In this document: one piece after another, positions 1 through 64,000 of the stretch
Layout of the letters: each line of letters begins with the position of its first letter
Numbering within the stretch: the first letter of the stretch is position 1
Assembly: GCA_017999365.1 (NCBI GenBank)
Contig: JAGNLW010000001.1
Span: 130,239-194,238, forward strand
Length of the DNA stretch: 64,000 nucleotides
Origin: Candidatus Aminicenantes bacterium
GTDB taxonomy: Bacteria > Acidobacteriota > Aminicenantia > Aminicenantales > Saccharicenantaceae
Direction of reading: 5' to 3'
The notes under the pieces: generated by a model
Seen by the model: the letters and a program-made list of their open reading frames with translations, nothing else
Databases searched by the model: none
Told to the model about the DNA's origin: nothing
Translations under genes and position numbers: made by a program

Positions 1-325
1 CGGCCAGGACGAGCCCGTCCGCTTCCTTGCGCACAAAAGAATATTTGCCGCTGAAGCCGTCGTCGTTCCCCCCGCTGCGGTCGTAGCTCGAGACCATCCC
101 GGTCCGGACGCCGTCGCGGAAGCGCGGCAGAAGGTCGGGCCGCGACAACGCGTCGAGGACGGCCAGGGCCCCGGCCGGCGCTCCCGCCCCGACCGCGACG
201 CCCCCCGCGGCCCCGCCCGCGCCCGCGGCCCCGGCCCCGGTCTCGCTCACCCGCCCGCAGCCCCAGCCCGACACCGCGAGCCAACCGCCCAACGCCGTCG
301 CCGCGAGCCGTGTTCCGATGCCCAT
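1..325 (-). CDS. N-terminal part of a putative lipoprotein with SSYDRxGGNDD motif (DUF2961/GH172-like); 3' end lies beyond the window start
   Basis: Minus-strand ATG at 325 gives [24 protein letters not shown] (signal plus Cys) followed by Gly/Ala linker and [24 protein letters not shown]. The ORF runs off the window edge, and it is not in the supplied track. Confidence 0.4.
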
Positions 326-559
326 GTCCGCCTCCTCGACCGGGGCGCCGCCGCGCCCGGCCGATCGACTGGCGCCCGCGCGTCGCCCCACTATGGACCA
401 GCCCCGCCCCGCCCGTCAAGCGGCGGGAGGACGGCGCAGGACATTGACGGAATCTTCACAACCCTTTGACAATTCTTCCCCCGCCCCGGCCGATGATGGG
501 ACCGTGATGAACGACCGATCGACCGAACGACCTGCAGAAAACCACGACAGGGGGATCTC

Positions 560-1733
560 ATGAACGCCTGGACCGTCAGCGCTCCCGCCCTTGCCATCAG
601 CCTCGCCCTCAACTTCTGCCTTCCCGCCCCAGCCCCGTCTCCGGCACTTCCCGTGTCCGGCGTCTCCGCGCCCGCCAATCCCGCCCCCGCTTCGCCTGCC
701 CCGGAGGCCTCACCCGCCCCTCCGCCCGCCGCCCTCCAGTTCCACCCCAAGCCGCTCCTGGCCGCCGGCGAGGTCGCCGGCCTCAACTTCGGCGTCTGGG
801 CCTTCCTCCATTACGTCGGCAACGCCTACTATTCCTATATCAGCTGGGAAACCATCCGCGACAACATCCGCGACGGCTGGGAGTGGGACCGCAGCATGTA
901 TTTCGTCAACTTCTACCACCATCCCTACCACGGCTACCTCTATTACAGCGCCGGCCGGGCCAACGGCCTCGGCTTCTGGGGGTCGTCCCTGTGCGCCATC
1001 GGCGGCAGCCTGATGTGGGAGGTCATGATGGAGAAGTACCGGCCTTCCATCAACGACCTCATCACGACCTCGTCGGGCGGCATCGCCATCGGCGAGATCG
1101 GCTACCGCTTCTCGGCCCTGGTCCGCAAGAAGGGCGCCCGCGGGCTCGGCCGCATCTGGCGCGAGGCCGCCGGGACGGTCCTCGATCCCGTCGGCGGCGT
1201 CAACCGCCTGCTCAACGGCCACAAGGACGAAGAGCCGTGGCTGCCCGGCAGTCCCGATCTCGGCCGCATCCTCGACGGGGAGCTCGTCCTGACCGGTCCC
1301 GTCATCGCCCGCAGCGCCGGCCTGACGGGCACCCGGATCGCGCCCGTCCTGGGCTTCACGCTGCGCTACGGCGATCCGGCCGGCGCGGGCTGGACGGGGC
1401 GGCCTTACGACGTCTTCACCGTCGCCGGCCGTCTCCGCTGGGGCCCCGACAAGCCCCACCTGTCGCTGGCCATCCGGGGCGCGCTCGTCGGCAAACGCTG
1501 GGATGGCCCGCGCGGCTCATCGCACTTCGCCGGCCTCTATCAGCACTACGAATACTACGGCATCGACACCATGCGGGTCTGCGGCTCCTCGTTCACGGCC
1601 GGCTGGACCTCGACCTTCAGGCCGGGCCCCGAGGCGCGCATTACGGCTTCGGCCCGCTTGGGCTGGCTCGGCCGACGAACCGGGCTCCCGCCATCTCCTC
1701 GAGGCCCGGGTGTTCGCGACCTGGCAGTTCTAG
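560..1733 (+). pseudogene. Secreted/outer-membrane protein (DUF3943-like, uncertain) with an apparent frameshift near 1640-1690. The natural C-terminus ...EARVFATWQF is in another frame.
   Basis: ORF 560..1834 has a signal-like N-terminus and a Pro/Ala-rich linker, then a conserved-looking core (MWEVMMEKYRPSINDLITTSSGGIAIGEIGYRF). Its last ~50 codons read as junk and overlap the next gene. Frame 3 (ORF 1503..1733) over the same DNA ends in a classic OMP C-terminal strand with terminal Phe. Confidence 0.45.
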
Positions 1734-1746
1734 CGCGGAGGGGAAC

Positions 1747-2460
1747 ATGGTCCCGACAAGGAACAGACACAGGTTCGGAAGAGGGAGCACGGCGCTCGCG
1801 GATGTCCTCACGGCGGCCGCATTCGCGGCTTTAACCGCCCTGGCGGTCCTGGTTTGGCCGGCCTCGGCCGTCGCGGGCCCCGGCGACGGGCTTTCGGCCC
1901 GTCGGTCGGTCGGGGCGGTCGTGGACTTCGGCCTGGCCACATACGGCGCCGGAGACTTCGGGCGCGGCCCGCGCTACGGCGCCGGCCTGTGCTTCCGGAC
2001 CGGCCGGCACGCCGCGGTCGAGATCCTCGTCGAGCGCTTCACCGTGCCCGTCGCCGAGGGCGCGGCGGCGACCGAAGACCGGCCCGGGCTGTCGACGGGC
2101 TGACTCGCGAAGACCACGGTCCTCGTCGATCACCACTGGTATCCGTTCTGCCGAGGCCGCGTCCTCCCCTACGCCCTGATCGGGGTGGGATTCGCGATCT
2201 TCGGCTACGCTCCCGACGACGAGGCTTTGGCCGGGCGCCGGGACTTCGTCGATCGCCTGGCCCTCCAGCTCGGCGGCGGTCTCGAGTACCGGCTGACCCC
2301 GCGCCTGGCGGCCTGCGTCAAGGCCCGCTACGATCTCGTCAAGACGTGGCTCGAGGACCTGCCGCGGACCGCCCCCATCCGCGACACCGACCCCTTGGCC
2401 CAGAATATGCTGAACCTCTACGCCCTGGAGCTATCGCTGGGGATCAAGCTCGCTTTTTAG
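1747..2460 (+). pseudogene. Outer-membrane beta-barrel (OmpW/porin-family-like) gene interrupted by an in-frame TGA at 2101-2103
   Basis: Frame-1 ATG 1747 gives a signal peptide and beta-strand-like sequence up to ...GLSTG, then TGA. The same frame continues as LAKTTVLVDHHWYPF...MGFAIFGYAP... and ends in LSLGIKLAF (OMP C-terminal signature). The two pieces, 1747..2103 and 2185..2460, are collinear in one frame. Confidence 0.4.
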
Positions 2461-4635
2461 CTCCGGGCGGTGGTCGAGGACGCGCAGCACGGCCTCGGCC
2501 GCGGCGCCGTTGCCCCAGTCGTAGATCGTGAACACGCCCATGCCTTCGCCCTCGGGGCTGGTCCGGCCGCCGTGCCCGTAGTTCTCCATGGTGAATCCGT
2601 AGTCGGCCGGGCCGAACCACGGGTAGACGCGCTCCCACATGGCCTTGACCTTCGGGTTCTCCGGGCAGTACATCATGACGAAGCCGGCCTCGAGCGCGGC
2701 CAGCCCGCGTTCCCGGAAGGCCGTCTCCCCCGTCGCGTCGGCATAGTCGAGGAAGAGCTCGGCGAACAGGCTCTGGCGCGAGTCGTTCCACTCGCCGTCG
2801 GCGTTCATGACCCCGAAGCCGCCGAGGGCCGGGACGTGGATGAACGGCGGCTGCCAGACCTGCTGGGCCATCGACAGCTCGTCAAGCGTCCGCCGCCCCC
2901 AGTCGAGGTAGAGGGCGCGGCCGGTCGCGCGCCAGGCCGCGAGCAGGGCCTCGGCGGTCCAGAACATCGACAGCGTGTTCTGTTTGTAGAGGGCGTTGCG
3001 CTCGACCGGGCGGTCGAGGTAGCGGTCCTTGCCCCAGGCGCTGCACGACCAGAAGGTCTCGAAATCGAGCCAGCGGCCGCGCGGCACGATGTCCGCGACG
3101 ACTGCGTCGACGGCCCGCAGGGCGGCCGCCCGGAAGCGGGGCTCGCCCGTCATGTCGGCGAGCTTCAACAGGAACGTCGCGCTCAGGCTCGATTCGGGCG
3201 TCCGGTTCATGACCGGACCGGAGGCGTGGGTCTCGGGATGGAGCCAGCCGGGGAAATAGCCGGCCTCGTCCTGGAGGCGCAAGAGGCGCTCGCCGTAGGC
3301 CCGGGCGTAGTCGAGCAGGCGGGCGTCCTTCTCGAGCTCGTCGTGCCAGCGCAGCATGGCGAGGGCGGTCACGCTCATGTCGAGGACGTGGTACCAATCC
3401 GCCGTGATGCCGTGTTCGACGGGCGTGCGGTCGGAGTTCGTCCAGCGGGCCTCGCTCCAGGGCCGGGGCCGGGGCAGCATGCGGCCGTCGACCGGGACCT
3501 CCTCGTTCGGCGTCGCGATGACGGACGGGAACAGGCCGTCGGCGACGGGCGCGGCCAGGGCCAGCTCTTTCGTCATGCGGGCCTTGGCCAGGAGCCCCTC
3601 GTCGAGGGCCGCCCGGGCGTAACGGAACAGGCCCGAGGCGCTCCGCAGGGACGAGAACCAGGCCTGGTTCCAGATCGACAGGGACTCGCGCTGGAACCAC
3701 GGCTCGGGGGAGTTGGGCGACTGGGAGACGTTGACGATGAACTGGGGCGCGCCGACGCGCCGGCCGCCGAGGTCGAACTCCTGCCAGACGAACGGGGCCC
3801 AGCCGCGGAAGGCCCAGTCGTAGGTCCGGCGGACGTAGCTTCGGAGCGGCCCGGGGATGGGCTCGCCCTTCGCGTAGAGCGGGCGGCCCCATCGCGACCA
3901 CAGGAAGGACGCCGCGCCGGCCCAGGGGTCCTTGACGGGCTCGGGGTCGACGGCGGCGGAGATGAAGAAGCCCAATTCGACGCGGCCCGGCCGGAAGACC
4001 TGCCCGGGGACCTTTCTGAAAAGGACGTGCTCCGGGACATCGGTCTTGGACAGGCCGAGGGCCATGGCCCGCTTCGGCGCGTCGAGGTCGAGGAACCAGG
4101 GGTTCTCGGGCCGGGCGCCGACGAGGTCGAGATCGGGGACGACGGTCAGCACGCGCGGGCCGGCCGCGGCGATGAGGGCCGGCGAGCGGAACACGTGTTG
4201 GGCGGCGACGGTACCTTCCTCGGGCGCGAGGTGGGGGGCCCACCACAGCTCGGGCTCGAAGAGGAGGTCGAAGCGGACGGCGAGCTCGTCCTGGGCGGCC
4301 GGGGCTTCGAGGTCCCAGACGAGGCGGACGCGGCGCCAGCCCTTCTCCGGTCCGTCCAGGTCGGCGACGTCGACGCGCGGCGCCCCGGCCGGGCCGAGCG
4401 CGGGCACGGTGAAGGAAACGACGGGCTCGCCGTCGAGGCGCAGCGTGTAGCGGGCTCCGTCGCGGTCGAGGCGCGTCGCGCCGGTCTCGACGGCTCGGCA
4501 GGCCCAGAAGCCGGGAACGGCCGAGAGAAGGACGGCGAGAAGGATAGAAACACAGACGGCACGCGCGGGGTGGGCGTCCACGGAGATGGGTCGGCGGGCG
4601 CGGCGGGCACGGCGTGCGAACCGGGATCCGTTCAT
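2431..4635 (-). CDS. Large secreted hypothetical protein (possible alpha/alpha-toroid glycosidase-like fold; function unknown)
   Basis: ORF 2431..4770, trimmed to the ATG at 4635 that has a GGAGG RBS. The N-terminus MNGSRFARRARRARRP... plus a hydrophobic stretch is signal/TM-like. The protein is 734 aa, non-repetitive and Trp-rich. Confidence 0.6.
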   Translation of the reverse strand: MNGSRFARRARRARRPISVDAHPARAVCVSILLAVLLSAVPGFWACRAVETGATRLDRDGARYTLRLDGEPVVSFTVPALGPAGAPRVDVADLDGPEKGWRRVRLVWDLEAPAAQDELAVRFDLLFEPELWWAPHLAPEEGTVAAQHVFRSPALIAAAGPRVLTVVPDLDLVGARPENPWFLDLDAPKRAMALGLSKTDVPEHVLFRKVPGQVFRPGRVELGFFISAAVDPEPVKDPWAGAASFLWSRWGRPLYAKGEPIPGPLRSYVRRTYDWAFRGWAPFVWQEFDLGGRRVGAPQFIVNVSQSPNSPEPWFQRESLSIWNQAWFSSLRSASGLFRYARAALDEGLLAKARMTKELALAAPVADGLFPSVIATPNEEVPVDGRMLPRPRPWSEARWTNSDRTPVEHGITADWYHVLDMSVTALAMLRWHDELEKDARLLDYARAYGERLLRLQDEAGYFPGWLHPETHASGPVMNRTPESSLSATFLLKLADMTGEPRFRAAALRAVDAVVADIVPRGRWLDFETFWSCSAWGKDRYLDRPVERNALYKQNTLSMFWTAEALLAAWRATGRALYLDWGRRTLDELSMAQQVWQPPFIHVPALGGFGVMNADGEWNDSRQSLFAELFLDYADATGETAFRERGLAALEAGFVMMYCPENPKVKAMWERVYPWFGPADYGFTMENYGHGGRTSPEGEGMGVFTIYDWGNGAAAEAVLRVLDHRPELKSELDPQR

Positions 4636-4754
4636 GGCGGCCTCCTGGCCGAGGAGATAACACAAAAAGGGCGGCAGGGAAATAGGGGGATGGGTCTTGT
4701 GTCCTTCATTTGACGGGACTATAATCCGGCCAACCGGAGTCAGAGGAGGGAGCC

Positions 4755-5390
4755 ATGAGCGCCTGTCCATCCTGTCAGACCCAGAACCCGCCCGGCAGCA
4801 AGTTCTGCGCGGGTTGCGGAGGAGCTCTTCCCAAGATACCCGTTCCCCTGCGTTGCGCCTCCTGCGGAGCCGAGAGCCCGGAGGGCAGCCGCTTCTGCAA
4901 GGGCTGCGGCAAGCCGGTCGGAGCGGGCGCCGCCGGCGGCGGCGGCCAAGGGCGCACGGCCGCGCCCCCCGTCGCCCCCAAGCCCAAGGCCATGGGCGAG
5001 GGTGTCCAGCGCATCAAGACGCTCCTGCTCGCCGGAGCGGGCCTGTACGGCGTGGCCATCTTCCTCATGTATTCCGAACTGGCCCGGATGAAGGCCGCCT
5101 TCGGCCCGTACGCGGGGCAGCTTCCGGGAGCCGACACCCAGTGGTTCCTCATCATCCTCGACGCCTGCCTGGCCGCGGGGAACATCTACGCCTCGACGCT
5201 GGTCGTCAAAGGCGATCTCAAGTACGCCAAGTGGCTGTTCGCGGCGATGGCCGTCCTGGGGCTCATCTTCTTCGTCCGCGGCCTCAAGGGTTCCATCGTC
5301 TTCATCCTGCTCAACGGGGCCGTCATGGCCGCCGGTGCCTACGGCTACCGGCTGGTCGGGCAGGAGCATCGGAAGACCACCCCGGTTTGA
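4755..5390 (+). CDS. Double zinc-ribbon domain membrane protein
   Basis: N-terminus has two CPxC-x8-12-FCxGCG ribbons (CPSCQTQNPPGSKFCAGCG; CASCGAESPEGSRFCKGCG). The C-terminal half has about 4 predicted TM helices. GGAGGGAG RBS is present. Confidence 0.7.
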   Translation: MSACPSCQTQNPPGSKFCAGCGGALPKIPVPLRCASCGAESPEGSRFCKGCGKPVGAGAAGGGGQGRTAAPPVAPKPKAMGEGVQRIKTLLLAGAGLYGVAIFLMYSELARMKAAFGPYAGQLPGADTQWFLIILDACLAAGNIYASTLVVKGDLKYAKWLFAAMAVLGLIFFVRGLKGSIVFILLNGAVMAAGAYGYRLVGQEHRKTTPV

Positions 5391-5403
5391 CCAAGGAGAC
5401 GCC

Positions 5404-6162
5404 ATGATCGCATGCCCGTCCTGCGCCTTCGAGAATCCCGACGACGGCAAGTTCTGCACCGGCTGCGGGGCCAAACTGACGCCCCCGCCTCCCCCGCCCG
5501 CGGCTCCGGAAGCGGCCGCCGGGCCCGGCGGACCGTCGCGATTTTGCAACGAGTGCGGGGCCAGGGTCCCGGCGGATTCCAGGTTCTGCACGGCCTGCGG
5601 ACGGACGACCGAGCCCACCTCCCCGGGGGCCGGCCAGGAGGCCGGCGCGGGCGGGCGGGCCGGCGGCGCCGCTTCGGCCTCCGCCGCGGCCTATCTCGCC
5701 GCGCTCGACGAACGCCTGGCCACCGCCGGCTATGAGAAGATCGACGCGCCGGCGGTGCTCGGCCTCGACCGATTCCTCCGCCGCAAGAAGTTCGAGCTGA
5801 TGCAGATCGGTATGGTCACGGCGGTCTGCGGCGTCAAGGTCCTCGACGGGCCGGCGACGCCGTCCTACGTCAAGGATTACAGCAAGGCCGTCTTCGACGC
5901 CGCCGTCGGCAAGAAGGGCTTTCTGGCGCGCAACGCCGTCCAGCAGCTCCTCGTCTATCCCGTCCTGGTCGTCCCTTCGGCCGAGGCGGGCGTGGCCGAG
6001 TTCCTGAGCTCCCATTGGCCGAAGCACTGGATGGCCTTCGAGTTCCCTGTCGTCGCGGCGATCGGGACCGGGGAGCTCCTGCTCCACCGGGGCACGCCGG
6101 TCTGGCAGGCGCTGTCCCACGGGGGGTTCCGCAAGCAGGCCGAGAGCCTGTTCGCGGTCTAG
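5404..6162 (+). CDS. Double zinc-ribbon domain protein (paralogous N-terminus to the upstream gene)
   Basis: Start at ATG 5404 (AAGGAGAC RBS), inside track ORF 5335..6162. Ribbons are CPSCAFENPDDGKFCTGCG and CNECGARVPADSRFCTACG, followed by a Pro-rich linker and a ~170-aa C-terminal domain. Confidence 0.7.
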   Translation: MIACPSCAFENPDDGKFCTGCGAKLTPPPPPPAAPEAAAGPGGPSRFCNECGARVPADSRFCTACGRTTEPTSPGAGQEAGAGGRAGGAASASAAAYLAALDERLATAGYEKIDAPAVLGLDRFLRRKKFELMQIGMVTAVCGVKVLDGPATPSYVKDYSKAVFDAAVGKKGFLARNAVQQLLVYPVLVVPSAEAGVAEFLSSHWPKHWMAFEFPVVAAIGTGELLLHRGTPVWQALSHGGFRKQAESLFAV

Positions 6163-6163
6163 G

Positions 6164-6763
6164 TCAGCTGTCTGAGTCGCCCGAGGACGACGAGCCGGTG
6201 TCGTCGCTCCCCGAACCGGAAGGCTCGTCCGCGTCGGAGGACGAGGAAGAGGACGAGCCGCCCGCGTCATAGTCAGCGCCGGACGAAAGCCCGTCATCGT
6301 CGTCGGACAGCTCCGCGTCGTCGTCCGCCGCGCCGTGGTCGACGAGATGGCCGTCGGCGGGATCGACGACCTGGTCTGCGCCGACCGTGTCGGCCGACGA
6401 TCCGCGTCCCGTGGTGTCGACCGTGTCGATGCGGCCGTCGCCGTCGATGTCGTTGGCGACGCTCTCCGAATAGCCGTCTTGGTCGATGTCGCCGTAATAG
6501 GTGCCGGTGCTCGTCTTGCCGAGCTGGACCTCGACGTCGCCGAGCCCGTCCCCGTCCCGGTCGACCTTGGTCCACAGGCTGGAGCCGTCGCCGCCGCCGC
6601 GGTCCTCGATCTCGACGATGCGGGGCACGACCTCGGGCGGTCCCTCGCCGGCGCCGTCGGCGCTGTCGTCCGCGTCCGTCTCCTCCTCGACCTCCGTCAC
6701 CTTGAGATCGTCCACGGCCGGCGGCTCCTCACGGTCGCGGCCGGTGTCGTCGGGTTCGGCCAT
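6164..6763 (-). CDS. Highly acidic Asp/Ser-rich protein with DxDxDG calcium-binding-like (thrombospondin type-3-like) repeats
   Basis: 199-aa ORF directly downstream of, and co-oriented with, the M48 protease gene. It has repeated DRDGDGLGD / DIDGDGRID motifs and a poly-Ser C-terminus. It has no signal peptide, and the only RBS-like sequence (GAGGAG) abuts the ATG, which is sub-optimal, hence moderate confidence. Confidence 0.4.
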   Translation of the reverse strand: MAEPDDTGRDREEPPAVDDLKVTEVEEETDADDSADGAGEGPPEVVPRIVEIEDRGGGDGSSLWTKVDRDGDGLGDVEVQLGKTSTGTYYGDIDQDGYSESVANDIDGDGRIDTVDTTGRGSSADTVGADQVVDPADGHLVDHGAADDDAELSDDDDGLSSGADYDAGGSSSSSSSDADEPSGSGSDDTGSSSSGDSDS

Positions 6764-6786
6764 GTCGCCCTCCTCGGGGAAAGCCC

Positions 6787-7980
6787 CTACGACTTGGGAT
6801 CGATGCTATCGAGCCTGAGGCGGAACACGCCGCCGCAGGACTTGCAGGGGATGTCGAGCCAGGGTTCGGCGGGCCGGGCGACGAGACGGAACGTGAACGG
6901 GGCCCGGCAGGTCGGGCAGGTGCCCTCGAGGAGGCGGACCTTCGCCCCGGGCGGCGGTGCGGACGGGACGGGACCCGGCGCTTTTTTCGGGGGCCGGAGC
7001 TTCTTCAGGTAGCCCTTCTCGTCGAACAGGCCGTCGAGCGGGGCGCCGCTTCCGGACTCCACCTTCTGCCGGAGGGCCTCGTACGGCGGCGAGGCGGCGA
7101 AGTCGCGCAGCTCGACGAGGCGGCTGCCGAGGTAGGGCGTGGCCGAGGTCATCATCTGGCTGACCTTGGTCATGGTCGGATCCTGGGTCTCGGCCTGGCG
7201 GATCCAGTCGTCGATGTCCATCTCGGCCAGCTCGCGGCGCGAGCGGAGATGGAGCAGGAAGACGGCCCGCTTGGCGACGTCGAAGCCTCCGACGGCCAGC
7301 AGGGCGGCCCGGTCGGCGGTCATGTCGGCCACGCGCATCCAATTGGAGACGGCCGACTCGACGCCGCCTTCGATGACCTTGAGGGGATTGGAGAGGAGTC
7401 CGACGACGCCCTCGGCCATGAGGTTGGACCGCTGTTGACCGACCAGGAACATGCTGGCCGTCGTCCACAGGGCGTGCTGGCTGACGAGGTGGCCGATCTC
7501 GTGGCCGAGGACGAACAGGAGCTCCTCGTCGTTGAGGAAGCGGGGCAGGAAGGCGCCGATGTTGACGAAGGCGTCGTCGTCCGTGCCGTAGGTCGCGGAC
7601 TGGTAGCCGCGGTCGAGCTCGACGTAGAAGGCGGGCAGACGGGGGGCGCCGAGGCGCCGGGCGGCCAGGCGGCCGAGCTCGAGGACGCGGGGATACTGCC
7701 TGTCCGTGGCCAGGATGCTGTTGAAGGTCGATTCGTACCAGGGCTTGCCGATCTTGCGCGACAGGCTCTCGGCCGATTTGCGCAGGACGAGCGAGCCGCG
7801 GAGCATCTGGTTCATCCGCTGCATCGAGGGGTGCTCGAAGTCGCGGGGGTCGAGGGAGAAGGGCGCGGCGGACGGGCCGGGCGGTGGGGCGGCGCCCGCG
7901 GCCGAGGCGAGAGGGGCGCCGCACTGGCCGCAGAAGCGGCCGTGGTCGGGAACGGGAGAGCCGCAGGCGTTGCAGAACAT
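6787..7980 (-). CDS. M48-family zinc metalloprotease (HExxH) flanked by N- and C-terminal zinc-ribbon motifs
   Basis: The active-site motif is LGHEIGHLVSQH. The N-terminus has MFCNACGSPVPDHGRFCGQCG and the C-terminus has CPTCRAPF...CKSCGG, both zinc-ribbon-like. Confidence 0.75.
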   Translation of the reverse strand: MFCNACGSPVPDHGRFCGQCGAPLASAAGAAPPPGPSAAPFSLDPRDFEHPSMQRMNQMLRGSLVLRKSAESLSRKIGKPWYESTFNSILATDRQYPRVLELGRLAARRLGAPRLPAFYVELDRGYQSATYGTDDDAFVNIGAFLPRFLNDEELLFVLGHEIGHLVSQHALWTTASMFLVGQQRSNLMAEGVVGLLSNPLKVIEGGVESAVSNWMRVADMTADRAALLAVGGFDVAKRAVFLLHLRSRRELAEMDIDDWIRQAETQDPTMTKVSQMMTSATPYLGSRLVELRDFAASPPYEALRQKVESGSGAPLDGLFDEKGYLKKLRPPKKAPGPVPSAPPPGAKVRLLEGTCPTCRAPFTFRLVARPAEPWLDIPCKSCGGVFRLRLDSIDPKS

Positions 7981-8148
7981 GTGACCCCGGTGTTACCCGC
8001 TGAATTAGCACACGCGGCAAGGGCAAGTCAAGGCGGGAAGCCGGGAGACGAGGGCGGCACGTTCGGAAAAATGGGCGATCGGGTCTTGTGTCCCCGTTTT
8101 GGCGGGGATAGAATAGCCGGGAACGAACGTTCCGATCGGAGGCTCTCC

Positions 8149-10185
8149 ATGTCCAGGACAAAGACCAACCCGTTCCGTTCCGGGGCGCTCCTCGCTCTTG
8201 TCGTCGCGACGGCGGCGGTGACTGCCTGTAGCCAAGGCGCCGGCGGCAAGGCCCAGGCGCTGTCAGTCGCGTCGCCCGACGGCAGCCTCGCGCTGACGCT
8301 GGCGACGGCCGCCAAACCGAGGCCCTACGCCGAGGGCGAGCGGCTCTATTACCGCGTGACCTACAAGGGCGCGCCGGTCCTCGTCGATTCGCCGCTCGGC
8401 CTCGATCTGCTCGGGGCCCCGGCCCTCGAGCGCGATTTCGAGGTCGTGGGGACGGAAGCGCGGTCGAACGACACGACCTGGGAGAACGCCTTCGGGGCCC
8501 TGCGGACGGTCCCGGACAGGTACAACGAGCTCGTCGTGTCGCTGCGCGAAAAGAACGCGCCGGGGCGGCGGCTCGACGTCGTGCTGCGGGCCTACGACGA
8601 GGGCGTCGCGTTCCGCTACGTCCTGCCGAAGCAGGAGGCCGTCGGCGAGTACGCCCTGGCGGCGGAGTCGACCGGATTCTACTTCGCCGGCGAGACGCGG
8701 GCCCTGGCGCTCGACCTGGGACGCTGGGACACGAGCAACGAGGGGCCGTACGCGTGGACGCCGCTCGCGGCGCTCAAGCCGGCGTCGCTCGTCCACACGC
8801 CGCTTCTCGTCGAGATGCCGGGCGCCGGGTTATGGGCGGCCCTGCTCGAGGCCGACCTGACCGATTACGCGGGGCTCTATGTGGCGGGCGCGGCGGGCGT
8901 GCCCAACGGGCTCGCGGCCCGGCTGGCCGTGCCGCCGCGACGGGCGCTCGACCGGGCGGTCGTGGGGACCGCGCCGCTGCGGACGCCGTGGCGCGTCCTG
9001 ATGGTCGGGACGGACCCGGCCCGGTTCATCGAGCGGAACTACCTCGTGCTCAACCTGAGCGAGCCCTGCGCCGTCGGCGACACATCGTGGATCAAGCCGG
9101 GCAGGGCGGCCTGGGATTGGTGGTCCGGGAGCACCGCGACGGGCGTGAGCTTCAAGCCGGGCATGAACACGGCGACGATGAAGCACTACATCGACTTCGC
9201 GGCCAGGCACGGCCTCGAGTACATGCTCGTCGACGCCGGTTGGGCCCCGATGTCGGAGGACGGCCGGATCGAGGACATCCTGAAGTACCGGCCCGAAGTC
9301 GACATCCCGGCGATCATCGCTTACGGGAAGGCCAAGGGCGTCGAGACCCTGCTTTGGGTCGAGTGGCGGGCCCTCGACCGGGCCATGGACGAGGCCATGG
9401 CGCTCTTCGAGAGGTGGGGCGCGGCGGGCATCAAGGTCGACTACATGAACCGCGACGATCAGGAGATGGTCGCCTATTACGAGAAGGTCTGCCGCAAGGC
9501 CGCCGAGCACCGGCTGACGGTCGATTTCCACGGCGCCTACAAGCCGACGGGGCTGCGGCGGACCTATCCGAACCTGCTGACGCGCGAGGGCGTCATGGGC
9601 CTGGAGTACAGCAAGTGGAGCGAATCCATCACCCCGGAGCACGACGTCAACATCGCCTTCACGCGCATGCTGGCCGGGCCGATGGATTTCACGCCGGGCG
9701 GTTTCCGCAACGCGGCCCGGGGGAAGTTCGAGGCCCGGGACATCGCGCCGATGACGCAGGGGACGCGGGCCCATCAACTGGCCATGTACGTCGTCTACGA
9801 GAGCCCGCTGGTCATGGTCTCCGACTACCCGGAGGCGTACGAAGGGCAGCCGGGGATGGCCTTCATCGAACGCGTCCCGACGGTCTGGGACGAAACGCGC
9901 GTGCTGGCCGGCAAGCCGGGCGAGTTCGTGGTCGTCGCCAGACGTAAGGGCGCCGAGTGGTACGTCGGCGGCCTGACGAACTGGGACGCGCGGGAGGTCG
10001 AGATCGGGTTGGGGTTCCTGGGTGCGGGCGCTTTCGAGGCCGAGATCTTCGCCGACGGTCCCGATGCGGCGACGGAGGGGACAAGTCTGGCGGTCTCGAA
10101 GAAAGCGGTCGCCGCCGCCGACAAGCTGACCCTGCGGCTCGCCCCCGGCGGCGGATTCGCCCTCGGGGTCAGACCCCAGCTTTGA
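8149..10185 (+). CDS. Glycoside hydrolase family 97 (alpha-glucosidase/alpha-galactosidase, SusB-like) lipoprotein
   Basis: Start ATG 8149 after GGAGG. Lipoprotein signal ...AAVTAC. Conserved GH97 core (e.g. ...AGIKVDYMNRDDQEMVAYYEKV..., ...HGAYKPTGLRRTYPN...). About 680 aa, typical size. Confidence 0.85.
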   Translation: MSRTKTNPFRSGALLALVVATAAVTACSQGAGGKAQALSVASPDGSLALTLATAAKPRPYAEGERLYYRVTYKGAPVLVDSPLGLDLLGAPALERDFEVVGTEARSNDTTWENAFGALRTVPDRYNELVVSLREKNAPGRRLDVVLRAYDEGVAFRYVLPKQEAVGEYALAAESTGFYFAGETRALALDLGRWDTSNEGPYAWTPLAALKPASLVHTPLLVEMPGAGLWAALLEADLTDYAGLYVAGAAGVPNGLAARLAVPPRRALDRAVVGTAPLRTPWRVLMVGTDPARFIERNYLVLNLSEPCAVGDTSWIKPGRAAWDWWSGSTATGVSFKPGMNTATMKHYIDFAARHGLEYMLVDAGWAPMSEDGRIEDILKYRPEVDIPAIIAYGKAKGVETLLWVEWRALDRAMDEAMALFERWGAAGIKVDYMNRDDQEMVAYYEKVCRKAAEHRLTVDFHGAYKPTGLRRTYPNLLTREGVMGLEYSKWSESITPEHDVNIAFTRMLAGPMDFTPGGFRNAARGKFEARDIAPMTQGTRAHQLAMYVVYESPLVMVSDYPEAYEGQPGMAFIERVPTVWDETRVLAGKPGEFVVVARRKGAEWYVGGLTNWDAREVEIGLGFLGAGAFEAEIFADGPDAATEGTSLAVSKKAVAAADKLTLRLAPGGGFALGVRPQL

Positions 10186-10408
10186 GAATATAATCAACAG
10201 GTTAAGTCAGAAAAGAGACCTTCTCATCAGCTTGAAACGCATGTTTTTTGGGTTAAAAACATCGAATTTTATCTCAGAGGACCATTTGGCCGGTCAAGAG
10301 GTGAAACGATCCGTTTTTCGGCCCCAAAAAGGTTGTAATTATTGATTGGAGGGTCCTCCATTTTGGGCCCAAGTGTAAGAAAACATTCGAGAAGCTGGGG
10401 TCTGACCC
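10165..10408 (+). mobile_element. MITE-like element copy 1: AT-rich ~244 bp flanked by 18-bp terminal inverted repeats GGGGTCAGACCCCAGCTT / AAGCTGGGGTCTGACCCC
   Basis: Perfect inverted repeats at 10165-10182 and 10391-10408. The interior is much lower in GC than its surroundings and contains internal hairpins (ATGTTTTTTGGGTTAAAAACAT). The left repeat supplies the last codons and stop of the GH97 gene. Confidence 0.6.
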
Positions 10409-10433
10409 CAAGGAGGCCAAGGAGGAGGAGAAG

Positions 10434-12161
10434 ATGACAAAACATGCGATCGCGGTCGGGGGCATCGCCCTCGCTCTGATCATCGTTTCCGTCCCGTCCC
10501 CAGCCGCCGCCACAGACGCCGACATCAAGGCCGCCATCGCGCCGGCCGCGACCGCCAAGCTCGACAGCTGCACGGTCATCGGGGCCGGCCGCCTGGCCAC
10601 CGTCGACGGCTCGGTCATCACCTCGCACTCGGATTGCTGCAGCGAGTGCCGCATCCAGGTCGTCCCCGGCCGGACCTTTCCCAAAGGCGCCATGGCCGAC
10701 GTCCACTGGGGCATGGTCTACTTCGGGGCCGAGGACGACCGCCGCGCCCTGCCCCTCGGCGACTTCGGCAAGGTCATCGGCCGCATCCCCCAGGCCGAGC
10801 GGACCTTCGCCTACTTCCACACCGGCTACTCGCAGATGAACGAGCGCCAGCTGGCCATCGGCGAGAGCACCTGCTCCCAGCGCGCCGAGCTCGACGTCCC
10901 CTACGTCGAGGGCCTGACCCGCCAGATCATGACCGTCGAGCAGGCTCAGGTCTTCGCCCTGCAGCGCTGCTCAACGGCCCGCGAGGCCGTCAAGCTCATC
11001 GGCTCGCTCGTCGAGACCTACGGCTTCCTCCCCTCCTGCGGCGGCTCCGAGGCTCTCTGCGTCGCCGACCCGCGCGAGCTCTGGACGATGGAGATCTGCA
11101 GCGTCGGGCCCGAATGGGCGCCCGGGAGCGGCAAGCCCGGCGCCATCTGGGTGGCCCGCCGCGTCCCCGACGACCACGTCGTCGTCATCGCCAACTATTT
11201 CCGCATCCGGGAGATCGACCTCAAGAGCCCCGACACCCTGGCCTCGCCGAACGTCGTCCGGGAAGCCGTCGACCGCGGCTGGTACGATCCCAAGAGTGGC
11301 CGGCCGTTCGTCTGGCAGGAGGCCTACGCCCCGCCCGTCCGCGAGGGCAACCTCAGCCGGATGTGGCTCGTCACCAGCACCCTGGCCCCGAACCTCAAAG
11401 CCTGGCCGAAGCGGGCCCTCAAGGACGCCGCCGGGCCAGGGACGATCTACGCCCAGCCGTTCGAAGGCGCCGCGTTCTACCCCTGGTCGTTCAAGCCGGA
11501 GCGCAAGATCGGCGTCCGGGACGTCATCGCCTTCCAGCGCTCGGCCTTCGAGGAGACGGTCTACGACATGACCTGGGACCCGGCCTGGATGGTCCCGGCC
11601 GGGGGCGGGCGCATGGAGAAAAGCCCGATGGCCTCGCCCTTCATCTCGGCCGAGATGGAGAAGGTCCTGCGCGTCCGGCACCACCGGACGATCGCCACCC
11701 AGGGCTACGGGATGGTCGCCCAGTTGCGGTCCTGGCTCCCGGACGCGGTCGGCGGCATCTACTGGTTCTACGTCGACAACCCTTCCGTCAGCCCCTATGT
11801 CCCGGTCTACGCCGGCGTGACCGACGTCTCCCCGTTCTACAAGACGTACGACTTCCGCGAGTTCAGCGAGGATTCGGCGCGCTGGGCCGTGGACTTCGTC
11901 GAGAAGCTTATGCTGCTGCGCTGGCAGCCGGCCATGCGCGACGTCCGGGCCGCCCGCGACCCCGTCGAGGCCGCGTTCTTCGACGAGCAGGCCGCCGTGG
12001 ATGCCAAGGTCGCGGCGCTCCTGGAGGGGGGCGCCGGCGGGCGCGCCGCCGCCGCGGACTACCTGACCAGCCTGACGGTCGAGCGGATGGAGAAGCTCGT
12101 GGCCCTCTACCGCTCGCTCCGCAAGACCTTGCTCGCGAAGTACTCCGGCGACGGCGTCTGA
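10434..12161 (+). CDS. Peptidase family C69 dipeptidase (secreted)
   Basis: Signal peptide, then the DSCTVIGAG motif where the Cys is the nucleophile after signal cleavage. Size and family-wide motifs fit C69. A strong AAGGAGGAGGAG RBS precedes the start. Confidence 0.85.
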   Translation: MTKHAIAVGGIALALIIVSVPSPAAATDADIKAAIAPAATAKLDSCTVIGAGRLATVDGSVITSHSDCCSECRIQVVPGRTFPKGAMADVHWGMVYFGAEDDRRALPLGDFGKVIGRIPQAERTFAYFHTGYSQMNERQLAIGESTCSQRAELDVPYVEGLTRQIMTVEQAQVFALQRCSTAREAVKLIGSLVETYGFLPSCGGSEALCVADPRELWTMEICSVGPEWAPGSGKPGAIWVARRVPDDHVVVIANYFRIREIDLKSPDTLASPNVVREAVDRGWYDPKSGRPFVWQEAYAPPVREGNLSRMWLVTSTLAPNLKAWPKRALKDAAGPGTIYAQPFEGAAFYPWSFKPERKIGVRDVIAFQRSAFEETVYDMTWDPAWMVPAGGGRMEKSPMASPFISAEMEKVLRVRHHRTIATQGYGMVAQLRSWLPDAVGGIYWFYVDNPSVSPYVPVYAGVTDVSPFYKTYDFREFSEDSARWAVDFVEKLMLLRWQPAMRDVRAARDPVEAAFFDEQAAVDAKVAALLEGGAGGRAAAADYLTSLTVERMEKLVALYRSLRKTLLAKYSGDGV

Positions 12162-12209
12162 GCCGGCGACAGGGCCGATCCGCCGGGAGCGGTCCCGGCC
12201 GTCCGGGGC

Positions 12210-12992
12210 TTAGCGCCCGAAGCCTTTGACCTTCTTGTAGCCGGCCGGCAGGTCGTAGTGGCCCGCGGGGGCGGCCTTCTCCGTGCATTCGAGGAGCTCG
12301 GTCGTGGACTTCATCTCCTGGCCCATGACCTTGGCCACGGTCGTCTGGTAGACGACGACGCCCTTGATCTTCTTCATCTCGGCCAGGATCTTGTCGAAAC
12401 CGGGCATCGAGGCCATCATGCCGTTGGCCATGGCGAAGGCCATGGTGTAGTCGACCTTGATGTCCTCGGTGGCCCAGGCGTCGCCGCTGGTCTTGCCCAT
12501 GCCGCCCATGTCGATCTCGAGGGTGTAGCGGCGGGCGTTCCAGCTGCCGATCTTCTTGGTCTCGCCGGTGTCGGTGACCTTGGCCGACATCCCGCCCATG
12601 AGGCCCTTCATCATCCCGGCCATGGCCTTGGCCTGGGCCTTGTCCTCCTCGTCCCCGCCGGCCTCGTCGGCCGCCGCGTCGAACATCTTGCCGAAATCGA
12701 GGGGCATCTCGGAGTACGACTTCTTGTTGTGGTCGATCATGTAGAGCATCTTCTTGTCGGCTTGGAAGATCATCGAGGTGTTGGCCCCCTCCTGGTCCGT
12801 GCGGGCCTTGTTGTCGCCCATCCAGAAGACCATGATCTCGTCCTTGGCCGGCTGGGACTGGCCCATCATCGTGAAGGCGTCGGTGTGGGTCTTGTTCTTC
12901 ATGTAGACGTCGGCCCGGGCCTGCGCCGTCGAGAGGACGAGACAGGCAAGGACGGCGAGAAAGGCGATGCGGATCAGGCGGGATGATCTCAT
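12210..12992 (-). CDS. Secreted Met/Lys-rich protein of unknown function (DUF4412-like, uncertain)
   Basis: Clear signal peptide (MRSSRLIRIAFLAVLACLVLSTAQA). Native-looking composition (K/M/D-rich, unlike the R-rich antisense junk). Met-rich segment AMAGMMKGLMGGM. Confidence 0.6.
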   Translation of the reverse strand: MRSSRLIRIAFLAVLACLVLSTAQARADVYMKNKTHTDAFTMMGQSQPAKDEIMVFWMGDNKARTDQEGANTSMIFQADKKMLYMIDHNKKSYSEMPLDFGKMFDAAADEAGGDEEDKAQAKAMAGMMKGLMGGMSAKVTDTGETKKIGSWNARRYTLEIDMGGMGKTSGDAWATEDIKVDYTMAFAMANGMMASMPGFDKILAEMKKIKGVVVYQTTVAKVMGQEMKSTTELLECTEKAAPAGHYDLPAGYKKVKGFGR

Positions 12993-13091
12993 ATTGACCT
13001 CGCTTGGGGTGTGGGTTTCCGGCGCCCCGGCGCCGTGATTCCTTTATAATGCGCCCTCCCGGCATCTGTCAAGCAACCGGGAAGCAACCGG

Positions 13092-13314
13092 GGGGTCAGA
13101 CCCCAGCTTTTCAAAAAGAATCAACAGGATAACCCCATTTCGGACAGGTCCCATCAGTTTGAAGCTCACTTTTTTGGGCCCAAAAACATCATGCGCCTTC
13201 CCAACGAAATAAGGCTATGTTTTGGGGCACAAAAACGTGAGATCAAAGCTGAAGGCGGATCCCCAAAATGGGGGTATGTTACTGATTAAATTGGAGAAGC
13301 TGGGGTCTGACCCC
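13092..13314 (+). mobile_element. MITE-like element copy 2, same orientation and the same terminal inverted repeats as copy 1
   Basis: GGGGTCAGACCCCAGCTT at 13092-13109 and AAGCTGGGGTCTGACCCC at 13297-13314. Shared internal blocks with copy 1 (AATCAACAGG, TTTTTTGGG..AAAAACATC, TTGGAGAAGCTGG). The palindrome TTTTTGGGCCCAAAAA is internal. The element abuts the nitroreductase stop. Confidence 0.6.
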
Positions 13315-13317
13315 CGA

Positions 13318-13908
13318 CTAGTAACTGTTCCAATGGAGGACGGCCGACAGGGGGCGCTTGGGGACATGAAGGCGGCCGGCTTCGTCCTTCCAGTAGCGGC
13401 AGCTGTCGGCCATGACCTCGGCCGCCGGCTCCTCGGCCGGATACCCCAGCGCCAGGACGCTGTCGATGCGGTACCCGTCGGGCACGCCAAGCACGCCCTT
13501 GAGCTTCTCGCGGTCGATCGACAGCAGCCAGCAGGCCCCGACCCCCTCGGCCAGCGCCGTCAGGATCATATTCTCCATGGCCGCGCCGACGTCGTACTCG
13601 AACATCTTTTCGCGCAGCATCGAGTCGACGAGCGTCACGACGTAGGCCGCCGGTTCCTCCCCCGTCTTCGGGTCCCCCGCCGGCGCGATGTAGGCCGCCC
13701 ACTTGAGGCACGGGAAGACCTCGGCCGCCCGCGCCGGATCGTCCACCACGACGAAGGAGAGCGGCTGGACGTTGGCCGCCGAAGGCGCCAGCCGGGCCGT
13801 CTCGACCAGCCGCGTCAGCAGCTCCCGCGGCACCGGCCCCGGCCGGAACCGGCGGATGGTCCGCCGCGCCACCGCGAGATCGTAAACGTTCTGTCCGTTC
13901 TGACCCAT
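13318..13908 (-). CDS. Nitroreductase-family protein
   Basis: The nitroreductase fold signature is present (...VARRTIRRFRP...LAPSAANVQPLSFVVV...). Start trimmed to ATG 13908, which has an AAGGAG RBS (track ORF extends to 13962). Confidence 0.8.
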   Translation of the reverse strand: MGQNGQNVYDLAVARRTIRRFRPGPVPRELLTRLVETARLAPSAANVQPLSFVVVDDPARAAEVFPCLKWAAYIAPAGDPKTGEEPAAYVVTLVDSMLREKMFEYDVGAAMENMILTALAEGVGACWLLSIDREKLKGVLGVPDGYRIDSVLALGYPAEEPAAEVMADSCRYWKDEAGRLHVPKRPLSAVLHWNSY

Positions 13909-14050
13909 TGCGCGACTCCTTTCCCGCCGAAGCGACCGGGTTTCCTCATTATTATAAGCCATTCCGCCGTCGCCATCGCCATGGCCTTCGCCGGATCCGT
14001 CCCCGCCCGGCCGCGGCGCCGAGCCCCTCGTCGCCCGCGGCCCTCGGGTC

Positions 14051-15268
14051 TCAACGCCCTCCCGAGGCCATCCCCGCCCTCGCCCGCCCCTCCGTCACCG
14101 GGGCCTTGGCCATGAACACGGCCGTCGCGCCCAGCAACAGCAGCGCGGCGAACCGGTACATCCAGCGGTATCCCGCCGCGTCCGAGATCCACCCGAACAC
14201 CGGCGAGCCCAATCCCATACCGACGTCGAAGAGCGAGTTGTACAGGCTGATGGCCAGTCCTTTGTTCTCCCGTCCCAGGAAATCGATGATATAGGTGCTC
14301 AGGGCCGGGAAGATGAGCCCCTGCCCGATGCCGCCGACGAACCCCGTGACCACCAGGAGCGGCAGGCTGCGGACCTGGGCCAGGACGAACAGGTTCCCGG
14401 CGATGATGAGGGCCGCCGGCCAGATGACCGTCTTCCTCCCGCGCCTGTCCGACAGGTCGGACAGGCGGACGCGCGTCAATATGGCCGCCAGCGAGAAGAC
14501 CAGGAAGAACGTCCCCACCCTGGCGATGCCGATCGAATGCCCGAACACGGCCACGAAGTAGATCATGGCCCCGCGGATGGCGCCGTGGAAGACGGGCATG
14601 CCGGCGATGATGGCCGCCAGCGCCCAGGGCACGGCCCGCAGCGCCGGCAGCCCGGCCGGCCGCCGCCCGCCCTCCCCGCCCCCCCCGTCCTCAGGCCGGC
14701 ACGATCCTTCGCGCGCCAGCAACAGGCAGACCAGCGCCGCCGCCAGGAACGCCGCGCTGACGTTGTACAGCCGTCCCGGCCCTCCTGCCCCGCGCAACAA
14801 CTCCTCGGCCACGAGCGGCCCGACGGCGTTGGCCACCAGCCCGGCGACACCGATGACGCCCATGGTCTTGGCCAACCGATCGGCCGGGGCCAGGTCCGAG
14901 CACAGGGCGATCGTCGCCGTCATGCTCACTCCCCAGCCGACTCCCGCCACTGCCCGCAGCGCCAGCGGCAGCCACCCGGCGTCCCTCACGAGATGGAAGA
15001 GCGGCGTCGTCACGAGCAGCAGCGCCGCCCCGGCGACGGCGAGCCGCTTCCCTCCCCGCAGGTCGATCATCCGCCCGAACAGCGGCCGGATGGCGATGGC
15101 CACGACGCTGTAGACGCCCATGATCAGGCCGATGCGGCCCGGGCTCGAACCGAACGCCTCGAGGACGACCGGGAAGAGGAAGAAGAGCGAGACGGCCATG
15201 AACAGGAAGAAGAAGCCGGCCAGTGCCAGCAGGAAGTCCCGGCTGGTGAACGACCGCGGTGCGCTCAT
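14051..15268 (-). CDS. MFS transporter (12 TM), probable sugar-acid/hexuronate-related permease
   Basis: The real gene is the 405-aa C-terminal portion of the 1332-aa artefactual ORF 14051..18049. Start MSAPRSFTSRDFLLALAGFFF... Typical MFS loop motif G(R/K)xxD(R)xGR(K/R) appears twice. Confidence 0.8.
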   Translation of the reverse strand: MSAPRSFTSRDFLLALAGFFFLFMAVSLFFLFPVVLEAFGSSPGRIGLIMGVYSVVAIAIRPLFGRMIDLRGGKRLAVAGAALLLVTTPLFHLVRDAGWLPLALRAVAGVGWGVSMTATIALCSDLAPADRLAKTMGVIGVAGLVANAVGPLVAEELLRGAGGPGRLYNVSAAFLAAALVCLLLAREGSCRPEDGGGGEGGRRPAGLPALRAVPWALAAIIAGMPVFHGAIRGAMIYFVAVFGHSIGIARVGTFFLVFSLAAILTRVRLSDLSDRRGRKTVIWPAALIIAGNLFVLAQVRSLPLLVVTGFVGGIGQGLIFPALSTYIIDFLGRENKGLAISLYNSLFDVGMGLGSPVFGWISDAAGYRWMYRFAALLLLGATAVFMAKAPVTEGRARAGMASGGR

Positions 15269-15300
15269 GAGACCGATCCGATCCGCCGCTCTCCGCCCCG

Positions 15301-15942
15301 CTAGGCCGGTCCGCCGAGCGACTCGACCAGCCGCCGGGCCCGCGCCTCGATCGCCGCCCAGTCCCCCGCCTCGACGGCCTTGGCGTCGACGAGGGCCGCG
15401 CCCAACCCGACGCACGCCGCGCCCGCCGCCAGGAAGTCGCGGGCGTTCTCGACCGTCACCCCGCCGGTCGGCATGAGCCGGACCTCCGGCAGCGGCCCGC
15501 GCATGTCGCGCACGAACTGCGGACCGAGCGAGGTCGCCGGGAAGACCTTGACGAGGTCCGCCCCGGCCCGCCAGGCCGCGACGATCTCGGTCGGCGTGAA
15601 GGCCCCCGGCGCGACGACCACGCCCGCCTCCCGGCAGGCGGCCACCGTGTCGCGGTCGAAGACGGGCGAGACGACAAAGTCGGCCCCGGCCGCGATGACC
15701 TCCGCGGCCGTCGCCGCGTCGAGCACGGTACCGGCCCCGACGAGCGCGCCCTCCGCCTTCGCCCGGGCCTGCTCGCGGATGATGCCGACCGCGCCCGGCA
15801 CGGTCATGGTCACCTCGACGGCCTTCACGCCGCCCCGGCCGAGCGCCGCCGCCACCGCGGCCAGCCGGTCCGCGTCCTTCATCCGGATGACGGCCACGGC
15901 CCGCCCGGCCAGGAGCCGCCCGAGGACCTCGTCTTTGGTCAT
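15301..15942 (-). CDS. eda: 2-dehydro-3-deoxy-phosphogluconate (KDPG) / 4-hydroxy-2-oxoglutarate aldolase
   Basis: 213 aa with the KDPG aldolase family pattern (...GGVKAVEVTMTVPGA...GAGTVL...FVVSP...EIVAAWRAGADLVKVFPA...). Confidence 0.85.
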   Translation of the reverse strand: MTKDEVLGRLLAGRAVAVIRMKDADRLAAVAAALGRGGVKAVEVTMTVPGAVGIIREQARAKAEGALVGAGTVLDAATAAEVIAAGADFVVSPVFDRDTVAACREAGVVVAPGAFTPTEIVAAWRAGADLVKVFPATSLGPQFVRDMRGPLPEVRLMPTGGVTVENARDFLAAGAACVGLGAALVDAKAVEAGDWAAIEARARRLVESLGGPA

Positions 15943-15957
15943 GTTCGCCCTCTCGCC

Positions 15958-16992
15958 CTACCTCAGGACCCGCCCGGACCGGTCGCCCTTGACCAGCGCC
16001 GCGATGTCCCTCTCCGTCGACAGGTTGAAGTCGCCGGGGATACCATGCTTGAGGGCCGCCGCGGCCACGGCGAATTCCAGGGCCTCGGCGTCCGTCCCGC
16101 CTCCCGGCCGCGTCAGCCCGTGGATGAGCCCGGCGGCGAAAGCGTCGCCCGTCCCGATGCGGTCGACGACCCGGCGGATCTCGTGGATGGGCCCGGTCAG
16201 GAACTCCGTCCGGTTCCGCAACACGGCCGTCCAGCGGTTCCAGTCGGCGCTGTAGCTCTCGCGCAGCGTCAGCGCGATCCGCGCCACGTTGGGGAACGCG
16301 GCCATGACCTCGGCCGTCAGGTCGGCATAGAGCCGGGAATCGAGGCGCCCTCCCGAGACCTCGGGGGCCGGCCCGATACCGAGCGAACGCTGGCAGTCCT
16401 CCTCGTTGCCCGTGACCAGGTCGGCCAGGGCGGCCAGCTCGCGCATGACCTCGGGCGCCGGACGGCCGTACGTCCAGAGCTTGGACCGGTAGTTGAGGTC
16501 GAGCGAGACCGTCATCTTCCGCGCCCGCGCCGCCCGGGCCGCCTCCGTCGTCAGGGCCGCGGCCGCGGCGCTGATCGCCGGCGTGATGCCGGTCAGGTGG
16601 AGCCAATCCATGCCGGCCAGGGCCGCCTCCCAATCGACCGCCCCCGGCCCGGCCTCGGCCACGCCCGAGCCCTCGCGGTCGTAGAAGACCTGGGACGGCC
16701 GGGCCCCGGAGCCCGTCTCGGAATAATAGATCCCCAGGCGCCGTCCGCCCCGGACGACGGCCCGGGTGTCGACGCCGTATCGCCGCAGCTCCCGCAGGGC
16801 CGCCTCTCCCGCCGGGTTCGCCGGCACCACCGAGATCCAGCGAGACCTGTGGCCGAGCAGGGCCAACGACACGGCCACGTTGGCCTCGCCGCCGCCGAAG
16901 CCGGCCCGCAGGACGGGCGACTGGAAGAGGAGCTCCCCGTCCGGCGGCGAAAGCCGGAGCATGATCTCGCCGAAGGTCGCGATGTTGGCCAT
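15958..16992 (-). CDS. kdgK: 2-dehydro-3-deoxygluconokinase (PfkB family)
   Basis: 344 aa. N-terminal FGEIMLRLSP and C-terminal IDRIGTGDAFAAGLIHGL (PfkB anion-hole/GD motif). Sits immediately upstream of eda in the same orientation. Confidence 0.85.
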   Translation of the reverse strand: MANIATFGEIMLRLSPPDGELLFQSPVLRAGFGGGEANVAVSLALLGHRSRWISVVPANPAGEAALRELRRYGVDTRAVVRGGRRLGIYYSETGSGARPSQVFYDREGSGVAEAGPGAVDWEAALAGMDWLHLTGITPAISAAAAALTTEAARAARARKMTVSLDLNYRSKLWTYGRPAPEVMRELAALADLVTGNEEDCQRSLGIGPAPEVSGGRLDSRLYADLTAEVMAAFPNVARIALTLRESYSADWNRWTAVLRNRTEFLTGPIHEIRRVVDRIGTGDAFAAGLIHGLTRPGGGTDAEALEFAVAAAALKHGIPGDFNLSTERDIAALVKGDRSGRVLR

Positions 16993-17143
16993 GCCGCACT
17001 CTCCTACGGCCTAAGATAGCACAGGCGGCGCCCGCCCCCAAAACCGGAAAATGGGGACTTTGACGTCCCCGTTTCGCACTCCCTTGAAAAGGGCCGGGAA
17101 CGGAGTACAATACGCCCGAAATTCCCGCGGAGAACATGGCCCC

Positions 17144-18004
17144 ATGGACAAGCTCAAGGACCGCATCAAGAACGCCCTTTTCATCCTCGTCGGCTGCGCC
17201 GTCATGGGACTGGCCTACGCCATGTTCCTCATCCCCCACCACTTCGTGCCCGGCGGCGTCTCGGGCGTGGCCATGATCGCGAATTACTTCTCCAAGCTGC
17301 CCGTCGGCCTGCTCATCATGGTCCTCAACGTGCCCATCTTCCTGCTCGGCCTCAAGACCATGGGCAAGAAGTACGTCGTCAACAGCCTGGCCGGCATGGT
17401 CGTCTCCTCGGTCTTCATCGACCTCTTCTACGAGGTCGTCAAAGTCCCCTCGGCCACCGACAACGCCGTCCTGGCCTCGATCTACGGCGGCGTCATGCTC
17501 GGCGTCGGGCTGGGCATCGTCTTCCGCGGCCGGGCCTCGACCGGCGGCTCGGACATCATCGGCATGGTCCTCAGCAAGTACACCGGCATGTCGCTCGGCT
17601 ACGGCATCATGGTCACGGACTTCCTGGTCATCTCGGCCTCCGGCTTCGCCCTGCGCTCCCTCGAGGCCCCGCTCTACGGCTACATCGTCCTGTTCCTGTC
17701 GACCAAGGTCATCGACATGGTCCTCGAGGGCTGGAACTACTCCAAGCTCGTCCTCATCACCTCGACCCGGACCCAGGAGATCGCGGATTACATCCTCCAC
17801 GGCCTCGACCGCAGCGGCACGGCCCTGCGCTCCCGCTCGCTCTACCTCAACCGCGAGGGCGAGATCATCATGACCGTCATCCACCGCAAGCAGCTGGCCG
17901 ACCTGCGGACCCACGTCCGCCGCATCGACCCCGAGGCCTTCGTCGTCATCAACGACACCTACGACGTCCTCGGCAAGGGCTTCAAGTCCCACCTCATCAC
18001 CTGA
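17144..18004 (+). CDS. YitT-family membrane protein (DUF161 + DUF2179)
   Basis: The multi-TM N-terminal domain has the GGxSG motif of the YitT/UPF0750 family (FVPGGVSGVAMIANY), followed by a C-terminal DUF2179-like soluble domain. Start taken at ATG 17144. Confidence 0.75.
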   Translation: MDKLKDRIKNALFILVGCAVMGLAYAMFLIPHHFVPGGVSGVAMIANYFSKLPVGLLIMVLNVPIFLLGLKTMGKKYVVNSLAGMVVSSVFIDLFYEVVKVPSATDNAVLASIYGGVMLGVGLGIVFRGRASTGGSDIIGMVLSKYTGMSLGYGIMVTDFLVISASGFALRSLEAPLYGYIVLFLSTKVIDMVLEGWNYSKLVLITSTRTQEIADYILHGLDRSGTALRSRSLYLNREGEIIMTVIHRKQLADLRTHVRRIDPEAFVVINDTYDVLGKGFKSHLIT

Positions 18005-18072
18005 AGCGCCCTTTGGCCCCGGAAATGGAGTAAAATGGGTCCCGGACACCGCCCCGGAAAGGAGCCCCGACC

Positions 18073-19293
18073 ATGCCTCTGAGAACGAGCGCCCTGAGAC
18101 GGTCCGCCGTCCTCCCGCTCCTGGCCGCCGCCGCGCTGACCGCCCTAACCGTCCTGTCCGCGACGGCCGCCGCCCAGACCGGCGGGCCCGAGAGCCTGGG
18201 CTTCAAGAAGCGGTTCTTCGTCGACCTCGTCAATCCCTCGCCCTTCGCCCTCGAGAACCAGGCCCTGGTCCTCGACGTCGCGGCCATCCGGGCCTCGGTC
18301 GCCCCCGACTTCAACACTTACTTCTACGCCCTGTTCGAGGCCAAGGGTGCCGAGCTGGCCCTGGTCGTGACCCAGGCCGACGACCTCGACAAGGACCGCT
18401 ACCACGACGAGATCGTCGTCGTCCGGACCCTGCCCGCCAACTCGACGACCCGCCTGGCCTGCTGGTACACGCCAGAGCGCAGCTTCCAGCTCTTCCCGGC
18501 CGACAAGGCCTTCGCCCGCGGCCCCTGGACTGGCAGCGACGCCGCGGCCGGCTGGGAATCGAACCTGTCCGCCTTCAAGCTCACGCGCGGCCGCGTCGGC
18601 CTCTACGGCAAGCTCCAGCCGGACCTCATATTGAAGAAGTTCCCCACGCTCGAGGCCAAGCCCGGTGACTGGGGCCAGGACCTCCTCGGCGCCGGCGACG
18701 GCCCCGGCCTCGGCGGACTGTCGCTCTGGGACGGCGAAAAGCGCCTGCCGCTCTACGGCCCCGCCGCCCCCGCGCCCAAGCTGACCGTCCTGGCCACGGG
18801 CCGCGTCCGGGCCCTGGTCAAGGCCGAGTACCCGCCCCTGGCCACGTCCCAAGGCGAGGTCGGACTGACCATCCTCTACTCGACCTTCGCCGACGCCCCG
18901 TACTCTCGGCAGGACGTCCTCCTGACGTCCAAGGGGACCGGCGCCATCGCCGTCGGCCCGGCCCTCGAGAACCTGCCCAACGCCGTCTGGACGGTCGACA
19001 AGGCCAAGGGCTACGCCACCGTCTGGGGCCGCGGCGCGGGCAAGGCCGGCGAGATCGGCCTGGCCGCCATCGCCCCGGCGGACTCGATCGCCGCCGTCGC
19101 CGAGACCGCGACCGACCGGGCCCTCCGGCTCGACGGCCGGGCCGGCCGCCGGCTGACCTATTGGGTCGCCGGGGCCTGGGAGCGCGGCACCGTCACCCCG
19201 CCGACGCCCGGGGCCAAGGGCTGGGCCGCCCGCGCCGGAGAGCTGGCCGCGCGCCTGCTCACCCCGGTCAAAGTGGAGTTCAAAACCAAATGA
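18073..19293 (+). CDS. Secreted protein, DUF4861-like (often found in uronate/pectin/GAG utilisation loci)
   Basis: RR-containing signal peptide. About 400 aa. Positioned between KDG genes and amino-sugar genes. The family assignment is from memory of family features and is uncertain. Confidence 0.55.
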   Translation: MPLRTSALRRSAVLPLLAAAALTALTVLSATAAAQTGGPESLGFKKRFFVDLVNPSPFALENQALVLDVAAIRASVAPDFNTYFYALFEAKGAELALVVTQADDLDKDRYHDEIVVVRTLPANSTTRLACWYTPERSFQLFPADKAFARGPWTGSDAAAGWESNLSAFKLTRGRVGLYGKLQPDLILKKFPTLEAKPGDWGQDLLGAGDGPGLGGLSLWDGEKRLPLYGPAAPAPKLTVLATGRVRALVKAEYPPLATSQGEVGLTILYSTFADAPYSRQDVLLTSKGTGAIAVGPALENLPNAVWTVDKAKGYATVWGRGAGKAGEIGLAAIAPADSIAAVAETATDRALRLDGRAGRRLTYWVAGAWERGTVTPPTPGAKGWAARAGELAARLLTPVKVEFKTK

Positions 19294-20681
19294 CGAACCG
19301 CCGCCGCGGCCCGGTGCCGCCCTGCGACCCGGCCTTCGAACCCATCGTCCTCGCCTGGCGCGACTACCTCGCCAAGGCCCGGTCCTCCAGGGCCCGGGCC
19401 CTCCGGCTGGCCGTCGAACGCGAGGACGGACTGGTCTCGGTCTTCGACGCCCCGGCCCCGCCTCCCGACGCCGATCCGGCCACCGCCTTCCGCCTCGTCG
19501 AGCGCGCAGCCAAGTTCCTGCTCTGGTCGCGCGGCGGCTGGCGCATCCATTATCTCGGGCCCGACGCCCTCGGACGGCGGCTCAAGGCCGAATACGCGCC
19601 CGACGGCCCGCGCGCCTTCGACGCCCGGGTCATGGGCGGCGTCTACGGCCGGCCGTTCGAAGTCGTCCTCCACAGCCCGGCGACCTTCCCGGAGCCCCGC
19701 GAGGCCCTGCACTTCCCCGGGGGCCACGTCCGCGGCTTCCGCATCGGCTTCGACCTCGGCGCCAGCGACTACAAGGTCGCCGCGGTCGTCGACGGCGAGC
19801 CGGTCTGGAGCGAGGAGATCCCCTGGTCGCCCTCGACCGAGCCCGATCCCGATTATCACTACCGCATGATCGACGAGGGCCTCCGCAGGGCCGCCGCCCA
19901 CCTCCCCCGCGTCGACGCCATCGGCGGCTCGTCGGCCGGCGTCATCATCGGCAACCAGGTCCGCATCGCCTCCCTGTTCCGGGCCGTGCCGGCGGACCTG
20001 TTCGAATCCAAGGTCCGCAACATCTTCGACCGCCTGGCCGCGGCCTGGGGCGTGCCCTTCGAGGTCATCAACGACGGCGAGGTCACGGCCCTGGCCGGGA
20101 TGCTGTCGATCGGCGAGCCCGGCGTCCTCGGCGTGGCCATGGGCTCGAGCGAGGCCGCCGGTTACCTCGACGCCGAGGGCCACATCCCGGGCTGGCTCGA
20201 CGAGCTGGCCTTCGCCCCCGTCGACCTCAGCCCGTCGGCCGTCGCCGACGAGTGGTCGGGCGACCGCGGCGTCGGGGCCAACTACTTCTCCCAGCAGGCC
20301 GTGAACAAGCTGGCCCTGGCGGCCGGCCTGTCCTTCCCCGCCGACATGAAGCTGCCTGAGCGGCTCAAGGAGGTCCAGGGGCTGGCCGAGCGCGGCAACA
20401 TCCCGGCCACGCGGGTCTTCGAGTCCATCGGCGTCTACCTCGGTTACACCGTCCCCTGGTACGAGGTCTTCTACGGTTTCCGCCACCTGCTCGTCCTGGG
20501 CCGGGTCCTGTCCGGGCCGGGCGGCGCCCTGATCGTCGAGCGGGCCGAAGAGGTCCTGCGGACCGAGTTCCCGGAGACGGCCGCCCGCGTCCGCCTCCAC
20601 CTGCTCGACGAGAAGAGCCGGCGCGTGGGCCAGGCCGTGGCCGCGGCCAGCCTGCCGGAGATCCAAGGAGCGAAACGATGA
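19290..20681 (+). CDS. ROK-family sugar kinase-like protein with ~150-aa N-terminal extension
   Basis: Start ATG 19290 overlaps the upstream stop (ATGA). It has GFDLGASDYKVAAV (ROK/ASKHA phosphate-1 motif) and FEVINDGEVTALAGM (ROK ENDANAAALGE-like motif). Confidence 0.6.
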   Translation: MTNRRRGPVPPCDPAFEPIVLAWRDYLAKARSSRARALRLAVEREDGLVSVFDAPAPPPDADPATAFRLVERAAKFLLWSRGGWRIHYLGPDALGRRLKAEYAPDGPRAFDARVMGGVYGRPFEVVLHSPATFPEPREALHFPGGHVRGFRIGFDLGASDYKVAAVVDGEPVWSEEIPWSPSTEPDPDYHYRMIDEGLRRAAAHLPRVDAIGGSSAGVIIGNQVRIASLFRAVPADLFESKVRNIFDRLAAAWGVPFEVINDGEVTALAGMLSIGEPGVLGVAMGSSEAAGYLDAEGHIPGWLDELAFAPVDLSPSAVADEWSGDRGVGANYFSQQAVNKLALAAGLSFPADMKLPERLKEVQGLAERGNIPATRVFESIGVYLGYTVPWYEVFYGFRHLLVLGRVLSGPGGALIVERAEEVLRTEFPETAARVRLHLLDEKSRRVGQAVAAASLPEIQGAKR

Positions 20682-21538
20682 AATTCACCAAGCCCGACGC
20701 CTCGGTCTTCGTCCCCGACGGCGCGGACCCCGAGACCGCTTTCCGCCGGGTCACCCACCTCGGCATCGGCGCCCACCAGGACGATCTCGAGATCATGGCC
20801 TTCCACGGCATCCAGAAGTGCTTCACCAGCCGCGAGCTCTGGTTCGGCGCCGTCACCTGCACGAACGGGGCCGGCTCGCCGCGGGCCGGTGAGTACGCCG
20901 ACTTCAGCGACGAGGACATGGCCGCGCTGCGGCGCCGCGAGCAGGAGAAGGCCGCCGTCCTCGGCAACTACGGCGTCCTCGTCCAGCTCAACCACACCAG
21001 CGCCGAGGTCAAGGACGTCGGCACGGGCCGCCTCCGGGCCGACCTCGTCAAGGCCCTGCGGCTGGCCCGCCCGGAGGTCGTCTACACCCACAACCCCGCC
21101 GACAAGCACGACACCCACCTGGCCGTCGTCTTCACGGCCATCGCGGCCCTGCGCGAGCTGGCCCCCGAGGAGCGCCCGACGACCGTCTACGGCTGCGAGG
21201 TCTGGCGCGGCCTCGACTGGATGGACGACGAGGACAAGGTCCCGCTCGACGTCGGCCGCCGCGAGGCCCTGTCGACGGGCCTCATCGGCGTCTACGACTC
21301 CCAGGTCGAGGGCGGCAAGCGGTACGACCTGGCCACGCCGGGCCGCCGGCGGGCCAACGCCAGCTACTTCCAGTCCCACCAGACCGACGCGGCCGAGCAG
21401 CTCTGGTTCGCCATGGACCTGACCCCGCTCGTCCGGGACGACACCCTCGACGTCGGCCGCTTCGTCCTGGGCCACGTCGACAAGTTCCGGGCCGGCGTCG
21501 AGAGCAAGATCAAGAAATTCGGAGTCCGGAAGCGCTGA
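20678..21538 (+). CDS. PIG-L/LmbE-family N-acetylglucosaminyl deacetylase
   Basis: GAHQDDLEIM matches the (A/P)HxDDE zinc-binding motif of PIG-L/LmbE. Start overlaps the upstream stop (ATGA). Confidence 0.8.
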   Translation: MKFTKPDASVFVPDGADPETAFRRVTHLGIGAHQDDLEIMAFHGIQKCFTSRELWFGAVTCTNGAGSPRAGEYADFSDEDMAALRRREQEKAAVLGNYGVLVQLNHTSAEVKDVGTGRLRADLVKALRLARPEVVYTHNPADKHDTHLAVVFTAIAALRELAPEERPTTVYGCEVWRGLDWMDDEDKVPLDVGRREALSTGLIGVYDSQVEGGKRYDLATPGRRRANASYFQSHQTDAAEQLWFAMDLTPLVRDDTLDVGRFVLGHVDKFRAGVESKIKKFGVRKR

Positions 21539-21567
21539 CCGCGCCCGGCCGCGAGGAGGAACCCCCC

Positions 21568-22350
21568 ATGGAGATCATCATCCAGCCCGACAGCCAGCAG
21601 GCCAGCCTGGTCGCGGCCCGCGTCGTCGCCCGGACCGTCCGGGAGAAGCCCCACGCCGTGCTCGGCCTGGCCACCGGCAACACCCCGCTCCAGCTCTACC
21701 GCAACCTCGTCCTCATGCACCACGAGTCGGGCCTCGACTTCAGCGGCGTGACCAGCTTCAACCTCGACGAATACGTCGGCGTCCCGCCGACCCATCCCTC
21801 GTCGTTCCACAGCTACATGTGGGCCCACCTGTTCAGCCACATCAACATGCCCAAGGAGCGCATCAACATCCCCGACGGGCTGACGGCCGACATCCCGGCC
21901 GCCTGCCGGAAATACGAGCAGGCCATCCGCTCGGCCGGCGGCATCGACATCCAGGTCCTGGGCATCGGGACCAACGGCCACATCGGCTTCAACGAGCCGT
22001 CCTCGTCGCTGTCGTCGCGGACGCGCATCAAGACCCTGACCGAGGAGACGCGCCTCGACGCCGCCTCGGCCTTCGGGGGCGAGGAAGGGGTGCCGACCCA
22101 CGTCCTGACCATGGGCCTGGGCACGATCATGGACGCCAAGATGTGCCTGCTCCTGGCCTTCGGCAAGAAGAAGGCCCGGGCCGTGGCCCGCACGGTCGAG
22201 GGCCCGGTCACGGCCATGGTGCCGGGCTCGGTCCTGCAGATGCACCCGCGGGCCGTCCTGGTCCTCGACAAGGAGGCCGCCTCCGAGCTGGAGATGGCCG
22301 ACTACTACCTCTGGGTCCAGGAGCATAAACCCGATTGGCAGAAGCACTGA
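21568..22350 (+). CDS. nagB: Glucosamine-6-phosphate deaminase
   Basis: 260 aa. Conserved NagB blocks (GLATGNTPL..., ...FNLDEYVG..., ...GIGTNGHIGFNEP..., ...THVLTMG...). Confidence 0.9.
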   Translation: MEIIIQPDSQQASLVAARVVARTVREKPHAVLGLATGNTPLQLYRNLVLMHHESGLDFSGVTSFNLDEYVGVPPTHPSSFHSYMWAHLFSHINMPKERINIPDGLTADIPAACRKYEQAIRSAGGIDIQVLGIGTNGHIGFNEPSSSLSSRTRIKTLTEETRLDAASAFGGEEGVPTHVLTMGLGTIMDAKMCLLLAFGKKKARAVARTVEGPVTAMVPGSVLQMHPRAVLVLDKEAASELEMADYYLWVQEHKPDWQKH

Positions 22351-22386
22351 GTTTGATATAGACTGAGGCCGGAAGGAGCCACACCC

Positions 22387-23253
22387 ATGACCCACCCCAT
22401 CAAGAACGTGCTCTGGGCCACGGACTTTTCCGCCGAGTCGAAGGAAGCCCTGGCCTACGCGAGCTTTTTCGCCAAGACCTTCAAGGCCAAGCTGACGGCC
22501 CTGCACGTCGTGCCCGATTTCGCGCCGGCCCTCTACGAGGCCTGGCCGGAGGCGCAGGCCGAGCTGGCCGGCAAGATCGAGGCCAGCAAGGTCAGCGCCA
22601 AGGCCCAGCTCGAGCACATGTGTGCGGCCCAGGGCGTCTGCGCCGACAAGATCGTGGTCACCGAGGGCTCGGCGGCCAAGGTCATCCTCAAGACCGCGCA
22701 GAAGGAAGGCGCCGGGCTCATCGTCGTCGGCCGCAAGGGCGTCTCGGGGCACGAGCAGAACCTCATCGGCAGCGTCACCCACCGCATCCTGCGCGGCGCC
22801 CGCGTGCCGGTCCTGGTGACCAAGGGCACGGACGGCAAGCTCGGCGACCTGACCAAGATCCTCGTGCCGACCGACTTCTCGAACGACGAGGACGTCGAGC
22901 GCGACCACGCCTGGAAGCTGGCCAAGGCCCTGGGCGCGAGCCTGACCTTCCTCTATGTCATGGAGCTCTTCGGCCACGACTTCCGGCTGACCGACGAGAT
23001 GTTCTCCTCGGTCCTGAAGAAGCTCCAGGCCCGCAAGAAACGCGAGCACAAGGCCGTCGAGATGCGCGAGGACGTCGTCAAGGCCGTGCACGGCTACGAG
23101 GGCATCATCGAGTACGCCGACAGCAAGGGCTTCGGGCTCGTGGTCATGTCGACGACGGTGCGCAAGCTGTCGCGGCTCTTCCTCGGCAGCACGACCGAGA
23201 AGGTCATCGCCCACAGCCGCGTGCCCGTCTTCGCCATCCCGCGCGAGAAGTGA
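22387..23253 (+). CDS. Universal stress protein (tandem UspA domains)
   Basis: Two UspA-like halves, each ending in the ATP-binding-type G-x2-G-x9-G(S/T) segment (...VVGRKGVSGHEQNLIGSVTHRIL...; ...VMSTTVRKLSRLFLGSTTEKVI...). Confidence 0.8.
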   Translation: MTHPIKNVLWATDFSAESKEALAYASFFAKTFKAKLTALHVVPDFAPALYEAWPEAQAELAGKIEASKVSAKAQLEHMCAAQGVCADKIVVTEGSAAKVILKTAQKEGAGLIVVGRKGVSGHEQNLIGSVTHRILRGARVPVLVTKGTDGKLGDLTKILVPTDFSNDEDVERDHAWKLAKALGASLTFLYVMELFGHDFRLTDEMFSSVLKKLQARKKREHKAVEMREDVVKAVHGYEGIIEYADSKGFGLVVMSTTVRKLSRLFLGSTTEKVIAHSRVPVFAIPREK

Positions 23254-23283
23254 AGTAGGGCCCTGAAGAAAGAATACCGGCCC

Positions 23284-23430
23284 ATGGCCCTGGGTTTCTG
23301 GGGCGTGGGCCTGCCGCTCATCCTGTTCGGGCTCCTGTTCTGCCGGACCGCCGCCCAGCGGGTCGCGGTCCTCGGGGCGGGGGCGCTCTTCCTCGCGGCC
23401 GGAGCGCTCATCGCCCGGGCCAGGGGATAG
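23284..23430 (+). CDS. Small (48-aa) two-helix hydrophobic protein immediately upstream of the SSS transporter (not in the ORF track)
   Basis: ATG 23284 ... TAG 23428-23430 gives MALGFWGVGLPLILFGLLFCRTAAQRVAVLGAGALFLAAGALIARARG. Small membrane proteins commonly precede solute:sodium symporters. The RBS is weak. Confidence 0.35.
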   Translation: MALGFWGVGLPLILFGLLFCRTAAQRVAVLGAGALFLAAGALIARARG

Positions 23431-23433
23431 CCG

Positions 23434-25218
23434 ATGACGCTCGCCGCGGTCGATTGGCTGTTCATCGGCTGGTACCTGGCCCTGTCGATCGGCATCGGGC
23501 TCTATTACTCCAAGCGGGCCGGCCGGAGCATCTCCGAGTATTTCCTGAGCGGCCGGACCCTGCCCTGGTGGCTGCTGGGGACGTCCATGGTGGCGACGTC
23601 CTTCTCCTCCGACACCCCGCTCGCCGTGACCGGCATCGTCGTCAAGGACGGCGTCGCCGGCAACTGGCTGTGGTGGAACTTCATGCTCGGCGGCGCCCTG
23701 ACCGTGCTCTTCTTCGCCCACCTGTGGCGGCGGGCCGAGGTCGTCACCGAGGTCGAGTTCATCGACCTGCGCTATTCGGGCCGGCCGGCCCGGTTCCTGC
23801 GCGGCTTCAAGGCCCTCTACCTCGGCCTGCCGGTCTCGGCCATCACCTTCGGCTGGGTCACGCTGGCCATGGTCAAGATCATCCAGGCCGTCTTCGGCAC
23901 GAGCGGCGTCACGGCCCTGGCCGTCTGCCTGGGGCTGACGGTCCTCTACACGACGATCAGCGGCCTGTGGGGCGTCGTGGCCACGGACATGCTGCTCTTC
24001 GGCGTGGCCATGGCCGGGTCGGTCATCCTGGCCGTGGTCTCGGTCGAGCAGGCCGGCGGCATCGGGGCCCTGGTCGAAGCGGTCCGGTCGATGGGCGCGG
24101 CGAACGGCAGGGACTACCTGTCGGTCTTCCCGCCGCTCGGGCGGGCCCTGCCGCTGGCCTTCTTCGTCGCTATCTTCGTCCAGTGGTGGTCTGTCTATTA
24201 CCCCGGGGCCGAGCCGGGCGGCGGCGGCTGGAGCGCCCAGCGCATGCTGGCGGCCAAGGACCCGCGCCACGCCGTCCAGGGCACGCTCTGGTTCACGGTG
24301 GCCAACTACGTCCTGCGGCCGTGGCCCTGGATCCTGACGGCCCTGGCGGCCATGGTCGTCTTCCCGGGGCTCACGGGCGCGGCGCCGGGCGAGATGGAGG
24401 CGGCCTACCCGCGGATGATCGGCTTCGTGCCGAAGGGCGTCGCGGGCATCATCGTCGCCTCGCTCTTCGCGGCCTTCATGTCGACGATCGAGTCCATCGT
24501 CAACCTGGCCGGCTCCTACCTTCTCAACGACTTCTACCGGCCGTTCGTCCGCCGGGGCGCGAGCGAGAGGCACTACGTCGCGGCCTCGCGGGTCATCGTC
24601 CTGGTCGTCTCGCTCCTCGGGGCCGGATTCGCCGTCGTCCTCGGCAGCGTCAAGATGGGCTGGCAGCTGGTCATGGAGCTGTCGGCGGGCATCGGCCTGG
24701 TCCTGCTCCTGCGCTGGTACTGGTGGCGGATCAGCGCCTGGTCGGAGATCGCGGCCCTGGGGGCCTCGGCGGCCACGGCCGTGTATCTGAAGATCGCGCC
24801 GGGCAATCCGCTCGTGCGCGGGGCCGGTCGGCTCCTCGAGGGCTGGGGATTCGCGCCCGACGCCTGGGGCGCCGGCATCCTGGTCATCGTGGCCGTGACG
24901 ACCGCGGCCTGGATCGCGGCCACGTTCCTGGCCCGGCCGGACGACGAGGCCAAGCTCCTGGCCTTCTACCGCAAGGTCCGGCCCGGCGGGGCCTGGGGAC
25001 CGATCGCCAGACTCGACGGGCGCCGCTACCGGCTGGGCGCGGCCCCGTTCGCGGGCTGGGCCCTGGCCGTGGCCATGACCCTGTGCCTGCTTCTCGGCGT
25101 CGGCCGGCTGGTCTTCGGGGACTGGGGACCGGGCGCGGCCTATCTCGGAGCGGGCGGCCTGGCGGCGTGGGCGCTGGCCAGGATCGTCGCCCGCATCGAT
25201 TGGGAGGGACAGCGATGA
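23434..25218 (+). CDS. Sodium:solute symporter (SSS) family transporter
   Basis: 594 aa, about 13-14 TM helices, with SSS family blocks (...GRTLPWWLLGTSMVATSFSSDTPLAVTG...). Confidence 0.85.
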   Translation: MTLAAVDWLFIGWYLALSIGIGLYYSKRAGRSISEYFLSGRTLPWWLLGTSMVATSFSSDTPLAVTGIVVKDGVAGNWLWWNFMLGGALTVLFFAHLWRRAEVVTEVEFIDLRYSGRPARFLRGFKALYLGLPVSAITFGWVTLAMVKIIQAVFGTSGVTALAVCLGLTVLYTTISGLWGVVATDMLLFGVAMAGSVILAVVSVEQAGGIGALVEAVRSMGAANGRDYLSVFPPLGRALPLAFFVAIFVQWWSVYYPGAEPGGGGWSAQRMLAAKDPRHAVQGTLWFTVANYVLRPWPWILTALAAMVVFPGLTGAAPGEMEAAYPRMIGFVPKGVAGIIVASLFAAFMSTIESIVNLAGSYLLNDFYRPFVRRGASERHYVAASRVIVLVVSLLGAGFAVVLGSVKMGWQLVMELSAGIGLVLLLRWYWWRISAWSEIAALGASAATAVYLKIAPGNPLVRGAGRLLEGWGFAPDAWGAGILVIVAVTTAAWIAATFLARPDDEAKLLAFYRKVRPGGAWGPIARLDGRRYRLGAAPFAGWALAVAMTLCLLLGVGRLVFGDWGPGAAYLGAGGLAAWALARIVARIDWEGQR

Positions 25219-27083
25219 GGAAAATGGGGACGTTTCTATTTATTTCTGTCATCTTTCTCCTGTTCCCCGGCTGCGGCCGGACGCCGGATGGGGCGAAGGC
25301 CGGCGCGGGCCGGAAGGCGGGCCAGACCGCAGGCGAGCGGGCGGGCGCGTCGAGCCCCGCCCTGTCCCCCGGCGTCGCGGCGTTCGGTTACCCGGTCGGC
25401 GGCGAGCCCTGGTATTTCGTCAGGGGCGGGCTCGCGCTCGCCGAGCTCCCGGAGGGGGCCGGCGCGGACGCGGCCTGGAGCGTCGACAGGGTCGTCGTCG
25501 ACGGCGAGCGGACGCGGGACTTCCTCGTCTACCAGGACGGCCGCGAGATCGACAAGCACGCGGTCAAAGCCGCGCGCGGGCGCGTCGCGTTCGAGGTCAA
25601 GGCCCGGCGCGTCTGGGCGCCGGGGGCCGAGTCGGAGATGACCGTCGACCTCGTCGAGCCCGTCTCGGGAGACATCCGCGTCGTCACGGCCAAGGGCACG
25701 GCGCCGGCCGGGCGCGGCTATTGGGACCCGGCCTGGAAGAACTACCTGGCCCTCGTCGTCTCGGAGGACCACGGCTTCGACCGCGCGGCCTATCCCGTCC
25801 ACGCCACGCTCGGCATCCTGGCCGATTACATCCGTTCGGCCGACGAAGTCCGGGTGGTGCGGGCGGAACGCCGCGAGGGCGGGGACATCGTCTACACCGA
25901 GGTCCCGAGCCAGGTCACCGATCTCGTCACCTGGAACGACCCGGCGGTCCTGGGGATCGAGGAGAAGGACGCCGCGACCGGAGCCAAGGTCGTCCGCTAC
26001 CATCCGACGACCTCGTTCGATGTGGCCTTCCTGGCCGACGTCGCGGCCCGCTCCAAGGTGACCTATCTCGTGTTCTACAACAATCCGGGCGCGGCCGCGC
26101 CCGCCTATCCGGCCGGACTGAGCGTGGCCAAGGGGAAAGGATTGGCACGGACGGTCGAGAACCCGTTCTACCGCATCACCCTGCATGAGGCCAGCGGCCA
26201 CATCTACGAGATCTTCGAGAAGGCGACCGGGACGACGCTCGAGCACAAGCTCGAGACGAACGGGGCCGTCCACTGGAACCCCGACGTCTACGCGCCGCCC
26301 CATGCCTGGTACCACAGCTCGGATTGGACGGCGCCCGAGGCGGTCGAGACGGCCGCCGGGCCGGTCTTCTACGCCGTCAACATCAAGGGCCAGCTGCCCC
26401 AGCCGGAAGGCATCGACATCGGCATCCGCTATCGCTTCTACGCCGGATCGCCCGCTGTGACCGTCGAGTCCGTGCTGACCGTAGGCAAGGACGCCTTCGT
26501 CATGGCCCTGCGCAACGCCGAGGTCGTCTTCAACAAGGCCGTCTTCACCAAGGCCGCGTTCAAGCGGGACGGCGAGACGGAGGTCCTCGACTTCGCCGTC
26601 TCCAAGCGGCACCCGGACCACGCCGTCGTCCTGCGGCCCGACACGCCCTGGGTCAGCTTCTACGACGAGGCCAAGGGCGTCGGCTTCGCCTCGCTCTACC
26701 TCGACATGGCCACGCCGAACCTCAACGGCGGCCAGGCCTCGCTCGAGCAGCCCTTCCTCTACATCCAGCACGGGCCGTGGTACTACGTGTCACGCGGCTT
26801 CGTCTATTCCTTCGCCACCAACAACCAGACCCGGATGCTGCCGGTCAAGGCGGGCAGCGTATATTACGACCGGAGCGCCTGGATCGCCTTCCCTTACCCG
26901 AAGGCGGAGGGCATCGGCCCGTTCCTCGACGCCCGATACAACGCCCTGAAGTTCCCGCTGGCCGTGAGCGAGGACATCGAGACCTTCAGGGAGAGCCCCG
27001 AGGGCTGGGTCGTGCCCATCCTGACCGAGCCCTTCGAGGAGGGCGTCAAGGGCGCCACCGGCGGCGCCGACCGCCGCAAATAG
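25215..27083 (+). CDS. Hypothetical lipoprotein (623 aa), translationally coupled to the SSS transporter
   Basis: Start ATG 25215 overlaps the SSS stop (ATGA), with a GGGAGGGA RBS. Lipoprotein signal MRKMGTFLFISVIFLLFPGCG. The track fuses it into artefactual ORF 23454..27083. Confidence 0.65.
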   Translation: MRKMGTFLFISVIFLLFPGCGRTPDGAKAGAGRKAGQTAGERAGASSPALSPGVAAFGYPVGGEPWYFVRGGLALAELPEGAGADAAWSVDRVVVDGERTRDFLVYQDGREIDKHAVKAARGRVAFEVKARRVWAPGAESEMTVDLVEPVSGDIRVVTAKGTAPAGRGYWDPAWKNYLALVVSEDHGFDRAAYPVHATLGILADYIRSADEVRVVRAERREGGDIVYTEVPSQVTDLVTWNDPAVLGIEEKDAATGAKVVRYHPTTSFDVAFLADVAARSKVTYLVFYNNPGAAAPAYPAGLSVAKGKGLARTVENPFYRITLHEASGHIYEIFEKATGTTLEHKLETNGAVHWNPDVYAPPHAWYHSSDWTAPEAVETAAGPVFYAVNIKGQLPQPEGIDIGIRYRFYAGSPAVTVESVLTVGKDAFVMALRNAEVVFNKAVFTKAAFKRDGETEVLDFAVSKRHPDHAVVLRPDTPWVSFYDEAKGVGFASLYLDMATPNLNGGQASLEQPFLYIQHGPWYYVSRGFVYSFATNNQTRMLPVKAGSVYYDRSAWIAFPYPKAEGIGPFLDARYNALKFPLAVSEDIETFRESPEGWVVPILTEPFEEGVKGATGGADRRK

Positions 27084-27158
27084 CCTCTCAGACGGTACCT
27101 GGCATTCACAAACGCCGGTTTCCCCCTGGTGATGTGAAGGCCTGGCACCAGACCGACA

Positions 27159-27187
27159 TTGACAAAAGGCGGGGGAATCGCTCTAAT
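27159..27187 (+). promoter_or_regulatory. Sigma-70-like promoter (TTGACA-17-TCTAAT) in front of the DsbD-alpha-like/selA/selD/selB operon
   Basis: TTGACA at 27159-27164, a 17-nt spacer, TCTAAT at 27182-27187. The first start codon is 6-9 nt downstream, implying a leaderless or very short leader mRNA. Confidence 0.4.
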
Positions 27188-27192
27188 GGCCG

Positions 27193-27765
27193 GTGATGCG
27201 CAACACCGCCGTTATCACCATCATCGCCCTCGCCGCCGCCCTCGGTCTCACGGCCGGCCCGGCCCTCGCCGCCCAGGAGGAGGGGCACGTCGTCGAGGTC
27301 AAGAGCCTCGTCTCCCGCGAAGCCGTCCGCCCCGGCGAGACCTTCCAGGCCGCCGTCCTCGTCACGGTCCAGGCGGGCTACCACATCAACGACAACGCCC
27401 CCGTCGACGAGTTCATGATCCCGACCGTCCTGACGGTCCTGGAGGCCCCGGACTTCGAGGTCCTCGAGACCTACTATCCCGTCGGCCGCCGGGCCCGTTT
27501 CTCCTACTCCGAGGTCGAACTCGTCGTCTACGAAGGGGAGACGGCCCTCGGCCTCCTGCTCAAGGCCAAGGACGGCATCGCGCCCGGCCCCCGGACCGTC
27601 AAGGTCTCCCTCGGCTACCAGGCCTGCGACGCCATGTCGTGCCTGCCGCCCAAGGAGCTGGCCTTCGAGATCGCCGTCCCCGTCGCGGCCGACGGCGCCG
27701 CGCCCGCCGCCGACGTCAAGCCCGAGGTCTTCAAAAAGCTCCGCTTCAAGTCCCTGAAAAAATGA
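27193..27765 (+). CDS. DsbD N-terminal (alpha) domain-like periplasmic thiol-disulfide protein
   Basis: Signal peptide. YHINDNAP and LGYQACDAMSCLPPKE closely resemble the E. coli DsbD-alpha cysteine pair region (..YQGCADAGFCYPPE..). Start at GTG 27193 or ATG 27196. Confidence 0.65.
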   Translation: MMRNTAVITIIALAAALGLTAGPALAAQEEGHVVEVKSLVSREAVRPGETFQAAVLVTVQAGYHINDNAPVDEFMIPTVLTVLEAPDFEVLETYYPVGRRARFSYSEVELVVYEGETALGLLLKAKDGIAPGPRTVKVSLGYQACDAMSCLPPKELAFEIAVPVAADGAAPAADVKPEVFKKLRFKSLKK

Positions 27766-29180
27766 CGGACGAATCGAGACAAGCCCTCTTCCGCGCCATC
27801 CCGTCCCTCGACGCCCTGCTGTCCTCCGAGGCCGCCGCCCCGCTCCTGGCCGCCCACGGCCGCGAGGCCGTCGTCGCCGCCGGACGGGCCGTCCTCGACG
27901 ACCTGCGCGCCGGGATCGCCGCGAATGCCGCGCCCGACGACCTGTCGCTCCCCGCCCTGGCCGCCCGCGTCGCCGGCCGCCTGGCCTCCCGCCTGGCCCC
28001 CTCCCTCGCCCCCGCCATCAACGCCACCGGCGTCATCATGCACTCCGGCCTCGGCCGGGCCGTGCTCCCGCCCGCCGCGTGCGGAGCCCTCGGCGCCGTC
28101 GCCGCCGGCTACTCGACCCTGGCCCTCGACCTCGACTCCGGCAAGCGCGTCCCCCGCGACCGCCACGTCGAGGGCCTCCTCCGCGATCTCACCGGAGCCG
28201 AAGCAGTCACCGTCGCCAACAACAACGCCGCCGCGACCGTCCTCATCCTCGACACCATGGCCCGCGGCAAAGAGGTCGTCGTCTCGCGCGGCCAGCTCGT
28301 CGAGATCGGCGGCTCCTTCCGCATGCCCGACGTCATGGCCTCAAGCGGCGCCGTCCTGCGCGAGGTCGGCACGACCAACAAGACCCACCTCCGCGACTAC
28401 GAGGCCGCCCTGTCCCCCGCCACCGGGGCCATCCTCCGCGTCCACCACAGCAACTACCGCATCCTCGGCTTCGCCGAGGAGCCCCCCATCGAGGACCTCG
28501 TCGCCCTCGGCCGCTCCCGCGGCGTCCCGGTCATCGACGACCTCGGCAGCGGAGCCCTGGTCGACCTCGCGCGCTACGGCCTGGCCGGCGAGCCCCTGGT
28601 CCGGGCCAGCTTGGCCGCCGGCGCCGACGTCGCCTGCTTCAGCGGCGACAAGCTCATCGGCGGTCCCCAGTGCGGCATCATCGCCGGCCGCACCGAGTGG
28701 ATCCAGCGTATCCGTAAGAATCCTCTGGCCCGGGCCTTCCGCTGCGGCAAGCTGACCCTGGCCGCCCTCGAAGCGACCCTCAAGCTCTTCCTGGACCCCG
28801 ACCGGCTGGCCGAACGCCATCCCATCTACCGCATGTTCGCCCTCACGCCCGGCGAACTCGCCCGCCGGGCCGAAGCCATGGCCGCCTCCCTCCGCGAAGT
28901 CCTGCCGGCCGCCGTCGCGGTCGCCGTCGTCGACGCCGAGTCCCAAGTGGGCAGCGGCGCCGTCCCCGTCGAGACCATGCCCTCGAAGGCCCTGTCCATC
29001 CGCGCCGCCCGCCTCCCCGCCGAGGACCTGGCCCGCCGCCTGCGCCGCGGCGCGCCGCCCGTCTTCGCCCGCGTCCACCGCGACGCCGTTCTCTTCGACC
29101 TGCGCACGGTCCAGCCCGGCCAGGAGGCCGCCCTCCGGGCCGCGCTCGCCGCGATCCTCCAAGATGAAAAAAACAAATAG
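27762..29180 (+). CDS. selA: L-seryl-tRNA(Sec) selenium transferase (selenocysteine synthase)
   Basis: PLP-lysine motif FSGDKLIGGPQCG (SelA FSGDKLLGGPQAG). 472 aa. Start overlaps the upstream stop (ATGA). Confidence 0.9.
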   Translation: MTDESRQALFRAIPSLDALLSSEAAAPLLAAHGREAVVAAGRAVLDDLRAGIAANAAPDDLSLPALAARVAGRLASRLAPSLAPAINATGVIMHSGLGRAVLPPAACGALGAVAAGYSTLALDLDSGKRVPRDRHVEGLLRDLTGAEAVTVANNNAAATVLILDTMARGKEVVVSRGQLVEIGGSFRMPDVMASSGAVLREVGTTNKTHLRDYEAALSPATGAILRVHHSNYRILGFAEEPPIEDLVALGRSRGVPVIDDLGSGALVDLARYGLAGEPLVRASLAAGADVACFSGDKLIGGPQCGIIAGRTEWIQRIRKNPLARAFRCGKLTLAALEATLKLFLDPDRLAERHPIYRMFALTPGELARRAEAMAASLREVLPAAVAVAVVDAESQVGSGAVPVETMPSKALSIRAARLPAEDLARRLRRGAPPVFARVHRDAVLFDLRTVQPGQEAALRAALAAILQDEKNK

Positions 29181-30405
29181 GAACGGCCCCGTTTCTCGGG
29201 CCTTCTTCGAGAGGCGCAAGCGCGTCATGGGGCGGTCCATCGCCCTCGGCCATTGCATCTGCAACCCCAAGGACCCCTGCCCCTGCGACCTCTTCAAACA
29301 GAAGAACGTCTGTCTCTGCGCCGGCGAGCGCGAGGCCGACGCCCCCGACGACGTCGCCCTGACCACTCTCGTCGAGAACGCCGGCTGCGCCTCAAAGATC
29401 GGCCAGGAGGACCTCAAGCGGGCCCTCGCCGGCCTGCCGCGCACCTTCGACCGCCGCGTCCTCGTCTCCTCGGACACCTGCGACGACGCCGGCGTCTACG
29501 CCCTGACCCCGCGCACGGCCCTCGTCCAGTCGGTCGACGTCTTCACCCCCGTCGTCGACGACGCCTACGCCTTCGGCGAGATCGCCGCCGCCAACTCCCT
29601 CAGCGACATCTACGCCATGGGCGGCCGCCCCCTGACGGCCCTGTCCATCGTCGCCTTCCCCATCGAGCGCCTCAGCCCGCGCCTCATGAACCGCATGCTC
29701 CAGGGCGGCGTCGACAAGCTCCGCGAAGCGGGCGTGGCCCTCCTCGGCGGCCACAGCATCAAGGACCGCGAGATCAAGTTCGGTTTCGCCGTGACCGGCG
29801 TCGTCGACCCCCGCCGCATGACCGTGAACAACCGCGCCAAGCCCGGCGACGTTCTCGTCCTGACCAAGCCCCTCGGCACGGGCACGCTGAGCTTCGCCCG
29901 CCAGATCGGCCGGGCCCCGGCCGACGGCCTGGCCGCCGCCGAGCTCTCCATGCGCGCCCTCAACAAGGCCGCCGCCGCCCTCTTACCGGCCTTCCGCGTC
30001 ACCACGGCCACCGACATCACCGGCTTCGGCCTGGCCGGCCACCTCGGCGAGATCGCCGCCCAGAGCCGAGTCGACATCGAGGTCTTCGGCGCCTCCCTCC
30101 CCGTCTTCCCCGGCGTCCTCGAGCTCATCCGCGCCGGGGTCGTCTCGGGCGCCGTCGAGCGCAATCGCGAATACGCCTCGTCCTTCGTCCGGCGCGCCGA
30201 TCTGACCGTCCCCGAGGAGCTCGAGACGCTCCTCTACGACCCCCAGACCTCGGGCGGCCTGCTCGTCGCCGTCCGCCCCTCGCGGGCCGCGGCTTTCCTC
30301 TCCGCCCTCGGCCGCGCCGGCGTCCCGGCCGCCGCCATCGTCGGACGCGTCACCCGCAAGTCCGCCAAGCCCCGCATCGTCCTCCGCGCCGCCGCCCCGC
30401 GCTGA
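29164..30405 (+). CDS. selD: Selenide, water dikinase (selenophosphate synthetase), Cys-type, with Cys-rich N-terminal extension
   Basis: Core ...LTTLVENAGCASKIG... aligns to E. coli SelD ...LTQYSHGAGCGCKI... (Cys rather than Sec at the active-site position). The AIR-synthase-like fold blocks are present. A ~50-aa N-terminal extension with HCICNPKDPCPCDLFKQKNVCLCAGE precedes the core. Alternative start ATG 29227. Confidence 0.9.
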   Translation: MKKTNRNGPVSRAFFERRKRVMGRSIALGHCICNPKDPCPCDLFKQKNVCLCAGEREADAPDDVALTTLVENAGCASKIGQEDLKRALAGLPRTFDRRVLVSSDTCDDAGVYALTPRTALVQSVDVFTPVVDDAYAFGEIAAANSLSDIYAMGGRPLTALSIVAFPIERLSPRLMNRMLQGGVDKLREAGVALLGGHSIKDREIKFGFAVTGVVDPRRMTVNNRAKPGDVLVLTKPLGTGTLSFARQIGRAPADGLAAAELSMRALNKAAAALLPAFRVTTATDITGFGLAGHLGEIAAQSRVDIEVFGASLPVFPGVLELIRAGVVSGAVERNREYASSFVRRADLTVPEELETLLYDPQTSGGLLVAVRPSRAAAFLSALGRAGVPAAAIVGRVTRKSAKPRIVLRAAAPR

Positions 30406-30410
30406 CCGCC

Positions 30411-32342
30411 ATGGCCGAGCTCGACCACGTCATCGTCGGCACGGCCGGGCACATCGACCACGGCAAGAGCGCCCTCGTCCGGGCCCTGACCGGCACCGAC
30501 CCCGACACGCTGCCCGAGGAAAAGGCCCGCGGCATGACCATCGAGCTGGGCTTCGTCTTCCTCGACGACCCGGGCTACCCGAAGCAGATCGTCTTCATCG
30601 ACGTCCCCGGCCACGAGCGCTTCGTCAAGACCATGGCCGCCGGAGCCAGCCACGTCGACGCCGCCCTCCTGGTCGTCGCCGCCGACGAGGGCCTGGCCGT
30701 CCAGACCCGCGAGCATTTCGACATCCTGACCCTCCTCGGCATCGAGCACGGGCTCATCGCCCTGACCAAGAGCGACCTCGTCGACGGGGACCGCGTTGCC
30801 GAGCTCACGGCGTCCGTCCGCGCCTTCGTCCGCGGCTCGTTCCTGGAGAGCGCGCCCATCCTCGCCGTCTCCGCCCTCACCGGCGCCGGCCTCCCGGAGC
30901 TCAAAGCCGCGCTCCAGGCCATCGGCCGCCGCGTCCGCCCCCGGCCCGACAGCGGCGTCTTCCGCATGCCCGTCGACCGCGTCTTCACCATGCACGGCTT
31001 CGGCACGGTCGTCGCCGGCACCGTCCTCTCGGGCACGGTCCGGGCCGGCGACCGCGTCGAGATCTTTCCCGAAGGCCTGAAAAGCCGCGTTCGCGGCGTC
31101 CAAGTCCACGGCTCCAAGGCCGACGTCTCGGGGGTCGGGCGCCGCACGGCCCTCAACCTCCAGGACCTGGCCAAGGAGGATCTCCGCCGCGGCCAGGTCG
31201 CCGCCGCCGAAGGCTCGCTCGTCCCGACGGCGCGCCTCGACGCCCGCCTCGACGTCCTGGCCGACGCCCCCCGCGAGGTCAAGCACCGCGACCGGGTCCG
31301 GCTCCACATCGGGACCGACGAGGTCATGGCCCGGCTCGCCGTCATCGGCGGGCCGTCCGTCGCCCCCGGCGCCTCCTCCCCCGTCCAGCTCGTCCTCGAA
31401 CGGCCGGCCGTGGCCCTGCCCGGCGACCGCTTCGTCATCCGTTCCTTCTCGCCCGTCCTGACCGTCGGCGGAGGCCTCGTCCTCGACGCCGCGCCCGAGA
31501 AACACAAGCGCTTCAGCGGCCGGGTCCTCGAGGGGCTGGGCAAGCTCGGCGGGCCGGCCCGCGAGGCCGTCGACCAGATGTTCGCCCAGGCCGGCGGCAT
31601 CCCCCGGACCGCCTCCGACATCGCCCTCAAGCTCGGCCGGGCCGAAGCCGACGTCGCCGAGGCCGTCGCCGCGCTCGCCGCCGAGGGCGCGCTCGTCGCC
31701 GTCGGCGAGGGCCAGCCCGAGCGCTACCTCCACCGGTCCGTCCGCGACGAGCTGGCCGCCGGGCTCGTCGACGGCCTCAAGGCCTATTTCGCCGCGAATC
31801 CCTACAAGCCGGCCATGCCCTACTCCGATCTCCGCGCCGCTTTTCTCGGCAAAAGCGACGCCGCCGGCCTCAAGCACGTCCTCGACTCCCTCCTCGCCTC
31901 GGGCGCGCTCTTCCGCAAGGACGCCGGCGTCGGCCTCACCGGCCGCGAGGTCGCGGCCGACCCCGTCGAGGCCGAGCGCCGCGCCCGCGTCGCCGGGGCC
32001 TATGCCTCGGCCCGGTTCTCCGCCCCGCTCGAGGACGACGTCCGCCTCTCCCTCAAGCTCAATCCCTCGGCGTTCGAGCCCGTCCTCAACGCCCTGCTCC
32101 GCGACGGCACGCTCGTCCGGCTGGCGCCCAAGGTCGTCTATCACCGCGACACGGTCGAGGCCGCCCGCTTGGCCGTGGCCGGCCTCATCGAGCGGCGCGG
32201 CTCGGTCTCCATCGCCGAGCTCCGCGACCGCCTGGCGCTCTCCCGCAAGTACGCCCAGGCCATCCTGGAATATTTCGACAAGACCGGCTTCACCAAGCGC
32301 GTCGGCGACCGTCACGTCGCGGGCGCGCGCCCCGCCCGCTGA
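30411..32342 (+). CDS. selB: Selenocysteine-specific translation elongation factor
   Basis: GTPase motifs GHIDHGKS, DVPGHERF and TKSD. EF-Tu-like domains II/III are followed by a long C-terminal winged-helix extension (mRNA/SECIS binding). 643 aa. Confidence 0.9.
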   Translation: MAELDHVIVGTAGHIDHGKSALVRALTGTDPDTLPEEKARGMTIELGFVFLDDPGYPKQIVFIDVPGHERFVKTMAAGASHVDAALLVVAADEGLAVQTREHFDILTLLGIEHGLIALTKSDLVDGDRVAELTASVRAFVRGSFLESAPILAVSALTGAGLPELKAALQAIGRRVRPRPDSGVFRMPVDRVFTMHGFGTVVAGTVLSGTVRAGDRVEIFPEGLKSRVRGVQVHGSKADVSGVGRRTALNLQDLAKEDLRRGQVAAAEGSLVPTARLDARLDVLADAPREVKHRDRVRLHIGTDEVMARLAVIGGPSVAPGASSPVQLVLERPAVALPGDRFVIRSFSPVLTVGGGLVLDAAPEKHKRFSGRVLEGLGKLGGPAREAVDQMFAQAGGIPRTASDIALKLGRAEADVAEAVAALAAEGALVAVGEGQPERYLHRSVRDELAAGLVDGLKAYFAANPYKPAMPYSDLRAAFLGKSDAAGLKHVLDSLLASGALFRKDAGVGLTGREVAADPVEAERRARVAGAYASARFSAPLEDDVRLSLKLNPSAFEPVLNALLRDGTLVRLAPKVVYHRDTVEAARLAVAGLIERRGSVSIAELRDRLALSRKYAQAILEYFDKTGFTKRVGDRHVAGARPAR

Positions 32343-32411
32343 TCCCGCCCGGCGGGCCGTCCCGACAACGCGCGGGAACCGGCCTGACCGGACCGGCGTT
32401 ATACGAGTATA

Positions 32412-33557
32412 ATGGGCCCAGCCATGACCGCCCGCCGCGCCCTGTTCCTGTTCCATCTCCGGGTCGGCGCCCGTCTGGCCCTGCGCGTCCTGGCCCCCGT
32501 GCTGGCGGCGGCGCTTTTCCTTTATTACGTTCTCCGGCCGGAGTTCTCGCTCGAGCTGGCCCGCATCCTTTTCATCGAGGGCGGCTTCGTCGAATCCGGC
32601 CTGGCCGGCACGCTGCTCCTGCTCGGTCTGGCCCGCGTGGTCGCACCCCGGATCGCGGCCGGAAGCGCCGGCTGGACGCGCTCGCTCCCGGTCGCCCCGG
32701 CCGCCCAGCGGTTCTCCGCGCTCCTCTCGCTGCTCGTCGCCGAGATCCCCGTCCTCACGGTGCTCGGGGCGTTCGTCTGGGTCATCACGGACCCGGGACC
32801 GATGCCCGGGGCCGCGCTCGCCGCGCGCCTCGCGGAACATGCCCTCCGCTTCCTCCCCCATGTCCTGGGCCTGATCGCGGGCGCCGCCGCGGCCGGCCGC
32901 GTCGCCAGGCGGGACGCGCCCTCCGGGGCCTTCTTCCAAACGCTCTCCCTCCGGGCCGTCGGATGGCGGTTCGCCCTCGCCGGCCTCGCGGCCTGCGCCG
33001 TCCTCGGCGGCGCCCGGCTCCTGTTGGCCAATAACGACCTCGCCCCGCGCGCGGCCTTCGTTCTCTCGCTCTTCGGCATCGTCCTCGGCCTGACCGCGTT
33101 CGTCGGACCGGCCGCCGACATCCTGGCCGCCCGCCGGCCCGCTTGGCCCTGGCTCAGGTCCCTGCCGAGGTCGGCCGCGGCCCGCGTGCGGGACGATGCG
33201 CTCCTCCTGGCCCTGCTCGCCCTCCCGCTCGCGGCCCTCGGCATGATCCTGCTCCGGAGCCCGGCCCGGCGGGCCGCCTACCTCCCGGGACCATTGGCCT
33301 GGCTCGCGGTACGGGGCGCGGAAGCCCTTCGCGAGGCCGGCGACCGGCCGTTCGGGGCTCTCGGGCACATCGCCGTCGAAGGGGCCTTCCTCTCCCTCGT
33401 CCTGGCCCTTTTGCCTTGGACCTCGTTCCTGCTCGCGGCGGCGTCTCCCGTCGCCTTTATCCTCGCCCGCGACGCGGAGCGCCGTCTCAAGCCGACCCGC
33501 TGGGCCGAGCGGCGCCACGCGGCCGCCGGCGACCCCCTCTCCTGGAGCGCTTCATGA
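32412..33557 (+). CDS. Polytopic membrane protein (ABC-2-type permease-like), coupled to the downstream ABC ATPase
   Basis: About 380 aa and highly hydrophobic with multiple TM segments. Its stop overlaps the ATPase start (ATGA). The start may be ATG 32412 or 32424. Confidence 0.55.
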   Translation: MGPAMTARRALFLFHLRVGARLALRVLAPVLAAALFLYYVLRPEFSLELARILFIEGGFVESGLAGTLLLLGLARVVAPRIAAGSAGWTRSLPVAPAAQRFSALLSLLVAEIPVLTVLGAFVWVITDPGPMPGAALAARLAEHALRFLPHVLGLIAGAAAAGRVARRDAPSGAFFQTLSLRAVGWRFALAGLAACAVLGGARLLLANNDLAPRAAFVLSLFGIVLGLTAFVGPAADILAARRPAWPWLRSLPRSAAARVRDDALLLALLALPLAALGMILLRSPARRAAYLPGPLAWLAVRGAEALREAGDRPFGALGHIAVEGAFLSLVLALLPWTSFLLAAASPVAFILARDAERRLKPTRWAERRHAAAGDPLSWSAS

Positions 33558-34285
33558 TGGTCTTCGAGAAGGTCTCCTTCGGCTACGAGCCCGGCCGGCC
33601 GGTCGTCCGGGACGCGACATTCGCCCTGGGCCCCGGGTTGACGCTCCTCGTCGGCCCGAACGGCTGCGGCAAGAGCACCTTGCACAAGCTCGCCGCCGGC
33701 GTCGAGCGCCCCGACGGCGGACGCGTCCTCGTCGACGGCCTGGATCTCTGGGAACGGGAAGCCGAGGCCTGCCGCGGCCTGGCCTATCTGCCGGAATTCC
33801 CGGACATCACGCCCTACGCCTCCCTCCGGGACGTCCTCCGTCTGGTCTGCCGCCTGCGCGGCGAGCCGGGAGCCGCCGGCGAGCGGGCCCTCGAGCTCTT
33901 CGGCCTCGGCGACGAATCCCGGCGCTCGGTCCGCGAGCTGTCCTCGGGACAGCGCAAGCGGGCGCTCTTCGCGGCCGCGTTCGTCGGCCGCCCCGGCCAT
34001 ATCCTGCTCGACGAGCCCCTCGACGCCCTCGACCGCCAGATCGCCGATGAGGTCGTGCGCTGGATCGGCGAGCGGGCGGCGGCCGGGGCTTCGGTCGTCG
34101 TCGTCTCCCACGCCATCGAACCCCTGGCAGGGCTCACCACCCGGGCCGTGACGGCCCGGGCCGGCTCGATCGAGGTCCGCGAGGATATCCCCGCGTCCCA
34201 AGAGGAGCGGCTTCGGCTTCTCGACGCGCTCGCCCGCGGCCAGGACCCGCGCTTTCCCGGGGGAGGTTCCCCAGATGCCGCCTGA
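33554..34285 (+). CDS. ABC transporter ATP-binding protein
   Basis: Walker A GPNGCGKST, signature LSSGQRKR, Walker B ILLDEPLDALD, and an H-loop. Start ATG 33554 inside artefactual ORF 33143..34285. Confidence 0.8.
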   Translation: MMVFEKVSFGYEPGRPVVRDATFALGPGLTLLVGPNGCGKSTLHKLAAGVERPDGGRVLVDGLDLWEREAEACRGLAYLPEFPDITPYASLRDVLRLVCRLRGEPGAAGERALELFGLGDESRRSVRELSSGQRKRALFAAAFVGRPGHILLDEPLDALDRQIADEVVRWIGERAAAGASVVVVSHAIEPLAGLTTRAVTARAGSIEVREDIPASQEERLRLLDALARGQDPRFPGGGSPDAA

Positions 34286-34787
34286 GCGCGTACTCGTCGT
34301 GGACGGCTACAACGTCATCCACCGCGTCCCGGAGCTCGAGGCGAGCCTGGACGGGGGCCTGGCGAACGCCCGCAACCGCCTGGCCGTCCGGGTCTCGGCC
34401 TGGGCCCGGGAGCATCCGGGCGTGGAGTGCGTCATCGTCTTCGACGGGGATTTCGAGCATTCCGGCGGCCGCGACGAGCGCCTGGCCGGTATCCGCTGCC
34501 TGTTCTCTCTGAGCGCCCACGGGGGCGACGACGAGATCATCCGCTTCGTCCGCGAGCGCCGGGGCCGCAAAGCGGACGTCACCGTCGTCTCCGACGACAA
34601 CAAGGTCGGTAACAACTGCCGGGCCCACGGCGCCGCGGTCCGGCCTTCGAGCTTCCTCATGGAGCGCAAGACCCGCCCCGCTTCCCCCGCCCCGAACCGT
34701 CGCAAAGACCCGGCGGAAGGCCGGGGCCTCGACCGCAAGGCGGCCGCCGCCATAGAGGACGAGCTCAAGAAGAAATTCGGCCTCTGA
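34275..34787 (+). CDS. NYN-domain (YacP-like) predicted ribonuclease
   Basis: LVVDGYNVIH ... CVIVFDG ... DDEI pattern of the YacP/NYN family. 170 aa. Confidence 0.7.
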   Translation: MPPERVLVVDGYNVIHRVPELEASLDGGLANARNRLAVRVSAWAREHPGVECVIVFDGDFEHSGGRDERLAGIRCLFSLSAHGGDDEIIRFVRERRGRKADVTVVSDDNKVGNNCRAHGAAVRPSSFLMERKTRPASPAPNRRKDPAEGRGLDRKAAAAIEDELKKKFGL

Positions 34788-34919
34788 AACCGTTCCGGAC
34801 CCTGTCCCCATCGCCGATAGGGGGGATTTTCGCCCGGCGTGCTTGACACCCGCCCCTCCCGGCATTATCGTTGACTTTGAGGATTGGGGCTAATTTATTG
34901 TTTTGGAGTAGGTTACGCC

Positions 34920-36095
34920 ATGAGGAATCCCCTGTCTAAGCTCAAGGTCCTGGCCGCGTTGGCCGTCCTAACGGCGGGTATCGGCGCCTGCGGCCTCGGC
35001 GGCGACACCGGTCGGCTCTCCCTGAGCCTGACCGACGCCGCGACCGACCAGTATAACGCCGTCTACGTCACCATCCGCGAGGTCGCCGTCCACGCCGAGG
35101 GCGATATGGAGGATGGCTGGACGGTCGTCTCCAGCCCGAACAAGACCGTCAATCTCCTGGACCTCGTCAACGGCGTCCGCGAGCAGCTGGCCCTGGCCGA
35201 CCTCACGGCCGGGCATTACACCCAGCTCCGGCTCATGATCGGCGAGACGGCCGACGGCGGCGTCAACATCCGCAGCCAGGCCCATCCCTTCGCCAACTAC
35301 GTCATCGACGACCGCGACGATTATCACGAGCTGAAGATCCCGAGCGGCCTGCAGACGGGCGTCAAGATCGTCCAGGGCTTCGATATCAACGAGAACCGGA
35401 CGACCGAGCTCATCCTCGACTTCGACGCCTCCCGGTCCGTCGTCGCGGCCGGCCGCAGCGGCCGGTATCTCCTGAAGCCGACCATCCAGGTGCTCGGCAC
35501 CGAATTGGCCGCTATCGTGAGCGGCTCCGTCACCACGCCCGACGCCAACCTGAACCCCGTGGCCGTCCCCGGGGCCCTCGTCAGCGCCCAGGTCTACGAC
35601 GCCACGGCGGCCGATCCCAAGGACCGGGTCCTCGTGCGCACCGCCACCATGAGCGACGACGCCGGCGCCTACAAGCTCTTCATCGGAGCCGGGTCCTACA
35701 ACTTCGTCGCCGGCCGCCTGGGCGAGGTCGAACCCGTCTTCGCCCCGGTCGCCCTCCCTCTCACCGTCGAGGCCGACACGACGCCGACCCAGGACTTCTC
35801 CGTCGAGGACGTCGCCGCAGCCGACCTCGGCACGCTCGACGGCACGGTGACGATCGCCAGCCCGGCCACGGACGCCTACGTGACCATCTCGGTCCGCACG
35901 ACCGTCACGCTGACGACCGGGGACGCCGTCGTCGAGGTCTGGACGGCCAACGTCCAGGACGGCGGGACCTACTCCATCAAGCTGCCGGCCGGGACCTACA
36001 GCCTCGTCGCCTGGACGAGCGGCCGGCCGACCTTCGAAGCGACCGGCGTCGCCCTGACGGCGAACACGACCACTTCGGTTCCCGTCTCCTTCTGA
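34920..36095 (+). CDS. DUF4382-like lipoprotein
   Basis: Start ATG 34920 (track ORF begins at 34884). Lipoprotein signal ...LTAGIGACG. LSLSLTDAATDQYNAVYVTIREVAVH matches the N-terminal signature of the DUF4382 family as I recall it. Confidence 0.65.
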   Translation: MRNPLSKLKVLAALAVLTAGIGACGLGGDTGRLSLSLTDAATDQYNAVYVTIREVAVHAEGDMEDGWTVVSSPNKTVNLLDLVNGVREQLALADLTAGHYTQLRLMIGETADGGVNIRSQAHPFANYVIDDRDDYHELKIPSGLQTGVKIVQGFDINENRTTELILDFDASRSVVAAGRSGRYLLKPTIQVLGTELAAIVSGSVTTPDANLNPVAVPGALVSAQVYDATAADPKDRVLVRTATMSDDAGAYKLFIGAGSYNFVAGRLGEVEPVFAPVALPLTVEADTTPTQDFSVEDVAAADLGTLDGTVTIASPATDAYVTISVRTTVTLTTGDAVVEVWTANVQDGGTYSIKLPAGTYSLVAWTSGRPTFEATGVALTANTTTSVPVSF

Positions 36096-36107
36096 TCCGC
36101 ACGCTCT

Positions 36108-36150
36108 GAAAGGGCCTTCCGGGGCGAGACCCGGCAGGCCCTTCGTTTAT
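36108..36150 (+). terminator. Putative rho-independent terminator after the DUF4382 gene
   Basis: GAAAGGGCC ... GGCCCTTC stem (with a nested CCGGG/CCCGG hairpin) followed by GTTTAT. Confidence 0.35.
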
Positions 36151-36311
36151 CGTCCCCTTCGTTGACCCGGCCGCCGGATTCTCTTATAATCCGTCCGGGT
36201 GCACGGGGCAATGAGGCCCCGCGCAGGTTATCGCCTCACGGGTGGTCGGGCCGCCATCCTTATCGTCCCGGAACGCCTCCCCGGCGTTCGGGGCGCCGAT
36301 AGGGAGTCGCC

Positions 36312-37991
36312 ATGGCTCAGGGTATGACCACCAACGGTTGGATTTTCTTCGCGCTCGGCTGGGGCACGATCATCGCCCTGGCCCTGTACTGCTTCCGCCG
36401 CGTCTTGTTCGGCAAAAAACCCGAGATCGTCGTCGAGGCCGGCGGCCGCGAGCAATGGGGCTCGCGGGTCGGGCTCATCCTGGCCGTGGCCGGCAACGCC
36501 ATCGGCCTGGGCAACTTCCTGCGTTTCCCGGTCAAGGCGGCCGCCAACGGCGGCGGCGCCTTCATGATCCCCTACTTCGTGGCCTTCCTGCTGCTCGGCA
36601 TCCCCATGATGTGGGTCGAGTGGACGATCGGCCGTATGGGCGGGGCCCACGGCCACGGCACGACGCCGGGCATGCTCAACCTGCTCTGGAAGAAAGCGCC
36701 TTCGAAGTACCTCGGCGCGCTGGGCATCGTCATCCCCTTCGTCATCGTCATCTACTACAATTTCATCGAGTCGTGGTGCCTGGGCTTCTCCTGGTTCTCG
36801 ATCACCGGCAAGTATTTCGGCCACGCCAACCGCGAGGCCATGGGACAGTTCCTACGCGGCTTCCAGGGAGTCGAGTCGAACGAATTCTTCAGCTCCATGG
36901 CCCCCATCCTCATCTTCTGGGGCATCACCATCGCCATGAACTTCTTCTTTCTCTACAAGGGCATCTCCCGAGGCATCGAGGTCCTGGCCAAGTACGGCAT
37001 GCCCTTGCTCTTCGTCTTCGGCATCGTTCTCGTCGTCCGCGTCCTGACCCTGGGCACGCCCGATCCGTCGACGCCGGAGCTCAACATCGGGGCCGGACTG
37101 GGCTATATCTGGAACCCCGACTTCAGCCGCCTGGGGTCGGCCACGGTCTGGCTGGTCGCGGCCGGGCAGATCTTCTTCACCCTGAGCCTGGGCCAGGGCA
37201 TCATCAACACCTACGCGTCCTACGTCCGCGAGAAGCAGGACATCACCCTCAACGGCATCACGACCGCCTCGACCAACGAGTTCGCGGAGGTCGTGCTCGG
37301 CGGCACCATCGCCATCCCGGCCGCCATCGTCTTCTTCGGCCTGGCCGAGACCCAGGCCATCGCCCAGGGCGGCGCCTTCAACCTGGGCTTCCAGGCCCTG
37401 CCGGTCATCTTCCAGAAGATCCCGCTCGGCCAGATCTTCGGCGGCATGTTCTTCTTCCTTCTCTTCATCGCCGGCATCACCTCGTCCGTGGCCATGACCC
37501 AGCCGGCCATCGCCTTCCTCCAGGACGAGTTCAAATGGAAGCGCGAGAAGGCCGTCGTGGTCGTGTTCTCCGTGCTGGTCACGATGACGGCCATGGTCAT
37601 CGCCTTCTTCCGGTTCGGCTTCCTCGACGAGCTCGACTTCTGGGCCGGCACCTTCGGCCTGGTCGTCTTCGCGGCCATCGAGATCGTCCTGTTCTCCTGG
37701 GTCTTCGGTCTCAAGAAGGGCTGGGCCGAGATGCACAAGGGAGCCGACCTCAAAGTGCCGCGCGTCTTCCGCTTCATCCTGACCTACATCACGCCCATCT
37801 ACCTGCTGGTCATGCTGGCCATCTGGACCTACCAGGACGCGGTCAAAGCCTTCCTGATGAAGGACAAGCCAGAGGCCGACAAACCCTACCTGTGGGGCGC
37901 CCGGGTCATGATCGCCGCCCTGCTCCTGGCCATGTGCTTGCTCATCCGCAAGGCCTGGAACCGGAAAAAAGCCGAGCCGCAGGCGTCATGA
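36312..37991 (+). CDS. Neurotransmitter:sodium symporter (NSS/SNF) family transporter
   Basis: GNAIGLGNFLRFP is the NSS signature (GNxVGLGNxWRFP). 559 aa, 12 TM. Confidence 0.9.
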   Translation: MAQGMTTNGWIFFALGWGTIIALALYCFRRVLFGKKPEIVVEAGGREQWGSRVGLILAVAGNAIGLGNFLRFPVKAAANGGGAFMIPYFVAFLLLGIPMMWVEWTIGRMGGAHGHGTTPGMLNLLWKKAPSKYLGALGIVIPFVIVIYYNFIESWCLGFSWFSITGKYFGHANREAMGQFLRGFQGVESNEFFSSMAPILIFWGITIAMNFFFLYKGISRGIEVLAKYGMPLLFVFGIVLVVRVLTLGTPDPSTPELNIGAGLGYIWNPDFSRLGSATVWLVAAGQIFFTLSLGQGIINTYASYVREKQDITLNGITTASTNEFAEVVLGGTIAIPAAIVFFGLAETQAIAQGGAFNLGFQALPVIFQKIPLGQIFGGMFFFLLFIAGITSSVAMTQPAIAFLQDEFKWKREKAVVVVFSVLVTMTAMVIAFFRFGFLDELDFWAGTFGLVVFAAIEIVLFSWVFGLKKGWAEMHKGADLKVPRVFRFILTYITPIYLLVMLAIWTYQDAVKAFLMKDKPEADKPYLWGARVMIAALLLAMCLLIRKAWNRKKAEPQAS

Positions 37992-38326
37992 AGAAGGCCG
38001 ACGCGTTCACCTGCCCCGCGCCGGCCAAGCGGAAGAAGGGGGGCGGCCACCCGTTCATGCGCGCCCTGCTCTTCGGCGCGGGCGTGCCCAGCCTTCTTCT
38101 CTGGGCCTGGTTCGTCGCCACGGACCTGGCCCCGGGACTGGCCGACTTCCTATTCGGCCTGACAGCCCTGTGGATGCTGTTCGTCCGCCTGTTCGAGGCC
38201 AGCGGCATCACCGACGGGTCCGCCCCGCCCGGGAAGGCCGAGCGCCGGCGTGTCGTGGTGTTCACGGCCGCGCTGACGGCGGGCGCGGCCGGGCTCTACG
38301 CCCTGGCCAAGTTCGTCGGCCTGTGA
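37988..38326 (+). CDS. Small membrane protein translationally coupled to the NSS transporter
   Basis: ATG 37988 overlaps the NSS stop (ATGA). 112 aa with 3 predicted TM helices. It is the tail of artefactual ORF 36242..38326. Confidence 0.5.
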   Translation: MKKADAFTCPAPAKRKKGGGHPFMRALLFGAGVPSLLLWAWFVATDLAPGLADFLFGLTALWMLFVRLFEASGITDGSAPPGKAERRRVVVFTAALTAGAAGLYALAKFVGL

Positions 38327-38350
38327 ACTCGTCAGCCCGCCGGTCGCGGC

Positions 38351-39276
38351 TCAGCGCTTCTTCGGCCGGAAGACGATGCCCATCGGCTTGAGGTAGTCCT
38401 CGAGCGGCGGCAGACCGAGCTCCTTGCGCCATTCGTCCACGCGGGCCTCGTCCTCGAGGGGGTAGAGCTCTTCCTTCTTGGTCAGCTCGTTGTACCTCGT
38501 GTGCGTGCCGTATCTCTGCGGCTGGTTGTCGTTATACAGGCCCCGGTCGCAGACGGCGGCGTATCGCTCCCAGGGGAGTTCCCCCGCCTCGCAGACCGTC
38601 TTGATATCGGCCAGATACGTCTTCTGGGCCCCGTCGCTCGAGTGCATCACGACCAGGAAAGCGGCCATGGTTGCCTCGCGCCCCACCGCCGCCACCCGGG
38701 GCCAGCCCTTCTCGGCGATCAGTTCCTCGAGCTCGGCCTGGCTCCGCTGCTGGACCATGAACTTGAACGGCCACAAGGCCTCGACGACCGAGGACCGCAT
38801 GCCGATCCTGCGGCCGGCGATGCCGACCTCCTCGAAGAAGGCCTGATCCCAGGCCCGGAGCCTCCACAGGGCTTTGGCGTACTCGACGTCCCCGAAGGTT
38901 TTGCCGGACTTGGCGGCGAGCGCGGCCAAGAGCCCATCCTCGAACGCGCCCCAGCGCCGGTCTCCCCGGGCCGTCACGAGATCGCCGTCGGTCAGGATCT
39001 CCAGCGAAGGCGCCAGCTCCGCGGCCTGAGCGAGGTATTTGAAGCATTCGTCCATCCTCTTGTTGATGGACAGGGCCCGGGCCAGGCCGAGAATGGCACC
39101 CGCGTCCTTGGGATCCTGGAGCAGGTCCTTCCGGTATTCCTCGATGGCCCCCGGGATATCGCCTTCGGCAGCCGCTCGCCGGGGCTGCCCCCTGCCTGCG
39201 GAAGGGGCGGTTGCGCCAGGGCCCCGCCGAGGATCGCCAGGAAGACCACTATGGACAAACCGCCGCGCATGATCAT
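38351..39276 (-). pseudogene. Secreted TPR-like protein. The signal peptide (39276 downward) and the body (ORF 38351..39055, extended upstream) are in different frames, so there is an apparent 1-nt indel near 39150-39175.
   Basis: Minus-strand ATG 39276 gives MIMRGGLSIVVFLAILGGALAQPPLPQAGGSPGERLPKA. The frame of MDECFKYL... extended upstream reads EGDIPGAIEEYRKDLLQDPKDAGAILGLARALSINKR (TPR-like). The two frames meet near ccgaaggcgatatc. Confidence 0.5.
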
Positions 39277-39396
39277 ATCGGCTCCTCTCCTAGTGATTTC
39301 GCCGCAGGAGCGGTCCGCGTTTATCGTCACATGGGGAATGGCGATATGGCGGCGTTCTTTGCACGGACGGGGATGGCCGGCCCCGCCGCCGGACAG

Positions 39397-41049
39397 TTAA
39401 CGAGGCGTGACGGGTCGACGAGTGGCGTTGGTCCCGCAATGGACCTCGCCGCCGTACCGATGGTAGGGGGAGAAGTCGTCGATGACCGCGATCCTGCAGC
39501 CGAGCGGCTCCAACCGGTCCTTGACGGCCCGCAGCAGCACGTCCGTTCCCCCGACGAGCGGCCCGTGGGGATCGGGGACGATCAGGGTCTTGCCGACCTG
39601 GAGAGAATTGACCATGTTGGCCGTCAAGGCGCCGTAACGGCCCTCGAAGCGGCCGGGCCAGGTCTCGAACAGGACGGGGATCTCGACGATATCCGCGTCG
39701 TCGATGCCGAGCTCGGCCTGGAGCGTCCGGCGCACCGCATCGATCTTCTTCTGGACGAAGGCCTGGTCGGCCCGGACCTTCGGGTCCTTCAGGACCGTCG
39801 CGACCGGCGCATCGAGGTATTCCCCTTTCTCGCTGTCCGGGCGCCGGGTCCCCCGGTTCAGGATGCCGCCCGGAGCCGCCCGCTCCGCGTCGCGGAGAAG
39901 CTCCAGGGCCAGGCGGGGCGAAGGCAAGAGCATCCGAAAGGGGCGCCCGACGTCGGACGGGACCCACGACACGGTTTCGTCGACGTGGCCGATGACGAGC
40001 CACGACGTATCGAGCCACAGCACGGGAGCCTGCGCCCCCTGGGCCTCGAGGAAAGCGATGACCTCGGGATGCATGGACCGGGCCCCTTGGGTTCCCGCGT
40101 AGACGCGGCCGAAAGGAAAAGCGCGATCCCCGACCGTGACCGGAGGGCTGACCTCGAGATTGCCGTACCAATCGATCCATTCCGCCGACCGGCCCCGATC
40201 GCTCCCCGGATGGATGACCGCGGAATCGGGGCCGAGAAAGGACTCGGCGAATAACCCGTCCAGCTCATGTCCCCGATTCCCGTGGAGAGCGACAGGGATC
40301 GCCCTCCGTCCATCGCCCGCCCAACCGATCTCCGTGGCGTCCTGGATCCAGATGTCGTGCTCGGGCAGGTCCGGCCGTTCGAAGGCCAGGAGCCGCGCCC
40401 CGGCCGCTTCGACGAGCGGCTTCAGCTCTTCGACGAAGCGTTCGGTCAGCTTCGTCCGCACGACATGAACGGCGTCCGCCGGATCGAGGCAACTGGACAT
40501 CAGGAACGGCGCCAGGGCGACCGCCACAACCCGATGCGCGATCGGCCGTCCTTCCCGGGTCTCGAAACGGAAGCCGACCTCGAACTCGCGGGGACGATCC
40601 CGTCCGGCGAAATCCCCCGCTTCGATGGCGATCTCGACGCTCCCTTCCCGGCATTCTTCGGCCTTGAGCTGAAGGGCGTCCGCGACGGGCCGAAAGCAAC
40701 CGCCCTTCGGATCGAGATGCAGGACCCTGAGGGAGCGCACCCAGGAGGACGGCACTTCGGGCTTAAGGACCGATCCTTCAGGGAGAGACCGACCGGAGAC
40801 GATCCGTGTTCTCACGAGTTCGTTCTCGATAGCCGCATCGAGGGAATCCGCCCGGCAGTCGGGACGTCCGTCCCCGTCGTCGTCGTCGACGTTCGGGATG
40901 ATGGCCCGGGTCTCCCTGAGCCTCTCATTCTGGCCAGACCCGCCGGTCCTGGCCCCGGAAACGATCGTCCCCCTCAGGATGAACGCGGCCAAGAGCACCG
41001 TTCCGAGACATAAGGCCGTCAACCGGGGCAAGTCATGCCTGTCGCTCAT
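39397..41049 (-). CDS. Protein-arginine deiminase (PAD, eukaryote-type catalytic domain) homolog, secreted or membrane-anchored
   Basis: C-terminal ...YGGEVHCGTNATRRP matches the PAD catalytic-Cys region (human PAD4 ...GEVHCGTNVRRKP...). The N-terminus has a signal/TM anchor. 550 aa. Confidence 0.65.
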   Translation of the reverse strand: MSDRHDLPRLTALCLGTVLLAAFILRGTIVSGARTGGSGQNERLRETRAIIPNVDDDDGDGRPDCRADSLDAAIENELVRTRIVSGRSLPEGSVLKPEVPSSWVRSLRVLHLDPKGGCFRPVADALQLKAEECREGSVEIAIEAGDFAGRDRPREFEVGFRFETREGRPIAHRVVAVALAPFLMSSCLDPADAVHVVRTKLTERFVEELKPLVEAAGARLLAFERPDLPEHDIWIQDATEIGWAGDGRRAIPVALHGNRGHELDGLFAESFLGPDSAVIHPGSDRGRSAEWIDWYGNLEVSPPVTVGDRAFPFGRVYAGTQGARSMHPEVIAFLEAQGAQAPVLWLDTSWLVIGHVDETVSWVPSDVGRPFRMLLPSPRLALELLRDAERAAPGGILNRGTRRPDSEKGEYLDAPVATVLKDPKVRADQAFVQKKIDAVRRTLQAELGIDDADIVEIPVLFETWPGRFEGRYGALTANMVNSLQVGKTLIVPDPHGPLVGGTDVLLRAVKDRLEPLGCRIAVIDDFSPYHRYGGEVHCGTNATRRPVTPR

Positions 41050-41170
41050 GGAGGCACGTTAACATAGCCCACCTGTGGAATCAACGCGGCCGGCGGCCGC
41101 ACGGGAAGTTCCCCATGACCCGGATCGCCTTGACACATGTTCCCCGAGAGACTACCATCACTCCGCCCTC

Positions 41171-41265
41171 GGGAGGGTGAAGGATCCGGTGATCCTTCCG
41201 GACTTCAAATCCGGTATGGGGCTATAAACGTCCCGGATGGGTTCGACTCCCATACCTTCCCGCCA
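41171..41265 (+). tRNA. selC: tRNA-Sec (anticodon UCA)
   Basis: 95 nt. 8-bp acceptor stem GGGAGGGU/ACCUUCCC (one G-U), 6-bp D-stem AGGAUC/GAUCCU with 4-nt loop, anticodon stem CCGGA/UCCGG with loop CUUCAAA (UCA), long variable arm GGGGC-UAUAAAC-GUCCC, 5-bp T-stem AUGGG/CCCAU with loop UUCGACU, discriminator G and an encoded CCA. This is the bacterial 8/5 tRNA-Sec architecture. Confidence 0.85.
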
Positions 41266-41338
41266 CTCCCCTTCCCGCCGAGCCCTTGACAACCCCGGCC
41301 ATCGGATTATCCTTATCTGCGGGGATCGGTAAGAAACC

Positions 41339-42997
41339 ATGGCGCGGAGCCGAACTGCGTTCCTCCTGCTCGCATTGACGGCGGTCCTCGGATCGTGCGG
41401 AGCCGAGGCCCCCGCCGAGATCACCGTATCCGTCATCCCGGATGCGGCCGTGGTCTATCCTTTCTACTCGAGACAGTTTCGGGCCTACGTCCGTAATTCG
41501 ACGGACAACAACGTCACCTGGAGCGTGTCCGGAACGGGCCGCTGCGGCACGATCAACGAGACCGGCCGTTACACCGCTCCTCCGAGCGTCCCCAATCCGG
41601 CCCGGGTGATGGTCACGGCGACTTCCGTCGAGGACCCGACCAAGTCGGCCTCCGCCGCGGTCGAACTTGTCTACGGCCCCGACGATCCCAACCAATGGAC
41701 ATGGGTCAACGGCAGCGACCAGGTCGACGAGCGCGGCGACTATGGGACGAAAGGTGTTTCCGCCGCTGCCAACGCGCCGGGAGCCCGACAGTCCGCCCTC
41801 TCTTGGAGCGGCCCGTCCGGCACGCTTTGGCTGTTCGGAGGCTTCGGCTATTCCCACGACGTCGGCATCCTCAACGACCTGTGGAATTACGATCCCGCGA
41901 TCGACCAATGGACCTGGATCTCGGGCGGCGATCATCCCGACCAGGTCGGCGTGTATGGGACGAAAGGGACCCCGAACGCCGCGAACGTCCCCGGGAGCCG
42001 GGAGTGGTCCGCCTCCTGGATCGACGCCGTCGGCCGGCTCTGGCTCTTCGGCGGCGAAGCCTACGATGCGGACGGGAACCTCGGCACGATCAACGATCTG
42101 TGGCGGTTCGATCCGAGCGCCGGCGCGTGGACCTGGATCTCCGGCAGCGACCGATGCTGGGAGTCCGGGATCTACGGCGCCAAAGGCGTGGCGGACCCCG
42201 CGAACATGCCGGGAGGTCGACGGGGGCATGTCTCCTGGATCGACCCGGAGGGCGCGCTCTGGCTCTTCGGCGGTAAGGGCTTCGATACTACCCCCGAACA
42301 GCTCTTCGGCTCTTTCAACGATCTTTGGAAATTCGACCCGAGCACCCTTCTTTGGACTTGGATGTCGGGGACGGACGACATCGAACGGCCTGGGACCTAC
42401 GGCGTCAAGAGGGTCCCCGATCCGGCGAACGTCCCGGGAGGACGGGAGGGGGCCTCGAGCTGGACCGATGCGGAGGGGAACCTTTGGCTCTTCGGCGGGT
42501 CCGGCTGCGATGCGACCGGAGGCGTCGAGGCGCTCAACGATCTCTGGAAGTTCGACCGCGTCCTGGGACAGTGGACATGGATGTCGGGGAGCGACCTCGG
42601 CGATTCGTACGGCACCTATGGCGCCCTCGGCGCGCCGGCGCCAACGAACGTCCCCGGGGCCCGCACCGGGGCCGTGGCCTGGACCGACCGCCTGGGAAGG
42701 CTCTGGCTCTTCGGCGGTTACGGATTCGCCGCGGCCGGCTACGGCCGCGAGCTCAACGATCTCTGGCGGTTCGATCCTTCGACCCTCGAATGGACCTGGA
42801 TCTCGGGCAGCGACCAGCCCGAACCGCGCGGCATCTACACCGAGCGCCATATCGTCGAGTACATCGACGCTCCCGGGGGCCGCTATCATGCCGTCTCCTG
42901 GCTCGGCCCCCGCGGAGACCTCTGGCTCTTCGGCGGCCGGGGCTACGACGCCGACCGCGGCGGCCATCTCAACGACCTCTGGCGATTTCAATTCTGA
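41339..42997 (+). CDS. Kelch-repeat (galactose-oxidase-type) beta-propeller lipoprotein with N-terminal Ig-like domain
   Basis: Lipoprotein signal ...VLGSCGA. Eight repeats of the pattern YGTKG-x5-ANVPG-R-x5-W-x-D-x2-G-x-LWLFGG-x-G-x-D...LNDLW-x-FDP. Confidence 0.85.
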   Translation: MARSRTAFLLLALTAVLGSCGAEAPAEITVSVIPDAAVVYPFYSRQFRAYVRNSTDNNVTWSVSGTGRCGTINETGRYTAPPSVPNPARVMVTATSVEDPTKSASAAVELVYGPDDPNQWTWVNGSDQVDERGDYGTKGVSAAANAPGARQSALSWSGPSGTLWLFGGFGYSHDVGILNDLWNYDPAIDQWTWISGGDHPDQVGVYGTKGTPNAANVPGSREWSASWIDAVGRLWLFGGEAYDADGNLGTINDLWRFDPSAGAWTWISGSDRCWESGIYGAKGVADPANMPGGRRGHVSWIDPEGALWLFGGKGFDTTPEQLFGSFNDLWKFDPSTLLWTWMSGTDDIERPGTYGVKRVPDPANVPGGREGASSWTDAEGNLWLFGGSGCDATGGVEALNDLWKFDRVLGQWTWMSGSDLGDSYGTYGALGAPAPTNVPGARTGAVAWTDRLGRLWLFGGYGFAAAGYGRELNDLWRFDPSTLEWTWISGSDQPEPRGIYTERHIVEYIDAPGGRYHAVSWLGPRGDLWLFGGRGYDADRGGHLNDLWRFQF

Positions 42998-43257
42998 TCC
43001 GGTGACCGTAGAGCCACGATGCACCCGACTTGACAACCTGTCCGTTCGGGATATGCTTGAACCCGGGGTTTCGGATAGGGATGCAAGTTCCTCGTTTGAT
43101 CCGGTTCATTCTTCTATCGACCGCCCAGGTCCTTTCGTCCGACATGTACTTCACCGTCGAGACCGAGGTCGCGTACTGAGCGGTCCGGTCGGTTGACTTC
43201 CCGGCGCATATCTGCGCATCATAGAAGCAGACGAGGAACGACACGGAGTGAGATGAC

Positions 43258-43848
43258 ATGACGCCCGCAACGAGGTCCGTCCGCGCCGCGCTCGCCGCGG
43301 CCTTCGCCCTGGCCGTCCTTCTCGCGCCCGCCGCGTCGGCCGAGGTCTTCAAGGCCCGCATGCTGACCGGCATGGCCCCCGTCGAACCGCCCATGGTCAA
43401 CGTCCAGATGGAGGTCACCGGCTGGACGACGCTCGAGGAGATCCGCCAGTTCCAGGACATCCTCGGCTCGGCCGGCATCGACGCCTTCCTGGCCGCCTTC
43501 AACCAGGCCGACAAGGGCACCGTCCGGTTCATGACCACGCGCGGCTGGAACCTGCCCATTCACGCGGCCGTGGTCGTGCCTGACGACAAAGGCGGCAAGG
43601 TTGTGCGGCTGTTCTTCAACCGCCAAAGCTGGAACCCGGGCTCCTACAAGCCGGTCGGGCGGCACTATTTCATGGCCATCGAGCTCAAGCTCAACGAGAA
43701 GGGCAAGGGCGAGGGCCGGTTCTACGAGGATGCCCAGCTCAAGCTGAACTCCCTCGCGGCGACCGTCGAGATCGAGACCTACGAGTCGGCCCCCAAGCTC
43801 TTCCCGCAGGTCCAGGAAGTGGTCAAGAAGGCCGACGCGAAGAAGTAG
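43258..43848 (+). CDS. Secreted hypothetical protein (196 aa)
   Basis: Signal peptide (...APAASAEV). Lys-rich native-like composition. It is the only long ORF in a lower-GC stretch. Confidence 0.6.
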   Translation: MTPATRSVRAALAAAFALAVLLAPAASAEVFKARMLTGMAPVEPPMVNVQMEVTGWTTLEEIRQFQDILGSAGIDAFLAAFNQADKGTVRFMTTRGWNLPIHAAVVVPDDKGGKVVRLFFNRQSWNPGSYKPVGRHYFMAIELKLNEKGKGEGRFYEDAQLKLNSLAATVEIETYESAPKLFPQVQEVVKKADAKK

Positions 43849-45427
43849 CGTAGAGATCGCCGCCCTTCCCGTCGTAGATGACGAAGGCGGGCAGGTCGCG
43901 GACGACGATCCTCCGGACGGCTTCCATCCCCAGGTCGGCGAAGTCGATCGTCTCGCTCGAGACGATGTGCTCCTTGGCGATGAGCGCGGCCGCGCCGCCG
44001 ATCGTGCCCAGGAACACCCCTCCCCCGGCCTTCAGCGCCTCGACGGCGGGAGCGGTCCGGTTGCCCTTGCCGATGGAGACGAGCGAGGCCCCGGCCTTCA
44101 GGAAGTCGGCCATATAGCCGTCCATACGCTGGGCCGTGGTCGGGCCGAAGCTGCCCGAGGGCATCCCCTTGGGCGTCTTGGCCGGGCCGGCGTAATAGAC
44201 GGGATGGTGCTTGAGGTAATCCGGCAGGTCGCCCGTCTCGCGGAGGATCTTCGCCAGCCGGGCGTGGGCGATGTCGCGGGCCACGACGAGCGGCCCCGAG
44301 AGGCGGACCATCGTGCCTACGGCCAGGCCCTTGAGCTTGGCCAGGATCACGGGCATGGGTTGGCCGAGATCGACGGTCACGGCCGCCGCCGGCCCGGCCG
44401 TCCGGGCACCCTCTAGGAACCGGCCCGGCCGCCGCTCAACCTCTTCCAGGAAGACGCCGTCGGCCGTGATCTTGCCGCGCAGGCCGCGGTCGGCGTTGCA
44501 GGAGACGCCCAGTCCGATCGGGCACGATCCGGCGTGGCGGGGCAGGCGGACGAAGCGCACTTCGTGGGCGAGATAGCGCCCGCCGAATTGCGCACCGAGC
44601 TCCGTCTCCCGAGCCAGGCGCATGACGCGCTCCTCCCAATCGAGGTCGCGGAAGGCGTCGCCGCGCCGGCCGCCTATCTTCGGCAGGCCGTCGAGGAAGC
44701 CGGCCGAGGCCAGCTTGACGGCTTTCAGGGTCGCCTCGGGCGACAGGCCGCCGACGACGACGGCGACGCGGTAGGGCGGGCAGGCGGCCACGCCGAGGGC
44801 ACGGATCTTCTCGGCCAAAAAGGCTTCGAGGGCCCCGTCCTCGAGCCGGGCCTTGGACTCCTGGAACAGGGCGATCTTGTTGGACGAGCCGCCGCCTTTG
44901 GCCAGGAAGAAGAACCGGTATTCGTCGCCGGGGACGGCCTGGAGCTCGATCTGGGCCGGCAGGTTCGTCCCGGTGTTGACCTCGTCCATGACCGTGAGCG
45001 GAGCCATGACGGAATAGCGCAGGTTGCGCGTCCGGTAGACGCGGGACGCGGCCGCCGCCAGGACGTCCTCGTCCCGGCCGTCGGTGACGACGCGGAAGCC
45101 CCGGCCGCCGAAAACCTGGATGGAGCCGGTGTCCTGGCAGAGCGGCAGGACGCCCTCGGCGGCGATGACGGCGTTACGCAGGACCGCCTCGGCCACGAAG
45201 CGGTCGTTGCCGGAGGCGTCAGGGGCGTCGAGGACGCGGCGCATGGCCGCCAGGAAGTCCGGCCGTAGGAAGAAGGCCAGGTCGGCGAAGGCCTCGCCGG
45301 CCAGGGCTTCGAGGGCGCCGTCGGCCACGCGCAGGGCCGGCCGGCCGCCGCAGGCGGCCTTGCGGACGCCCCGCGCCGCGAGCTTCCGGTACTTGACGCG
45401 ATCGCGTCCCAGGGCGAAGGCGTTCAT
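43823..45427 (-). CDS. Class I (Fe-S) fumarate hydratase-family hydro-lyase, fused alpha+beta. Probably acts as mesaconase/fumarase given its location.
   Basis: CQDTGS, one of the Fe-S cluster cysteine motifs of class I fumarases/tartrate dehydratases. 534 aa single-chain form. It sits at the end of the methylaspartate cluster. Confidence 0.85.
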   Translation of the reverse strand: MNAFALGRDRVKYRKLAARGVRKAACGGRPALRVADGALEALAGEAFADLAFFLRPDFLAAMRRVLDAPDASGNDRFVAEAVLRNAVIAAEGVLPLCQDTGSIQVFGGRGFRVVTDGRDEDVLAAAASRVYRTRNLRYSVMAPLTVMDEVNTGTNLPAQIELQAVPGDEYRFFFLAKGGGSSNKIALFQESKARLEDGALEAFLAEKIRALGVAACPPYRVAVVVGGLSPEATLKAVKLASAGFLDGLPKIGGRRGDAFRDLDWEERVMRLARETELGAQFGGRYLAHEVRFVRLPRHAGSCPIGLGVSCNADRGLRGKITADGVFLEEVERRPGRFLEGARTAGPAAAVTVDLGQPMPVILAKLKGLAVGTMVRLSGPLVVARDIAHARLAKILRETGDLPDYLKHHPVYYAGPAKTPKGMPSGSFGPTTAQRMDGYMADFLKAGASLVSIGKGNRTAPAVEALKAGGGVFLGTIGGAAALIAKEHIVSSETIDFADLGMEAVRRIVVRDLPAFVIYDGKGGDLYATSSRRPS

Positions 45428-46371
45428 TCGTAGATCCCCTCGACGTCGATGAGGTCCTCGAAGGCGTCCTCCCCTTTCTTGCCGACGAGGCCGATGACGT
45501 AATATTCCTTGCTCATGTGGTCGTAGCGGTATTCCTTGATGAGGCGGAAGTTCTCGATCTTGCCGCTCGAGGAGACGTGGGTCCGCGTCCCCGTGCAGGG
45601 CATGGTGCTCTCGCCGATGCCCAGGGTGTTTTCGCCGCAGACGGACAGCGGCACGTCCTTGGCGATGATGGCCAGGACCTTCTTCTCGAGCTCGTGGAGG
45701 TCGACGTCGGGCCGCTCCTTGAAGTTCAGGACGAAGCCCTGGCGGACGTCGGAGTGCAGGGGCGGGAAGGGGATGCGGTAGTCCTTCTCCAGGACCATGC
45801 AGGTGATGTCCTCGGCCGAGTGGGCCATCAGCCGGTACCTGATGGTCTTGTCGACGACCTCCTTGATGGCCCGGGGGAAGGGCCCGAAGACCGTCGGCCG
45901 GGCGACGATGATCTCCTCGCCGATGCCGATGAGGACCTGGGCGTTGTGGCCCAAGGACTCGTAGACGAGGTCGAAGTGCTCGACGACGACCCGGCGGTGG
46001 TGGGAGACGGCCTTGAGGATGGCCTCCGCGAGCTCGTACTTCTGGTGGAAGGCCAGCTCGTAGCGGGCGTCGATGTGGAAGGTGTGGCCCGAGAAGGGGT
46101 CGGCGGGGTCGAAATCGTAGAGCGGCGTCGGCCGGACGTTGATGCCCTCGTCGTCGTTGGTCAGCTCGAGCCCGGGGAAGAGCCCCTTGATGAGGGTCGA
46201 CTTGCCCGAGCCCTCAGCGCCGAGGATACCGATGAGCAGGTCGGTCGGCGTCAGGTACTTCTGGGCCAGCTCGGCCGCGACCATGTACAGCCGGTTGCTG
46301 CCGCGGGGGGCGTAGTAGGTGGCGTAGAGGAGCGTCTCGCGGTGGACCGTGCCTTGGCCGAGCTTCATCAT
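45424..46371 (-). CDS. P-loop NTPase of unknown function
   Basis: Walker A GILGAEGSGKST. 315 aa. Overlapping start/stop with its neighbours (ATGA) on both sides implies an operon with the fumarase-like gene and the DUF1446/DUF4387 pair. Confidence 0.55.
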   Translation of the reverse strand: MMKLGQGTVHRETLLYATYYAPRGSNRLYMVAAELAQKYLTPTDLLIGILGAEGSGKSTLIKGLFPGLELTNDDEGINVRPTPLYDFDPADPFSGHTFHIDARYELAFHQKYELAEAILKAVSHHRRVVVEHFDLVYESLGHNAQVLIGIGEEIIVARPTVFGPFPRAIKEVVDKTIRYRLMAHSAEDITCMVLEKDYRIPFPPLHSDVRQGFVLNFKERPDVDLHELEKKVLAIIAKDVPLSVCGENTLGIGESTMPCTGTRTHVSSSGKIENFRLIKEYRYDHMSKEYYVIGLVGKKGEDAFEDLIDVEGIYE

Positions 46372-46391
46372 GGAGCGGCCTCCTCTCTCCC

Positions 46392-46703
46392 CTAGTAGGT
46401 CAGGCTCAGGAGCGGGGCGTGCTGCTGCGCGCCGTAGATGTCGGTCTCGCCCGCGTCGCCCGACGGGATGGGCCGGCGCATGGTGATCTTGAGGGCGTTG
46501 CTGGGCTCGAAGTAGACGATCTTGAGGATGTCGGCGACGGGCCGCTTGTAGAGCGCGGCGACCTTCCTCTTGGTGACGATGTTCCGGCGGCGGAAGAGCT
46601 CGAAGTGCTCGCGGTCCTTGAACAGGATGTCGAGCGTCAGCTCGTAGGGCCCGGAGTTCTTGGACCGGATGACCTTGGCGGCGCCGAGGATGCTGCGCTT
46701 CAT
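46392..46703 (-). CDS. Small protein (103 aa), DUF4387-like
   Basis: Start ATG 46703 with an AGGAG RBS. It is the in-frame tail of artefactual ORF 46392..47795. It sits directly downstream of the DUF1446-like gene, a pairing I recall as conserved. Confidence 0.5.
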   Translation of the reverse strand: MKRSILGAAKVIRSKNSGPYELTLDILFKDREHFELFRRRNIVTKRKVAALYKRPVADILKIVYFEPSNALKITMRRPIPSGDAGETDIYGAQQHAPLLSLTY

Positions 46704-48097
46704 GATATCTCCTTTCCGCCCCGGAAGACGACCGTCCGGGCTGGGAAATCGTCCGGACGGGCGACCGGCATCAGGTGATAGACCGAGAACTCGAAGACCT
46801 CGCCCATTTTGGCATCGGAGGGCGAGAAAGGCAAGGCCAGGTTGCCGGCCGTCGAGATGCGGCCGGGATAGCCGTAGTGGAGCAGGGTCGAGCGGGTCAG
46901 GCCGCAGACCGAGTCGGCCGCGGCCTGGGTCGGACCGACGGCCTCGATGACGAGGCCCAGCTCGTGCGAGCGGACCGTCTTCTCGGGCTCCAGGGCGCCC
47001 ATGACCCCGTCCTTGCCGTAGACGTGGAAGAAGACCCGGCCCTCGACCTTCTCGGCCGCCAGGATGTCCTTGACCTGGGACTCGACGCCGGCCAGGATGC
47101 CGTCGATCTCGCGGATCATGATGGGGTCGCGGGTGCCGGCCACGGCGATGGTCCGGTAGCCGACCCGGCGGACGCCCTCGAGCTTGACGAAATACCGCTC
47201 GGTCTCGACGTGGCGGCTGCCGCGGACCTCGACCCGGCCGCCGGGAAGCTCGGTGAACGAGCAGGCGGTCAGGTCGAGCTCGCCGCCGGGGCCCGGCAGG
47301 TGATAGGGATCGGTCTTCTCGTAGAGGGTGTGGGCGGCCGTCGAGACCTTGGTGAAGCGGCGCTTGGGATTGAGGGACTCGAGGACGAAGGAGTCCTCGG
47401 TGAGGGTGGCGAAGGCGCAGTCGGCCCCGGAGCCCGGCGTCGCGGCGATGGCCGCGCACTCCAGGATCTTGCCCATGTGGATGGCCAGGCCCGGGCCGAA
47501 GCCGCGGGCGATGGGCAGGGCGGCGAAGACGGCCGGGTCGTAGCAGCGGCCGGCCAGGACGACCTGGCAGCCGTCCGCCAGGGCCTTCTGGATGGGCTCG
47601 ACGCCCATCTGGCAGACGACGTTGACCGACTCGTCGAGGACGGCCTCGGTGAGCGGCGGGACATAGGTCAGCGGCACGATCTCGCCCTTGCGCAGGTGCC
47701 TGCGGACGACGGCCTTGGGGACGTCGGAGTAGATGATGCCCAGCGTGAAGCTCAGCTTCTCCTCGGCCGCGATCTCGCGGACGATCTCCTCGCACCAGTC
47801 GACGTGGGGCCGGGCCCCGCTGCCGCCGGCCGTGCCGACGACGACGGGGATGCCGCGCTCGACGCCGGCCTTCAGCATGAAGCGCAAGTCGCGCTTGACG
47901 GCCGAGCGGTCGGTGAAGGACTTGCCCGCCCCGAGGTAGTAGGGGCCGGGGTCGGTCGAGCCGGCGTCGGCCCCGATGAGGTCTGGCTCCTTGGCCAGGC
48001 CGGCCATGAAGGAGGCCTCCGGGAAGCCGTAGCCGAGGATGGCCGTCGTCGACAGGACGCGGAACTCTTTCTTGGCTTTTTTCGGCCGGGCGGCCAT
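46700..48097 (-). CDS. DUF1446 (AtuA-like) family protein, function unknown
   Basis: 465 aa. AGGAGG RBS. Its stop overlaps the start of the small downstream gene. The family assignment is from recollection of the conserved DUF1446+DUF4387 gene pair and is uncertain. Confidence 0.55.
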   Translation of the reverse strand: MAARPKKAKKEFRVLSTTAILGYGFPEASFMAGLAKEPDLIGADAGSTDPGPYYLGAGKSFTDRSAVKRDLRFMLKAGVERGIPVVVGTAGGSGARPHVDWCEEIVREIAAEEKLSFTLGIIYSDVPKAVVRRHLRKGEIVPLTYVPPLTEAVLDESVNVVCQMGVEPIQKALADGCQVVLAGRCYDPAVFAALPIARGFGPGLAIHMGKILECAAIAATPGSGADCAFATLTEDSFVLESLNPKRRFTKVSTAAHTLYEKTDPYHLPGPGGELDLTACSFTELPGGRVEVRGSRHVETERYFVKLEGVRRVGYRTIAVAGTRDPIMIREIDGILAGVESQVKDILAAEKVEGRVFFHVYGKDGVMGALEPEKTVRSHELGLVIEAVGPTQAAADSVCGLTRSTLLHYGYPGRISTAGNLALPFSPSDAKMGEVFEFSVYHLMPVARPDDFPARTVVFRGGKEIS

Positions 48098-48098
48098 G

Positions 48099-49352
48099 TC
48101 AGGCCTCCTTCCCCGTCCGCGAGCGGAGCACGGCCAGGACCCGCTCCATCTCGTTGCGGACGATCATGTAGCCCTCGTCGAAGCCCATGCCCGGCTTGGC
48201 CAGCAGGCGCTCGGCCCGGGCGGCCACGGCGGCGTGGACGCAGGCCTTGGCCGAGACCTCGGTCTCGTTGCAGGTGCCGCCCTGGTAGGCCTCCATGCCG
48301 TGGGCCCGGCAGTGGAGGACGGCCTCGATGGTGTTCTGGATGCCGCCGAGGTCGGGCGTCTTGATCTGGACCATGTCGCAGGACTGGGCGGCCGTGAAGT
48401 CGACGACGTCCTCGTAGGTGTTGCACCACTCGTCGGCGACGATCTTGACCCGGGAGCCCTTGGCCCGCAGCTCGCGGCGGATGGCGGCCAGGAGCTCGAT
48501 CTGTCGGGGCTTCTCGCCGGCGTCGACGGGCCCCTCGATGTAGAGCGGGAACTCGCCGGCCACGGGCTCGAGCGAGGCCAGGTAGTCGGCCACGCGGGCC
48601 GGCTTGAGGGCGCAGATGACGCCGATCGTGCCGTAGACGTCGATGTGGAGGGTCGGGACGTAGGCGGGGTCGGTCCGGACCTTGCGGATGCGGTCGACGA
48701 GCCAGCCGACGTACTCGCGGAGGAGCTCGCCCTCGTGGCCGAGCTTGGTCTTGACGTTGTTGATGAGGGCGTGGGGCAGGACGTCGACCCGCTTCATGAT
48801 CATCTTGTCGGCGTTGATGTAGCGGTCGTCGCCGCTCTGCCCGAAGATGGGCACGCGCTCGGCGACGACGGGCAGGCCGTACTCCTCGCAGACGACCTCG
48901 GCCATGATCCGGCCCGTGGCCAGGGCCCGGGCGTGGAGCAGGGCCTGGGACAGGCCGTAGCGGATGGCCGTGTGCAGGCGCCGCCCCCCGAACTCGAGGG
49001 CCTCGAACCGGGCGGCCAGGTCGCGGAAGCGGCCGACCTCGGCGCCCTCGAGAAGGGGCCGTATCTCGCGCTCGAGGAGGGGCAGGTAATCGGCGGCGAG
49101 GAACAGGGGGTCGCGGCCGCCGGCCCCGGAGTACTGGACGGCGGCGCAGTCACCCAGGGCCCAGCTGCCGTTCTCGAGCTGGAGCAGGACGGACAGGGCC
49201 TCGCCGGCGACCCGGACGGCCTTGAAGCCGGGGGTCTCGGGCTTGCCTCCGTAGACGGCGCCGTCGTGCGGCGCGCCGGATTTGATGGCCTGCTGGTCGT
49301 CGAAATAGAAGGCCGACGACCCGGGCACGAACAGGGCTTTGACGATCTTCAT
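48099..49352 (-). CDS. Methylaspartate ammonia-lyase (beta-methylaspartase)
   Basis: Start MKIVKALFVPGSSAFYFDDQQAIK (MAL N-terminal signature). 417 aa enolase-superfamily protein. It is the tail of artefactual ORF 48099..50237. Confidence 0.9.
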   Translation of the reverse strand: MKIVKALFVPGSSAFYFDDQQAIKSGAPHDGAVYGGKPETPGFKAVRVAGEALSVLLQLENGSWALGDCAAVQYSGAGGRDPLFLAADYLPLLEREIRPLLEGAEVGRFRDLAARFEALEFGGRRLHTAIRYGLSQALLHARALATGRIMAEVVCEEYGLPVVAERVPIFGQSGDDRYINADKMIMKRVDVLPHALINNVKTKLGHEGELLREYVGWLVDRIRKVRTDPAYVPTLHIDVYGTIGVICALKPARVADYLASLEPVAGEFPLYIEGPVDAGEKPRQIELLAAIRRELRAKGSRVKIVADEWCNTYEDVVDFTAAQSCDMVQIKTPDLGGIQNTIEAVLHCRAHGMEAYQGGTCNETEVSAKACVHAAVAARAERLLAKPGMGFDEGYMIVRNEMERVLAVLRSRTGKEA

Positions 49353-50800
49353 TTGGGCCTCCCGATGAGCTTGCCTTTGCTGATGGCATAGATGTCGTCG
49401 GTCACCATCTGGAAGGTGACCGGGCGCCCCTCGGTCCGGGACCGCTCCTGCAGGCGCTCCTTGTGGAAGTTCATGATGTCGTCGCCGAGGGGCAGGGCGC
49501 CCTTGGCGAAGAGGCGGATGTAGCCCTCGTTGTCGCGGATGGGCAGGACCTTGCCCTTGTTGTAGACCGACGGGGCGAAGGGCACGTCGAGGATGCCGGA
49601 GGCGAAGGCCCGGACGACGCCCTGGACGAGGTCGTCGCCGGCGGCCGACAGGACGGCCCGCATGAGGGCGTCGACCTCGCGGCGGATGAGGTCCTTCTCG
49701 CGGTCGACGACGGCGTTGTCGGTGCAGATCCTCTGGTCCTGCATCATGCTCAGGACCTGGCGGGTGGCCTTGAGCCCGGCCGCGTTGGCCTCCTTGGTCG
49801 GGATGCCCATGGCCTCGTGGGGGGACTTGACGATGGTCTTCTCGACCTTGCCGGCGGCGGCGACGAAGGCGCCCGTGCTGATGACCGAGAAGGCCTTGGC
49901 CTCGTCCTCGGGGAAGCCGCCCATCCACTGGTGGAAGACCAGGGTCAGGTCGTAGTCGGAGAAGCCGGCGGCGCGGAAGTACTCGTCGGCGAGCTCCCGG
50001 AGGGAGGCCAGGGCGGCCAGGTCCTGCAGGACGTTGCCGCCCTGCCCGTAGCCGAGGGTCAAAGATTTGACGCCCTGCTCGAGGGCCAGCAGGCCCTCGA
50101 GGATGGCCACGGTGTGGGAGATGAAGGGCGGCACGAGGGTCCCCGTCAGCGGGCCGAAGGGCTCGCGGTTGACGCTGATGCCGTTCTCCTCGTAGTAGCC
50201 GGTCAGCCGGTCGACGTACTGCCAGTGGCGCAGGCACTCCCCGACCTCGACCTTCTTGGCGTAGGGGATGTTGTAGGAGATGCCGCCGCCCTCGTAGGAC
50301 GTGAAGCCGCCGGCCAGGGAGATCTCGGCCAGCAGCCGGGCGTCCGGGGTGCCGTGGCGGACCTGGGTCGGCCGGGAGACGGCCTCGGTGACCTTGCGGC
50401 AGCCGTCGCGGCCGTGATTGACGGCCGGGAAGCCGTTGAGGAGCGAGGTGCCGGCGGCCCGCGACTTCTCGATGCCGCGGGCGGCCTCTTCGTAGCGGTT
50501 CTGCCGCGTGTAGGCGTCGATCGTCGTCGGCAGGAGGTCGGCCGTGCCCTCGGTCTCGAGGAAGCGGAGCAGGCGGATGTGGTCGTCGATGAGGGCCACG
50601 CCGGCCCGCGGTTGGATGAGGGTGCGGCCCTCGGCCTTGGCCTTGGCCATGGCTTTGGCGAAGTTCTTTTCCGCGGGCAGGGCGCGCTGGTAGCGCAGGC
50701 CGTCCTCGATGTCGGCGACGTCCCGGCCGGTCGGCCAGGAGTCGAGCACGGCCTGGCGCTGGGCCAGAAAGTCCTTCCAGGGCATGCGGTGGTGTGTCAT
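49349..50800 (-). CDS. glmE: Glutamate mutase epsilon (E, catalytic) subunit / methylaspartate mutase E chain
   Basis: 483 aa, the typical GlmE/MutE size. Conserved along its whole length. Start overlaps the MAL start region (ATGA). Confidence 0.9.
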   Translation of the reverse strand: MTHHRMPWKDFLAQRQAVLDSWPTGRDVADIEDGLRYQRALPAEKNFAKAMAKAKAEGRTLIQPRAGVALIDDHIRLLRFLETEGTADLLPTTIDAYTRQNRYEEAARGIEKSRAAGTSLLNGFPAVNHGRDGCRKVTEAVSRPTQVRHGTPDARLLAEISLAGGFTSYEGGGISYNIPYAKKVEVGECLRHWQYVDRLTGYYEENGISVNREPFGPLTGTLVPPFISHTVAILEGLLALEQGVKSLTLGYGQGGNVLQDLAALASLRELADEYFRAAGFSDYDLTLVFHQWMGGFPEDEAKAFSVISTGAFVAAAGKVEKTIVKSPHEAMGIPTKEANAAGLKATRQVLSMMQDQRICTDNAVVDREKDLIRREVDALMRAVLSAAGDDLVQGVVRAFASGILDVPFAPSVYNKGKVLPIRDNEGYIRLFAKGALPLGDDIMNFHKERLQERSRTEGRPVTFQMVTDDIYAISKGKLIGRPK

Positions 50801-50811
50801 GGGTGTCCTCG

Positions 50812-52230
50812 TTATGCCTTTCGATCGGAGAGGGGCGTCAGGAGCTTGAGCCCGGCGACGGCGGCGCGGGCGGCCGCGTCGGGGAATTCCGCCGCCAGGT
50901 TCCCCAACAAGGGGAAGAGGTATTGGGCGTCCGCGTAGCAGGCCGGGTCCTCGGGGACCAGGTGCCGCGTGTCGGGGTCGGTCGAGCCGGGGGCGCGGAC
51001 CTCGAGCAGCAGGGACGGGTCATCGTGGCCGGCCAGGAAGCCGCCCGAGCCGACGAGGCGCGAGACCCGGCGGAGGTCCTTGCCGCGTTGGACATCGAAG
51101 CCGCCCTGGGGCGTGAAGACCCGTTGGACGACGCCGGCGTGCCGCAGGGCCGAGGCCCGGACGCAGGCGGCGGCCAGGAGGCGGTCGAAGCGCCGGCCGC
51201 GGTCGTCGGCGGGCAGGCGGTCGGTGGCCCGGCTGACCTCCTCGACATAGGCCTTGAGCGCGGCCGGCGTCTCGCCGAGGGCGGCCAGGCGCGACTCGAG
51301 GAAGGCGGCCTCGGACCGGTACAGGGCTTCGGCCGAGACCCGCAGGCCCAGGTCCCCCTCGACGGTCCGCTTGAGCCGGGGCTCGCGCAGGCCGCGCAGG
51401 AGGACCGTGTCGCCGCCGTGGAACGATTCCGTGTGCGAATAGAAGTCGGTCGTGGCCCCGCCCATGTCGATGAGGGCGAAGTCCTGCCAGCCGGGGACGC
51501 GCTCGCCGATCGTGCGGACGAGCTCGAAGACGGCCAGCGGGGTCGGCAGGGGCTCGCGGCCGGCCGCGGCCGCGACGCCGGACAGGCCCTTGCCGTCGAC
51601 GATGCGCTCGAGGAAGGCCCGACGGATGACCTCGCGGGCCGGCTCGATGTCCAGGACGCCGACCTCGGGCATGACGTTGGCGGCCGTGACCAGATCGAGC
51701 CCGGCCAGGAGGCGGGCCACGTCGTCGCGGACCTTGCGGTTGCCGGCGTAGAGGTGGACGGCCGGCAGGGCCGCTTCGGCCAGGCGGGCGGCGTTGTGGA
51801 GGACGATCCGGGCATTGCCGCCGTCGGTGCCGCCGGTGAGGAGGACGATGTCGGGGGCGGCCGCGGCCAGCTCGGCCAGGTCGTCGGAGGCCAGCTCGTA
51901 GGAGAAGGCCCGGACGACCTTGCCGCCGGCCGAGGTCGCGGCCATGCGGGCGACGGAGAGCGTCAGGTCGGGGGTCAACCCGACGGCGGCGATCTTGAGC
52001 CCGCCGCGGGCCGACGAAGACCAGTGGACGGGGACGGCCGAGGCGTCGGCCGCGGGCAGGCCGGCGCAGACGGCTTCGCGGACGGCGGAGAAACCGCGGC
52101 CGAGGTCGTCGACGGTGGTCGGCCGGACGGCCCGGGCGACCGGGCGGAGCTCCTCCCCGGCCAGGGAGAACAGGCCTCCCTTGGTGTAGGTCGACCCGAT
52201 GTCGACGGATAGGAGGAGCCGGGCGTCCAT
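50812..52230 (-). CDS. glmL: Glutamate mutase component L (GlmL/MutL, ASKHA-fold reactivase/chaperone)
   Basis: Start MDARLLLSVDIGSTYTKGG (MutL-type DxGST motif) with an AGGAGGAG RBS. 472 aa. It is the tail of artefactual ORF 50812..52443. Confidence 0.8.
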   Translation of the reverse strand: MDARLLLSVDIGSTYTKGGLFSLAGEELRPVARAVRPTTVDDLGRGFSAVREAVCAGLPAADASAVPVHWSSSARGGLKIAAVGLTPDLTLSVARMAATSAGGKVVRAFSYELASDDLAELAAAAPDIVLLTGGTDGGNARIVLHNAARLAEAALPAVHLYAGNRKVRDDVARLLAGLDLVTAANVMPEVGVLDIEPAREVIRRAFLERIVDGKGLSGVAAAAGREPLPTPLAVFELVRTIGERVPGWQDFALIDMGGATTDFYSHTESFHGGDTVLLRGLREPRLKRTVEGDLGLRVSAEALYRSEAAFLESRLAALGETPAALKAYVEEVSRATDRLPADDRGRRFDRLLAAACVRASALRHAGVVQRVFTPQGGFDVQRGKDLRRVSRLVGSGGFLAGHDDPSLLLEVRAPGSTDPDTRHLVPEDPACYADAQYLFPLLGNLAAEFPDAAARAAVAGLKLLTPLSDRKA

Positions 52231-52232
52231 CG

Positions 52233-52652
52233 TCAGTTCTTCCGGGCCTCGATGTCCTGGCGGAGCAGGCGGACGGCCTCGGCCAAGTCGACCTGGGGCG
52301 GGAAGACCCGGTCGAAGCCCATGGCCTTGAACTTCCGCTCGACCTCCTCGAAGGGGGTCTTGCCGACGACGAGGTTGCCGCCGGCGTAGAGCAGGACCGA
52401 CTCCAGGCCGCGCTCGACGGCCTTCTGGCGCAGGCCCTCGCAATCGATGAGGCCGTGGCCGTAGAGCGAAGAGACCAGGATGGCCTTGGCGTCCGACTCG
52501 ACGGCGGCGTCCAGGAACTCGTCCTGGCTGACCATGACGCCGAGGTTGACGACGTGGAAGCCGGCCTCCGTGAAGTAGGCGTCGAGGATCTTGTTGCCGA
52601 CCGAGTGGCAGTCGGCCCCGATGACGCCCAGGACGATGCGCGGGGCGTCCAT
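52233..52652 (-). CDS. glmS: Glutamate mutase sigma (S, B12-binding) subunit
   Basis: 139 aa. RIVLGVIGADCHSVGNKIL is the cobalamin-binding DxHxxG region of MutS/GlmS. Confidence 0.9.
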   Translation of the reverse strand: MDAPRIVLGVIGADCHSVGNKILDAYFTEAGFHVVNLGVMVSQDEFLDAAVESDAKAILVSSLYGHGLIDCEGLRQKAVERGLESVLLYAGGNLVVGKTPFEEVERKFKAMGFDRVFPPQVDLAEAVRLLRQDIEARKN

Positions 52653-53656
52653 CACAGGCTCCGGGGGCCTTCGTCGAGGAGCGTCCTCAGGCGCTCCTCC
52701 ACGTTGAGCAGGGACCCCCGCTCGATCTGGTAGTCGAACGGGATGATGGTCCCGCCTCGCTCGGTGAACTCCTGGAGGGCGGCCAGGTGCTCGCGGTCGC
52801 GCTGCAGGGAATAGCCGGCCGGGATGATGACGGCGTCGAGCCCGGCGATGAAGGCGCCGAGGCGGTCGAGCTCGGACCAGAACAGCGGGGCCACGGCGGA
52901 GCCGGGCACGTCGAAGGCCTTGAGGTGGTCGAGGACGATCTCCAGGAAGCGCCGGGACTCGCAGACGACGCCGATCTTCTGGGACGGCGTCAGGCGGGCC
53001 AGGGCGATGATGGAGTTGCGGGTCGGGGCCATGGCCACCTGGACGAGCTTGGCCTTGAGGCCGGGGAAGCGCTCCAGGACCTCGCCGAAATGGGTCGTCG
53101 TCGTCAGGACCAGGTCGAAGTTCTGCAGGCGCTCGGCGCCCTGGGGATCCTCGAGCAGGTCGTCGACCAGGAACTTGGCCATGTTGACCCGGGGGATGAT
53201 CTGGAACTGGCGCTCGATGATGGACAGGGTCTCGGGGTTGCAGTCGACGGCGGCCACGTTGAGGTTCTGGAGGTCGTCCTCGCGCCCGAGCAGGCGGAGG
53301 TCGAAGAAGATGCGGATGTCGTGGGCGCTGAACTTGAGGCGGGCCAGCTCGTCGATGAGCTCGTCGATGAGGCGGAGGGCCTTGTCCTTGCGGCTCTCGG
53401 CCGGCGAGGTGCGCTCGGGGGCGACGAAGCTGCCCCGGCCGGGTGCGGCCTCGATGAGGCGGCGCCGGACGAGCTCCTCGTAGGCCTTCTTGACCGTGCC
53501 CCGGGCGGTGTGGAGGTCCCCGGCCAGGTCGCGCTCGGCGGGCAGTTTCTGGCCCGGCTTCATGCGGCCGGACTTGATCTGCTTCTCGAAGAACTCCATG
53601 ATCTGCTGATAGGCCGGCTTGGCCCCAGGAAATTTCTCGAGCTTGAAACCGTCCAT
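52652..53656 (-). CDS. GntR-family transcriptional regulator with C-terminal ligand-binding domain
   Basis: N-terminal winged HTH (...GQKLPAERDLAGDLHTARGTVKKAYEEL...). 334 aa. Sits at the head of the glutamate mutase operon. Confidence 0.8.
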   Translation of the reverse strand: MDGFKLEKFPGAKPAYQQIMEFFEKQIKSGRMKPGQKLPAERDLAGDLHTARGTVKKAYEELVRRRLIEAAPGRGSFVAPERTSPAESRKDKALRLIDELIDELARLKFSAHDIRIFFDLRLLGREDDLQNLNVAAVDCNPETLSIIERQFQIIPRVNMAKFLVDDLLEDPQGAERLQNFDLVLTTTTHFGEVLERFPGLKAKLVQVAMAPTRNSIIALARLTPSQKIGVVCESRRFLEIVLDHLKAFDVPGSAVAPLFWSELDRLGAFIAGLDAVIIPAGYSLQRDREHLAALQEFTERGGTIIPFDYQIERGSLLNVEERLRTLLDEGPRSL

Positions 53657-53668
53657 GCTTACTCCTTA

Positions 53669-53798
53669 TGGTATGTACCAATAATAATTGGACTATACCT
53701 TTTATATACCGCCTGATAATGTTTGTCAAGTGAAAATTATGTCAAAGGTATGGACCAATAAGAAACCACTTGCCATCGCGGTCCACCATATATATAAT
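53669..53798 (+). promoter_or_regulatory. Divergent control region: direct repeats GGTATGTACCAATAA (53670-53684) and GGTATGGACCAATAA (53747-53761), plus TTGCCA-17-TATAAT promoter (53770-53798)
   Basis: AT-rich 160-bp intergenic region between the GntR gene and the giant ANL-GNAT gene. Repeat 1 contains the perfect palindrome GGTA-TG-TACC (GntR-type operator). A third degenerate copy (GGTATAGTCC, reverse) lies at 53690-53699. Confidence 0.45.
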
Positions 53799-53815
53799 GA
53801 GGGGGAGGGAATGTC

Positions 53816-56800
53816 ATGAAAGCGGAGCCTTCCCGTTACGCCCGGGACCTCCAGCGCCTGCTCGAGGCCTGGGCGGGACCGAAGGGAAAACGGCGGCCGG
53901 GGCCCGGGACGACCGGGAACAGCGCCCTGGAGCTCCTGGAGCGGGTGGAGCGGGACCTCTCCGGGGGGCGGGGTCCATCTCGCGAGGCTGGCCGGGAGTT
54001 CCTGCGGATCACCTCCGATCCGCGCTTCCTCCGCGAGCTCGGCCGCACCGACCTCCAGACACGTTGGGCCGAGGCTTGCTTCGCCCTCATCCAAGCCACG
54101 GGATACGGCATCGGCGATCTCTTCGAGGACCGGGTCCGGGAGACGCCCGGCCGGGTCTTCCTCCAGGACATGGCGGTCTCCCCTCCCCGTCTCTGGACCT
54201 ACGAGGCGGCGGCCCGCCACGTCCGCGAGACCGCGGGGGCCCTCTACGCCCTGGCCGACGCGGAGGGGATCGAGCCGCGTCTGGCCATCTACGCCGAGAA
54301 CCACGCCGAGGGCGCCGTCGCCGACCTGGCCTGTCTTTGCACCGACATCCTCGACACCCCCGTCAATCCCCATTTCAGCCTGGAGAACGTCGTCGGCGTC
54401 TGCGACGCACTGGCCATCAACATGGTCCTGGCCAACGACCGGGAGCGGATCGGTCTTCTCCGCGAGGCCCGCCGGCGCGCGGCCCGGCCGTTCCGCATCC
54501 TGGTCACCGATCCGGGCCTGAACGACGGCGGAGAGGACATCGTCTTCCTGACCGAGTACGCCAAGCAGCTCGGCGCCCGCGACGTCGAGGCCCGCCTGGC
54601 CCGGCGCCGGCGCTTCCGTCTGGACGAAGTGGCCACGGTCATGTTCACCTCGGGTTCGACGGGCCGGCCCAAAGGCGTCTCGTTCTCCATCTACAACCTG
54701 ATCAGCAAGCGCTTCGCCCGGGCCGCCGCCCTGCCGCTGGTCGGCCCCGAAGAGGTCTTCCTGAGCTTCCTGCCGCTCTACCACACCTTCGGCCGGTACC
54801 TCGAGCTCCTGGGCACGATCTATTGGCGAGGAACCTACGTCTTCGCCGGCAATCCCTCGGCCGAGACCCTGTTCAGGCTCATGCCCAAGGTCCGGCCGAC
54901 CGGCTTCATCAGCGTCCCGGTTCGCTGGGCCCAGCTCCACGAGCGCTGCCTCGAGCGCCTCGACGCGGCGCCGGCCGGGGCCGACGCCGGGGCCATCGTC
55001 CGCGAGGTCGTCGGGACGCGCCTGGCCTGGGGGTTGTCGGCCGCCGGCTACCTGGATCCCCGGGTCTTCCGCTTCTTCCAGGCCCACGGCGTCGAGCTCA
55101 TGAGCGGCTTCGGCATGACCGAGGGCACCGGCGGCATGACCATGACCCCGCCCGGCGGCTACGTCGACAACTCCCACGGCCTGCCCCTCCCGGGCCTCAC
55201 GGCCCGGCTCGGGGAGAACGGCGAGCTCCAGGTCTCGGGCCATTACGTCGCCCGCTACCTCGAGGACAAGGGCCCCGGCGACACCGTCCCCGTCCCGACG
55301 GGCGACCCTGAGCGCGACCACTGGTTCGCGACCGGCGACGTCTTCGAGCGCCAGGCCAACGGCTACTACCAGATCGTCGACCGCATCAAGGACATCTACA
55401 AGAACAACCGCGGCCAGACCGTGGCCCCGCGCAAGGTCGAGGACAAGTTCGTCGGCGTGCCGGGCATCAAGCGGACCTTCCTCGTCGGCGACGGCCGGCC
55501 CTACAACGTCCTGTTCATCGTCCCGGACGCGGCCGACCGGGTCCTGGCCGGCGGGCTGGCCCGGGAGAGCGACCGGGAGAACCTCCGCGAGTATTTCCGG
55601 CGCATCGTCACGGCCGCCAACGAGGGCCTGGCCCCGTACGAGAGGGTCGTCAACTTCGAGGTCCTCGGGCGGGACTTCGATCCCGAGGCCGGCGAGGTGA
55701 CGGCCAAGGGCTCCTACAACCGCAAGCGCATCGAGGCCGCCTTCGCCGGGGCCATCGACGACCTCTACCGACGCCGCGCCGTCGACCTTCGCGGCCAGGG
55801 CCTGACCGTCCGTCTGCCGCTCTGGTTCTTCCGCGACCTGGGCATCCTCGAGGACGAGATCGTCCGCGACCGCGACGGCCTGCGGGACCTCAACAGGGGC
55901 CTGCGCCTGCCCCTGCGGCGCGGCTCGGACGGGCGGACCTGGCTCGTCGGCGACCTCGAGTACGAGATCGAGGGCGGCCTCCTCGACCTCGGGCTGTTCG
56001 CTCGCCAGCCCGTCCTCTGGGTCGGCAACCCCTCGCTGGCCGCCTTCGCTCCCTGCAAGGAGGGCTGGGACCTGCCCCTCGAGCCGGCCACCGGCTGGGT
56101 GTCCCTGCCGCGGCGCCGGGCCCGGACCTACACGGAGGCCGAGACGCCGCCTCCGGCCAAGCTCGGCGACGCCCGCCTCGGCCGCCTCCACGTCCTGCTG
56201 GCCAAGCTCCTGTTCTCGCCCGAGGACGTCCCGGACGCCGTCCTGGCCGAGGTCGAGCGCGTCTTCTACGAATCGCCCCTGCGGACCGAGGAGCTCGTCC
56301 GGGCCCGCCTGCGGGCCATGGCCTGGCACCCGAGCCCGCGGCTGCGCTGCTGGGCCTACCGCATCCTTCTCATCCACGACCCGGACATCGACTACGGCCA
56401 GGTCATGCCGGCCTTCGTCAGTTCGGGCCTGCCCTTTCTCGACCGGGAGAGCATCGACGAGATCGCCTCGGCCCGTCTCGGACGAGGCCGGCTGGACGCC
56501 TTCCGGGTCCGCCTGCGGGCCTACCGCGAGACCATGCCCTGGCCGGTCACCGCGCCCTACCGGCGCCAGTTCGAGCGCATCTTCCGCCTGCTCGTCGACC
56601 TGGCCGGGCGCGAGCCCTCCTTCTTCAGTTCCGTGCGGGCCGAGCTGGCCAGCTGGGTCCTGCACCGGGCCGACCCCGAACTGGCCCGGACGGCCGAGCG
56701 CCACCTCGACCGCATGGTGGCCCGGTTCGGCCGGAACGCCGCCGCCGGCACGCGCGCCGCGTCCGAACGCAGGCCGCCGCGCCCGATCTGCGACGACAGC

Positions 56801-58474
56801 CTGACGGCCGCCGAGGCCCGCCGGGTCCGGGCCGTCCTGGCCCTGCCCTCGTTCCTGCGCGACTCGGTCCGGCTGGCCTCCGGCGTCGAGGACTTCGAGG
56901 CCGGCCAGATCGCCGCCGACGGCCTGTGGGTCTCGCGCATCTACAGCGCGCCGCGCCGTTCGACCTATCGGGTCAGCGTCAACACCGCCGCCGGGCGCCA
57001 CTACGACCTCAAGCTCGTCCTGCCCGAGGGGCCGCGCGACGGGGCCGAGCGCGAGACCCGGCTGTGGTCGGCCGTGCTCTCGGACCAGCCCGGCGGGCCG
57101 CGCGTCCTGCCGCCGCTCGGGGCGACCGACGAGCGGACGGGCGCCGTGACCTGGCGCCACCTCGGCGACCTGACCGTCTGGGAGAAGATCCGCGAGTTCG
57201 CCGGACGGCGGGCCGTGGACGGGCCGCTGCCCGCGCCTTCGGTCTGGCGCAAGCTCTACGTCGAAGCCATGTCGGCCCTCTTCGGGGCCTGGCAGACGAG
57301 CGGCCGGCGCATCCTGCCGGGCCGTATCTCGCCGGTCAACGTCGTCGTGCCCGACCTCGAGTTCCGGGACGACACCTTCCTGGCCTCGATCGACGGCTGG
57401 CGTCCCTCTTCGGGCCCGCTGTCGCTCGTCCGCCCCATGGTCGACGGCTTCTACCGCCGGCCGGCGGCCAACTACCCCTGGCTCAAGGACCACCTCGACC
57501 TCGACTGGATCTTCGACGCCGCCTACGACGCCCTGGGCCGGGAGCGGGCCGCGGCCTTCTTCGACGCCCTCCAGCCCGAACTCGACCGCCGGCCGCTGCC
57601 CTCGCTGGCGGGGCAGGACCTGGCCGTCCGCCTGCGCCGGTACCGGGCCGAGTTCGCCCGGACCTACGTCTTCCCCATGCCGCCGTTGAGCGCGGTCGAG
57701 GCCTACCGCGAATGGCGGCAGGGCAACCCGCTGGCCCCGTCGCGGGACCGGGAGCGCAAGGTCCTCGACCTCTACCGGCGCTACTCCCTGGAGCGTTTCC
57801 CGGAGATCGTCCGCTACTACCTCTACCGTCACACCTATTTCGCCGGGCGGAGCGAGCGCATCGAAGCCCTCTTCGACCGCCTCTTGGCGCGGCTGGGCAC
57901 ATCCCTGGACGAGCCGGCCGTGCAGCGGACGGAGCTTTCGGACCTGCAGTCGGCCCTGCGCGACGAGCTCGACCGCCTCGTCTTCAGCCGTATGGTCTTC
58001 CCGCGCCTCGACCCGGACAGCCGTTTGGACGTCAGGACCAAGGGCGAAGAAGGCGAACGGCGGGTCGTCGTGCGGTCCTTCCTGCTCGACCGGGCCGGGC
58101 GGACCTACACCTTCAACGAGACCCTCGACCCGGCCGAGATCGGCCAGGCCTACCGGCTGTTCTTCAAGGAGAACTACCCCAAGATCGTCTCCCAACAGGA
58201 CCGACACTTCGTCCTCAAGGACGGGCAGGAGCGCATCGTCGGGGGGCTGTGCTACCGGATGTTGTCGAACCGGGTGGCCTGGATCGACGTCATCGCCGTG
58301 ACCTCGAACCTCAAGTCATCGGGACTGGGCGGGGCGGCCCTGGACGACTTCTGCGCCCGCATGGCCAGCCAGGGCGTGCCCCTGGTCATGACCCACCTCT
58401 ATCTGCCGGGGTTCTTCCTGAGGCACGGCTTCCGCCTGGACAAGCGCTGGGGCGCGCTGGTCAAGACGCTTTGA
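53816..58474 (+). CDS. Giant multidomain protein: N-terminal AMP-binding (ANL) adenylating domain, ~900-aa central region, C-terminal GNAT acetyltransferase domain
   Basis: GGGGGAGGGA RBS. AMP-binding motif MFTSGSTGRPKGV and later ANL blocks (GFGMTEGTG..., ...WFATGD...). The C-terminus has the GNAT beta-alpha-beta pattern ...VGGLCYRM...WIDVIAVTSNLKSSGLGGAALDDFC. 1552 aa. Confidence 0.75.
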   Translation: MKAEPSRYARDLQRLLEAWAGPKGKRRPGPGTTGNSALELLERVERDLSGGRGPSREAGREFLRITSDPRFLRELGRTDLQTRWAEACFALIQATGYGIGDLFEDRVRETPGRVFLQDMAVSPPRLWTYEAAARHVRETAGALYALADAEGIEPRLAIYAENHAEGAVADLACLCTDILDTPVNPHFSLENVVGVCDALAINMVLANDRERIGLLREARRRAARPFRILVTDPGLNDGGEDIVFLTEYAKQLGARDVEARLARRRRFRLDEVATVMFTSGSTGRPKGVSFSIYNLISKRFARAAALPLVGPEEVFLSFLPLYHTFGRYLELLGTIYWRGTYVFAGNPSAETLFRLMPKVRPTGFISVPVRWAQLHERCLERLDAAPAGADAGAIVREVVGTRLAWGLSAAGYLDPRVFRFFQAHGVELMSGFGMTEGTGGMTMTPPGGYVDNSHGLPLPGLTARLGENGELQVSGHYVARYLEDKGPGDTVPVPTGDPERDHWFATGDVFERQANGYYQIVDRIKDIYKNNRGQTVAPRKVEDKFVGVPGIKRTFLVGDGRPYNVLFIVPDAADRVLAGGLARESDRENLREYFRRIVTAANEGLAPYERVVNFEVLGRDFDPEAGEVTAKGSYNRKRIEAAFAGAIDDLYRRRAVDLRGQGLTVRLPLWFFRDLGILEDEIVRDRDGLRDLNRGLRLPLRRGSDGRTWLVGDLEYEIEGGLLDLGLFARQPVLWVGNPSLAAFAPCKEGWDLPLEPATGWVSLPRRRARTYTEAETPPPAKLGDARLGRLHVLLAKLLFSPEDVPDAVLAEVERVFYESPLRTEELVRARLRAMAWHPSPRLRCWAYRILLIHDPDIDYGQVMPAFVSSGLPFLDRESIDEIASARLGRGRLDAFRVRLRAYRETMPWPVTAPYRRQFERIFRLLVDLAGREPSFFSSVRAELASWVLHRADPELARTAERHLDRMVARFGRNAAAGTRAASERRPPRPICDDSLTAAEARRVRAVLALPSFLRDSVRLASGVEDFEAGQIAADGLWVSRIYSAPRRSTYRVSVNTAAGRHYDLKLVLPEGPRDGAERETRLWSAVLSDQPGGPRVLPPLGATDERTGAVTWRHLGDLTVWEKIREFAGRRAVDGPLPAPSVWRKLYVEAMSALFGAWQTSGRRILPGRISPVNVVVPDLEFRDDTFLASIDGWRPSSGPLSLVRPMVDGFYRRPAANYPWLKDHLDLDWIFDAAYDALGRERAAAFFDALQPELDRRPLPSLAGQDLAVRLRRYRAEFARTYVFPMPPLSAVEAYREWRQGNPLAPSRDRERKVLDLYRRYSLERFPEIVRYYLYRHTYFAGRSERIEALFDRLLARLGTSLDEPAVQRTELSDLQSALRDELDRLVFSRMVFPRLDPDSRLDVRTKGEEGERRVVVRSFLLDRAGRTYTFNETLDPAEIGQAYRLFFKENYPKIVSQQDRHFVLKDGQERIVGGLCYRMLSNRVAWIDVIAVTSNLKSSGLGGAALDDFCARMASQGVPLVMTHLYLPGFFLRHGFRLDKRWGALVKTL

Positions 58475-59405
58475 CGCGCAAATCGACGGAGACTTCCTTC
58501 TTGCCCAGGAACTCGTAGCCGACCGCGCCGAACTTGCACGACGAGACGCACTTCAGGCAGCGGACGCAATCGGGAGAGTTGGCCGATTCGTAGATGCTGA
58601 TCCCGACGGGGCACTCCTTGGTGCACTTGTCGCACAGGGTGCACTTGTCGGGGTCGACGGCCATGCGGAAAAGGCTGGCCTTGTTGAACAGGCCCCAGAA
58701 GGCGCCGAGCGGGCAGACCGTGCGGCAGAAGGGGCGGCGGCTGAGGACGAACCAGCCCAGGAACAGGACGAGCAGGGCCAGCTTCCAGTAATACATGAAG
58801 CCGATGAGGGGGCGCAGGTCGGCCTTGATGAGCATGAGCGGGATGCCGGCCTCGAGCGTCCCGGCCGGGCAGACCCATTTGCAGAACCAGGTCTGGCCGT
58901 AGCCGAACTGATCGACGACGAGCAGCGGCAGGGCCACGACCGTGGTGGCCAGGACGACGTAGCGGAAGTAGGTCAGGAAGCGCGGCACCTTGAGCTTGGG
59001 CGAAGGGATCTTGTGGACGAGCTCCTGGAAGAAGCCGAACGGGCAGACCCAGCCGCAGGGCATGCGGCCCACGGCGCTGCCGACGGCGGCCAGGAATCCG
59101 GCGACATAGAGGCCGAACTTCTTCTGGGCGATCGACAGGTTGAAACGCAGGCCGGCGAAGAAGGTCTGCATGGCGCCGACGGGACAGGCCCCCATGGCCG
59201 AGGGGCAGGAGTAGCAGTTGAGGCCGGGGACGCAGACACCCTTGACCGCGCCCTGGAAGATGCGGCCCTGGAACCACGACGGGATCCAGGCGTTGAGGCC
59301 GAGGGCGAAGAAGGCCTGGTACCAGGGGCGGCGGTCCCGGGGCTTGCGGGCCGCGGGCTTACGGGCCGGGACGGTCTTCCGGACGGCGCCCATGGTCGTC
59401 CTCAC
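58461..59405 (-). CDS. Membrane polyferredoxin (NapH/MauN/CcoG-like 4Fe-4S binding protein)
   Basis: Three transmembrane-type CxxCP motifs (PCGWVCPFG, FCKWVCPAG, FCRTVCPLG) plus two ferredoxin CxxCxxC motifs (CTLCDKCTKECP, CVRCLKCVSSC). Confidence 0.75.
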   Translation of the reverse strand: MRTTMGAVRKTVPARKPAARKPRDRRPWYQAFFALGLNAWIPSWFQGRIFQGAVKGVCVPGLNCYSCPSAMGACPVGAMQTFFAGLRFNLSIAQKKFGLYVAGFLAAVGSAVGRMPCGWVCPFGFFQELVHKIPSPKLKVPRFLTYFRYVVLATTVVALPLLVVDQFGYGQTWFCKWVCPAGTLEAGIPLMLIKADLRPLIGFMYYWKLALLVLFLGWFVLSRRPFCRTVCPLGAFWGLFNKASLFRMAVDPDKCTLCDKCTKECPVGISIYESANSPDCVRCLKCVSSCKFGAVGYEFLGKKEVSVDLRVKAS

Positions 59406-59536
59406 CCGATCCCGATGCAGTCGAGGCAGACCGTGACGGCCTTCTCGAGGACGGTCCGGTACTCGCCGAGCAGGAGACCGGCGGTCATGACGGCCAGGGA
59501 CAGGACCAGGAGGACCCAGGGCAGCCGGCGCTTCAT
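59402..59536 (-). CDS. Small (44-aa) membrane protein ending in a CLDC motif
   Basis: MKRRLPWVLLVLSLAVMTAGLLLGEYRTVLEKAVTVCLDCIGIG. Located between the thioredoxin and polyferredoxin genes, with overlapping or abutting stops and starts. Coordinates are taken from the ORF-track frame. Confidence 0.45.
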   Translation of the reverse strand: MKRRLPWVLLVLSLAVMTAGLLLGEYRTVLEKAVTVCLDCIGIG

Positions 59537-60171
59537 TTCACTCCCCCGCCGACGAGAGCGGCGACGGCCTTGTCGAGCGCGGCCTCCAGCTCGTCGGTGG
59601 CCCCGACGTGGGCATGGGTGACGGTGCCCGTCGCATTGAAGACATAGACGACCGGGATCTCCTGGACGCCGTAGGCCTTCTTCATATCCTTGGCCGTCGC
59701 GGCCACGCCCGCGGCGGCGGGAGCCGTGGGCGCGTCGGCCAGCATGGGATAGGTGATCTTGAGCTTGTTGTAGAAGGGCTTGACGACCTTGCCTCCGGCC
59801 TCGTCGAGGGCGATGCCCAGGACGACCAGGCCGCCCTCGGTCCGGTCCGCGGCCGGCCCATAGGTCTCGCTGAGCTTCTGCATGTGGGGCATGGCCTTGC
59901 GGCAGGGCACGCACCAGGTGGCCCAGAAATCGACCAGCACGGCCGCCGGGTGGGTCTTGACGGTCTTGGTCTCGCCGGCCACGGTCTCGGTCACGGTGAG
60001 GGTCAGCCGGCCGTCTTCCACGGCGACGGCATAGTCCTTGCCGTCGACGTTCTTGAGCGAGAACGGCACGAGCTTGGCCCCCGGCTTGAGCACGGCGAAG
60101 GCCGGCAGGACGAGGAGCAGGGCCAGGAGCAGGATCGGGACCGTCAGGGCGAAACCGCGGCGCGTCTTCAT
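59533..60171 (-). CDS. Periplasmic thioredoxin-fold protein (TlpA/ResA-like), WCxxC
   Basis: Start ATG 60171 (signal MKTRRGFALTVPILLLALLLVLPAFA). VLVDFWATWCVPCRKAMP is the thioredoxin active site. Confidence 0.8.
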   Translation of the reverse strand: MKTRRGFALTVPILLLALLLVLPAFAVLKPGAKLVPFSLKNVDGKDYAVAVEDGRLTLTVTETVAGETKTVKTHPAAVLVDFWATWCVPCRKAMPHMQKLSETYGPAADRTEGGLVVLGIALDEAGGKVVKPFYNKLKITYPMLADAPTAPAAAGVAATAKDMKKAYGVQEIPVVYVFNATGTVTHAHVGATDELEAALDKAVAALVGGGVK

Positions 60172-60224
60172 GCTCCCCAGTTTAGCGGAATAAAGGGGAC
60201 GATTCCAGGGGAACATCCCCATTT

Positions 60225-60791
60225 CTAGAATCTGACGACGAAGCCGAGGCCGGCCGAGAGGCCGCCGATCTTGGCCTCGAGGGGGTCCTCGGCGTCGCCG
60301 GCGGTCAGGGTGCAGGCCCGGTAGCCGGCGTGGACGTCCAGGCCGAACGACCGGCCCATCAAGAGGACGAGCCCCGCCTGGCCCAGCGCGCCGAGGCCGC
60401 TTTCGCTGGCCGCGCCGAGCGCGTTCCTTTCCTTGAACAGGAAGTAGGCGGCCGCGGCGCCGAGATAGGGACGGACGCCCTTGCGGCCGAATTGGAGGCG
60501 CAGGCCGGCGAAGAGCGGCGTGATCGTGACCTTGGTCGTCTCCTCGGATTCCGTCGTCAGGCCCCGCTTGGAGAACAGCTCGACGCCGGCCCAGGCCCGC
60601 AGCGGCCCGGCCACCGGCACCGCGAGGTCGAGGCCGAAAGCCGGCCCGCCGCCGTAGACGTCGCGGAAGACGGCGTCGGACGGGGTGAAGTAACCGCCCT
60701 TGATCGTGAGCGCGGTCTCGGCCGCTCGGGCCCCGGCCGCTGTCAGGGCCAGGGCCAAAAGCGCGGCCGCCGCCTTCGTCGCGTGTCTCAT
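60225..60791 (-). CDS. Outer-membrane beta-barrel protein (OmpW/porin-family-like)
   Basis: Signal peptide. Alternating hydrophobic strands. Ends ...GLGFVVRF with a terminal Phe. Confidence 0.75.
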   Translation of the reverse strand: MRHATKAAAALLALALTAAGARAAETALTIKGGYFTPSDAVFRDVYGGGPAFGLDLAVPVAGPLRAWAGVELFSKRGLTTESEETTKVTITPLFAGLRLQFGRKGVRPYLGAAAAYFLFKERNALGAASESGLGALGQAGLVLLMGRSFGLDVHAGYRACTLTAGDAEDPLEAKIGGLSAGLGFVVRF

Positions 60792-60810
60792 CGCGAGCTC
60801 CTTCTATTCC

Positions 60811-63747
60811 CTAGTTGACGACGAGCGTGACGGAGTCCCTGACCTCGAGGCTGCCCGAGGTGGCCTCGACGGTGATCTCGTAAGTGCCGGCCGGCGTGCC
60901 GGTATCGCCGCCGCCCCCCCCGCCGCCCGCGCTGCAGCCCGCGGCGGCGACGATGAGGACGGCCAGAAGCCCGGCCGCGGCCAGGCGCGCGGCGAGGCGC
61001 GGGAACCCCGGCCTCGTCGCGGTCCGGACGGCCAGGAGGGCCAGGAGCGCGGCCAGGGCCAGCGGCGGGAGGAGCCCTCCCGGCGGCGGTAAGGCGGCCG
61101 GTCGTGCCGCGGTCCCCGCCCCCGAGCTCTTGCGGGCCGTCGTGGCGACGGTCATCGTGGCCGTGGCCCCGCCACTGCCGGGCGTCACGCTCGCCGGCGA
61201 GAAAGAGGCCGAAGCGCCCCGCGGCAGGCCGACGGCGCGCAGGGCGACCGAGGCGTCGAACGATCCGTAGCGAGGCGCCAGTTGGACCGTGAAGGTCCCG
61301 CTCGAGCCCGCGCTGAGGGTGGTCGAGGCGGGCGTCGCCTCGACCGTGAAATCGGTCACGGTGAACGCCGCCGGGGCCGTCAGGCCGCCGGCCGGGGCCG
61401 GGTTGACGACCACGATCTCGAATTCGCCGCCCGCGGCGATGTCCGCGGCCGGGATGGCCGCCCGCAGCTCCGTCGCGCCGACGAAGGTCGTCGGCCGATC
61501 CAAGCCGTTCCACCGGACGGAGGAGTTCGAGACGAAGCCCGTCCCCAGGACGGTCAGGGTGAAGTCGGCGCCGCCCCCGTTGGCCCGCGTCGGCGAAATC
61601 GAGGCCAACGTGGGCGCGGGATTCTCGACCGCGAACGTGAGGCCGTTAGACACGCCGCCGCCCGGCCCGCGGACGACGACGCTGACGAGCCCGCCCAGGG
61701 CCAAGTCGGAGGCGGGGATGGCCGCCTCGAGCCGGCCGGCGTCGACGAAGGCCGTCGGCCGGTCGTTCCCGTTCCAGGTCACCACGGCGCCCGGGACGAA
61801 GCCCGAGCCGATGACGGCCAGAGTGAAGGGCCCGCCGTTGACGGACGCGTTCGAGGGCGAGAGGGAGGCCGCCGTGAAGGCGTAGACCATGGGCCCGCTC
61901 AGCACCCCGGCCAGCGGGGCCCGGGCCGAGCCGCCCTGGCCGTCCTCGAATTGGAAGAAGTAACTGTGCTCGCCGGCGGCCAGCGCAGAGGTCGACCAGC
62001 GGTAGCGCCCGTCGGAGGCCGAGTAGGTCGTCGCGTGGGGGGTCCCGTCGACATAGACGTTCCGCACGGCCGGGGCGTCGCCGTCCTCGTCCGTGAACTG
62101 GACGGAGAACATGTAGGTGTCGGAGGGCGTGCCGCTCGACGGCGAGACCCGGGCGTAGAGGAGCTCCGGCGGGTGGTTGTAGTCCGGCCCGGCATAGGTG
62201 TAGTCGACCCAGGCGTAGACCTGTTCGCCGCCGTCGGCCGTCTTGGGCACCTGGGCCGAGGCGACCTCTGTGGCCGGGTCGGTGGTCAGGTCGACGATCT
62301 TGAAGGCCTTCAGGGTGGCCGGATCGCCGGCCGTGCCGTCGCGCATACCCAGATGATAGCGCCGGGCGCCGGCCCCCGCCGTCAGGATGTCGGTGAAGTC
62401 GAGGACGAACGTGCCGTCGACGGCCGTCGCCGAGCCGTCGAAGGCGAAGGCCCCGCCCTGGCCCCAGAGGGCGGTCGGAGGCCAGGTCGTCGAGGGAGTG
62501 GTGGCCGAGGTCGTCGATGTGCCCAGGGACAGCCGCATCTGGTCCCGCTTGGCGTGCTTGACCGTGAACTCGCCGGTCATCAGGGGCGTGTAGGAGTCCC
62601 GGACGGTCAGCAGGAAGACCATGTCGTTGAAGAAGGCCGGTTCGCGCGGCGTCGTCGGGGCGCCGGCGACGAGAGGGACCAGGCGCAGGGCGTCGTAGGC
62701 CAGCCAGGTGAAGCCGCCGTCGCGCCAGGAGCCGCCCCAGGAGTTGGCGATGCGCAGGGCGCCCTTCTCGCCGGTGTCGATGGCCCCGTTGCCGTTGATG
62801 TCGGTCCAGATCGCGTCGTTGTAGCCGACGACGGTCATGCCGTGCGAGCCTTCGGCGCCGTTGACCCAATAGCCGACGGCCTCGCCCACCGCGCCGTCGT
62901 CGGCGGCGGTCGAGGGATCGTCGAGGGCGGCCTTGAGCTGCCAGGACGAGACGTAGGTCCCGAAGACCATGACGTAACCGTTCGTCAGGAGCTGCTTGAG
63001 GAGGTCGAGCCCCGCGTCTTCGCTGACGTCCCGCAGGTACTGGACCGGGTCGATCCGGACGGCGAGGGCCCGCCGCCAGGCGGCCGGGTCCAGGCACCAG
63101 GCCTTGAAGTTCGTGTCGTAGGGGAAGTCGGCCCAAGTCACCGCCCCGTGGCGTTCGAGGAGGTCGTAGTTCTCGCCGAAGTACGTCCCCTCGTCCTTGC
63201 CGTCGTTGAGCATGTTGTAGGACCACTTCGGCGAGTACTTGTTCGTGTTGTCGGCCGGATCGCGGATGTCCATGTCGCGCTGGAACGCGGCCATGTAGGA
63301 GAGCTGGTAATAGGTGCTCGAGAACGAGGCGCACGAGCCGAGCGGGTTCTGGCTGCGGATAGGCGGGAAGAATTTGAGCAGGCTGTTGTCGACGGAGACC
63401 GGCAGGTCGCCGGCCGCGACGAGGGACGAGGCGGAGGCCAGGACGGCGGCCTCCCCCGGCCGGGCGGAGACGAGCTCGCCGCCGACCCGGTCGACGGCCC
63501 GGACCTCGAGAGGCGGCCGTCCCTGGGCGGAACGGGCGTCGTTGATCCGCTCGAGCCCCAGCCAGTTGACCCGGACCCCGGCGACGCGCGGGTGGGTCTC
63601 GACGAATTCCCGCAGGCGGGCCTCGTCCTCCCGGAGCAGGCCGGTCCGATGGCCCTCGTCCGGCGCGATATCCTGGGCGGGAGAGACCGCCAGGAGGAGG
63701 GCGCCGAGGAGCGCCGCGAGCAGAACCTTCCGGGAAGTCAGGGGCAT
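60811..63747 (-). CDS. Large secreted papain-like (C1 family) cysteine peptidase with Ig-like/IPT repeats and C-terminal hydrophobic sorting-like segments
   Basis: Signal peptide. NPLGSCASFSSTYYQ (Cys nucleophile region) and NSWGGSWRDGGFTWLAY (C1 Asn/Trp region). Repeated SPSxAS/NGG Ig-like modules. The C-terminus has ...GGLLPPLALAALLALLAVRTATR... then ...AAGLLAVLIVAAAGCS.... Confidence 0.7.
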   Translation of the reverse strand: MPLTSRKVLLAALLGALLLAVSPAQDIAPDEGHRTGLLREDEARLREFVETHPRVAGVRVNWLGLERINDARSAQGRPPLEVRAVDRVGGELVSARPGEAAVLASASSLVAAGDLPVSVDNSLLKFFPPIRSQNPLGSCASFSSTYYQLSYMAAFQRDMDIRDPADNTNKYSPKWSYNMLNDGKDEGTYFGENYDLLERHGAVTWADFPYDTNFKAWCLDPAAWRRALAVRIDPVQYLRDVSEDAGLDLLKQLLTNGYVMVFGTYVSSWQLKAALDDPSTAADDGAVGEAVGYWVNGAEGSHGMTVVGYNDAIWTDINGNGAIDTGEKGALRIANSWGGSWRDGGFTWLAYDALRLVPLVAGAPTTPREPAFFNDMVFLLTVRDSYTPLMTGEFTVKHAKRDQMRLSLGTSTTSATTPSTTWPPTALWGQGGAFAFDGSATAVDGTFVLDFTDILTAGAGARRYHLGMRDGTAGDPATLKAFKIVDLTTDPATEVASAQVPKTADGGEQVYAWVDYTYAGPDYNHPPELLYARVSPSSGTPSDTYMFSVQFTDEDGDAPAVRNVYVDGTPHATTYSASDGRYRWSTSALAAGEHSYFFQFEDGQGGSARAPLAGVLSGPMVYAFTAASLSPSNASVNGGPFTLAVIGSGFVPGAVVTWNGNDRPTAFVDAGRLEAAIPASDLALGGLVSVVVRGPGGGVSNGLTFAVENPAPTLASISPTRANGGGADFTLTVLGTGFVSNSSVRWNGLDRPTTFVGATELRAAIPAADIAAGGEFEIVVVNPAPAGGLTAPAAFTVTDFTVEATPASTTLSAGSSGTFTVQLAPRYGSFDASVALRAVGLPRGASASFSPASVTPGSGGATATMTVATTARKSSGAGTAARPAALPPPGGLLPPLALAALLALLAVRTATRPGFPRLAARLAAAGLLAVLIVAAAGCSAGGGGGGGDTGTPAGTYEITVEATSGSLEVRDSVTLVVN

Positions 63748-63825
63748 GGCTCGGCGTCCTTTCTCAGATTTAGTCTATTAAGACGGACGCCCGTTGAAAA
63801 GTCAAATAGGGACGGCCCGCCCCGT

Positions 63826-63855
63826 TTGACAGGAGGGCGCGGGCTCCCATAGAAT
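63826..63855 (+). promoter_or_regulatory. Sigma-70-like promoter TTGACA-18-TAGAAT upstream of the FGGY kinase gene
   Basis: TTGACA at 63826-63831 and TAGAAT at 63850-63855. The ATG at 63877 is preceded by GAGGA. Confidence 0.35.
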
Positions 63856-63876
63856 CCGGGGCGAGCGAGGACGAAC

Positions 63877-64000
63877 ATGCCCACCTACGCCGTCGGCGTC
63901 GATTCCGGCACCCAGGGAACGAAGGCCCTCGTCGTCGACGCGGCCACCGGCCGCGTCCTCGGCCGGGGAAGGGCACCCCACGTCCTGGTCCCGGGCCTCG
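63877..64000 (+). CDS. FGGY-family carbohydrate kinase, N-terminal fragment (continues beyond window)
   Basis: MPTYAVGVDSGTQGTKALVVDAATGRVLG matches the FGGY N-terminal phosphate-binding motif (GIDxGTxSxK). Confidence 0.6.
   Translation, partial: MPTYAVGVDSGTQGTKALVVDAATGRVLGRGRAPHVLVPGL

Follow-up and report, generated by a model that had tools for sequence, protein, structure and literature searches.

The window, by which we mean the whole 64,000-nt stretch of Candidatus Aminicenantes contig JAGNLW010000001.1 analysed here, carries the complete gene of a 1552-aa protein, present where the first-pass annotation had placed it. This protein combines an N-terminal adenylate-forming (ANL) domain, a beta-rich domain, a HEAT-like domain, a kinase-like domain and a C-terminal GNAT domain. 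All features are listed in Table 1. The GC content of the gene at the three codon positions is 0.72/0.49/0.94, and more than 120 full-length homologues align with 44-95% identity over 96-100% of the protein. A long antisense ORF (53726..58207, 1493 aa) has a low-complexity translation and was rejected as a high-GC artefact. Because of the third-position GC of 0.94, the low complexity of the antisense frame and the full-length homologues, the 1552-aa ORF is a genuine coding gene and no such artefact.

Table 1. Features of the locus and domains of the 1552-aa protein (positions are those of the window; strand: +, forward; -, reverse;., none assigned)
Feature	Position	Strand	Basis or remark
Methylaspartate-pathway cluster: MutL, glutamate mutase E, methylaspartate ammonia-lyase, AtuA-like, 315-aa uncharacterised, class I fumarase/mesaconase-like	43823..52443	-	Pfam
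Divergent GntR-family regulator	52652..53656	-	Pfam GntR, E 1.7e-15
Three putative GntR/HutC-type operator-like half-palindromes	53669..53757	.	Between the divergent promoters of the GntR gene and the 1552-aa gene
Operator-like site TGGTATGTACCA	53669..53680		
Operator-like site TGGACTATACCT	53689..53700		
Operator-like site AGGTATGGACCA	53746..53757		
Predicted sigma-70-like promoter, TTGCCA-17-TATAAT	53770..53798	+	Consensus scan, 11/12 matches
Shine-Dalgarno-like AGGGGGAGGG	53800..53809	+	Sequence reading; 6 nt 5' of ATG
Complete CDS, 1552-aa ANL / beta domain / HEAT-like / pseudokinase / GNAT protein	53816..58474	+	ORF list, translation; stop codon included
ANL large N-terminal subdomain, residues 103-478	54122..55249	+	Pfam AMP-binding, E 9e-46
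ANL small C-terminal subdomain, residues 532-653	55409..55774	+	Pfam AMP-binding_C_3, E 2e-9
Beta-rich domain, residues 655-764	55778..56107	+	AlphaFold models, pLDDT 85-95; strands and short helices
All-helical HEAT/ARM-like domain, residues 786-981	56171..56758	+	
Protein-kinase-like fold with helical C-terminal extension (predicted pseudokinase), residues 994-1399	56795..58012	+	
C-terminal GNAT domain, Gcn5/PCAF-like sequence type, residues 1400-1552	58013..58471	+	

The gene is transcribed divergently from a GntR-family regulator that heads the genes for MutL, glutamate mutase E, methylaspartate ammonia-lyase and a class I fumarase/mesaconase-like protein. This pairing had been read from the sequence in the first pass together with a strong promoter of its own, and both observations are borne out, the second by a predicted sigma-70-like element whose CTTGC...TATAAT pair is conserved across the orthologous Aminicenantes intergenic regions. 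The three putative operator-like sites presumably resemble DasR/NagR-type boxes. The pattern WGGWMTRKWCCW is unique to their region within the 64 kb window against 0.17 occurrences expected, a figure biased by the derivation of the pattern from the same sites. Two copies of the 15-mer GGTATGKACCAATAA are present. Side-by-side reading of the intergenic regions reveals the three-site layout at orthologous loci as well, and the exact 12-mer operator recurs at one other Aminicenantes locus only. In a tblastn census a GntR gene adjoins the gene of the 1552-aa type in the window and at 16 further loci, labelled Aminicenantes/Acidobacteriota or mislabelled. At two of these (L024 and L045) the order is large gene, GntR, MutL, GlmE on one strand; the GntR adjacency therefore survives inversion. 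The link to the glutamate-mutase cluster was seen only at Aminicenantes loci, where the GntR/glutamate-mutase operon is adjacent in two orientations.

The N-terminal region belongs to the ANL superfamily, with both subdomains above their Pfam cut-offs (AMP-binding, 156.9 bits against 29.9; AMP-binding_C_3, 38.3 bits against 20.8). It carries the motifs TSGSTGRPKG (A3), LPLYHTFGR (A4), GFGMTEGTGG (A5) and ATGD (A7), followed by the hinge VDRIKDIYKN (A8) immediately upstream of the small subdomain. A near-invariant Lys within E-x-T-x-K-G is the probable counterpart of the A10 catalytic Lys. Conservation of these motifs and of the A10-region Lys reaches 90% or more among 115 homologues, and the domain looks catalytically competent for this reason. 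It is also the best-conserved part of the protein (windowed column conservation 0.7-0.84). The nearest solved relatives are A domains of carboxylic acid reductases, which are the closest (6oz1, E 2e-19; 5msp, E 2e-17), feruloyl-CoA synthetase and malonyl-CoA synthetases. All 25 NCBIfam equivalog models listed (FadD11, FadD3, MenE, malonyl-CoA synthase and others) remain far under their cut-offs, the best being FadD11 with 127.6 bits against 950. With FadD11 as its best match, the domain is of the long-chain/COG1022 type and not acetyl-CoA-synthetase-like. In our own motif alignment the position that we take to be that of the acetate-gating Trp of Acs appears to be a Gly. Together with the long-chain type, this suggests that the acyl group is probably other than acetate. 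The motif PxxxxGK, which we take to be the recognition motif of Pat and AcuA, is absent, and LTPKGSxNRK stands in its place.

Between the ANL and GNAT domains lie approximately 745-800 residues with no Pfam match (654-1452). The first-pass annotation had described this core as about 900 aa long, which is too large, and as uncharacterised and devoid of any motif that could be placed. The latter remains true by sequence: Pfam at E<=1 on the full protein gives nothing for the region and phmmer finds no match in the PDB. By fold it does not hold, since the models (pLDDT 87-89, pTM 0.83-0.88) resolve the core into the beta, HEAT-like and kinase-like domains. The beta domain is the most conserved part of the core (RIPxWFFRD, GDLEY, ARQPxLWxGNP, GWD) with 13 residues invariant in 70 sequences, and no relative was found by sequence or fold. 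R673, D674, Y716, Q731, W735, N738 and W751 belong to its predicted invariant surface. Such extreme conservation in a 110-residue domain without identifiable relative suggests that it may hide a further function.

The third domain of the core exhibits the bilobal kinase fold in the predicted structure. A profile of 21 diverse kinase-like regions retrieved from the PDB only a spurious designed Kelch repeat, and Pfam runs on each of the 21 members returned nothing real. Kinase positions were equated by the order of secondary structure elements, with no residue-level superposition, and read in this way the residues of an active kinase (β3 Lys, HRD Asp, DFG Asp) are absent. The β3 Lys position (1066) is occupied by Lys, Gln, Arg or Glu (K40/Q30/R24/E11), with an acidic residue near it. 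The equivalent of the catalytic loop reads (I/V)-P-G-x-x-S-P-x-N, with an invariant Gly where Asp is expected; ADPSPxN occurs inconsistently in a few members of the distant branch. The Asp of SIDGW at the DFG position is not conserved, which leaves the loop Asn alone. Judged from these residues, the domain is a predicted catalytically dead pseudokinase. The atypical kinases of the Bud32/PRPK, RIO and APH types show no detectable sequence similarity to it and differ from it by lacking its extra helical extension of approximately 150 residues. The isocitrate dehydrogenase neighbour in Bacteroidales had raised the idea of an AceK-like kinase/phosphatase, which was dropped for want of support, no structural match to the kinase and regulatory domains of AceK being found. 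A confidently modelled scaffold and a kinase-like fold without catalytic residues fit a structural or recruiting role of the core over a third chemistry. The family would also provide an example of a bacterial pseudokinase serving as scaffold within a metabolic enzyme.

The C-terminal domain has the GNAT fold and matches Pfam Acetyltransf_1 at residues 1453-1538 (E 5e-5, 23.9 against a cut-off of 20.7). Its motif A corresponds to the Q/R-x-x-G-x-G/A signature in the form [K84/Q25/R3]1500-x-x-G1503(111/115)-x-G1505(101/115), Lys substituting for Q/R at position 1500 in most members. The nearest relative found by phmmer is Gcn5/PCAF only. In the phmmer alignment the position of the Gcn5 catalytic Glu (tGCN5 E122, strand β4) is occupied by Trp or Phe; a conserved D/E (108/115) is located two residues further and would lie on the same face of the β-strand. 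The GNAT signature is weak in the Aminicenantes clade: the Pfam scores are borderline there, and a precomputed GNAT match is missing for many homologues.

Pfam confirms the order AMP-binding, large middle region, GNAT. The first reading had considered this architecture unusual; it is in fact common, with at least 488 species genomes in at least 8 phyla and lengths of approximately 1525-1710 aa, and the scaffold is conserved across phyla without length variation. The carriers are hundreds of mostly uncultured species from environmentally dominant anaerobic and sediment phyla. The first-pass annotation had also reckoned with an architecture both common and already characterised. The family is common but not characterised: its members are labelled "AMP-binding protein", "long-chain acyl-CoA synthetase" or "GNAT family N-acetyltransferase", with no functional name, and full-text literature searches for the architecture returned no paper on such proteins. 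The middle module matches 269 clusters among 1.84 billion representatives. Full-length matches hold it at approximately residues 640-1390, shorter matches resemble fragments, and the branch at 21-28% identity retains both ANL and GNAT. The module was found only inside the ANL-GNAT fusion, which is obligate. NDP-forming acyl-CoA synthetase, carrier-protein, condensation and reductase domains are not detected by Pfam even at E<=1, so that the statements of the first reading that the protein is neither an NDP-forming Pat nor an NRPS hold. More specifically, no Pfam family at E<=1 corresponds to the CoA-binding/ATP-grasp NDP-forming domain that defines the Pat type (PMC8556138). Likewise Pfam detects neither a phosphopantetheine carrier nor a condensation, thioesterase or reductase domain of the NRPS/carboxylic acid reductase kind, and the region following the ANL domain folds otherwise.

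Outside Aminicenantes the gene is placed in other surroundings. Clustering of flanking ORFs from 78 loci identified no universal operon partner, only lineage-specific blocks and a recurrent citrate synthase; in view of the absence of fixed operon partners the machine appears self-contained. Citrate synthase is the recurrent neighbour across phyla: of 90 loci, 21 have it within the flanks retrieved, and it takes five different arrangements. In one of these, from a distant-branch member, it lies on the same strand across a 78-bp gap. In Bacteroidales the gene is flanked by citrate synthase and aconitase at one end and by isocitrate dehydrogenase at the other end. Zixibacteria and Marinimicrobia have a DASS di/tricarboxylate transporter next to it, accompanied in Marinimicrobia by glutamate dehydrogenase. 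This cross-phylum signal of citrate synthase and the oxidative Krebs branch had been overlooked in the earlier reading. A motif scan of the flanks, a weak negative, found no sirtuin/HDAC-type deacylase motifs. The neighbourhood shows an association with the citrate node and not the step performed, and the citrate synthase adjacency points to an acyl-transfer step at the entry of the Krebs cycle.

We tentatively propose, with a probability of about 0.4, that the protein is a cytosolic, self-supplying, Pat-like machine for acyl activation and acyl transfer at the acetyl-CoA/citrate/2-oxoglutarate/glutamate node. The ANL domain would adenylate a carboxylic acid at the expense of ATP and most likely convert it to acyl-CoA on the spot, CoA being the presumed intermediate carrier. 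The Gcn5-like GNAT domain of the same chain would then transfer the acyl group, received from the ANL domain or taken from acyl-CoA in the surroundings, to an amino group, most probably that of a protein lysine on partners such as citrate synthase or on the ANL domain itself. The outcome may be a regulation of carbon flux. The beta, HEAT-like and pseudokinase domains would together make up a rigid scaffold, by which the two active sites are coupled and the target is recruited or sensed. In a more specific and rather unlikely version, the protein is a new ATP-driven acylation device, which would make a non-acetyl acyl-CoA, for example from an acid of the Krebs cycle or the methylaspartate pathway such as citrate, citramalate or mesaconate. 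The acyl group would pass directly to the Gcn5-like domain and from there to citrate synthase, to neighbouring enzymes or to glutamate, with the pseudokinase in charge of target recognition. If true, a switch or a metabolite not known before would control how carbon enters the Krebs cycle in Bacteroidota, Acidobacteriota, Zixibacteria, Marinimicrobia and relatives.

Alternatively, the protein may be a self-regulating acyl-CoA synthetase, in which the feedback of AcsA-AcuA or Acs-Pat takes a covalent form. Its ANL domain, as the working part, would activate a carboxylate supplying or draining the citrate/glutamate node. At high acyl-CoA its GNAT domain would acylate the ANL catalytic Lys, either in cis or between subunits, and the pseudokinase/HEAT part would fix the geometry or act as a metabolite sensor. 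The prominent conservation of the ANL domain (0.7-0.84) with its near-invariant A10-region Lys, and a gene that stands alone among metabolic enzymes rather than regulators, are consistent with such a switch. The absence of PxxxxGK, with LTPKGSxNRK in its place, is not, a strongly conserved scaffold of approximately 745 residues seems excessive for autoinhibition, and the motif scan detected in the flanks no deacylase motif that would reset the switch. We consider this reading unlikely, even though the fusion of known complex partners fits the Rosetta-stone logic (PMC11255334, PMC13121692).

The first-pass annotation had left the choice between an N-acyltransferase making an acylated metabolite and a protein-modifying enzyme, and the evidence slightly favours protein modification or regulation. 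For a metabolite, the ANL domain would activate an acid of the Krebs cycle or of the methylaspartate pathway, or a fatty acid, and the GNAT domain would join it to an amino compound, for instance glutamate, to give an N-acyl amino acid or amine. This is improbable in a family that lacks biosynthetic-cluster context, exporter and tailoring genes and whose GNAT is closest by sequence to Gcn5/PCAF only. A two-step ligase has moreover no obvious need for a length-invariant HEAT-plus-pseudokinase scaffold, and we know of no N-acyl metabolite common to Aminicenantes, Bacteroidales, Zixibacteria, Marinimicrobia and NC10. In a third reading the protein is a metabolite-sensing scaffold: ANL, GNAT or both would only bind acyl-CoA, AMP or ATP as a sensor, and the output would be a contact of the HEAT/pseudokinase part with enzymes such as citrate synthase. 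Interaction scaffolds are typically built from pseudokinases and HEAT repeats, and the GNAT signature is weak in the clade of the window itself. The dead NDP-forming domain of Pat offers a precedent (PMC8556138). However, all ANL catalytic motifs and the acyl-CoA motif of the GNAT are retained over approximately 21-95% identity, which is unexpected for pure binding modules and makes this reading very unlikely. The recurrence of the gene next to those for citrate synthase, aconitase, isocitrate dehydrogenase and the glutamate pathway provides a concrete and testable hypothesis on how its carriers gate the entry of carbon into the oxidative Krebs branch.

Several known systems combine similar parts. 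Carboxylic acid reductases and NRPS-like ANL fusions contain the closest solved A domains and are also large multidomain proteins, but their phosphopantetheine carrier, reductase and condensation domains are absent here according to Pfam. Eukaryotic Gcn5/KAT2A is of the Gcn5 type, to which the nearest relative of the C-terminal domain by sequence belongs. There, acyl-CoA is made beside the transferase by a local supplier, ACSS2 or the 2-oxoglutarate dehydrogenase complex. Supplier and transferase are distinct proteins in that case, with histones as targets, whereas they share one chain in the bacterial protein. AcsA and AcuA form a synthetase-acetyltransferase complex in which the GNAT acetylates the catalytic Lys of the synthetase (PMC11255334). 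As in this pair and in Acs-Pat, an ANL synthetase and a GNAT work together, but there as separate proteins and with an acetyl-CoA synthetase carrying PxxxxGK, while here a long-chain/COG1022 ANL domain devoid of this site motif is fused to its transferase.

A further close parallel is Pat/PatZ (Salmonella Pat, E. coli PatZ), in which an acyl-CoA-synthetase-like domain followed by a C-terminal GNAT controls central-metabolic enzymes (PMC8556138). Both are large cytosolic single chains with a synthetase-related N-terminus, a Gcn5-related C-terminal GNAT and a link to central carbon (PMC8556138). The N-terminus of Pat is an NDP-forming homologue of approximately 700 aa without the catalytic His, while that of the present protein is an AMP-forming ANL domain with intact motifs. 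Pat also lacks the approximately 745 residues of beta, HEAT-like and pseudokinase domains intercalated here and has no sequence relationship to the 1552-aa protein beyond the GNAT. Among the types of bacterial GNAT lysine acetyltransferase listed in a 2021 review, none has an AMP-forming domain (PMC8556138). Five GNAT architectures currently account for protein acylation in bacteria, and among them a synthetase-like domain occurs solely in Pat, as a dead NDP-forming module. The present family may be the AMP-forming counterpart of the Pat type, in which the synthetase domain is live instead of dead. It would then add a sixth, mechanistically different class, in which a live AMP-forming synthetase is joined to a Gcn5-like transferase through a pseudokinase scaffold.

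The 1552-aa open reading frame read by the first-pass annotation as an adenylate-forming (ANL) and GNAT fusion is a real gene, as indicated by its codon-position GC (0.72/0.49/0.94 at positions 1/2/3), a translation that resembles a normal protein and more than 120 full-length homologues (44-95% identity, 96-100% coverage). The G+C content of the window is about 70% and long spurious ORFs are therefore expected. One of these, 1493 aa long, overlaps nearly all of the gene on the opposite strand. Its translation is of low complexity and rich in Gly, Ala, Pro, Arg and Asp, and it was rejected as an artefact of 70% G+C combined with a coding-strand GC3 of 0.94. It is a trap for gene calling by ORF length.

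Features of the window, and citrate synthase genes near relatives of the fusion gene (L-numbers are loci in other genomes; their positions and orientations are relative to the fusion gene)
Feature	Position	Strand or orientation	Remarks
Sodium:neurotransmitter symporter (SNF) homologue	36312-37988	+	upstream of glutamate-pathway cluster
Protein-arginine deiminase (PAD) family ORF	39400-41049	-	550 aa
Kelch-repeat beta-propeller protein	41339-42994	+	552 aa; upstream of glutamate-pathway cluster
Methylaspartate-pathway cluster	43823-53656	-	headed by GntR
GntR gene	52652-53656	-	divergent from fusion gene
Spacer, fusion gene/GntR			159 bp, AT-rich, between divergent genes
ANL-GNAT fusion gene	53816-58474	+	1552 aa
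Antisense ORF	53726-58207	-	1493 aa; rejected
Membrane-type 4Fe-4S protein gene (Fer4_5 + Fer4)	58461-59405	-	convergent, downstream
Citrate synthase, arrangement 1	immediately upstream	same strand	L090 (distant branch, 78-bp gap between called genes), L031, L063
Citrate synthase, arrangement 2	downstream	convergent	L022, L033, L035, Marinimicrobia L086
Citrate synthase, arrangement 3	upstream	divergent	L002/L023, L020
Citrate synthase, arrangement 4			Bacteroidales citrate synthase-aconitase block
Citrate synthase, arrangement 5	2.6 kb upstream		Ignavibacteriales L051
Citrate synthase, further locus	5.7 kb upstream	same strand	L057

Pfam profiles identify AMP-binding (residues 103-478, E 9e-46), AMP-binding_C_3 (residues 532-653) and a GNAT domain that is marginal yet above threshold (residues 1453-1538), with zero matches between the last two, which bears out the proposed order of AMP-binding, large unplaced middle and GNAT. 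No Pat-type, carrier, condensation or reductase domain was matched by Pfam, in agreement with the earlier exclusion of Pat and NRPS enzymes: the protein is not of the Pat family because the NDP-forming domain is absent, and lack of a carrier domain sets it apart from NRPS enzymes and carboxylic acid reductases. Among NCBIfam models the ANL domain lies nearest FadD11 and long-chain ligases, far under every curated cut-off, and no equivalog was matched. By fold and motifs the protein belongs to the ANL, GNAT and protein-kinase-like superfamilies, within the last as a predicted pseudokinase.

Both end domains look catalytically alive, judging by their motifs. In the ANL domain TSGSTGxPKG, LPLYHTFGR, GFGMTE, TGD, DRIKDIYKN and the A10-region Lys are at least 90% conserved; among solved structures the domain lies closest to carboxylic-acid-reductase A domains, a feruloyl-CoA synthetase, and malonyl-CoA and oxalate-CoA ligases. 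At motif A5 a Gly (G-M-T-E) appears to align with the acetate-gating Trp of acetyl-CoA synthetase (W-Q-T-E), which would argue against an acetate-specific pocket. Of all PDB chains, only Gcn5, KAT2A and PCAF are related in sequence to the GNAT domain (Tetrahymena GCN5, E 6e-7), with which it has in common a GG(I/L)C(F/Y)R strand. Its pyrophosphate-binding motif is kept as [K/Q]1500-x-x-G1503-x-G1505. The position of the Gcn5 catalytic Glu is occupied by Trp or Phe in the family, and an acidic residue (D/E) is found two positions further on in 108 of 115 sequences.

Sequence methods found nothing in the middle region, where no motif had been placed previously. Two AlphaFold2 models built from a 70-sequence alignment (residues 655-1552, pLDDT 86.8, pTM 0.83; residues 655-1400, pLDDT 89.1, pTM 0.88), together with secondary structure and fold searches, resolve four modules in the C-terminal part: a beta domain (655-764), a HEAT-like module (786-981), a kinase-like module (994-1399) and the GNAT domain (1400-1552). 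The first is predicted to be beta-rich with short helices; of the 32 positions that are invariant across the C-terminal 898 residues, 13 fall here, in the motifs RIPxWFFRD, GDLEY, ARQPxLWxGNP and GWD, and no relative could be assigned to the domain. The kinase-like module is a predicted pseudokinase, its catalytic positions being matched by the order of secondary-structure elements rather than by residue-level superposition. The beta3 position is K, Q, R or E, with a near-invariant Asp two residues earlier; the segment equivalent to the catalytic loop reads (I/V)-P-G-x-x-S-P-x-N, its invariant Gly standing in place of the HRD Asp; and Asp at the DFG-equivalent site is not conserved. Members of a more distant branch sometimes show ADPSPxN, recalling atypical kinases, but inconsistently, and the DFG Asp is absent there too. 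These members, 1580-1710 aa long, often carry an (A/Q)DP(S/T)PxN(I/V)(I/V)VP loop, with Asp at the catalytic-loop position where the main branch has the invariant Gly (alignment A3 columns ~170-200, family residues ~1163-1195). The family ancestor may have been an active atypical kinase.

A scan with the last 898 residues, covering a single genome for each GTDB species, identified relatives in at least 488 species. The matches listed (80 loci) carry the labels Aminicenantes and other Acidobacteriota, Bacteroidales (Prolixibacteraceae, Draconibacterium), Ignavibacteria, Kapaibacteria, Zixibacteria, NC10/Methylomirabilis, Gemmatimonadota, Fibrobacteraceae, Polyangiaceae and Thermoanaerobaculia, nearly all as MAGs; Marinimicrobia also carry the gene. 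The closest of them, L034, shows 97% identity in the region searched. Among full-length homologues P0001 comes nearest, at 95% identity to the window protein, and its 90%-identity cluster holds proteins named from Aminicenantes/Acidobacteriota MAGs, so that the window most likely comes from an Aminicenantes genome. L034, L014, L017 and L045 (45-97% identity over the part searched) are titled 'uncultured Eubacteriales bacterium', and L034, L017 and L045 show the GntR/glutamate-mutase synteny of the window. The label is probably a taxonomic error, the MAGs being Aminicenantes.

An exhaustive phmmer search with residues 655-1400 against 1.84 billion representatives (E<=1e-3) matched only 269 clusters. 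Full-length matches are 1500-1710 aa, with the module at ~640-1390, and the others look like fragments. Since, in addition, members at a mere 21-28% identity retain AMP-binding, AMP-binding_C_3 and GNAT, the middle module was not seen outside the ANL-GNAT fusion among these representatives. The sequences indicate an ancient fusion whose length is constrained. The family has a functional name in none of the sources, and full-text literature searches found no paper on it. Five architectures are described in a review of GNAT lysine acetyltransferases from bacteria, none with an AMP-forming domain (PMC8556138). The first-pass annotation would have yielded to a common, characterised architecture; half of this description applies, because the family is common but uncharacterised.

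In the window the gene is divergent from GntR, as had been noted, and the spacer contains TTGCCA-17-TATAAT and a strong Shine-Dalgarno-like sequence, consistent with the strong promoter previously read there. The cluster behind GntR encodes MutL (~77 N-terminal residues of the ORF unmatched), glutamate mutase E (GlmE), methylaspartate ammonia-lyase, an AtuA-like protein, a 315-aa protein with no Pfam match and a class I fumarase/mesaconase-like enzyme; no separate gene for the B12-binding small subunit (GlmS) was seen in it. Besides the window, GntR adjoins the gene in 16 loci that either carry an Aminicenantes/Acidobacteriota label or are mislabelled (protein identity 45-97% in the region searched), most of them divergent and most with MutL and GlmE following. 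In L024 and L045 the fusion gene, GntR, MutL and GlmE lie in this order on one strand, so that the adjacency survived an inversion. The spacer also holds three operator-like sites of the form WGGWMTRKWCCW, absent elsewhere in the 64 kb window, a statistic biased by derivation of the pattern from the sites themselves. Orthologous spacers repeat the three-site layout and a CTTGC-N17-TATAAT promoter, and the boxes resemble operators of the TGGTCTAGACCA type, which belong to GntR regulators of the HutC class. Together these features suggest that one regulator controls both transcription units. Genes downstream are convergent: the 4Fe-4S gene overlaps the 3' end by 14 bp, which leaves no possible terminator between the two, and L008, L013, L017 and L034 likewise have a minus-strand ORF (~300-390 aa) that overlaps by 13-14 bp. 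Elsewhere in the window, the 550-aa ORF belongs to the eukaryote-type PAD family (PF03068, E 1e-80), to our knowledge uncommon in bacteria, and differs from the Porphyromonas-type PAD.

Across phyla the gene mostly stands alone. Precomputed gene calls of diverse members revealed no shared partner, and clustering all flank ORFs of 78 loci no universal neighbour. Of 90 loci, 21 have citrate synthase within the fetched flank, and five different arrangements occur, against a rough chance expectation of well under 1% of loci (single-copy gene, 4-Mb genome); phylogenetic non-independence lowers this count, whereas it leaves the number of independent arrangements unchanged. In ~14-17 Bacteroidales loci, leftward citrate synthase and aconitase genes diverge from the fusion gene, which is followed by isocitrate dehydrogenase (the upstream gap is 69-182 bp, the downstream gap 25-204 bp). 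Comparison of the citrate synthases of L090 (5619-6923), L022, L031, L033, L035, L057, L063 and L086 with those of L048-type and L002-type loci distinguishes three sequence types: one shared, at 61-88% identity, by Bacteroidales, a Marinimicrobia locus and the locus with a distant-branch fusion gene, one from the Bacteroidales citrate synthase-aconitase block, and one from L002, L020, L023 and L051. Other neighbours that point to the citrate node are glutamate dehydrogenase (L086), PEP carboxykinase (L012) and, in Zixibacteria L065 and Marinimicrobia L086, a di/tricarboxylate transporter of the DASS type.

The end domains are separated by a scaffold that is rigid, conserved and non-catalytic, the fusion is obligate, and the gene is associated with the citrate/2-oxoglutarate/glutamate node. 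Both end domains are catalytically plausible, and their chemistries are naturally consecutive, leading from an acid through acyl-AMP to acyl-CoA and from acyl-CoA to an N-acyl product; the identity of the acid, CoA as carrier and the acceptor are inferred. Our tentative reading (probability about 0.4) is a self-supplying, Pat-like acyltransferase modifying protein lysines. It is favoured because the GNAT domain is Gcn5/PCAF-like at the sequence level, because Pat sets a precedent for a synthetase-like domain and a GNAT controlling central metabolism, because pseudokinase and HEAT modules typically act as scaffolds for protein recognition, and because the family behaves like a housekeeping gene rather than a biosynthetic cluster. 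Its targets could be adjoining enzymes such as citrate synthase, or its own synthetase domain, and recruiting or sensing them would fall to the pseudokinase/HEAT module.

The same domains could form a self-regulating acyl-CoA synthetase, equivalent to a fused AcsA-AcuA pair, which seems unlikely; a primary-metabolite N-acyltransferase, acting for example on glutamate, seems equally unlikely. A sensor scaffold whose end domains bind ligands is less likely still. It is a long shot that the entry of carbon at citrate synthase is controlled by a non-acetyl acylation switch or metabolite derived from the Krebs cycle. The architecture is real, conserved and uncharacterised, and its metabolic association is clear and testable. 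By analogy, the lysine-modifying Pat and the AcsA-AcuA complex are the closest models, and the protein probably works like one or the other; from both it would differ by an apparently live AMP-forming synthetase and by a new scaffold.

Follow-up and report, generated by a model that had tools for sequence, protein, structure and literature searches.

How might electrons reach a secreted thioredoxin whose gene is followed by genes for a small CxxC peptide and a NapH-like iron-sulfur membrane protein, with no DsbD or CcdA encoded nearby? This question is raised by an ORF reading of 64,000 nt from a Candidatus Aminicenantes bacterium (hereafter the window), in which a co-oriented minus-strand trio at 58461-60171 encodes a thioredoxin, a CxxC peptide and a polyferredoxin. 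We consider it fairly probable, from sequence comparison, that the three products form one membrane redox machine passing cytoplasmic reducing equivalents to the extracytoplasmic thioredoxin.

The three genes and their neighbours

The features of the trio are as follows.

59533..60171, minus strand: secreted TlpA/ResA/DsbE-like thioredoxin, 212 aa (ORF, sequence, Pfam)
59916..59902, minus strand: WCVPC active site of the thioredoxin, Cys87 and Cys90 (sequence)
59402..59536, minus strand: CD1871A-family peptide, 44 aa (NCBIfam NF040920)
59428..59417, minus strand: CLDC of the peptide (sequence)
58461..59393, minus strand: NapH-like membrane polyferredoxin, 310 aa (Pfam Fer4_5, Fer4, Fer4_7)
59234..59181, minus strand: N-terminal four-cysteine motif C-x5-C-x2-C-x6-CP, Cys54/60/63/70 (sequence; invariant)
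59057..59040, 58883..58866 and 58727..58710, minus strand: CX3CP motifs CGWVCP, CKWVCP and CRTVCP (sequence)
58643..58608 and 58568..58536, minus strand: two ferredoxin [4Fe-4S] motifs, CxxCxxCxxxC (sequence)

The ORF coordinates, all on the minus strand, agree with the original prediction of three co-oriented, overlapping or abutting genes. The thioredoxin stop and the peptide start share an ATGA overlap, and the polyferredoxin start lies 8 nt beyond the peptide gene, or overlaps it by GTGA if a GTG start is used. The three genes are translationally coupled.

Identification of the first product as a secreted WCVPC thioredoxin is borne out by a signal-like hydrophobic segment (residues 3-36, from hydropathy), by the motif itself and by Pfam matches to Thioredoxin (44 bits), AhpC-TSA (43.3) and Redoxin (40.9), all of which exceed the cut-off. 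The gene has an alternative upstream ATG at 60222. It falls below every cut-off of the NCBIfam equivalogs ResA, StoA, TlpA and DsbE; the closest solved chains are 3kcm, 3gl3 (DsbE), StoA and ResA. The second product is KRR-rich at its N-terminus and bears the tail VLEKAVTVCLDCIGIG after a single TM helix. It matches NF040920 at 53.5 bits against a cut-off of 32, and an identical peptide carries the NCBI name “CD1871A family CXXC motif-containing protein”. Its size and single helix are as first described; its end is CLDCIGIG rather than CLDC, which lies four residues before the terminus.

Translation of the polyferredoxin from an ATG that follows GAGGA gives 310 aa; an alternative GTG start at 59405, overlapping the stop of the peptide gene, gives 314 aa. 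Pfam Fer4_5 matches two stretches of it (64.4 bits, cut-off 22), and Fer4 and Fer4_7 also match. NapH models cover just residues 203-297, with 64.7 bits against an NCBIfam cut-off of 213. Three membrane motifs and two ferredoxin motifs are present, as had been claimed, with the membrane spacing CxxxCP and not CxxCP. The invariant N-terminal four-cysteine motif is an addition to that description. All 18 cysteines are invariant among 78 homologues, and they are invariant or nearly so in distant fusions. No solved structure was found for the membrane part. An AF2 model has a pLDDT of 77.9 and a pTM of 0.75, with low confidence at residues 45-67, which hold Cys54, Cys60 and Cys63, three of the four cysteines of the N-terminal motif.

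Two further genes precede the trio.

60225..60791, minus strand: small outer-membrane beta-barrel protein, 188 aa, signal peptide (Pfam OMP_b-brl, sub-threshold)
60811..63747, minus strand: large secreted or anchored protein, 978 aa, possible papain-like domain (NCBIfam, Pfam)

Both had been placed downstream, which is the wrong side: on the coding strand they lie upstream (60791..60225; 63747..60811). The co-directional block thus has five genes, with that for the large secreted protein first, then the barrel gene, then the trio. No terminator-like site was found on the minus strand inside this block, and the barrel gene and the trio probably belong to the same operon. OMP_b-brl gives 21.7 bits for the barrel protein, under the cut-off of 28.7, and 35.9 bits for a homologue at another locus (L040). 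The barrel gene adjoins the module in 45 of 80 related loci (38 upstream, 7 downstream); the gene for the large protein is 5ʹ of the module in 17 of the 80, in close relatives only. In NCBIfam the large protein matches choice-of-anchor Z repeats at 178.8 bits and, at 75.1 bits, the lipo-invert C-terminal anchoring domain; Pfam TIG also matches. Its earlier description as a cysteine protease is weak, with Peptidase_C1 at 17.5 bits, under the cut-off of 20.7, and no solved relative found by sequence.

Conservation, fusions and outward partners

The arrangement is more than chance, since it recurs in 80 genomic loci, in three phyla, and as gene fusions. The most constant element is the gene pair of peptide and polyferredoxin: the former is directly 5ʹ of the latter in all 80 related loci and in every distant locus inspected. 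In 80/80 the peptide ends in a conserved tail, C-L-x-C-[IV]-G-[IL]-x, and the loci checked in Clostridia and on a metagenome contig of unassigned origin (L081, L082, L084 and L086) show this tail too. The predicted three-gene order is conserved in part. A TlpA-like or Trx-fold gene is adjacent to the core pair in 56 of the 80 loci, and the full trio is kept in Aminicenantes, Clostridia and Coriobacteriales. For each of six distant proteins that were checked, at nine loci, thioredoxin is likewise adjacent or fused; these proteins come from Paraclostridium bifermentans, Clostridium estertheticum, a Clostridium sp. and a Coriobacteriales MAG, or are fusions (two). The remaining 24 loci have no thioredoxin within 6 kb. 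Hence, the conserved core is the peptide and the polyferredoxin, and thioredoxin reduction cannot be the sole output of this pair.

Fusions tie the components together further. Among the best 150 cluster representatives, 39 have the polyferredoxin fused to a TlpA-like domain through a single TM helix; these 39, out of 46 long representatives, carry a C-terminal Redoxin/Trx domain. One fusion (P0271) runs from polyferredoxin through a TM helix and Trx to DsbD_N. In another (P0247), a GltD-like NAD(P)H flavoprotein precedes the polyferredoxin in one chain without an intervening TM helix, and in Actinomycetota loci an FAD oxidoreductase gene lies directly 5ʹ; both point to a donor on the cytoplasmic side. 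No fusion has the peptide at the N-terminal end of the polyferredoxin; it can be joined to the C-terminus of a 5-TM protein.

The outward partner of the core pair is not always thioredoxin and can be rhodanese: a gene for a secreted tandem rhodanese stands in the place of thioredoxin, directly 5ʹ of the peptide, in four Saccharicenans loci, and in three loci (two annotated Actinomycetes and one unclassified bacterial MAG) a class-V aminotransferase gene, cysteine-desulfurase-like, is directly 3ʹ. Both observations would fit a module serving extracytoplasmic sulfur or selenium chemistry, in which persulfides, polysulfide, sulfane sulfur or selenium are reduced on rhodanese or thioredoxin-fold carriers. 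The window also has a full selenocysteine operon, selA-selD-selB, headed by a DsbD_N protein:

27193..27765, plus strand: stand-alone secreted DsbD-alpha-like protein, 190 aa, motif QACDAMSCLPP (Pfam DsbD_N)

However, most loci and fusions have a TlpA-type partner with WCxPC or CGPC, the classical protein-disulfide reductant; the sel operon is 31 kb distant, and no sulfur-reductase catalytic subunit was found nearby. We therefore regard a dedicated sulfur or selenium function as unlikely.

The DsbD-alpha-like protein has a signal peptide and a C-x5-C motif, and scores 35.5 bits with DsbD_N (cut-off 25). Its gene is located 5ʹ of selA-selD-selB. It might accept electrons from the thioredoxin. 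The original prediction suggested that the arrangement might also serve this protein; that suggestion is supported by P0271, which carries DsbD_N on a polyferredoxin-Trx fusion and has a motif, YQSCNESSCF, matching that of the stand-alone protein.

Topology and a proposed electron path

The ferredoxin domain is predicted to face the cytoplasm, with the thioredoxin and the CxxC tail of the peptide facing outward; the same picture emerges from charge bias and from three types of fusion. Where CxxC follows the ferredoxin motifs in a fusion, exactly one TM helix intervenes in 36 of 39 long representatives, and K/R residues total 182 in the 15 residues before that helix versus 51 after. One helix and this bias put the ferredoxin domain on the cytoplasmic side and the thioredoxin on the other. 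Thioredoxin partners in Gram-positive hosts bear lipoboxes and are therefore extracytoplasmic, and in the 5-TM protein with a fused peptide the loops are predicted to follow the positive-inside rule with the CxxC tail outside.

We propose that a low-potential cytoplasmic donor, perhaps ferredoxin or an NAD(P)H flavoprotein, would reduce both [4Fe-4S] clusters in the C-terminal ferredoxin domain, and that the invariant cysteine motifs within the four-helix membrane domain would take up the electrons next. Of these motifs, CX3CP 1 and 3 would lie at the inner face; the N-terminal four-cysteine motif and CX3CP motif 2 are placed at the outer face by hydropathy and the positive-inside rule, with a TM1 that is weakly hydrophobic. 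The membrane cysteines would then reduce the CxxC tail of the peptide, anchored N-in/C-out beside the polyferredoxin, and the peptide dithiol would reduce the WCVPC disulfide of the thioredoxin. Candidate envelope substrates of the latter are the DsbD-alpha-like protein, the barrel protein and the large secreted protein. For transfer from cluster to adjacent disulfide we favour a step like that of ferredoxin:thioredoxin reductase (FTR). We infer both the direction of flow and the assignment of cysteines to cluster binding or dithiol/disulfide cycling. Fe-S clusters at the outer face would face an assembly problem, and CX3CP motifs have been argued to be likelier redox-active disulfides than clusters (PMC5928378).

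In principle, thiol-disulfide relays can run either way, and nothing in the sequence fixes their direction. The thioredoxin could thus oxidise envelope thiols and send electrons inward through the peptide and polyferredoxin, in a DsbB-like manner. We think this very unlikely, since the module occurs in anaerobes, its inner end is formed by a low-potential 2x[4Fe-4S] ferredoxin domain (in some proteins joined to an NAD(P)H flavoprotein), the partner is TlpA/ResA-like and not DsbA-like, and one fusion has the DsbD gamma-alpha order typical of reductive flow.

A different possibility is that a canonical CcdA or DsbD elsewhere serves the thioredoxin, while the peptide and polyferredoxin reduce metal (like CcoG) or oxidise quinol (like NapH) and merely share the operon. 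The PF02683 search bears out the claim that neither is encoded locally: this domain is absent from the multi-TM ORFs of the window and from the 6 kb on either side of relatives. Elsewhere in the genome, the module may coexist with DsbD or CcdA. Such a division of labour would suit the 24 loci without an adjacent thioredoxin and the membership of the polyferredoxin in the Fer4_5 superfamily with NapH, NosR and CcoG, the last being a cupric reductase according to the literature. However, covalent polyferredoxin-TlpA fusions with domains on opposite sides of the membrane are hard to explain without direct functional coupling, NapH models score far under cut-off, and the neighbourhood lacks nap, nos and cco genes. 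Menaquinol is too oxidising for thioredoxin reduction, and many module-carrying Clostridia lack quinones. We judge independent functions improbable. The claim that the NapH-like protein, not DsbD-beta, supplies the thioredoxin has substantial comparative support in the conserved trio, the TlpA fusions and the DsbD_N fusion, and is qualified by the loci that have no thioredoxin.

Relation to known systems

Published work already regards NapH-like proteins as modular units for electron transfer across the membrane (PMC8238504). The polyferredoxin shares with NapH, NosR and RdhC (PceC) a four-helix membrane module with CX3CP after TM2 and TM4 (PMC5928378), and with NapH and NosR a C-terminal two-cluster ferredoxin domain. 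It differs in scoring far under the NapH and NosR cut-offs, in its third CX3CP and extra N-terminal four-cysteine motif, in having an obligatory CD1871A peptide partner and no FMN-binding domain, and in an outward partner that is thioredoxin or rhodanese rather than NapG/NapC, NosZ or a dehalogenase.

A 2025 preprint (bioRxiv 10.1101/2025.11.06.686285) described, in gut Clostridia, a “novel operon” encoding a 4Fe-4S protein, a CxxC protein and TlpA. Its components and order, with the CxxC gene in the middle, are the same and agree with the Clostridial loci retrieved here; the likeness rests on these features. The preprint treats the operon solely as a metagenomic biomarker with a general comment on “redox homeostasis”, and offers no topology, fusions or mechanism.

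The proposed chemistry, in which one-electron Fe-S carriers would drive the two-electron reduction of a thioredoxin disulfide, has analogues in FTR and HdrB-type Fe-S disulfide reductases. These enzymes are soluble, unlike the membrane polyferredoxin, and unrelated in sequence; no FTR or HdrB homology to the polyferredoxin was detected, the matches being to generic ferredoxin domains only.

The proposed job of the trio is that of DsbD, CcdA and ScsB, namely supplying cytoplasmic reducing equivalents to extracytoplasmic TlpA/ResA/DsbE-type thioredoxins, and the order of membrane domain, Trx and DsbD_N in P0271 mirrors DsbD beta-gamma-alpha. In contrast, the trio has no kinship of sequence or fold with these systems, and PF02683 is absent here. 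Its membrane part is instead an Fe-S protein of NapH-like type whose 2x[4Fe-4S] domain faces the cytoplasm, and which requires the 44-residue CxxC peptide as a separate partner; the electrons probably come from ferredoxin or a flavoprotein, not from a cytoplasmic thioredoxin. We propose that the trio fills the role played elsewhere by the DsbD/CcdA transmembrane domain, and that it probably moves reducing equivalents through the membrane with neither DsbD nor CcdA taking part.

Genes and proteins of the module

Comparative genomics substantially supports, without proving, the original prediction that an Fe-S membrane protein, rather than DsbD-beta, would reduce the secreted thioredoxin encoded beside it. 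The three genes were placed correctly in the original prediction, and their ORFs are confirmed on the minus strand. They belong to a block of five genes:

60171..59533, minus strand, thioredoxin gene, 212 aa; a longer ORF begins at 60222
59536..59402, minus strand, CD1871A peptide gene, 44 codons; its start overlaps the thioredoxin stop as ATGA
59393..58461, minus strand, polyferredoxin gene, 310 codons; GAGGA precedes the start, 8 bases past the peptide gene
GTG at 59405, minus strand, alternative polyferredoxin start, which would overlap the peptide stop
60791..60225, minus strand, outer-membrane barrel gene, upstream of the thioredoxin gene
63747..60811, minus strand, 978-aa secreted protein gene, upstream of the barrel gene

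All five genes run in the same direction, with gaps of 19, at most 53, -4 and 8 nt, and no terminator-like site was found between them on the minus strand. The barrel and the large secreted protein had been described as downstream of the trio; on the coding strand, both are upstream.

At its N-terminus the thioredoxin is hydrophobic and signal-like, and Cys87 and Cys90 form its WCVPC site, as read from hydropathy and sequence. It scores above the Pfam cut-offs for Thioredoxin, AhpC-TSA and Redoxin, and below the NCBIfam equivalog cut-offs for ResA (57.7 vs 170 bits), StoA (55.6 vs 210), TlpA (40.6 vs 230) and DsbE (38.1 vs 123). The closest solved chains are DsbE-, StoA- and ResA-like. Judged by its sequence, it is a generic TlpA/ResA/DsbE-type protein with no named orthologue. 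The AhpC-TSA match could indicate a peroxiredoxin; this is ruled out by the WCxPC motif and by best matches of the Trx/TlpA type.

The 44-aa peptide matches NCBIfam NF040920, the CD1871A family of CXXC motif-containing proteins, at 53.5 bits (E 1.5e-14, cut-off 32), with the alignment spanning model positions 1-38 of 38. A KRR-rich N-terminus leads into a single hydrophobic helix (hydrophobic residues 3-26) and a tail, ...VLEKAVTVCLDCIGIG, that includes Cys37 and Cys40. In size (~45 aa), single TM helix and C-terminal CxxC, it matches the family layout. Near-identical Aminicenantes peptides bear the NCBI name “CD1871A family CXXC motif-containing protein”. A homologue search with the 44-aa peptide returned close Aminicenantes relatives only, and a literature search for “CD1871A” found no papers.

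The polyferredoxin matches Pfam Fer4_5 (PF12801) over two stretches at 64.4 bits (gathering cut-off 22), and also carries a two-cluster ferredoxin domain recognized by Pfam. Its membrane motifs, originally read as CxxCP, are C-x3-C-P (CGWVCP, CKWVCP and CRTVCP), and each follows a hydrophobic helix. A further invariant motif at the N-terminus, C-x5-C-x2-C-x6-CP, had been overlooked. All 18 cysteines are invariant across 78 homologues, and far more distant fusion proteins keep them with little or no variation. An AF2 model of the protein has a pLDDT of 77.9 and a pTM of 0.75, a reasonable confidence overall; the exception is residues 45-67, a stretch with three of the four cysteines of the N-terminal motif.

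Is the polyferredoxin a NapH? Its scores against the NapH/MauN models TIGR02163 and NF007013 are 64.7 and 56.4 bits, for cut-offs of 213 and 234, and the NapH and NosR models align to residues 200-298 only, at a quarter of their cut-offs. No napG/napA/napB or mau genes were found among the 26 window ORFs scanned, and no nap or mau genes among those neighbours of relatives that were scanned with Pfam or had precomputed Pfam families. The low scores and the lack of nap context rule out a NapH orthologue. By these profile matches, the protein is a member of the NapH-like superfamily other than NapH itself. The family is large, with 3818 matches at E<=1e-10 among the scored candidates, and 384, 2008 and 6343 cluster representatives at 50% identity for E<=1e-30, 1e-10 and 1e-3, respectively.

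The neighbouring 978-aa protein had been called a cysteine protease. Its match to Pfam Peptidase_C1 (17.5 bits, E 0.0046) is under the gathering cut-off of 20.7, and its papain-like resemblance is at the motif level only (GSCASFS, SHGMTVVGY and NSWG, seen by eye in the translation). No solved relative was found by sequence. The protein has choice-of-anchor Z repeats, a “lipo-invert” C-terminal anchoring domain and, near the C-terminus after hydrophobic segments, an AAAGC lipobox-like site. Its gene is first in the five-gene block of the 17 closest relatives. On the other side of the block, at window positions 53816-58474 (plus strand), a gene converges on that of the polyferredoxin; its 1552-aa product has an AMP-binding acyl-ligase at the N-terminus, a GNAT domain at the C-terminus and, between them, a long uncharacterised stretch. 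This gene reaches into the polyferredoxin gene, overlapping its 3ʹ end by 14 nt.

Conservation of the core pair and exchange of its partners

A scan of one genome per species gave 342 matching stretches, and we compared the best 80, which are mostly from Aminicenantes, plus Actinomycetota and Saccharicenans; by this make-up, the window almost certainly comes from Aminicenantes. In each of these best 80 of 342 loci, a CD1871A-type ORF with the layout of the window peptide runs up to the polyferredoxin start, and its last eight residues hardly depart from C-L-[DSEN]-C-[IV]-G-[IL]-x. Conservation of the complete three-gene order holds in part: the peptide-polyferredoxin pair is universal in this set, but a thioredoxin-fold gene adjoins it in only 56 of the 80. 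The small outer-membrane barrel adjoins in 45/80, the large secreted protein in 17/80 and the convergent acyl-ligase/GNAT gene in 17/80, again among the best 80 of 342. Many of these records (L001, L009, L011 and L016 among the 80, and others) are titled “uncultured Eubacteriales bacterium”; their polyferredoxins are 78-95% identical to those of Aminicenantes MAGs and the loci share Aminicenantes synteny, and the titles are probably wrong taxonomic labels.

Beyond these 80 loci, the trio was found in every context looked up, with the tails of the small ORFs checked for some. The order is Redoxin lipoprotein, 45-aa peptide (tail ...CLECIGIG), polyferredoxin in Paraclostridium bifermentans; 44-aa peptide (tail ...CLECVGIG), polyferredoxin, Redoxin lipoprotein in Clostridium estertheticum; 49-aa ORF, polyferredoxin, Redoxin in a Coriobacteriales MAG; and Redoxin, 54-aa ORF, polyferredoxin in a Clostridium sp. 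A 2025 preprint independently describes a “novel operon” of three genes, “4Fe-4S / CxxC / TlpA”, in gut bacteria, namely six Clostridia and one further Firmicute, including Blautia wexlerae, Anaerostipes hadrus and Phascolarctobacterium faecium, and treats it only as a biomarker, a gut-microbiome marker of immunotherapy toxicity, without mechanistic understanding (10.1101/2025.11.06.686285). The trio arrangement is real and non-random.

What takes the place of the thioredoxin where it is missing? A divergent thioredoxin could have been overlooked in the remaining 24 of the best 80 loci; within 6 kb, however broad the Trx-domain HMM was made, no such gene was detected. In four Saccharicenans loci (L076, L077, L079 and L080), a co-directional gene for a secreted tandem (two-domain) rhodanese occupies the usual place of the thioredoxin gene (~4840-5860) and abuts or overlaps the peptide gene. 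In four Actinomycetota loci (L066, L068, L070 and L078), a gene for a cytoplasmic FAD oxidoreductase (Pyr_redox_2 + FAD-depend_C) is directly upstream of the pair. In three others (L060, L069 and L074; two annotated Actinomycetes and one unclassified bacterial MAG), a class-V aminotransferase gene, cysteine-desulfurase-like, is directly downstream. The products of these two flanking genes are candidate donor or cluster-assembly partners. Six Aminicenantes loci without a thioredoxin gene have MscL upstream and the barrel downstream of the pair. The small barrel (60225-60791, minus strand, in the window) stays beside the pair in seven thioredoxin-less loci (L055-L058, L061, L062 and L072), where it sits downstream of the polyferredoxin gene.

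What stays constant is the pair of peptide and polyferredoxin, around which inner donors and outer acceptors can be exchanged. In the literature, NapH-like proteins are already seen as modular transmembrane electron-transfer units, in agreement with this picture (PMC8238504).

The variation in partners would also be compatible with a role related to sulfur or selenium. A dedicated general role in c-type cytochrome maturation is considered unlikely, since Clostridia, most of which lack c-type cytochromes, commonly carry the module and its fusions. No Pfam DsbD/CcdA domain (PF02683) was found in the three proteins, the multi-TM ORFs of the window, 27 of the 33 multi-TM ORFs in the 80 loci, or the called genes of nine further loci of distant polyferredoxin proteins looked up individually (L081-L089); the other six multi-TM ORFs are same-size counterparts in sister loci. 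A literature search on DsbD/CcdA in Aminicenantes found nothing useful. The absence of DsbD/CcdA holds for the 64-kb window and for the loci reaching 6 kb to either side in relatives; that the module acts instead of DsbD is unproven.

Fusion proteins and the proposed electron path

Among the 150 best cluster representatives of the polyferredoxin, 46 are much longer than 310 aa, and 39 of these 46 have a C-terminal Redoxin/AhpC-TSA/Thioredoxin domain. For the 39 long representatives with a CxxC after the ferredoxin motifs, exactly one TM helix is predicted between the last ferredoxin motif and the CxxC in 36. Lysines and arginines around this helix total 182 in the 15 residues before it and 51 in the 15 after; by the positive-inside rule, this bias places the ferredoxin domain in the cytoplasm and the thioredoxin domain outside. 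When the window thioredoxin is aligned to one such fusion (28% identity over 152 residues), its signal segment falls on the TM helix of the fusion.

Other fusions involve further partners. In one fusion protein (P0271), a DsbD_N domain follows the thioredoxin, an architecture that parallels the beta-gamma-alpha order of DsbD; its YQSCNESSCF matches QACDAMSCLPP of a stand-alone DsbD_N protein in the window. In another (P0247), a GltD-like NAD(P)H flavoprotein (Fer4_20 + Pyr_redox_2) is joined to the polyferredoxin N-terminus with no TM helix between, which places the N-terminus in the cytoplasm and identifies a plausible donor. Fusion of the peptide to the polyferredoxin N-terminus was not seen, as expected if the C-terminus of the peptide is outside and the N-terminus of the polyferredoxin inside. 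In a Clostridia bacterium (L082, 4229-4993; L083, 3459-4223), a 254-aa five-TM protein has the CD1871A module (…INICNECIGLG) at its C-terminus; its gene lies 8 nt upstream of a polyferredoxin-TM-thioredoxin fusion gene, and its loop charges put the CxxC tail outside.

The stand-alone DsbD_N-like protein is secreted (signal peptide) and heads a selenocysteine-incorporation operon at 27193-32342 (plus strand), an unusual place for a periplasmic DsbD-alpha domain. Its gene overlaps the selA start by 4 nt, and a SelD-like AIRS protein and then selB follow. The SelD-like protein (29164-30405, plus strand) matches Pfam AIRS and AIRS_C from residue 107, and its N-terminal extension of ~100 residues contains ...GHCICNPKDPCP...

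Hydropathy indicates strong polyferredoxin helices at 92-111, 139-160 and 200-218 and a weaker one at ~18-41; nine of the 26 residues at the N-terminus, before the first helix, are K/R. With the N-terminus and the ferredoxin domain inside, CX3CP motifs 1 (Cys113/117) and 3 (Cys223/227) are predicted at the inner face, and the N-terminal four-cysteine motif (Cys54/60/63/70), which is specific to this family, and CX3CP motif 2 (Cys171/175) on the outer side, beside the CxxC of the peptide. Inner-face placement of motifs 1 and 3 was reportedly described for NapH by Brondijk et al. in 2004. In the path we propose, a cytoplasmic donor would reduce the two [4Fe-4S] clusters. These would hand electrons to one or both inner CX3CP pairs; the outer cysteines and the CxxC of the peptide would come next, followed by the WCVPC of the thioredoxin and, at the end, envelope substrates.

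Outside the ferredoxin domain, the three CX3CP motifs and the peptide CxxC provide eight cysteines, and the N-terminal motif adds four. These could either bind further clusters or act as cycling dithiols. We favour a cluster-to-disulfide step like that of FTR because thioredoxin reduction chemically needs a final dithiol. For NosR and RdhC, the disulfide option has been judged more likely since NosR has at most 8 Fe (PMC5928378).

Possible significance for thiol reduction in the envelope

The module draws its components from described families, and others have already noticed the operon; what is new is the function proposed for it. To our knowledge, the DsbD/CcdA/ScsB family, which draws on cytoplasmic thioredoxin, accounts for nearly all that is understood of bacterial envelope thiol reduction. 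Our literature search found no description of a DsbD-independent Fe-S route for extracytoplasmic thiol reduction via a micro-peptide. We tentatively suggest, as a serious possibility but one slightly less likely than not, that the CD1871A peptide and the polyferredoxin constitute a new, DsbD/CcdA-independent class of Fe-S-based transmembrane disulfide reductase. The peptide would be the outward redox arm, with TlpA-like thioredoxins, DsbD-alpha domains and rhodaneses as interchangeable acceptors, and the class would be widespread in anaerobes, including abundant human-gut Clostridia.

If this is true, the module would be a second, unrelated solution for envelope thiol reduction, and in anaerobes it would tie extracytoplasmic thioredoxins directly to the pool of ferredoxin or NAD(P)H. 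A function would then also be at hand for a large unannotated polyferredoxin family (the 384 clusters at E<=1e-30), for the CD1871A peptide family and for the CX3CP motifs of NapH, NosR and RdhC, which have long lacked an explanation.
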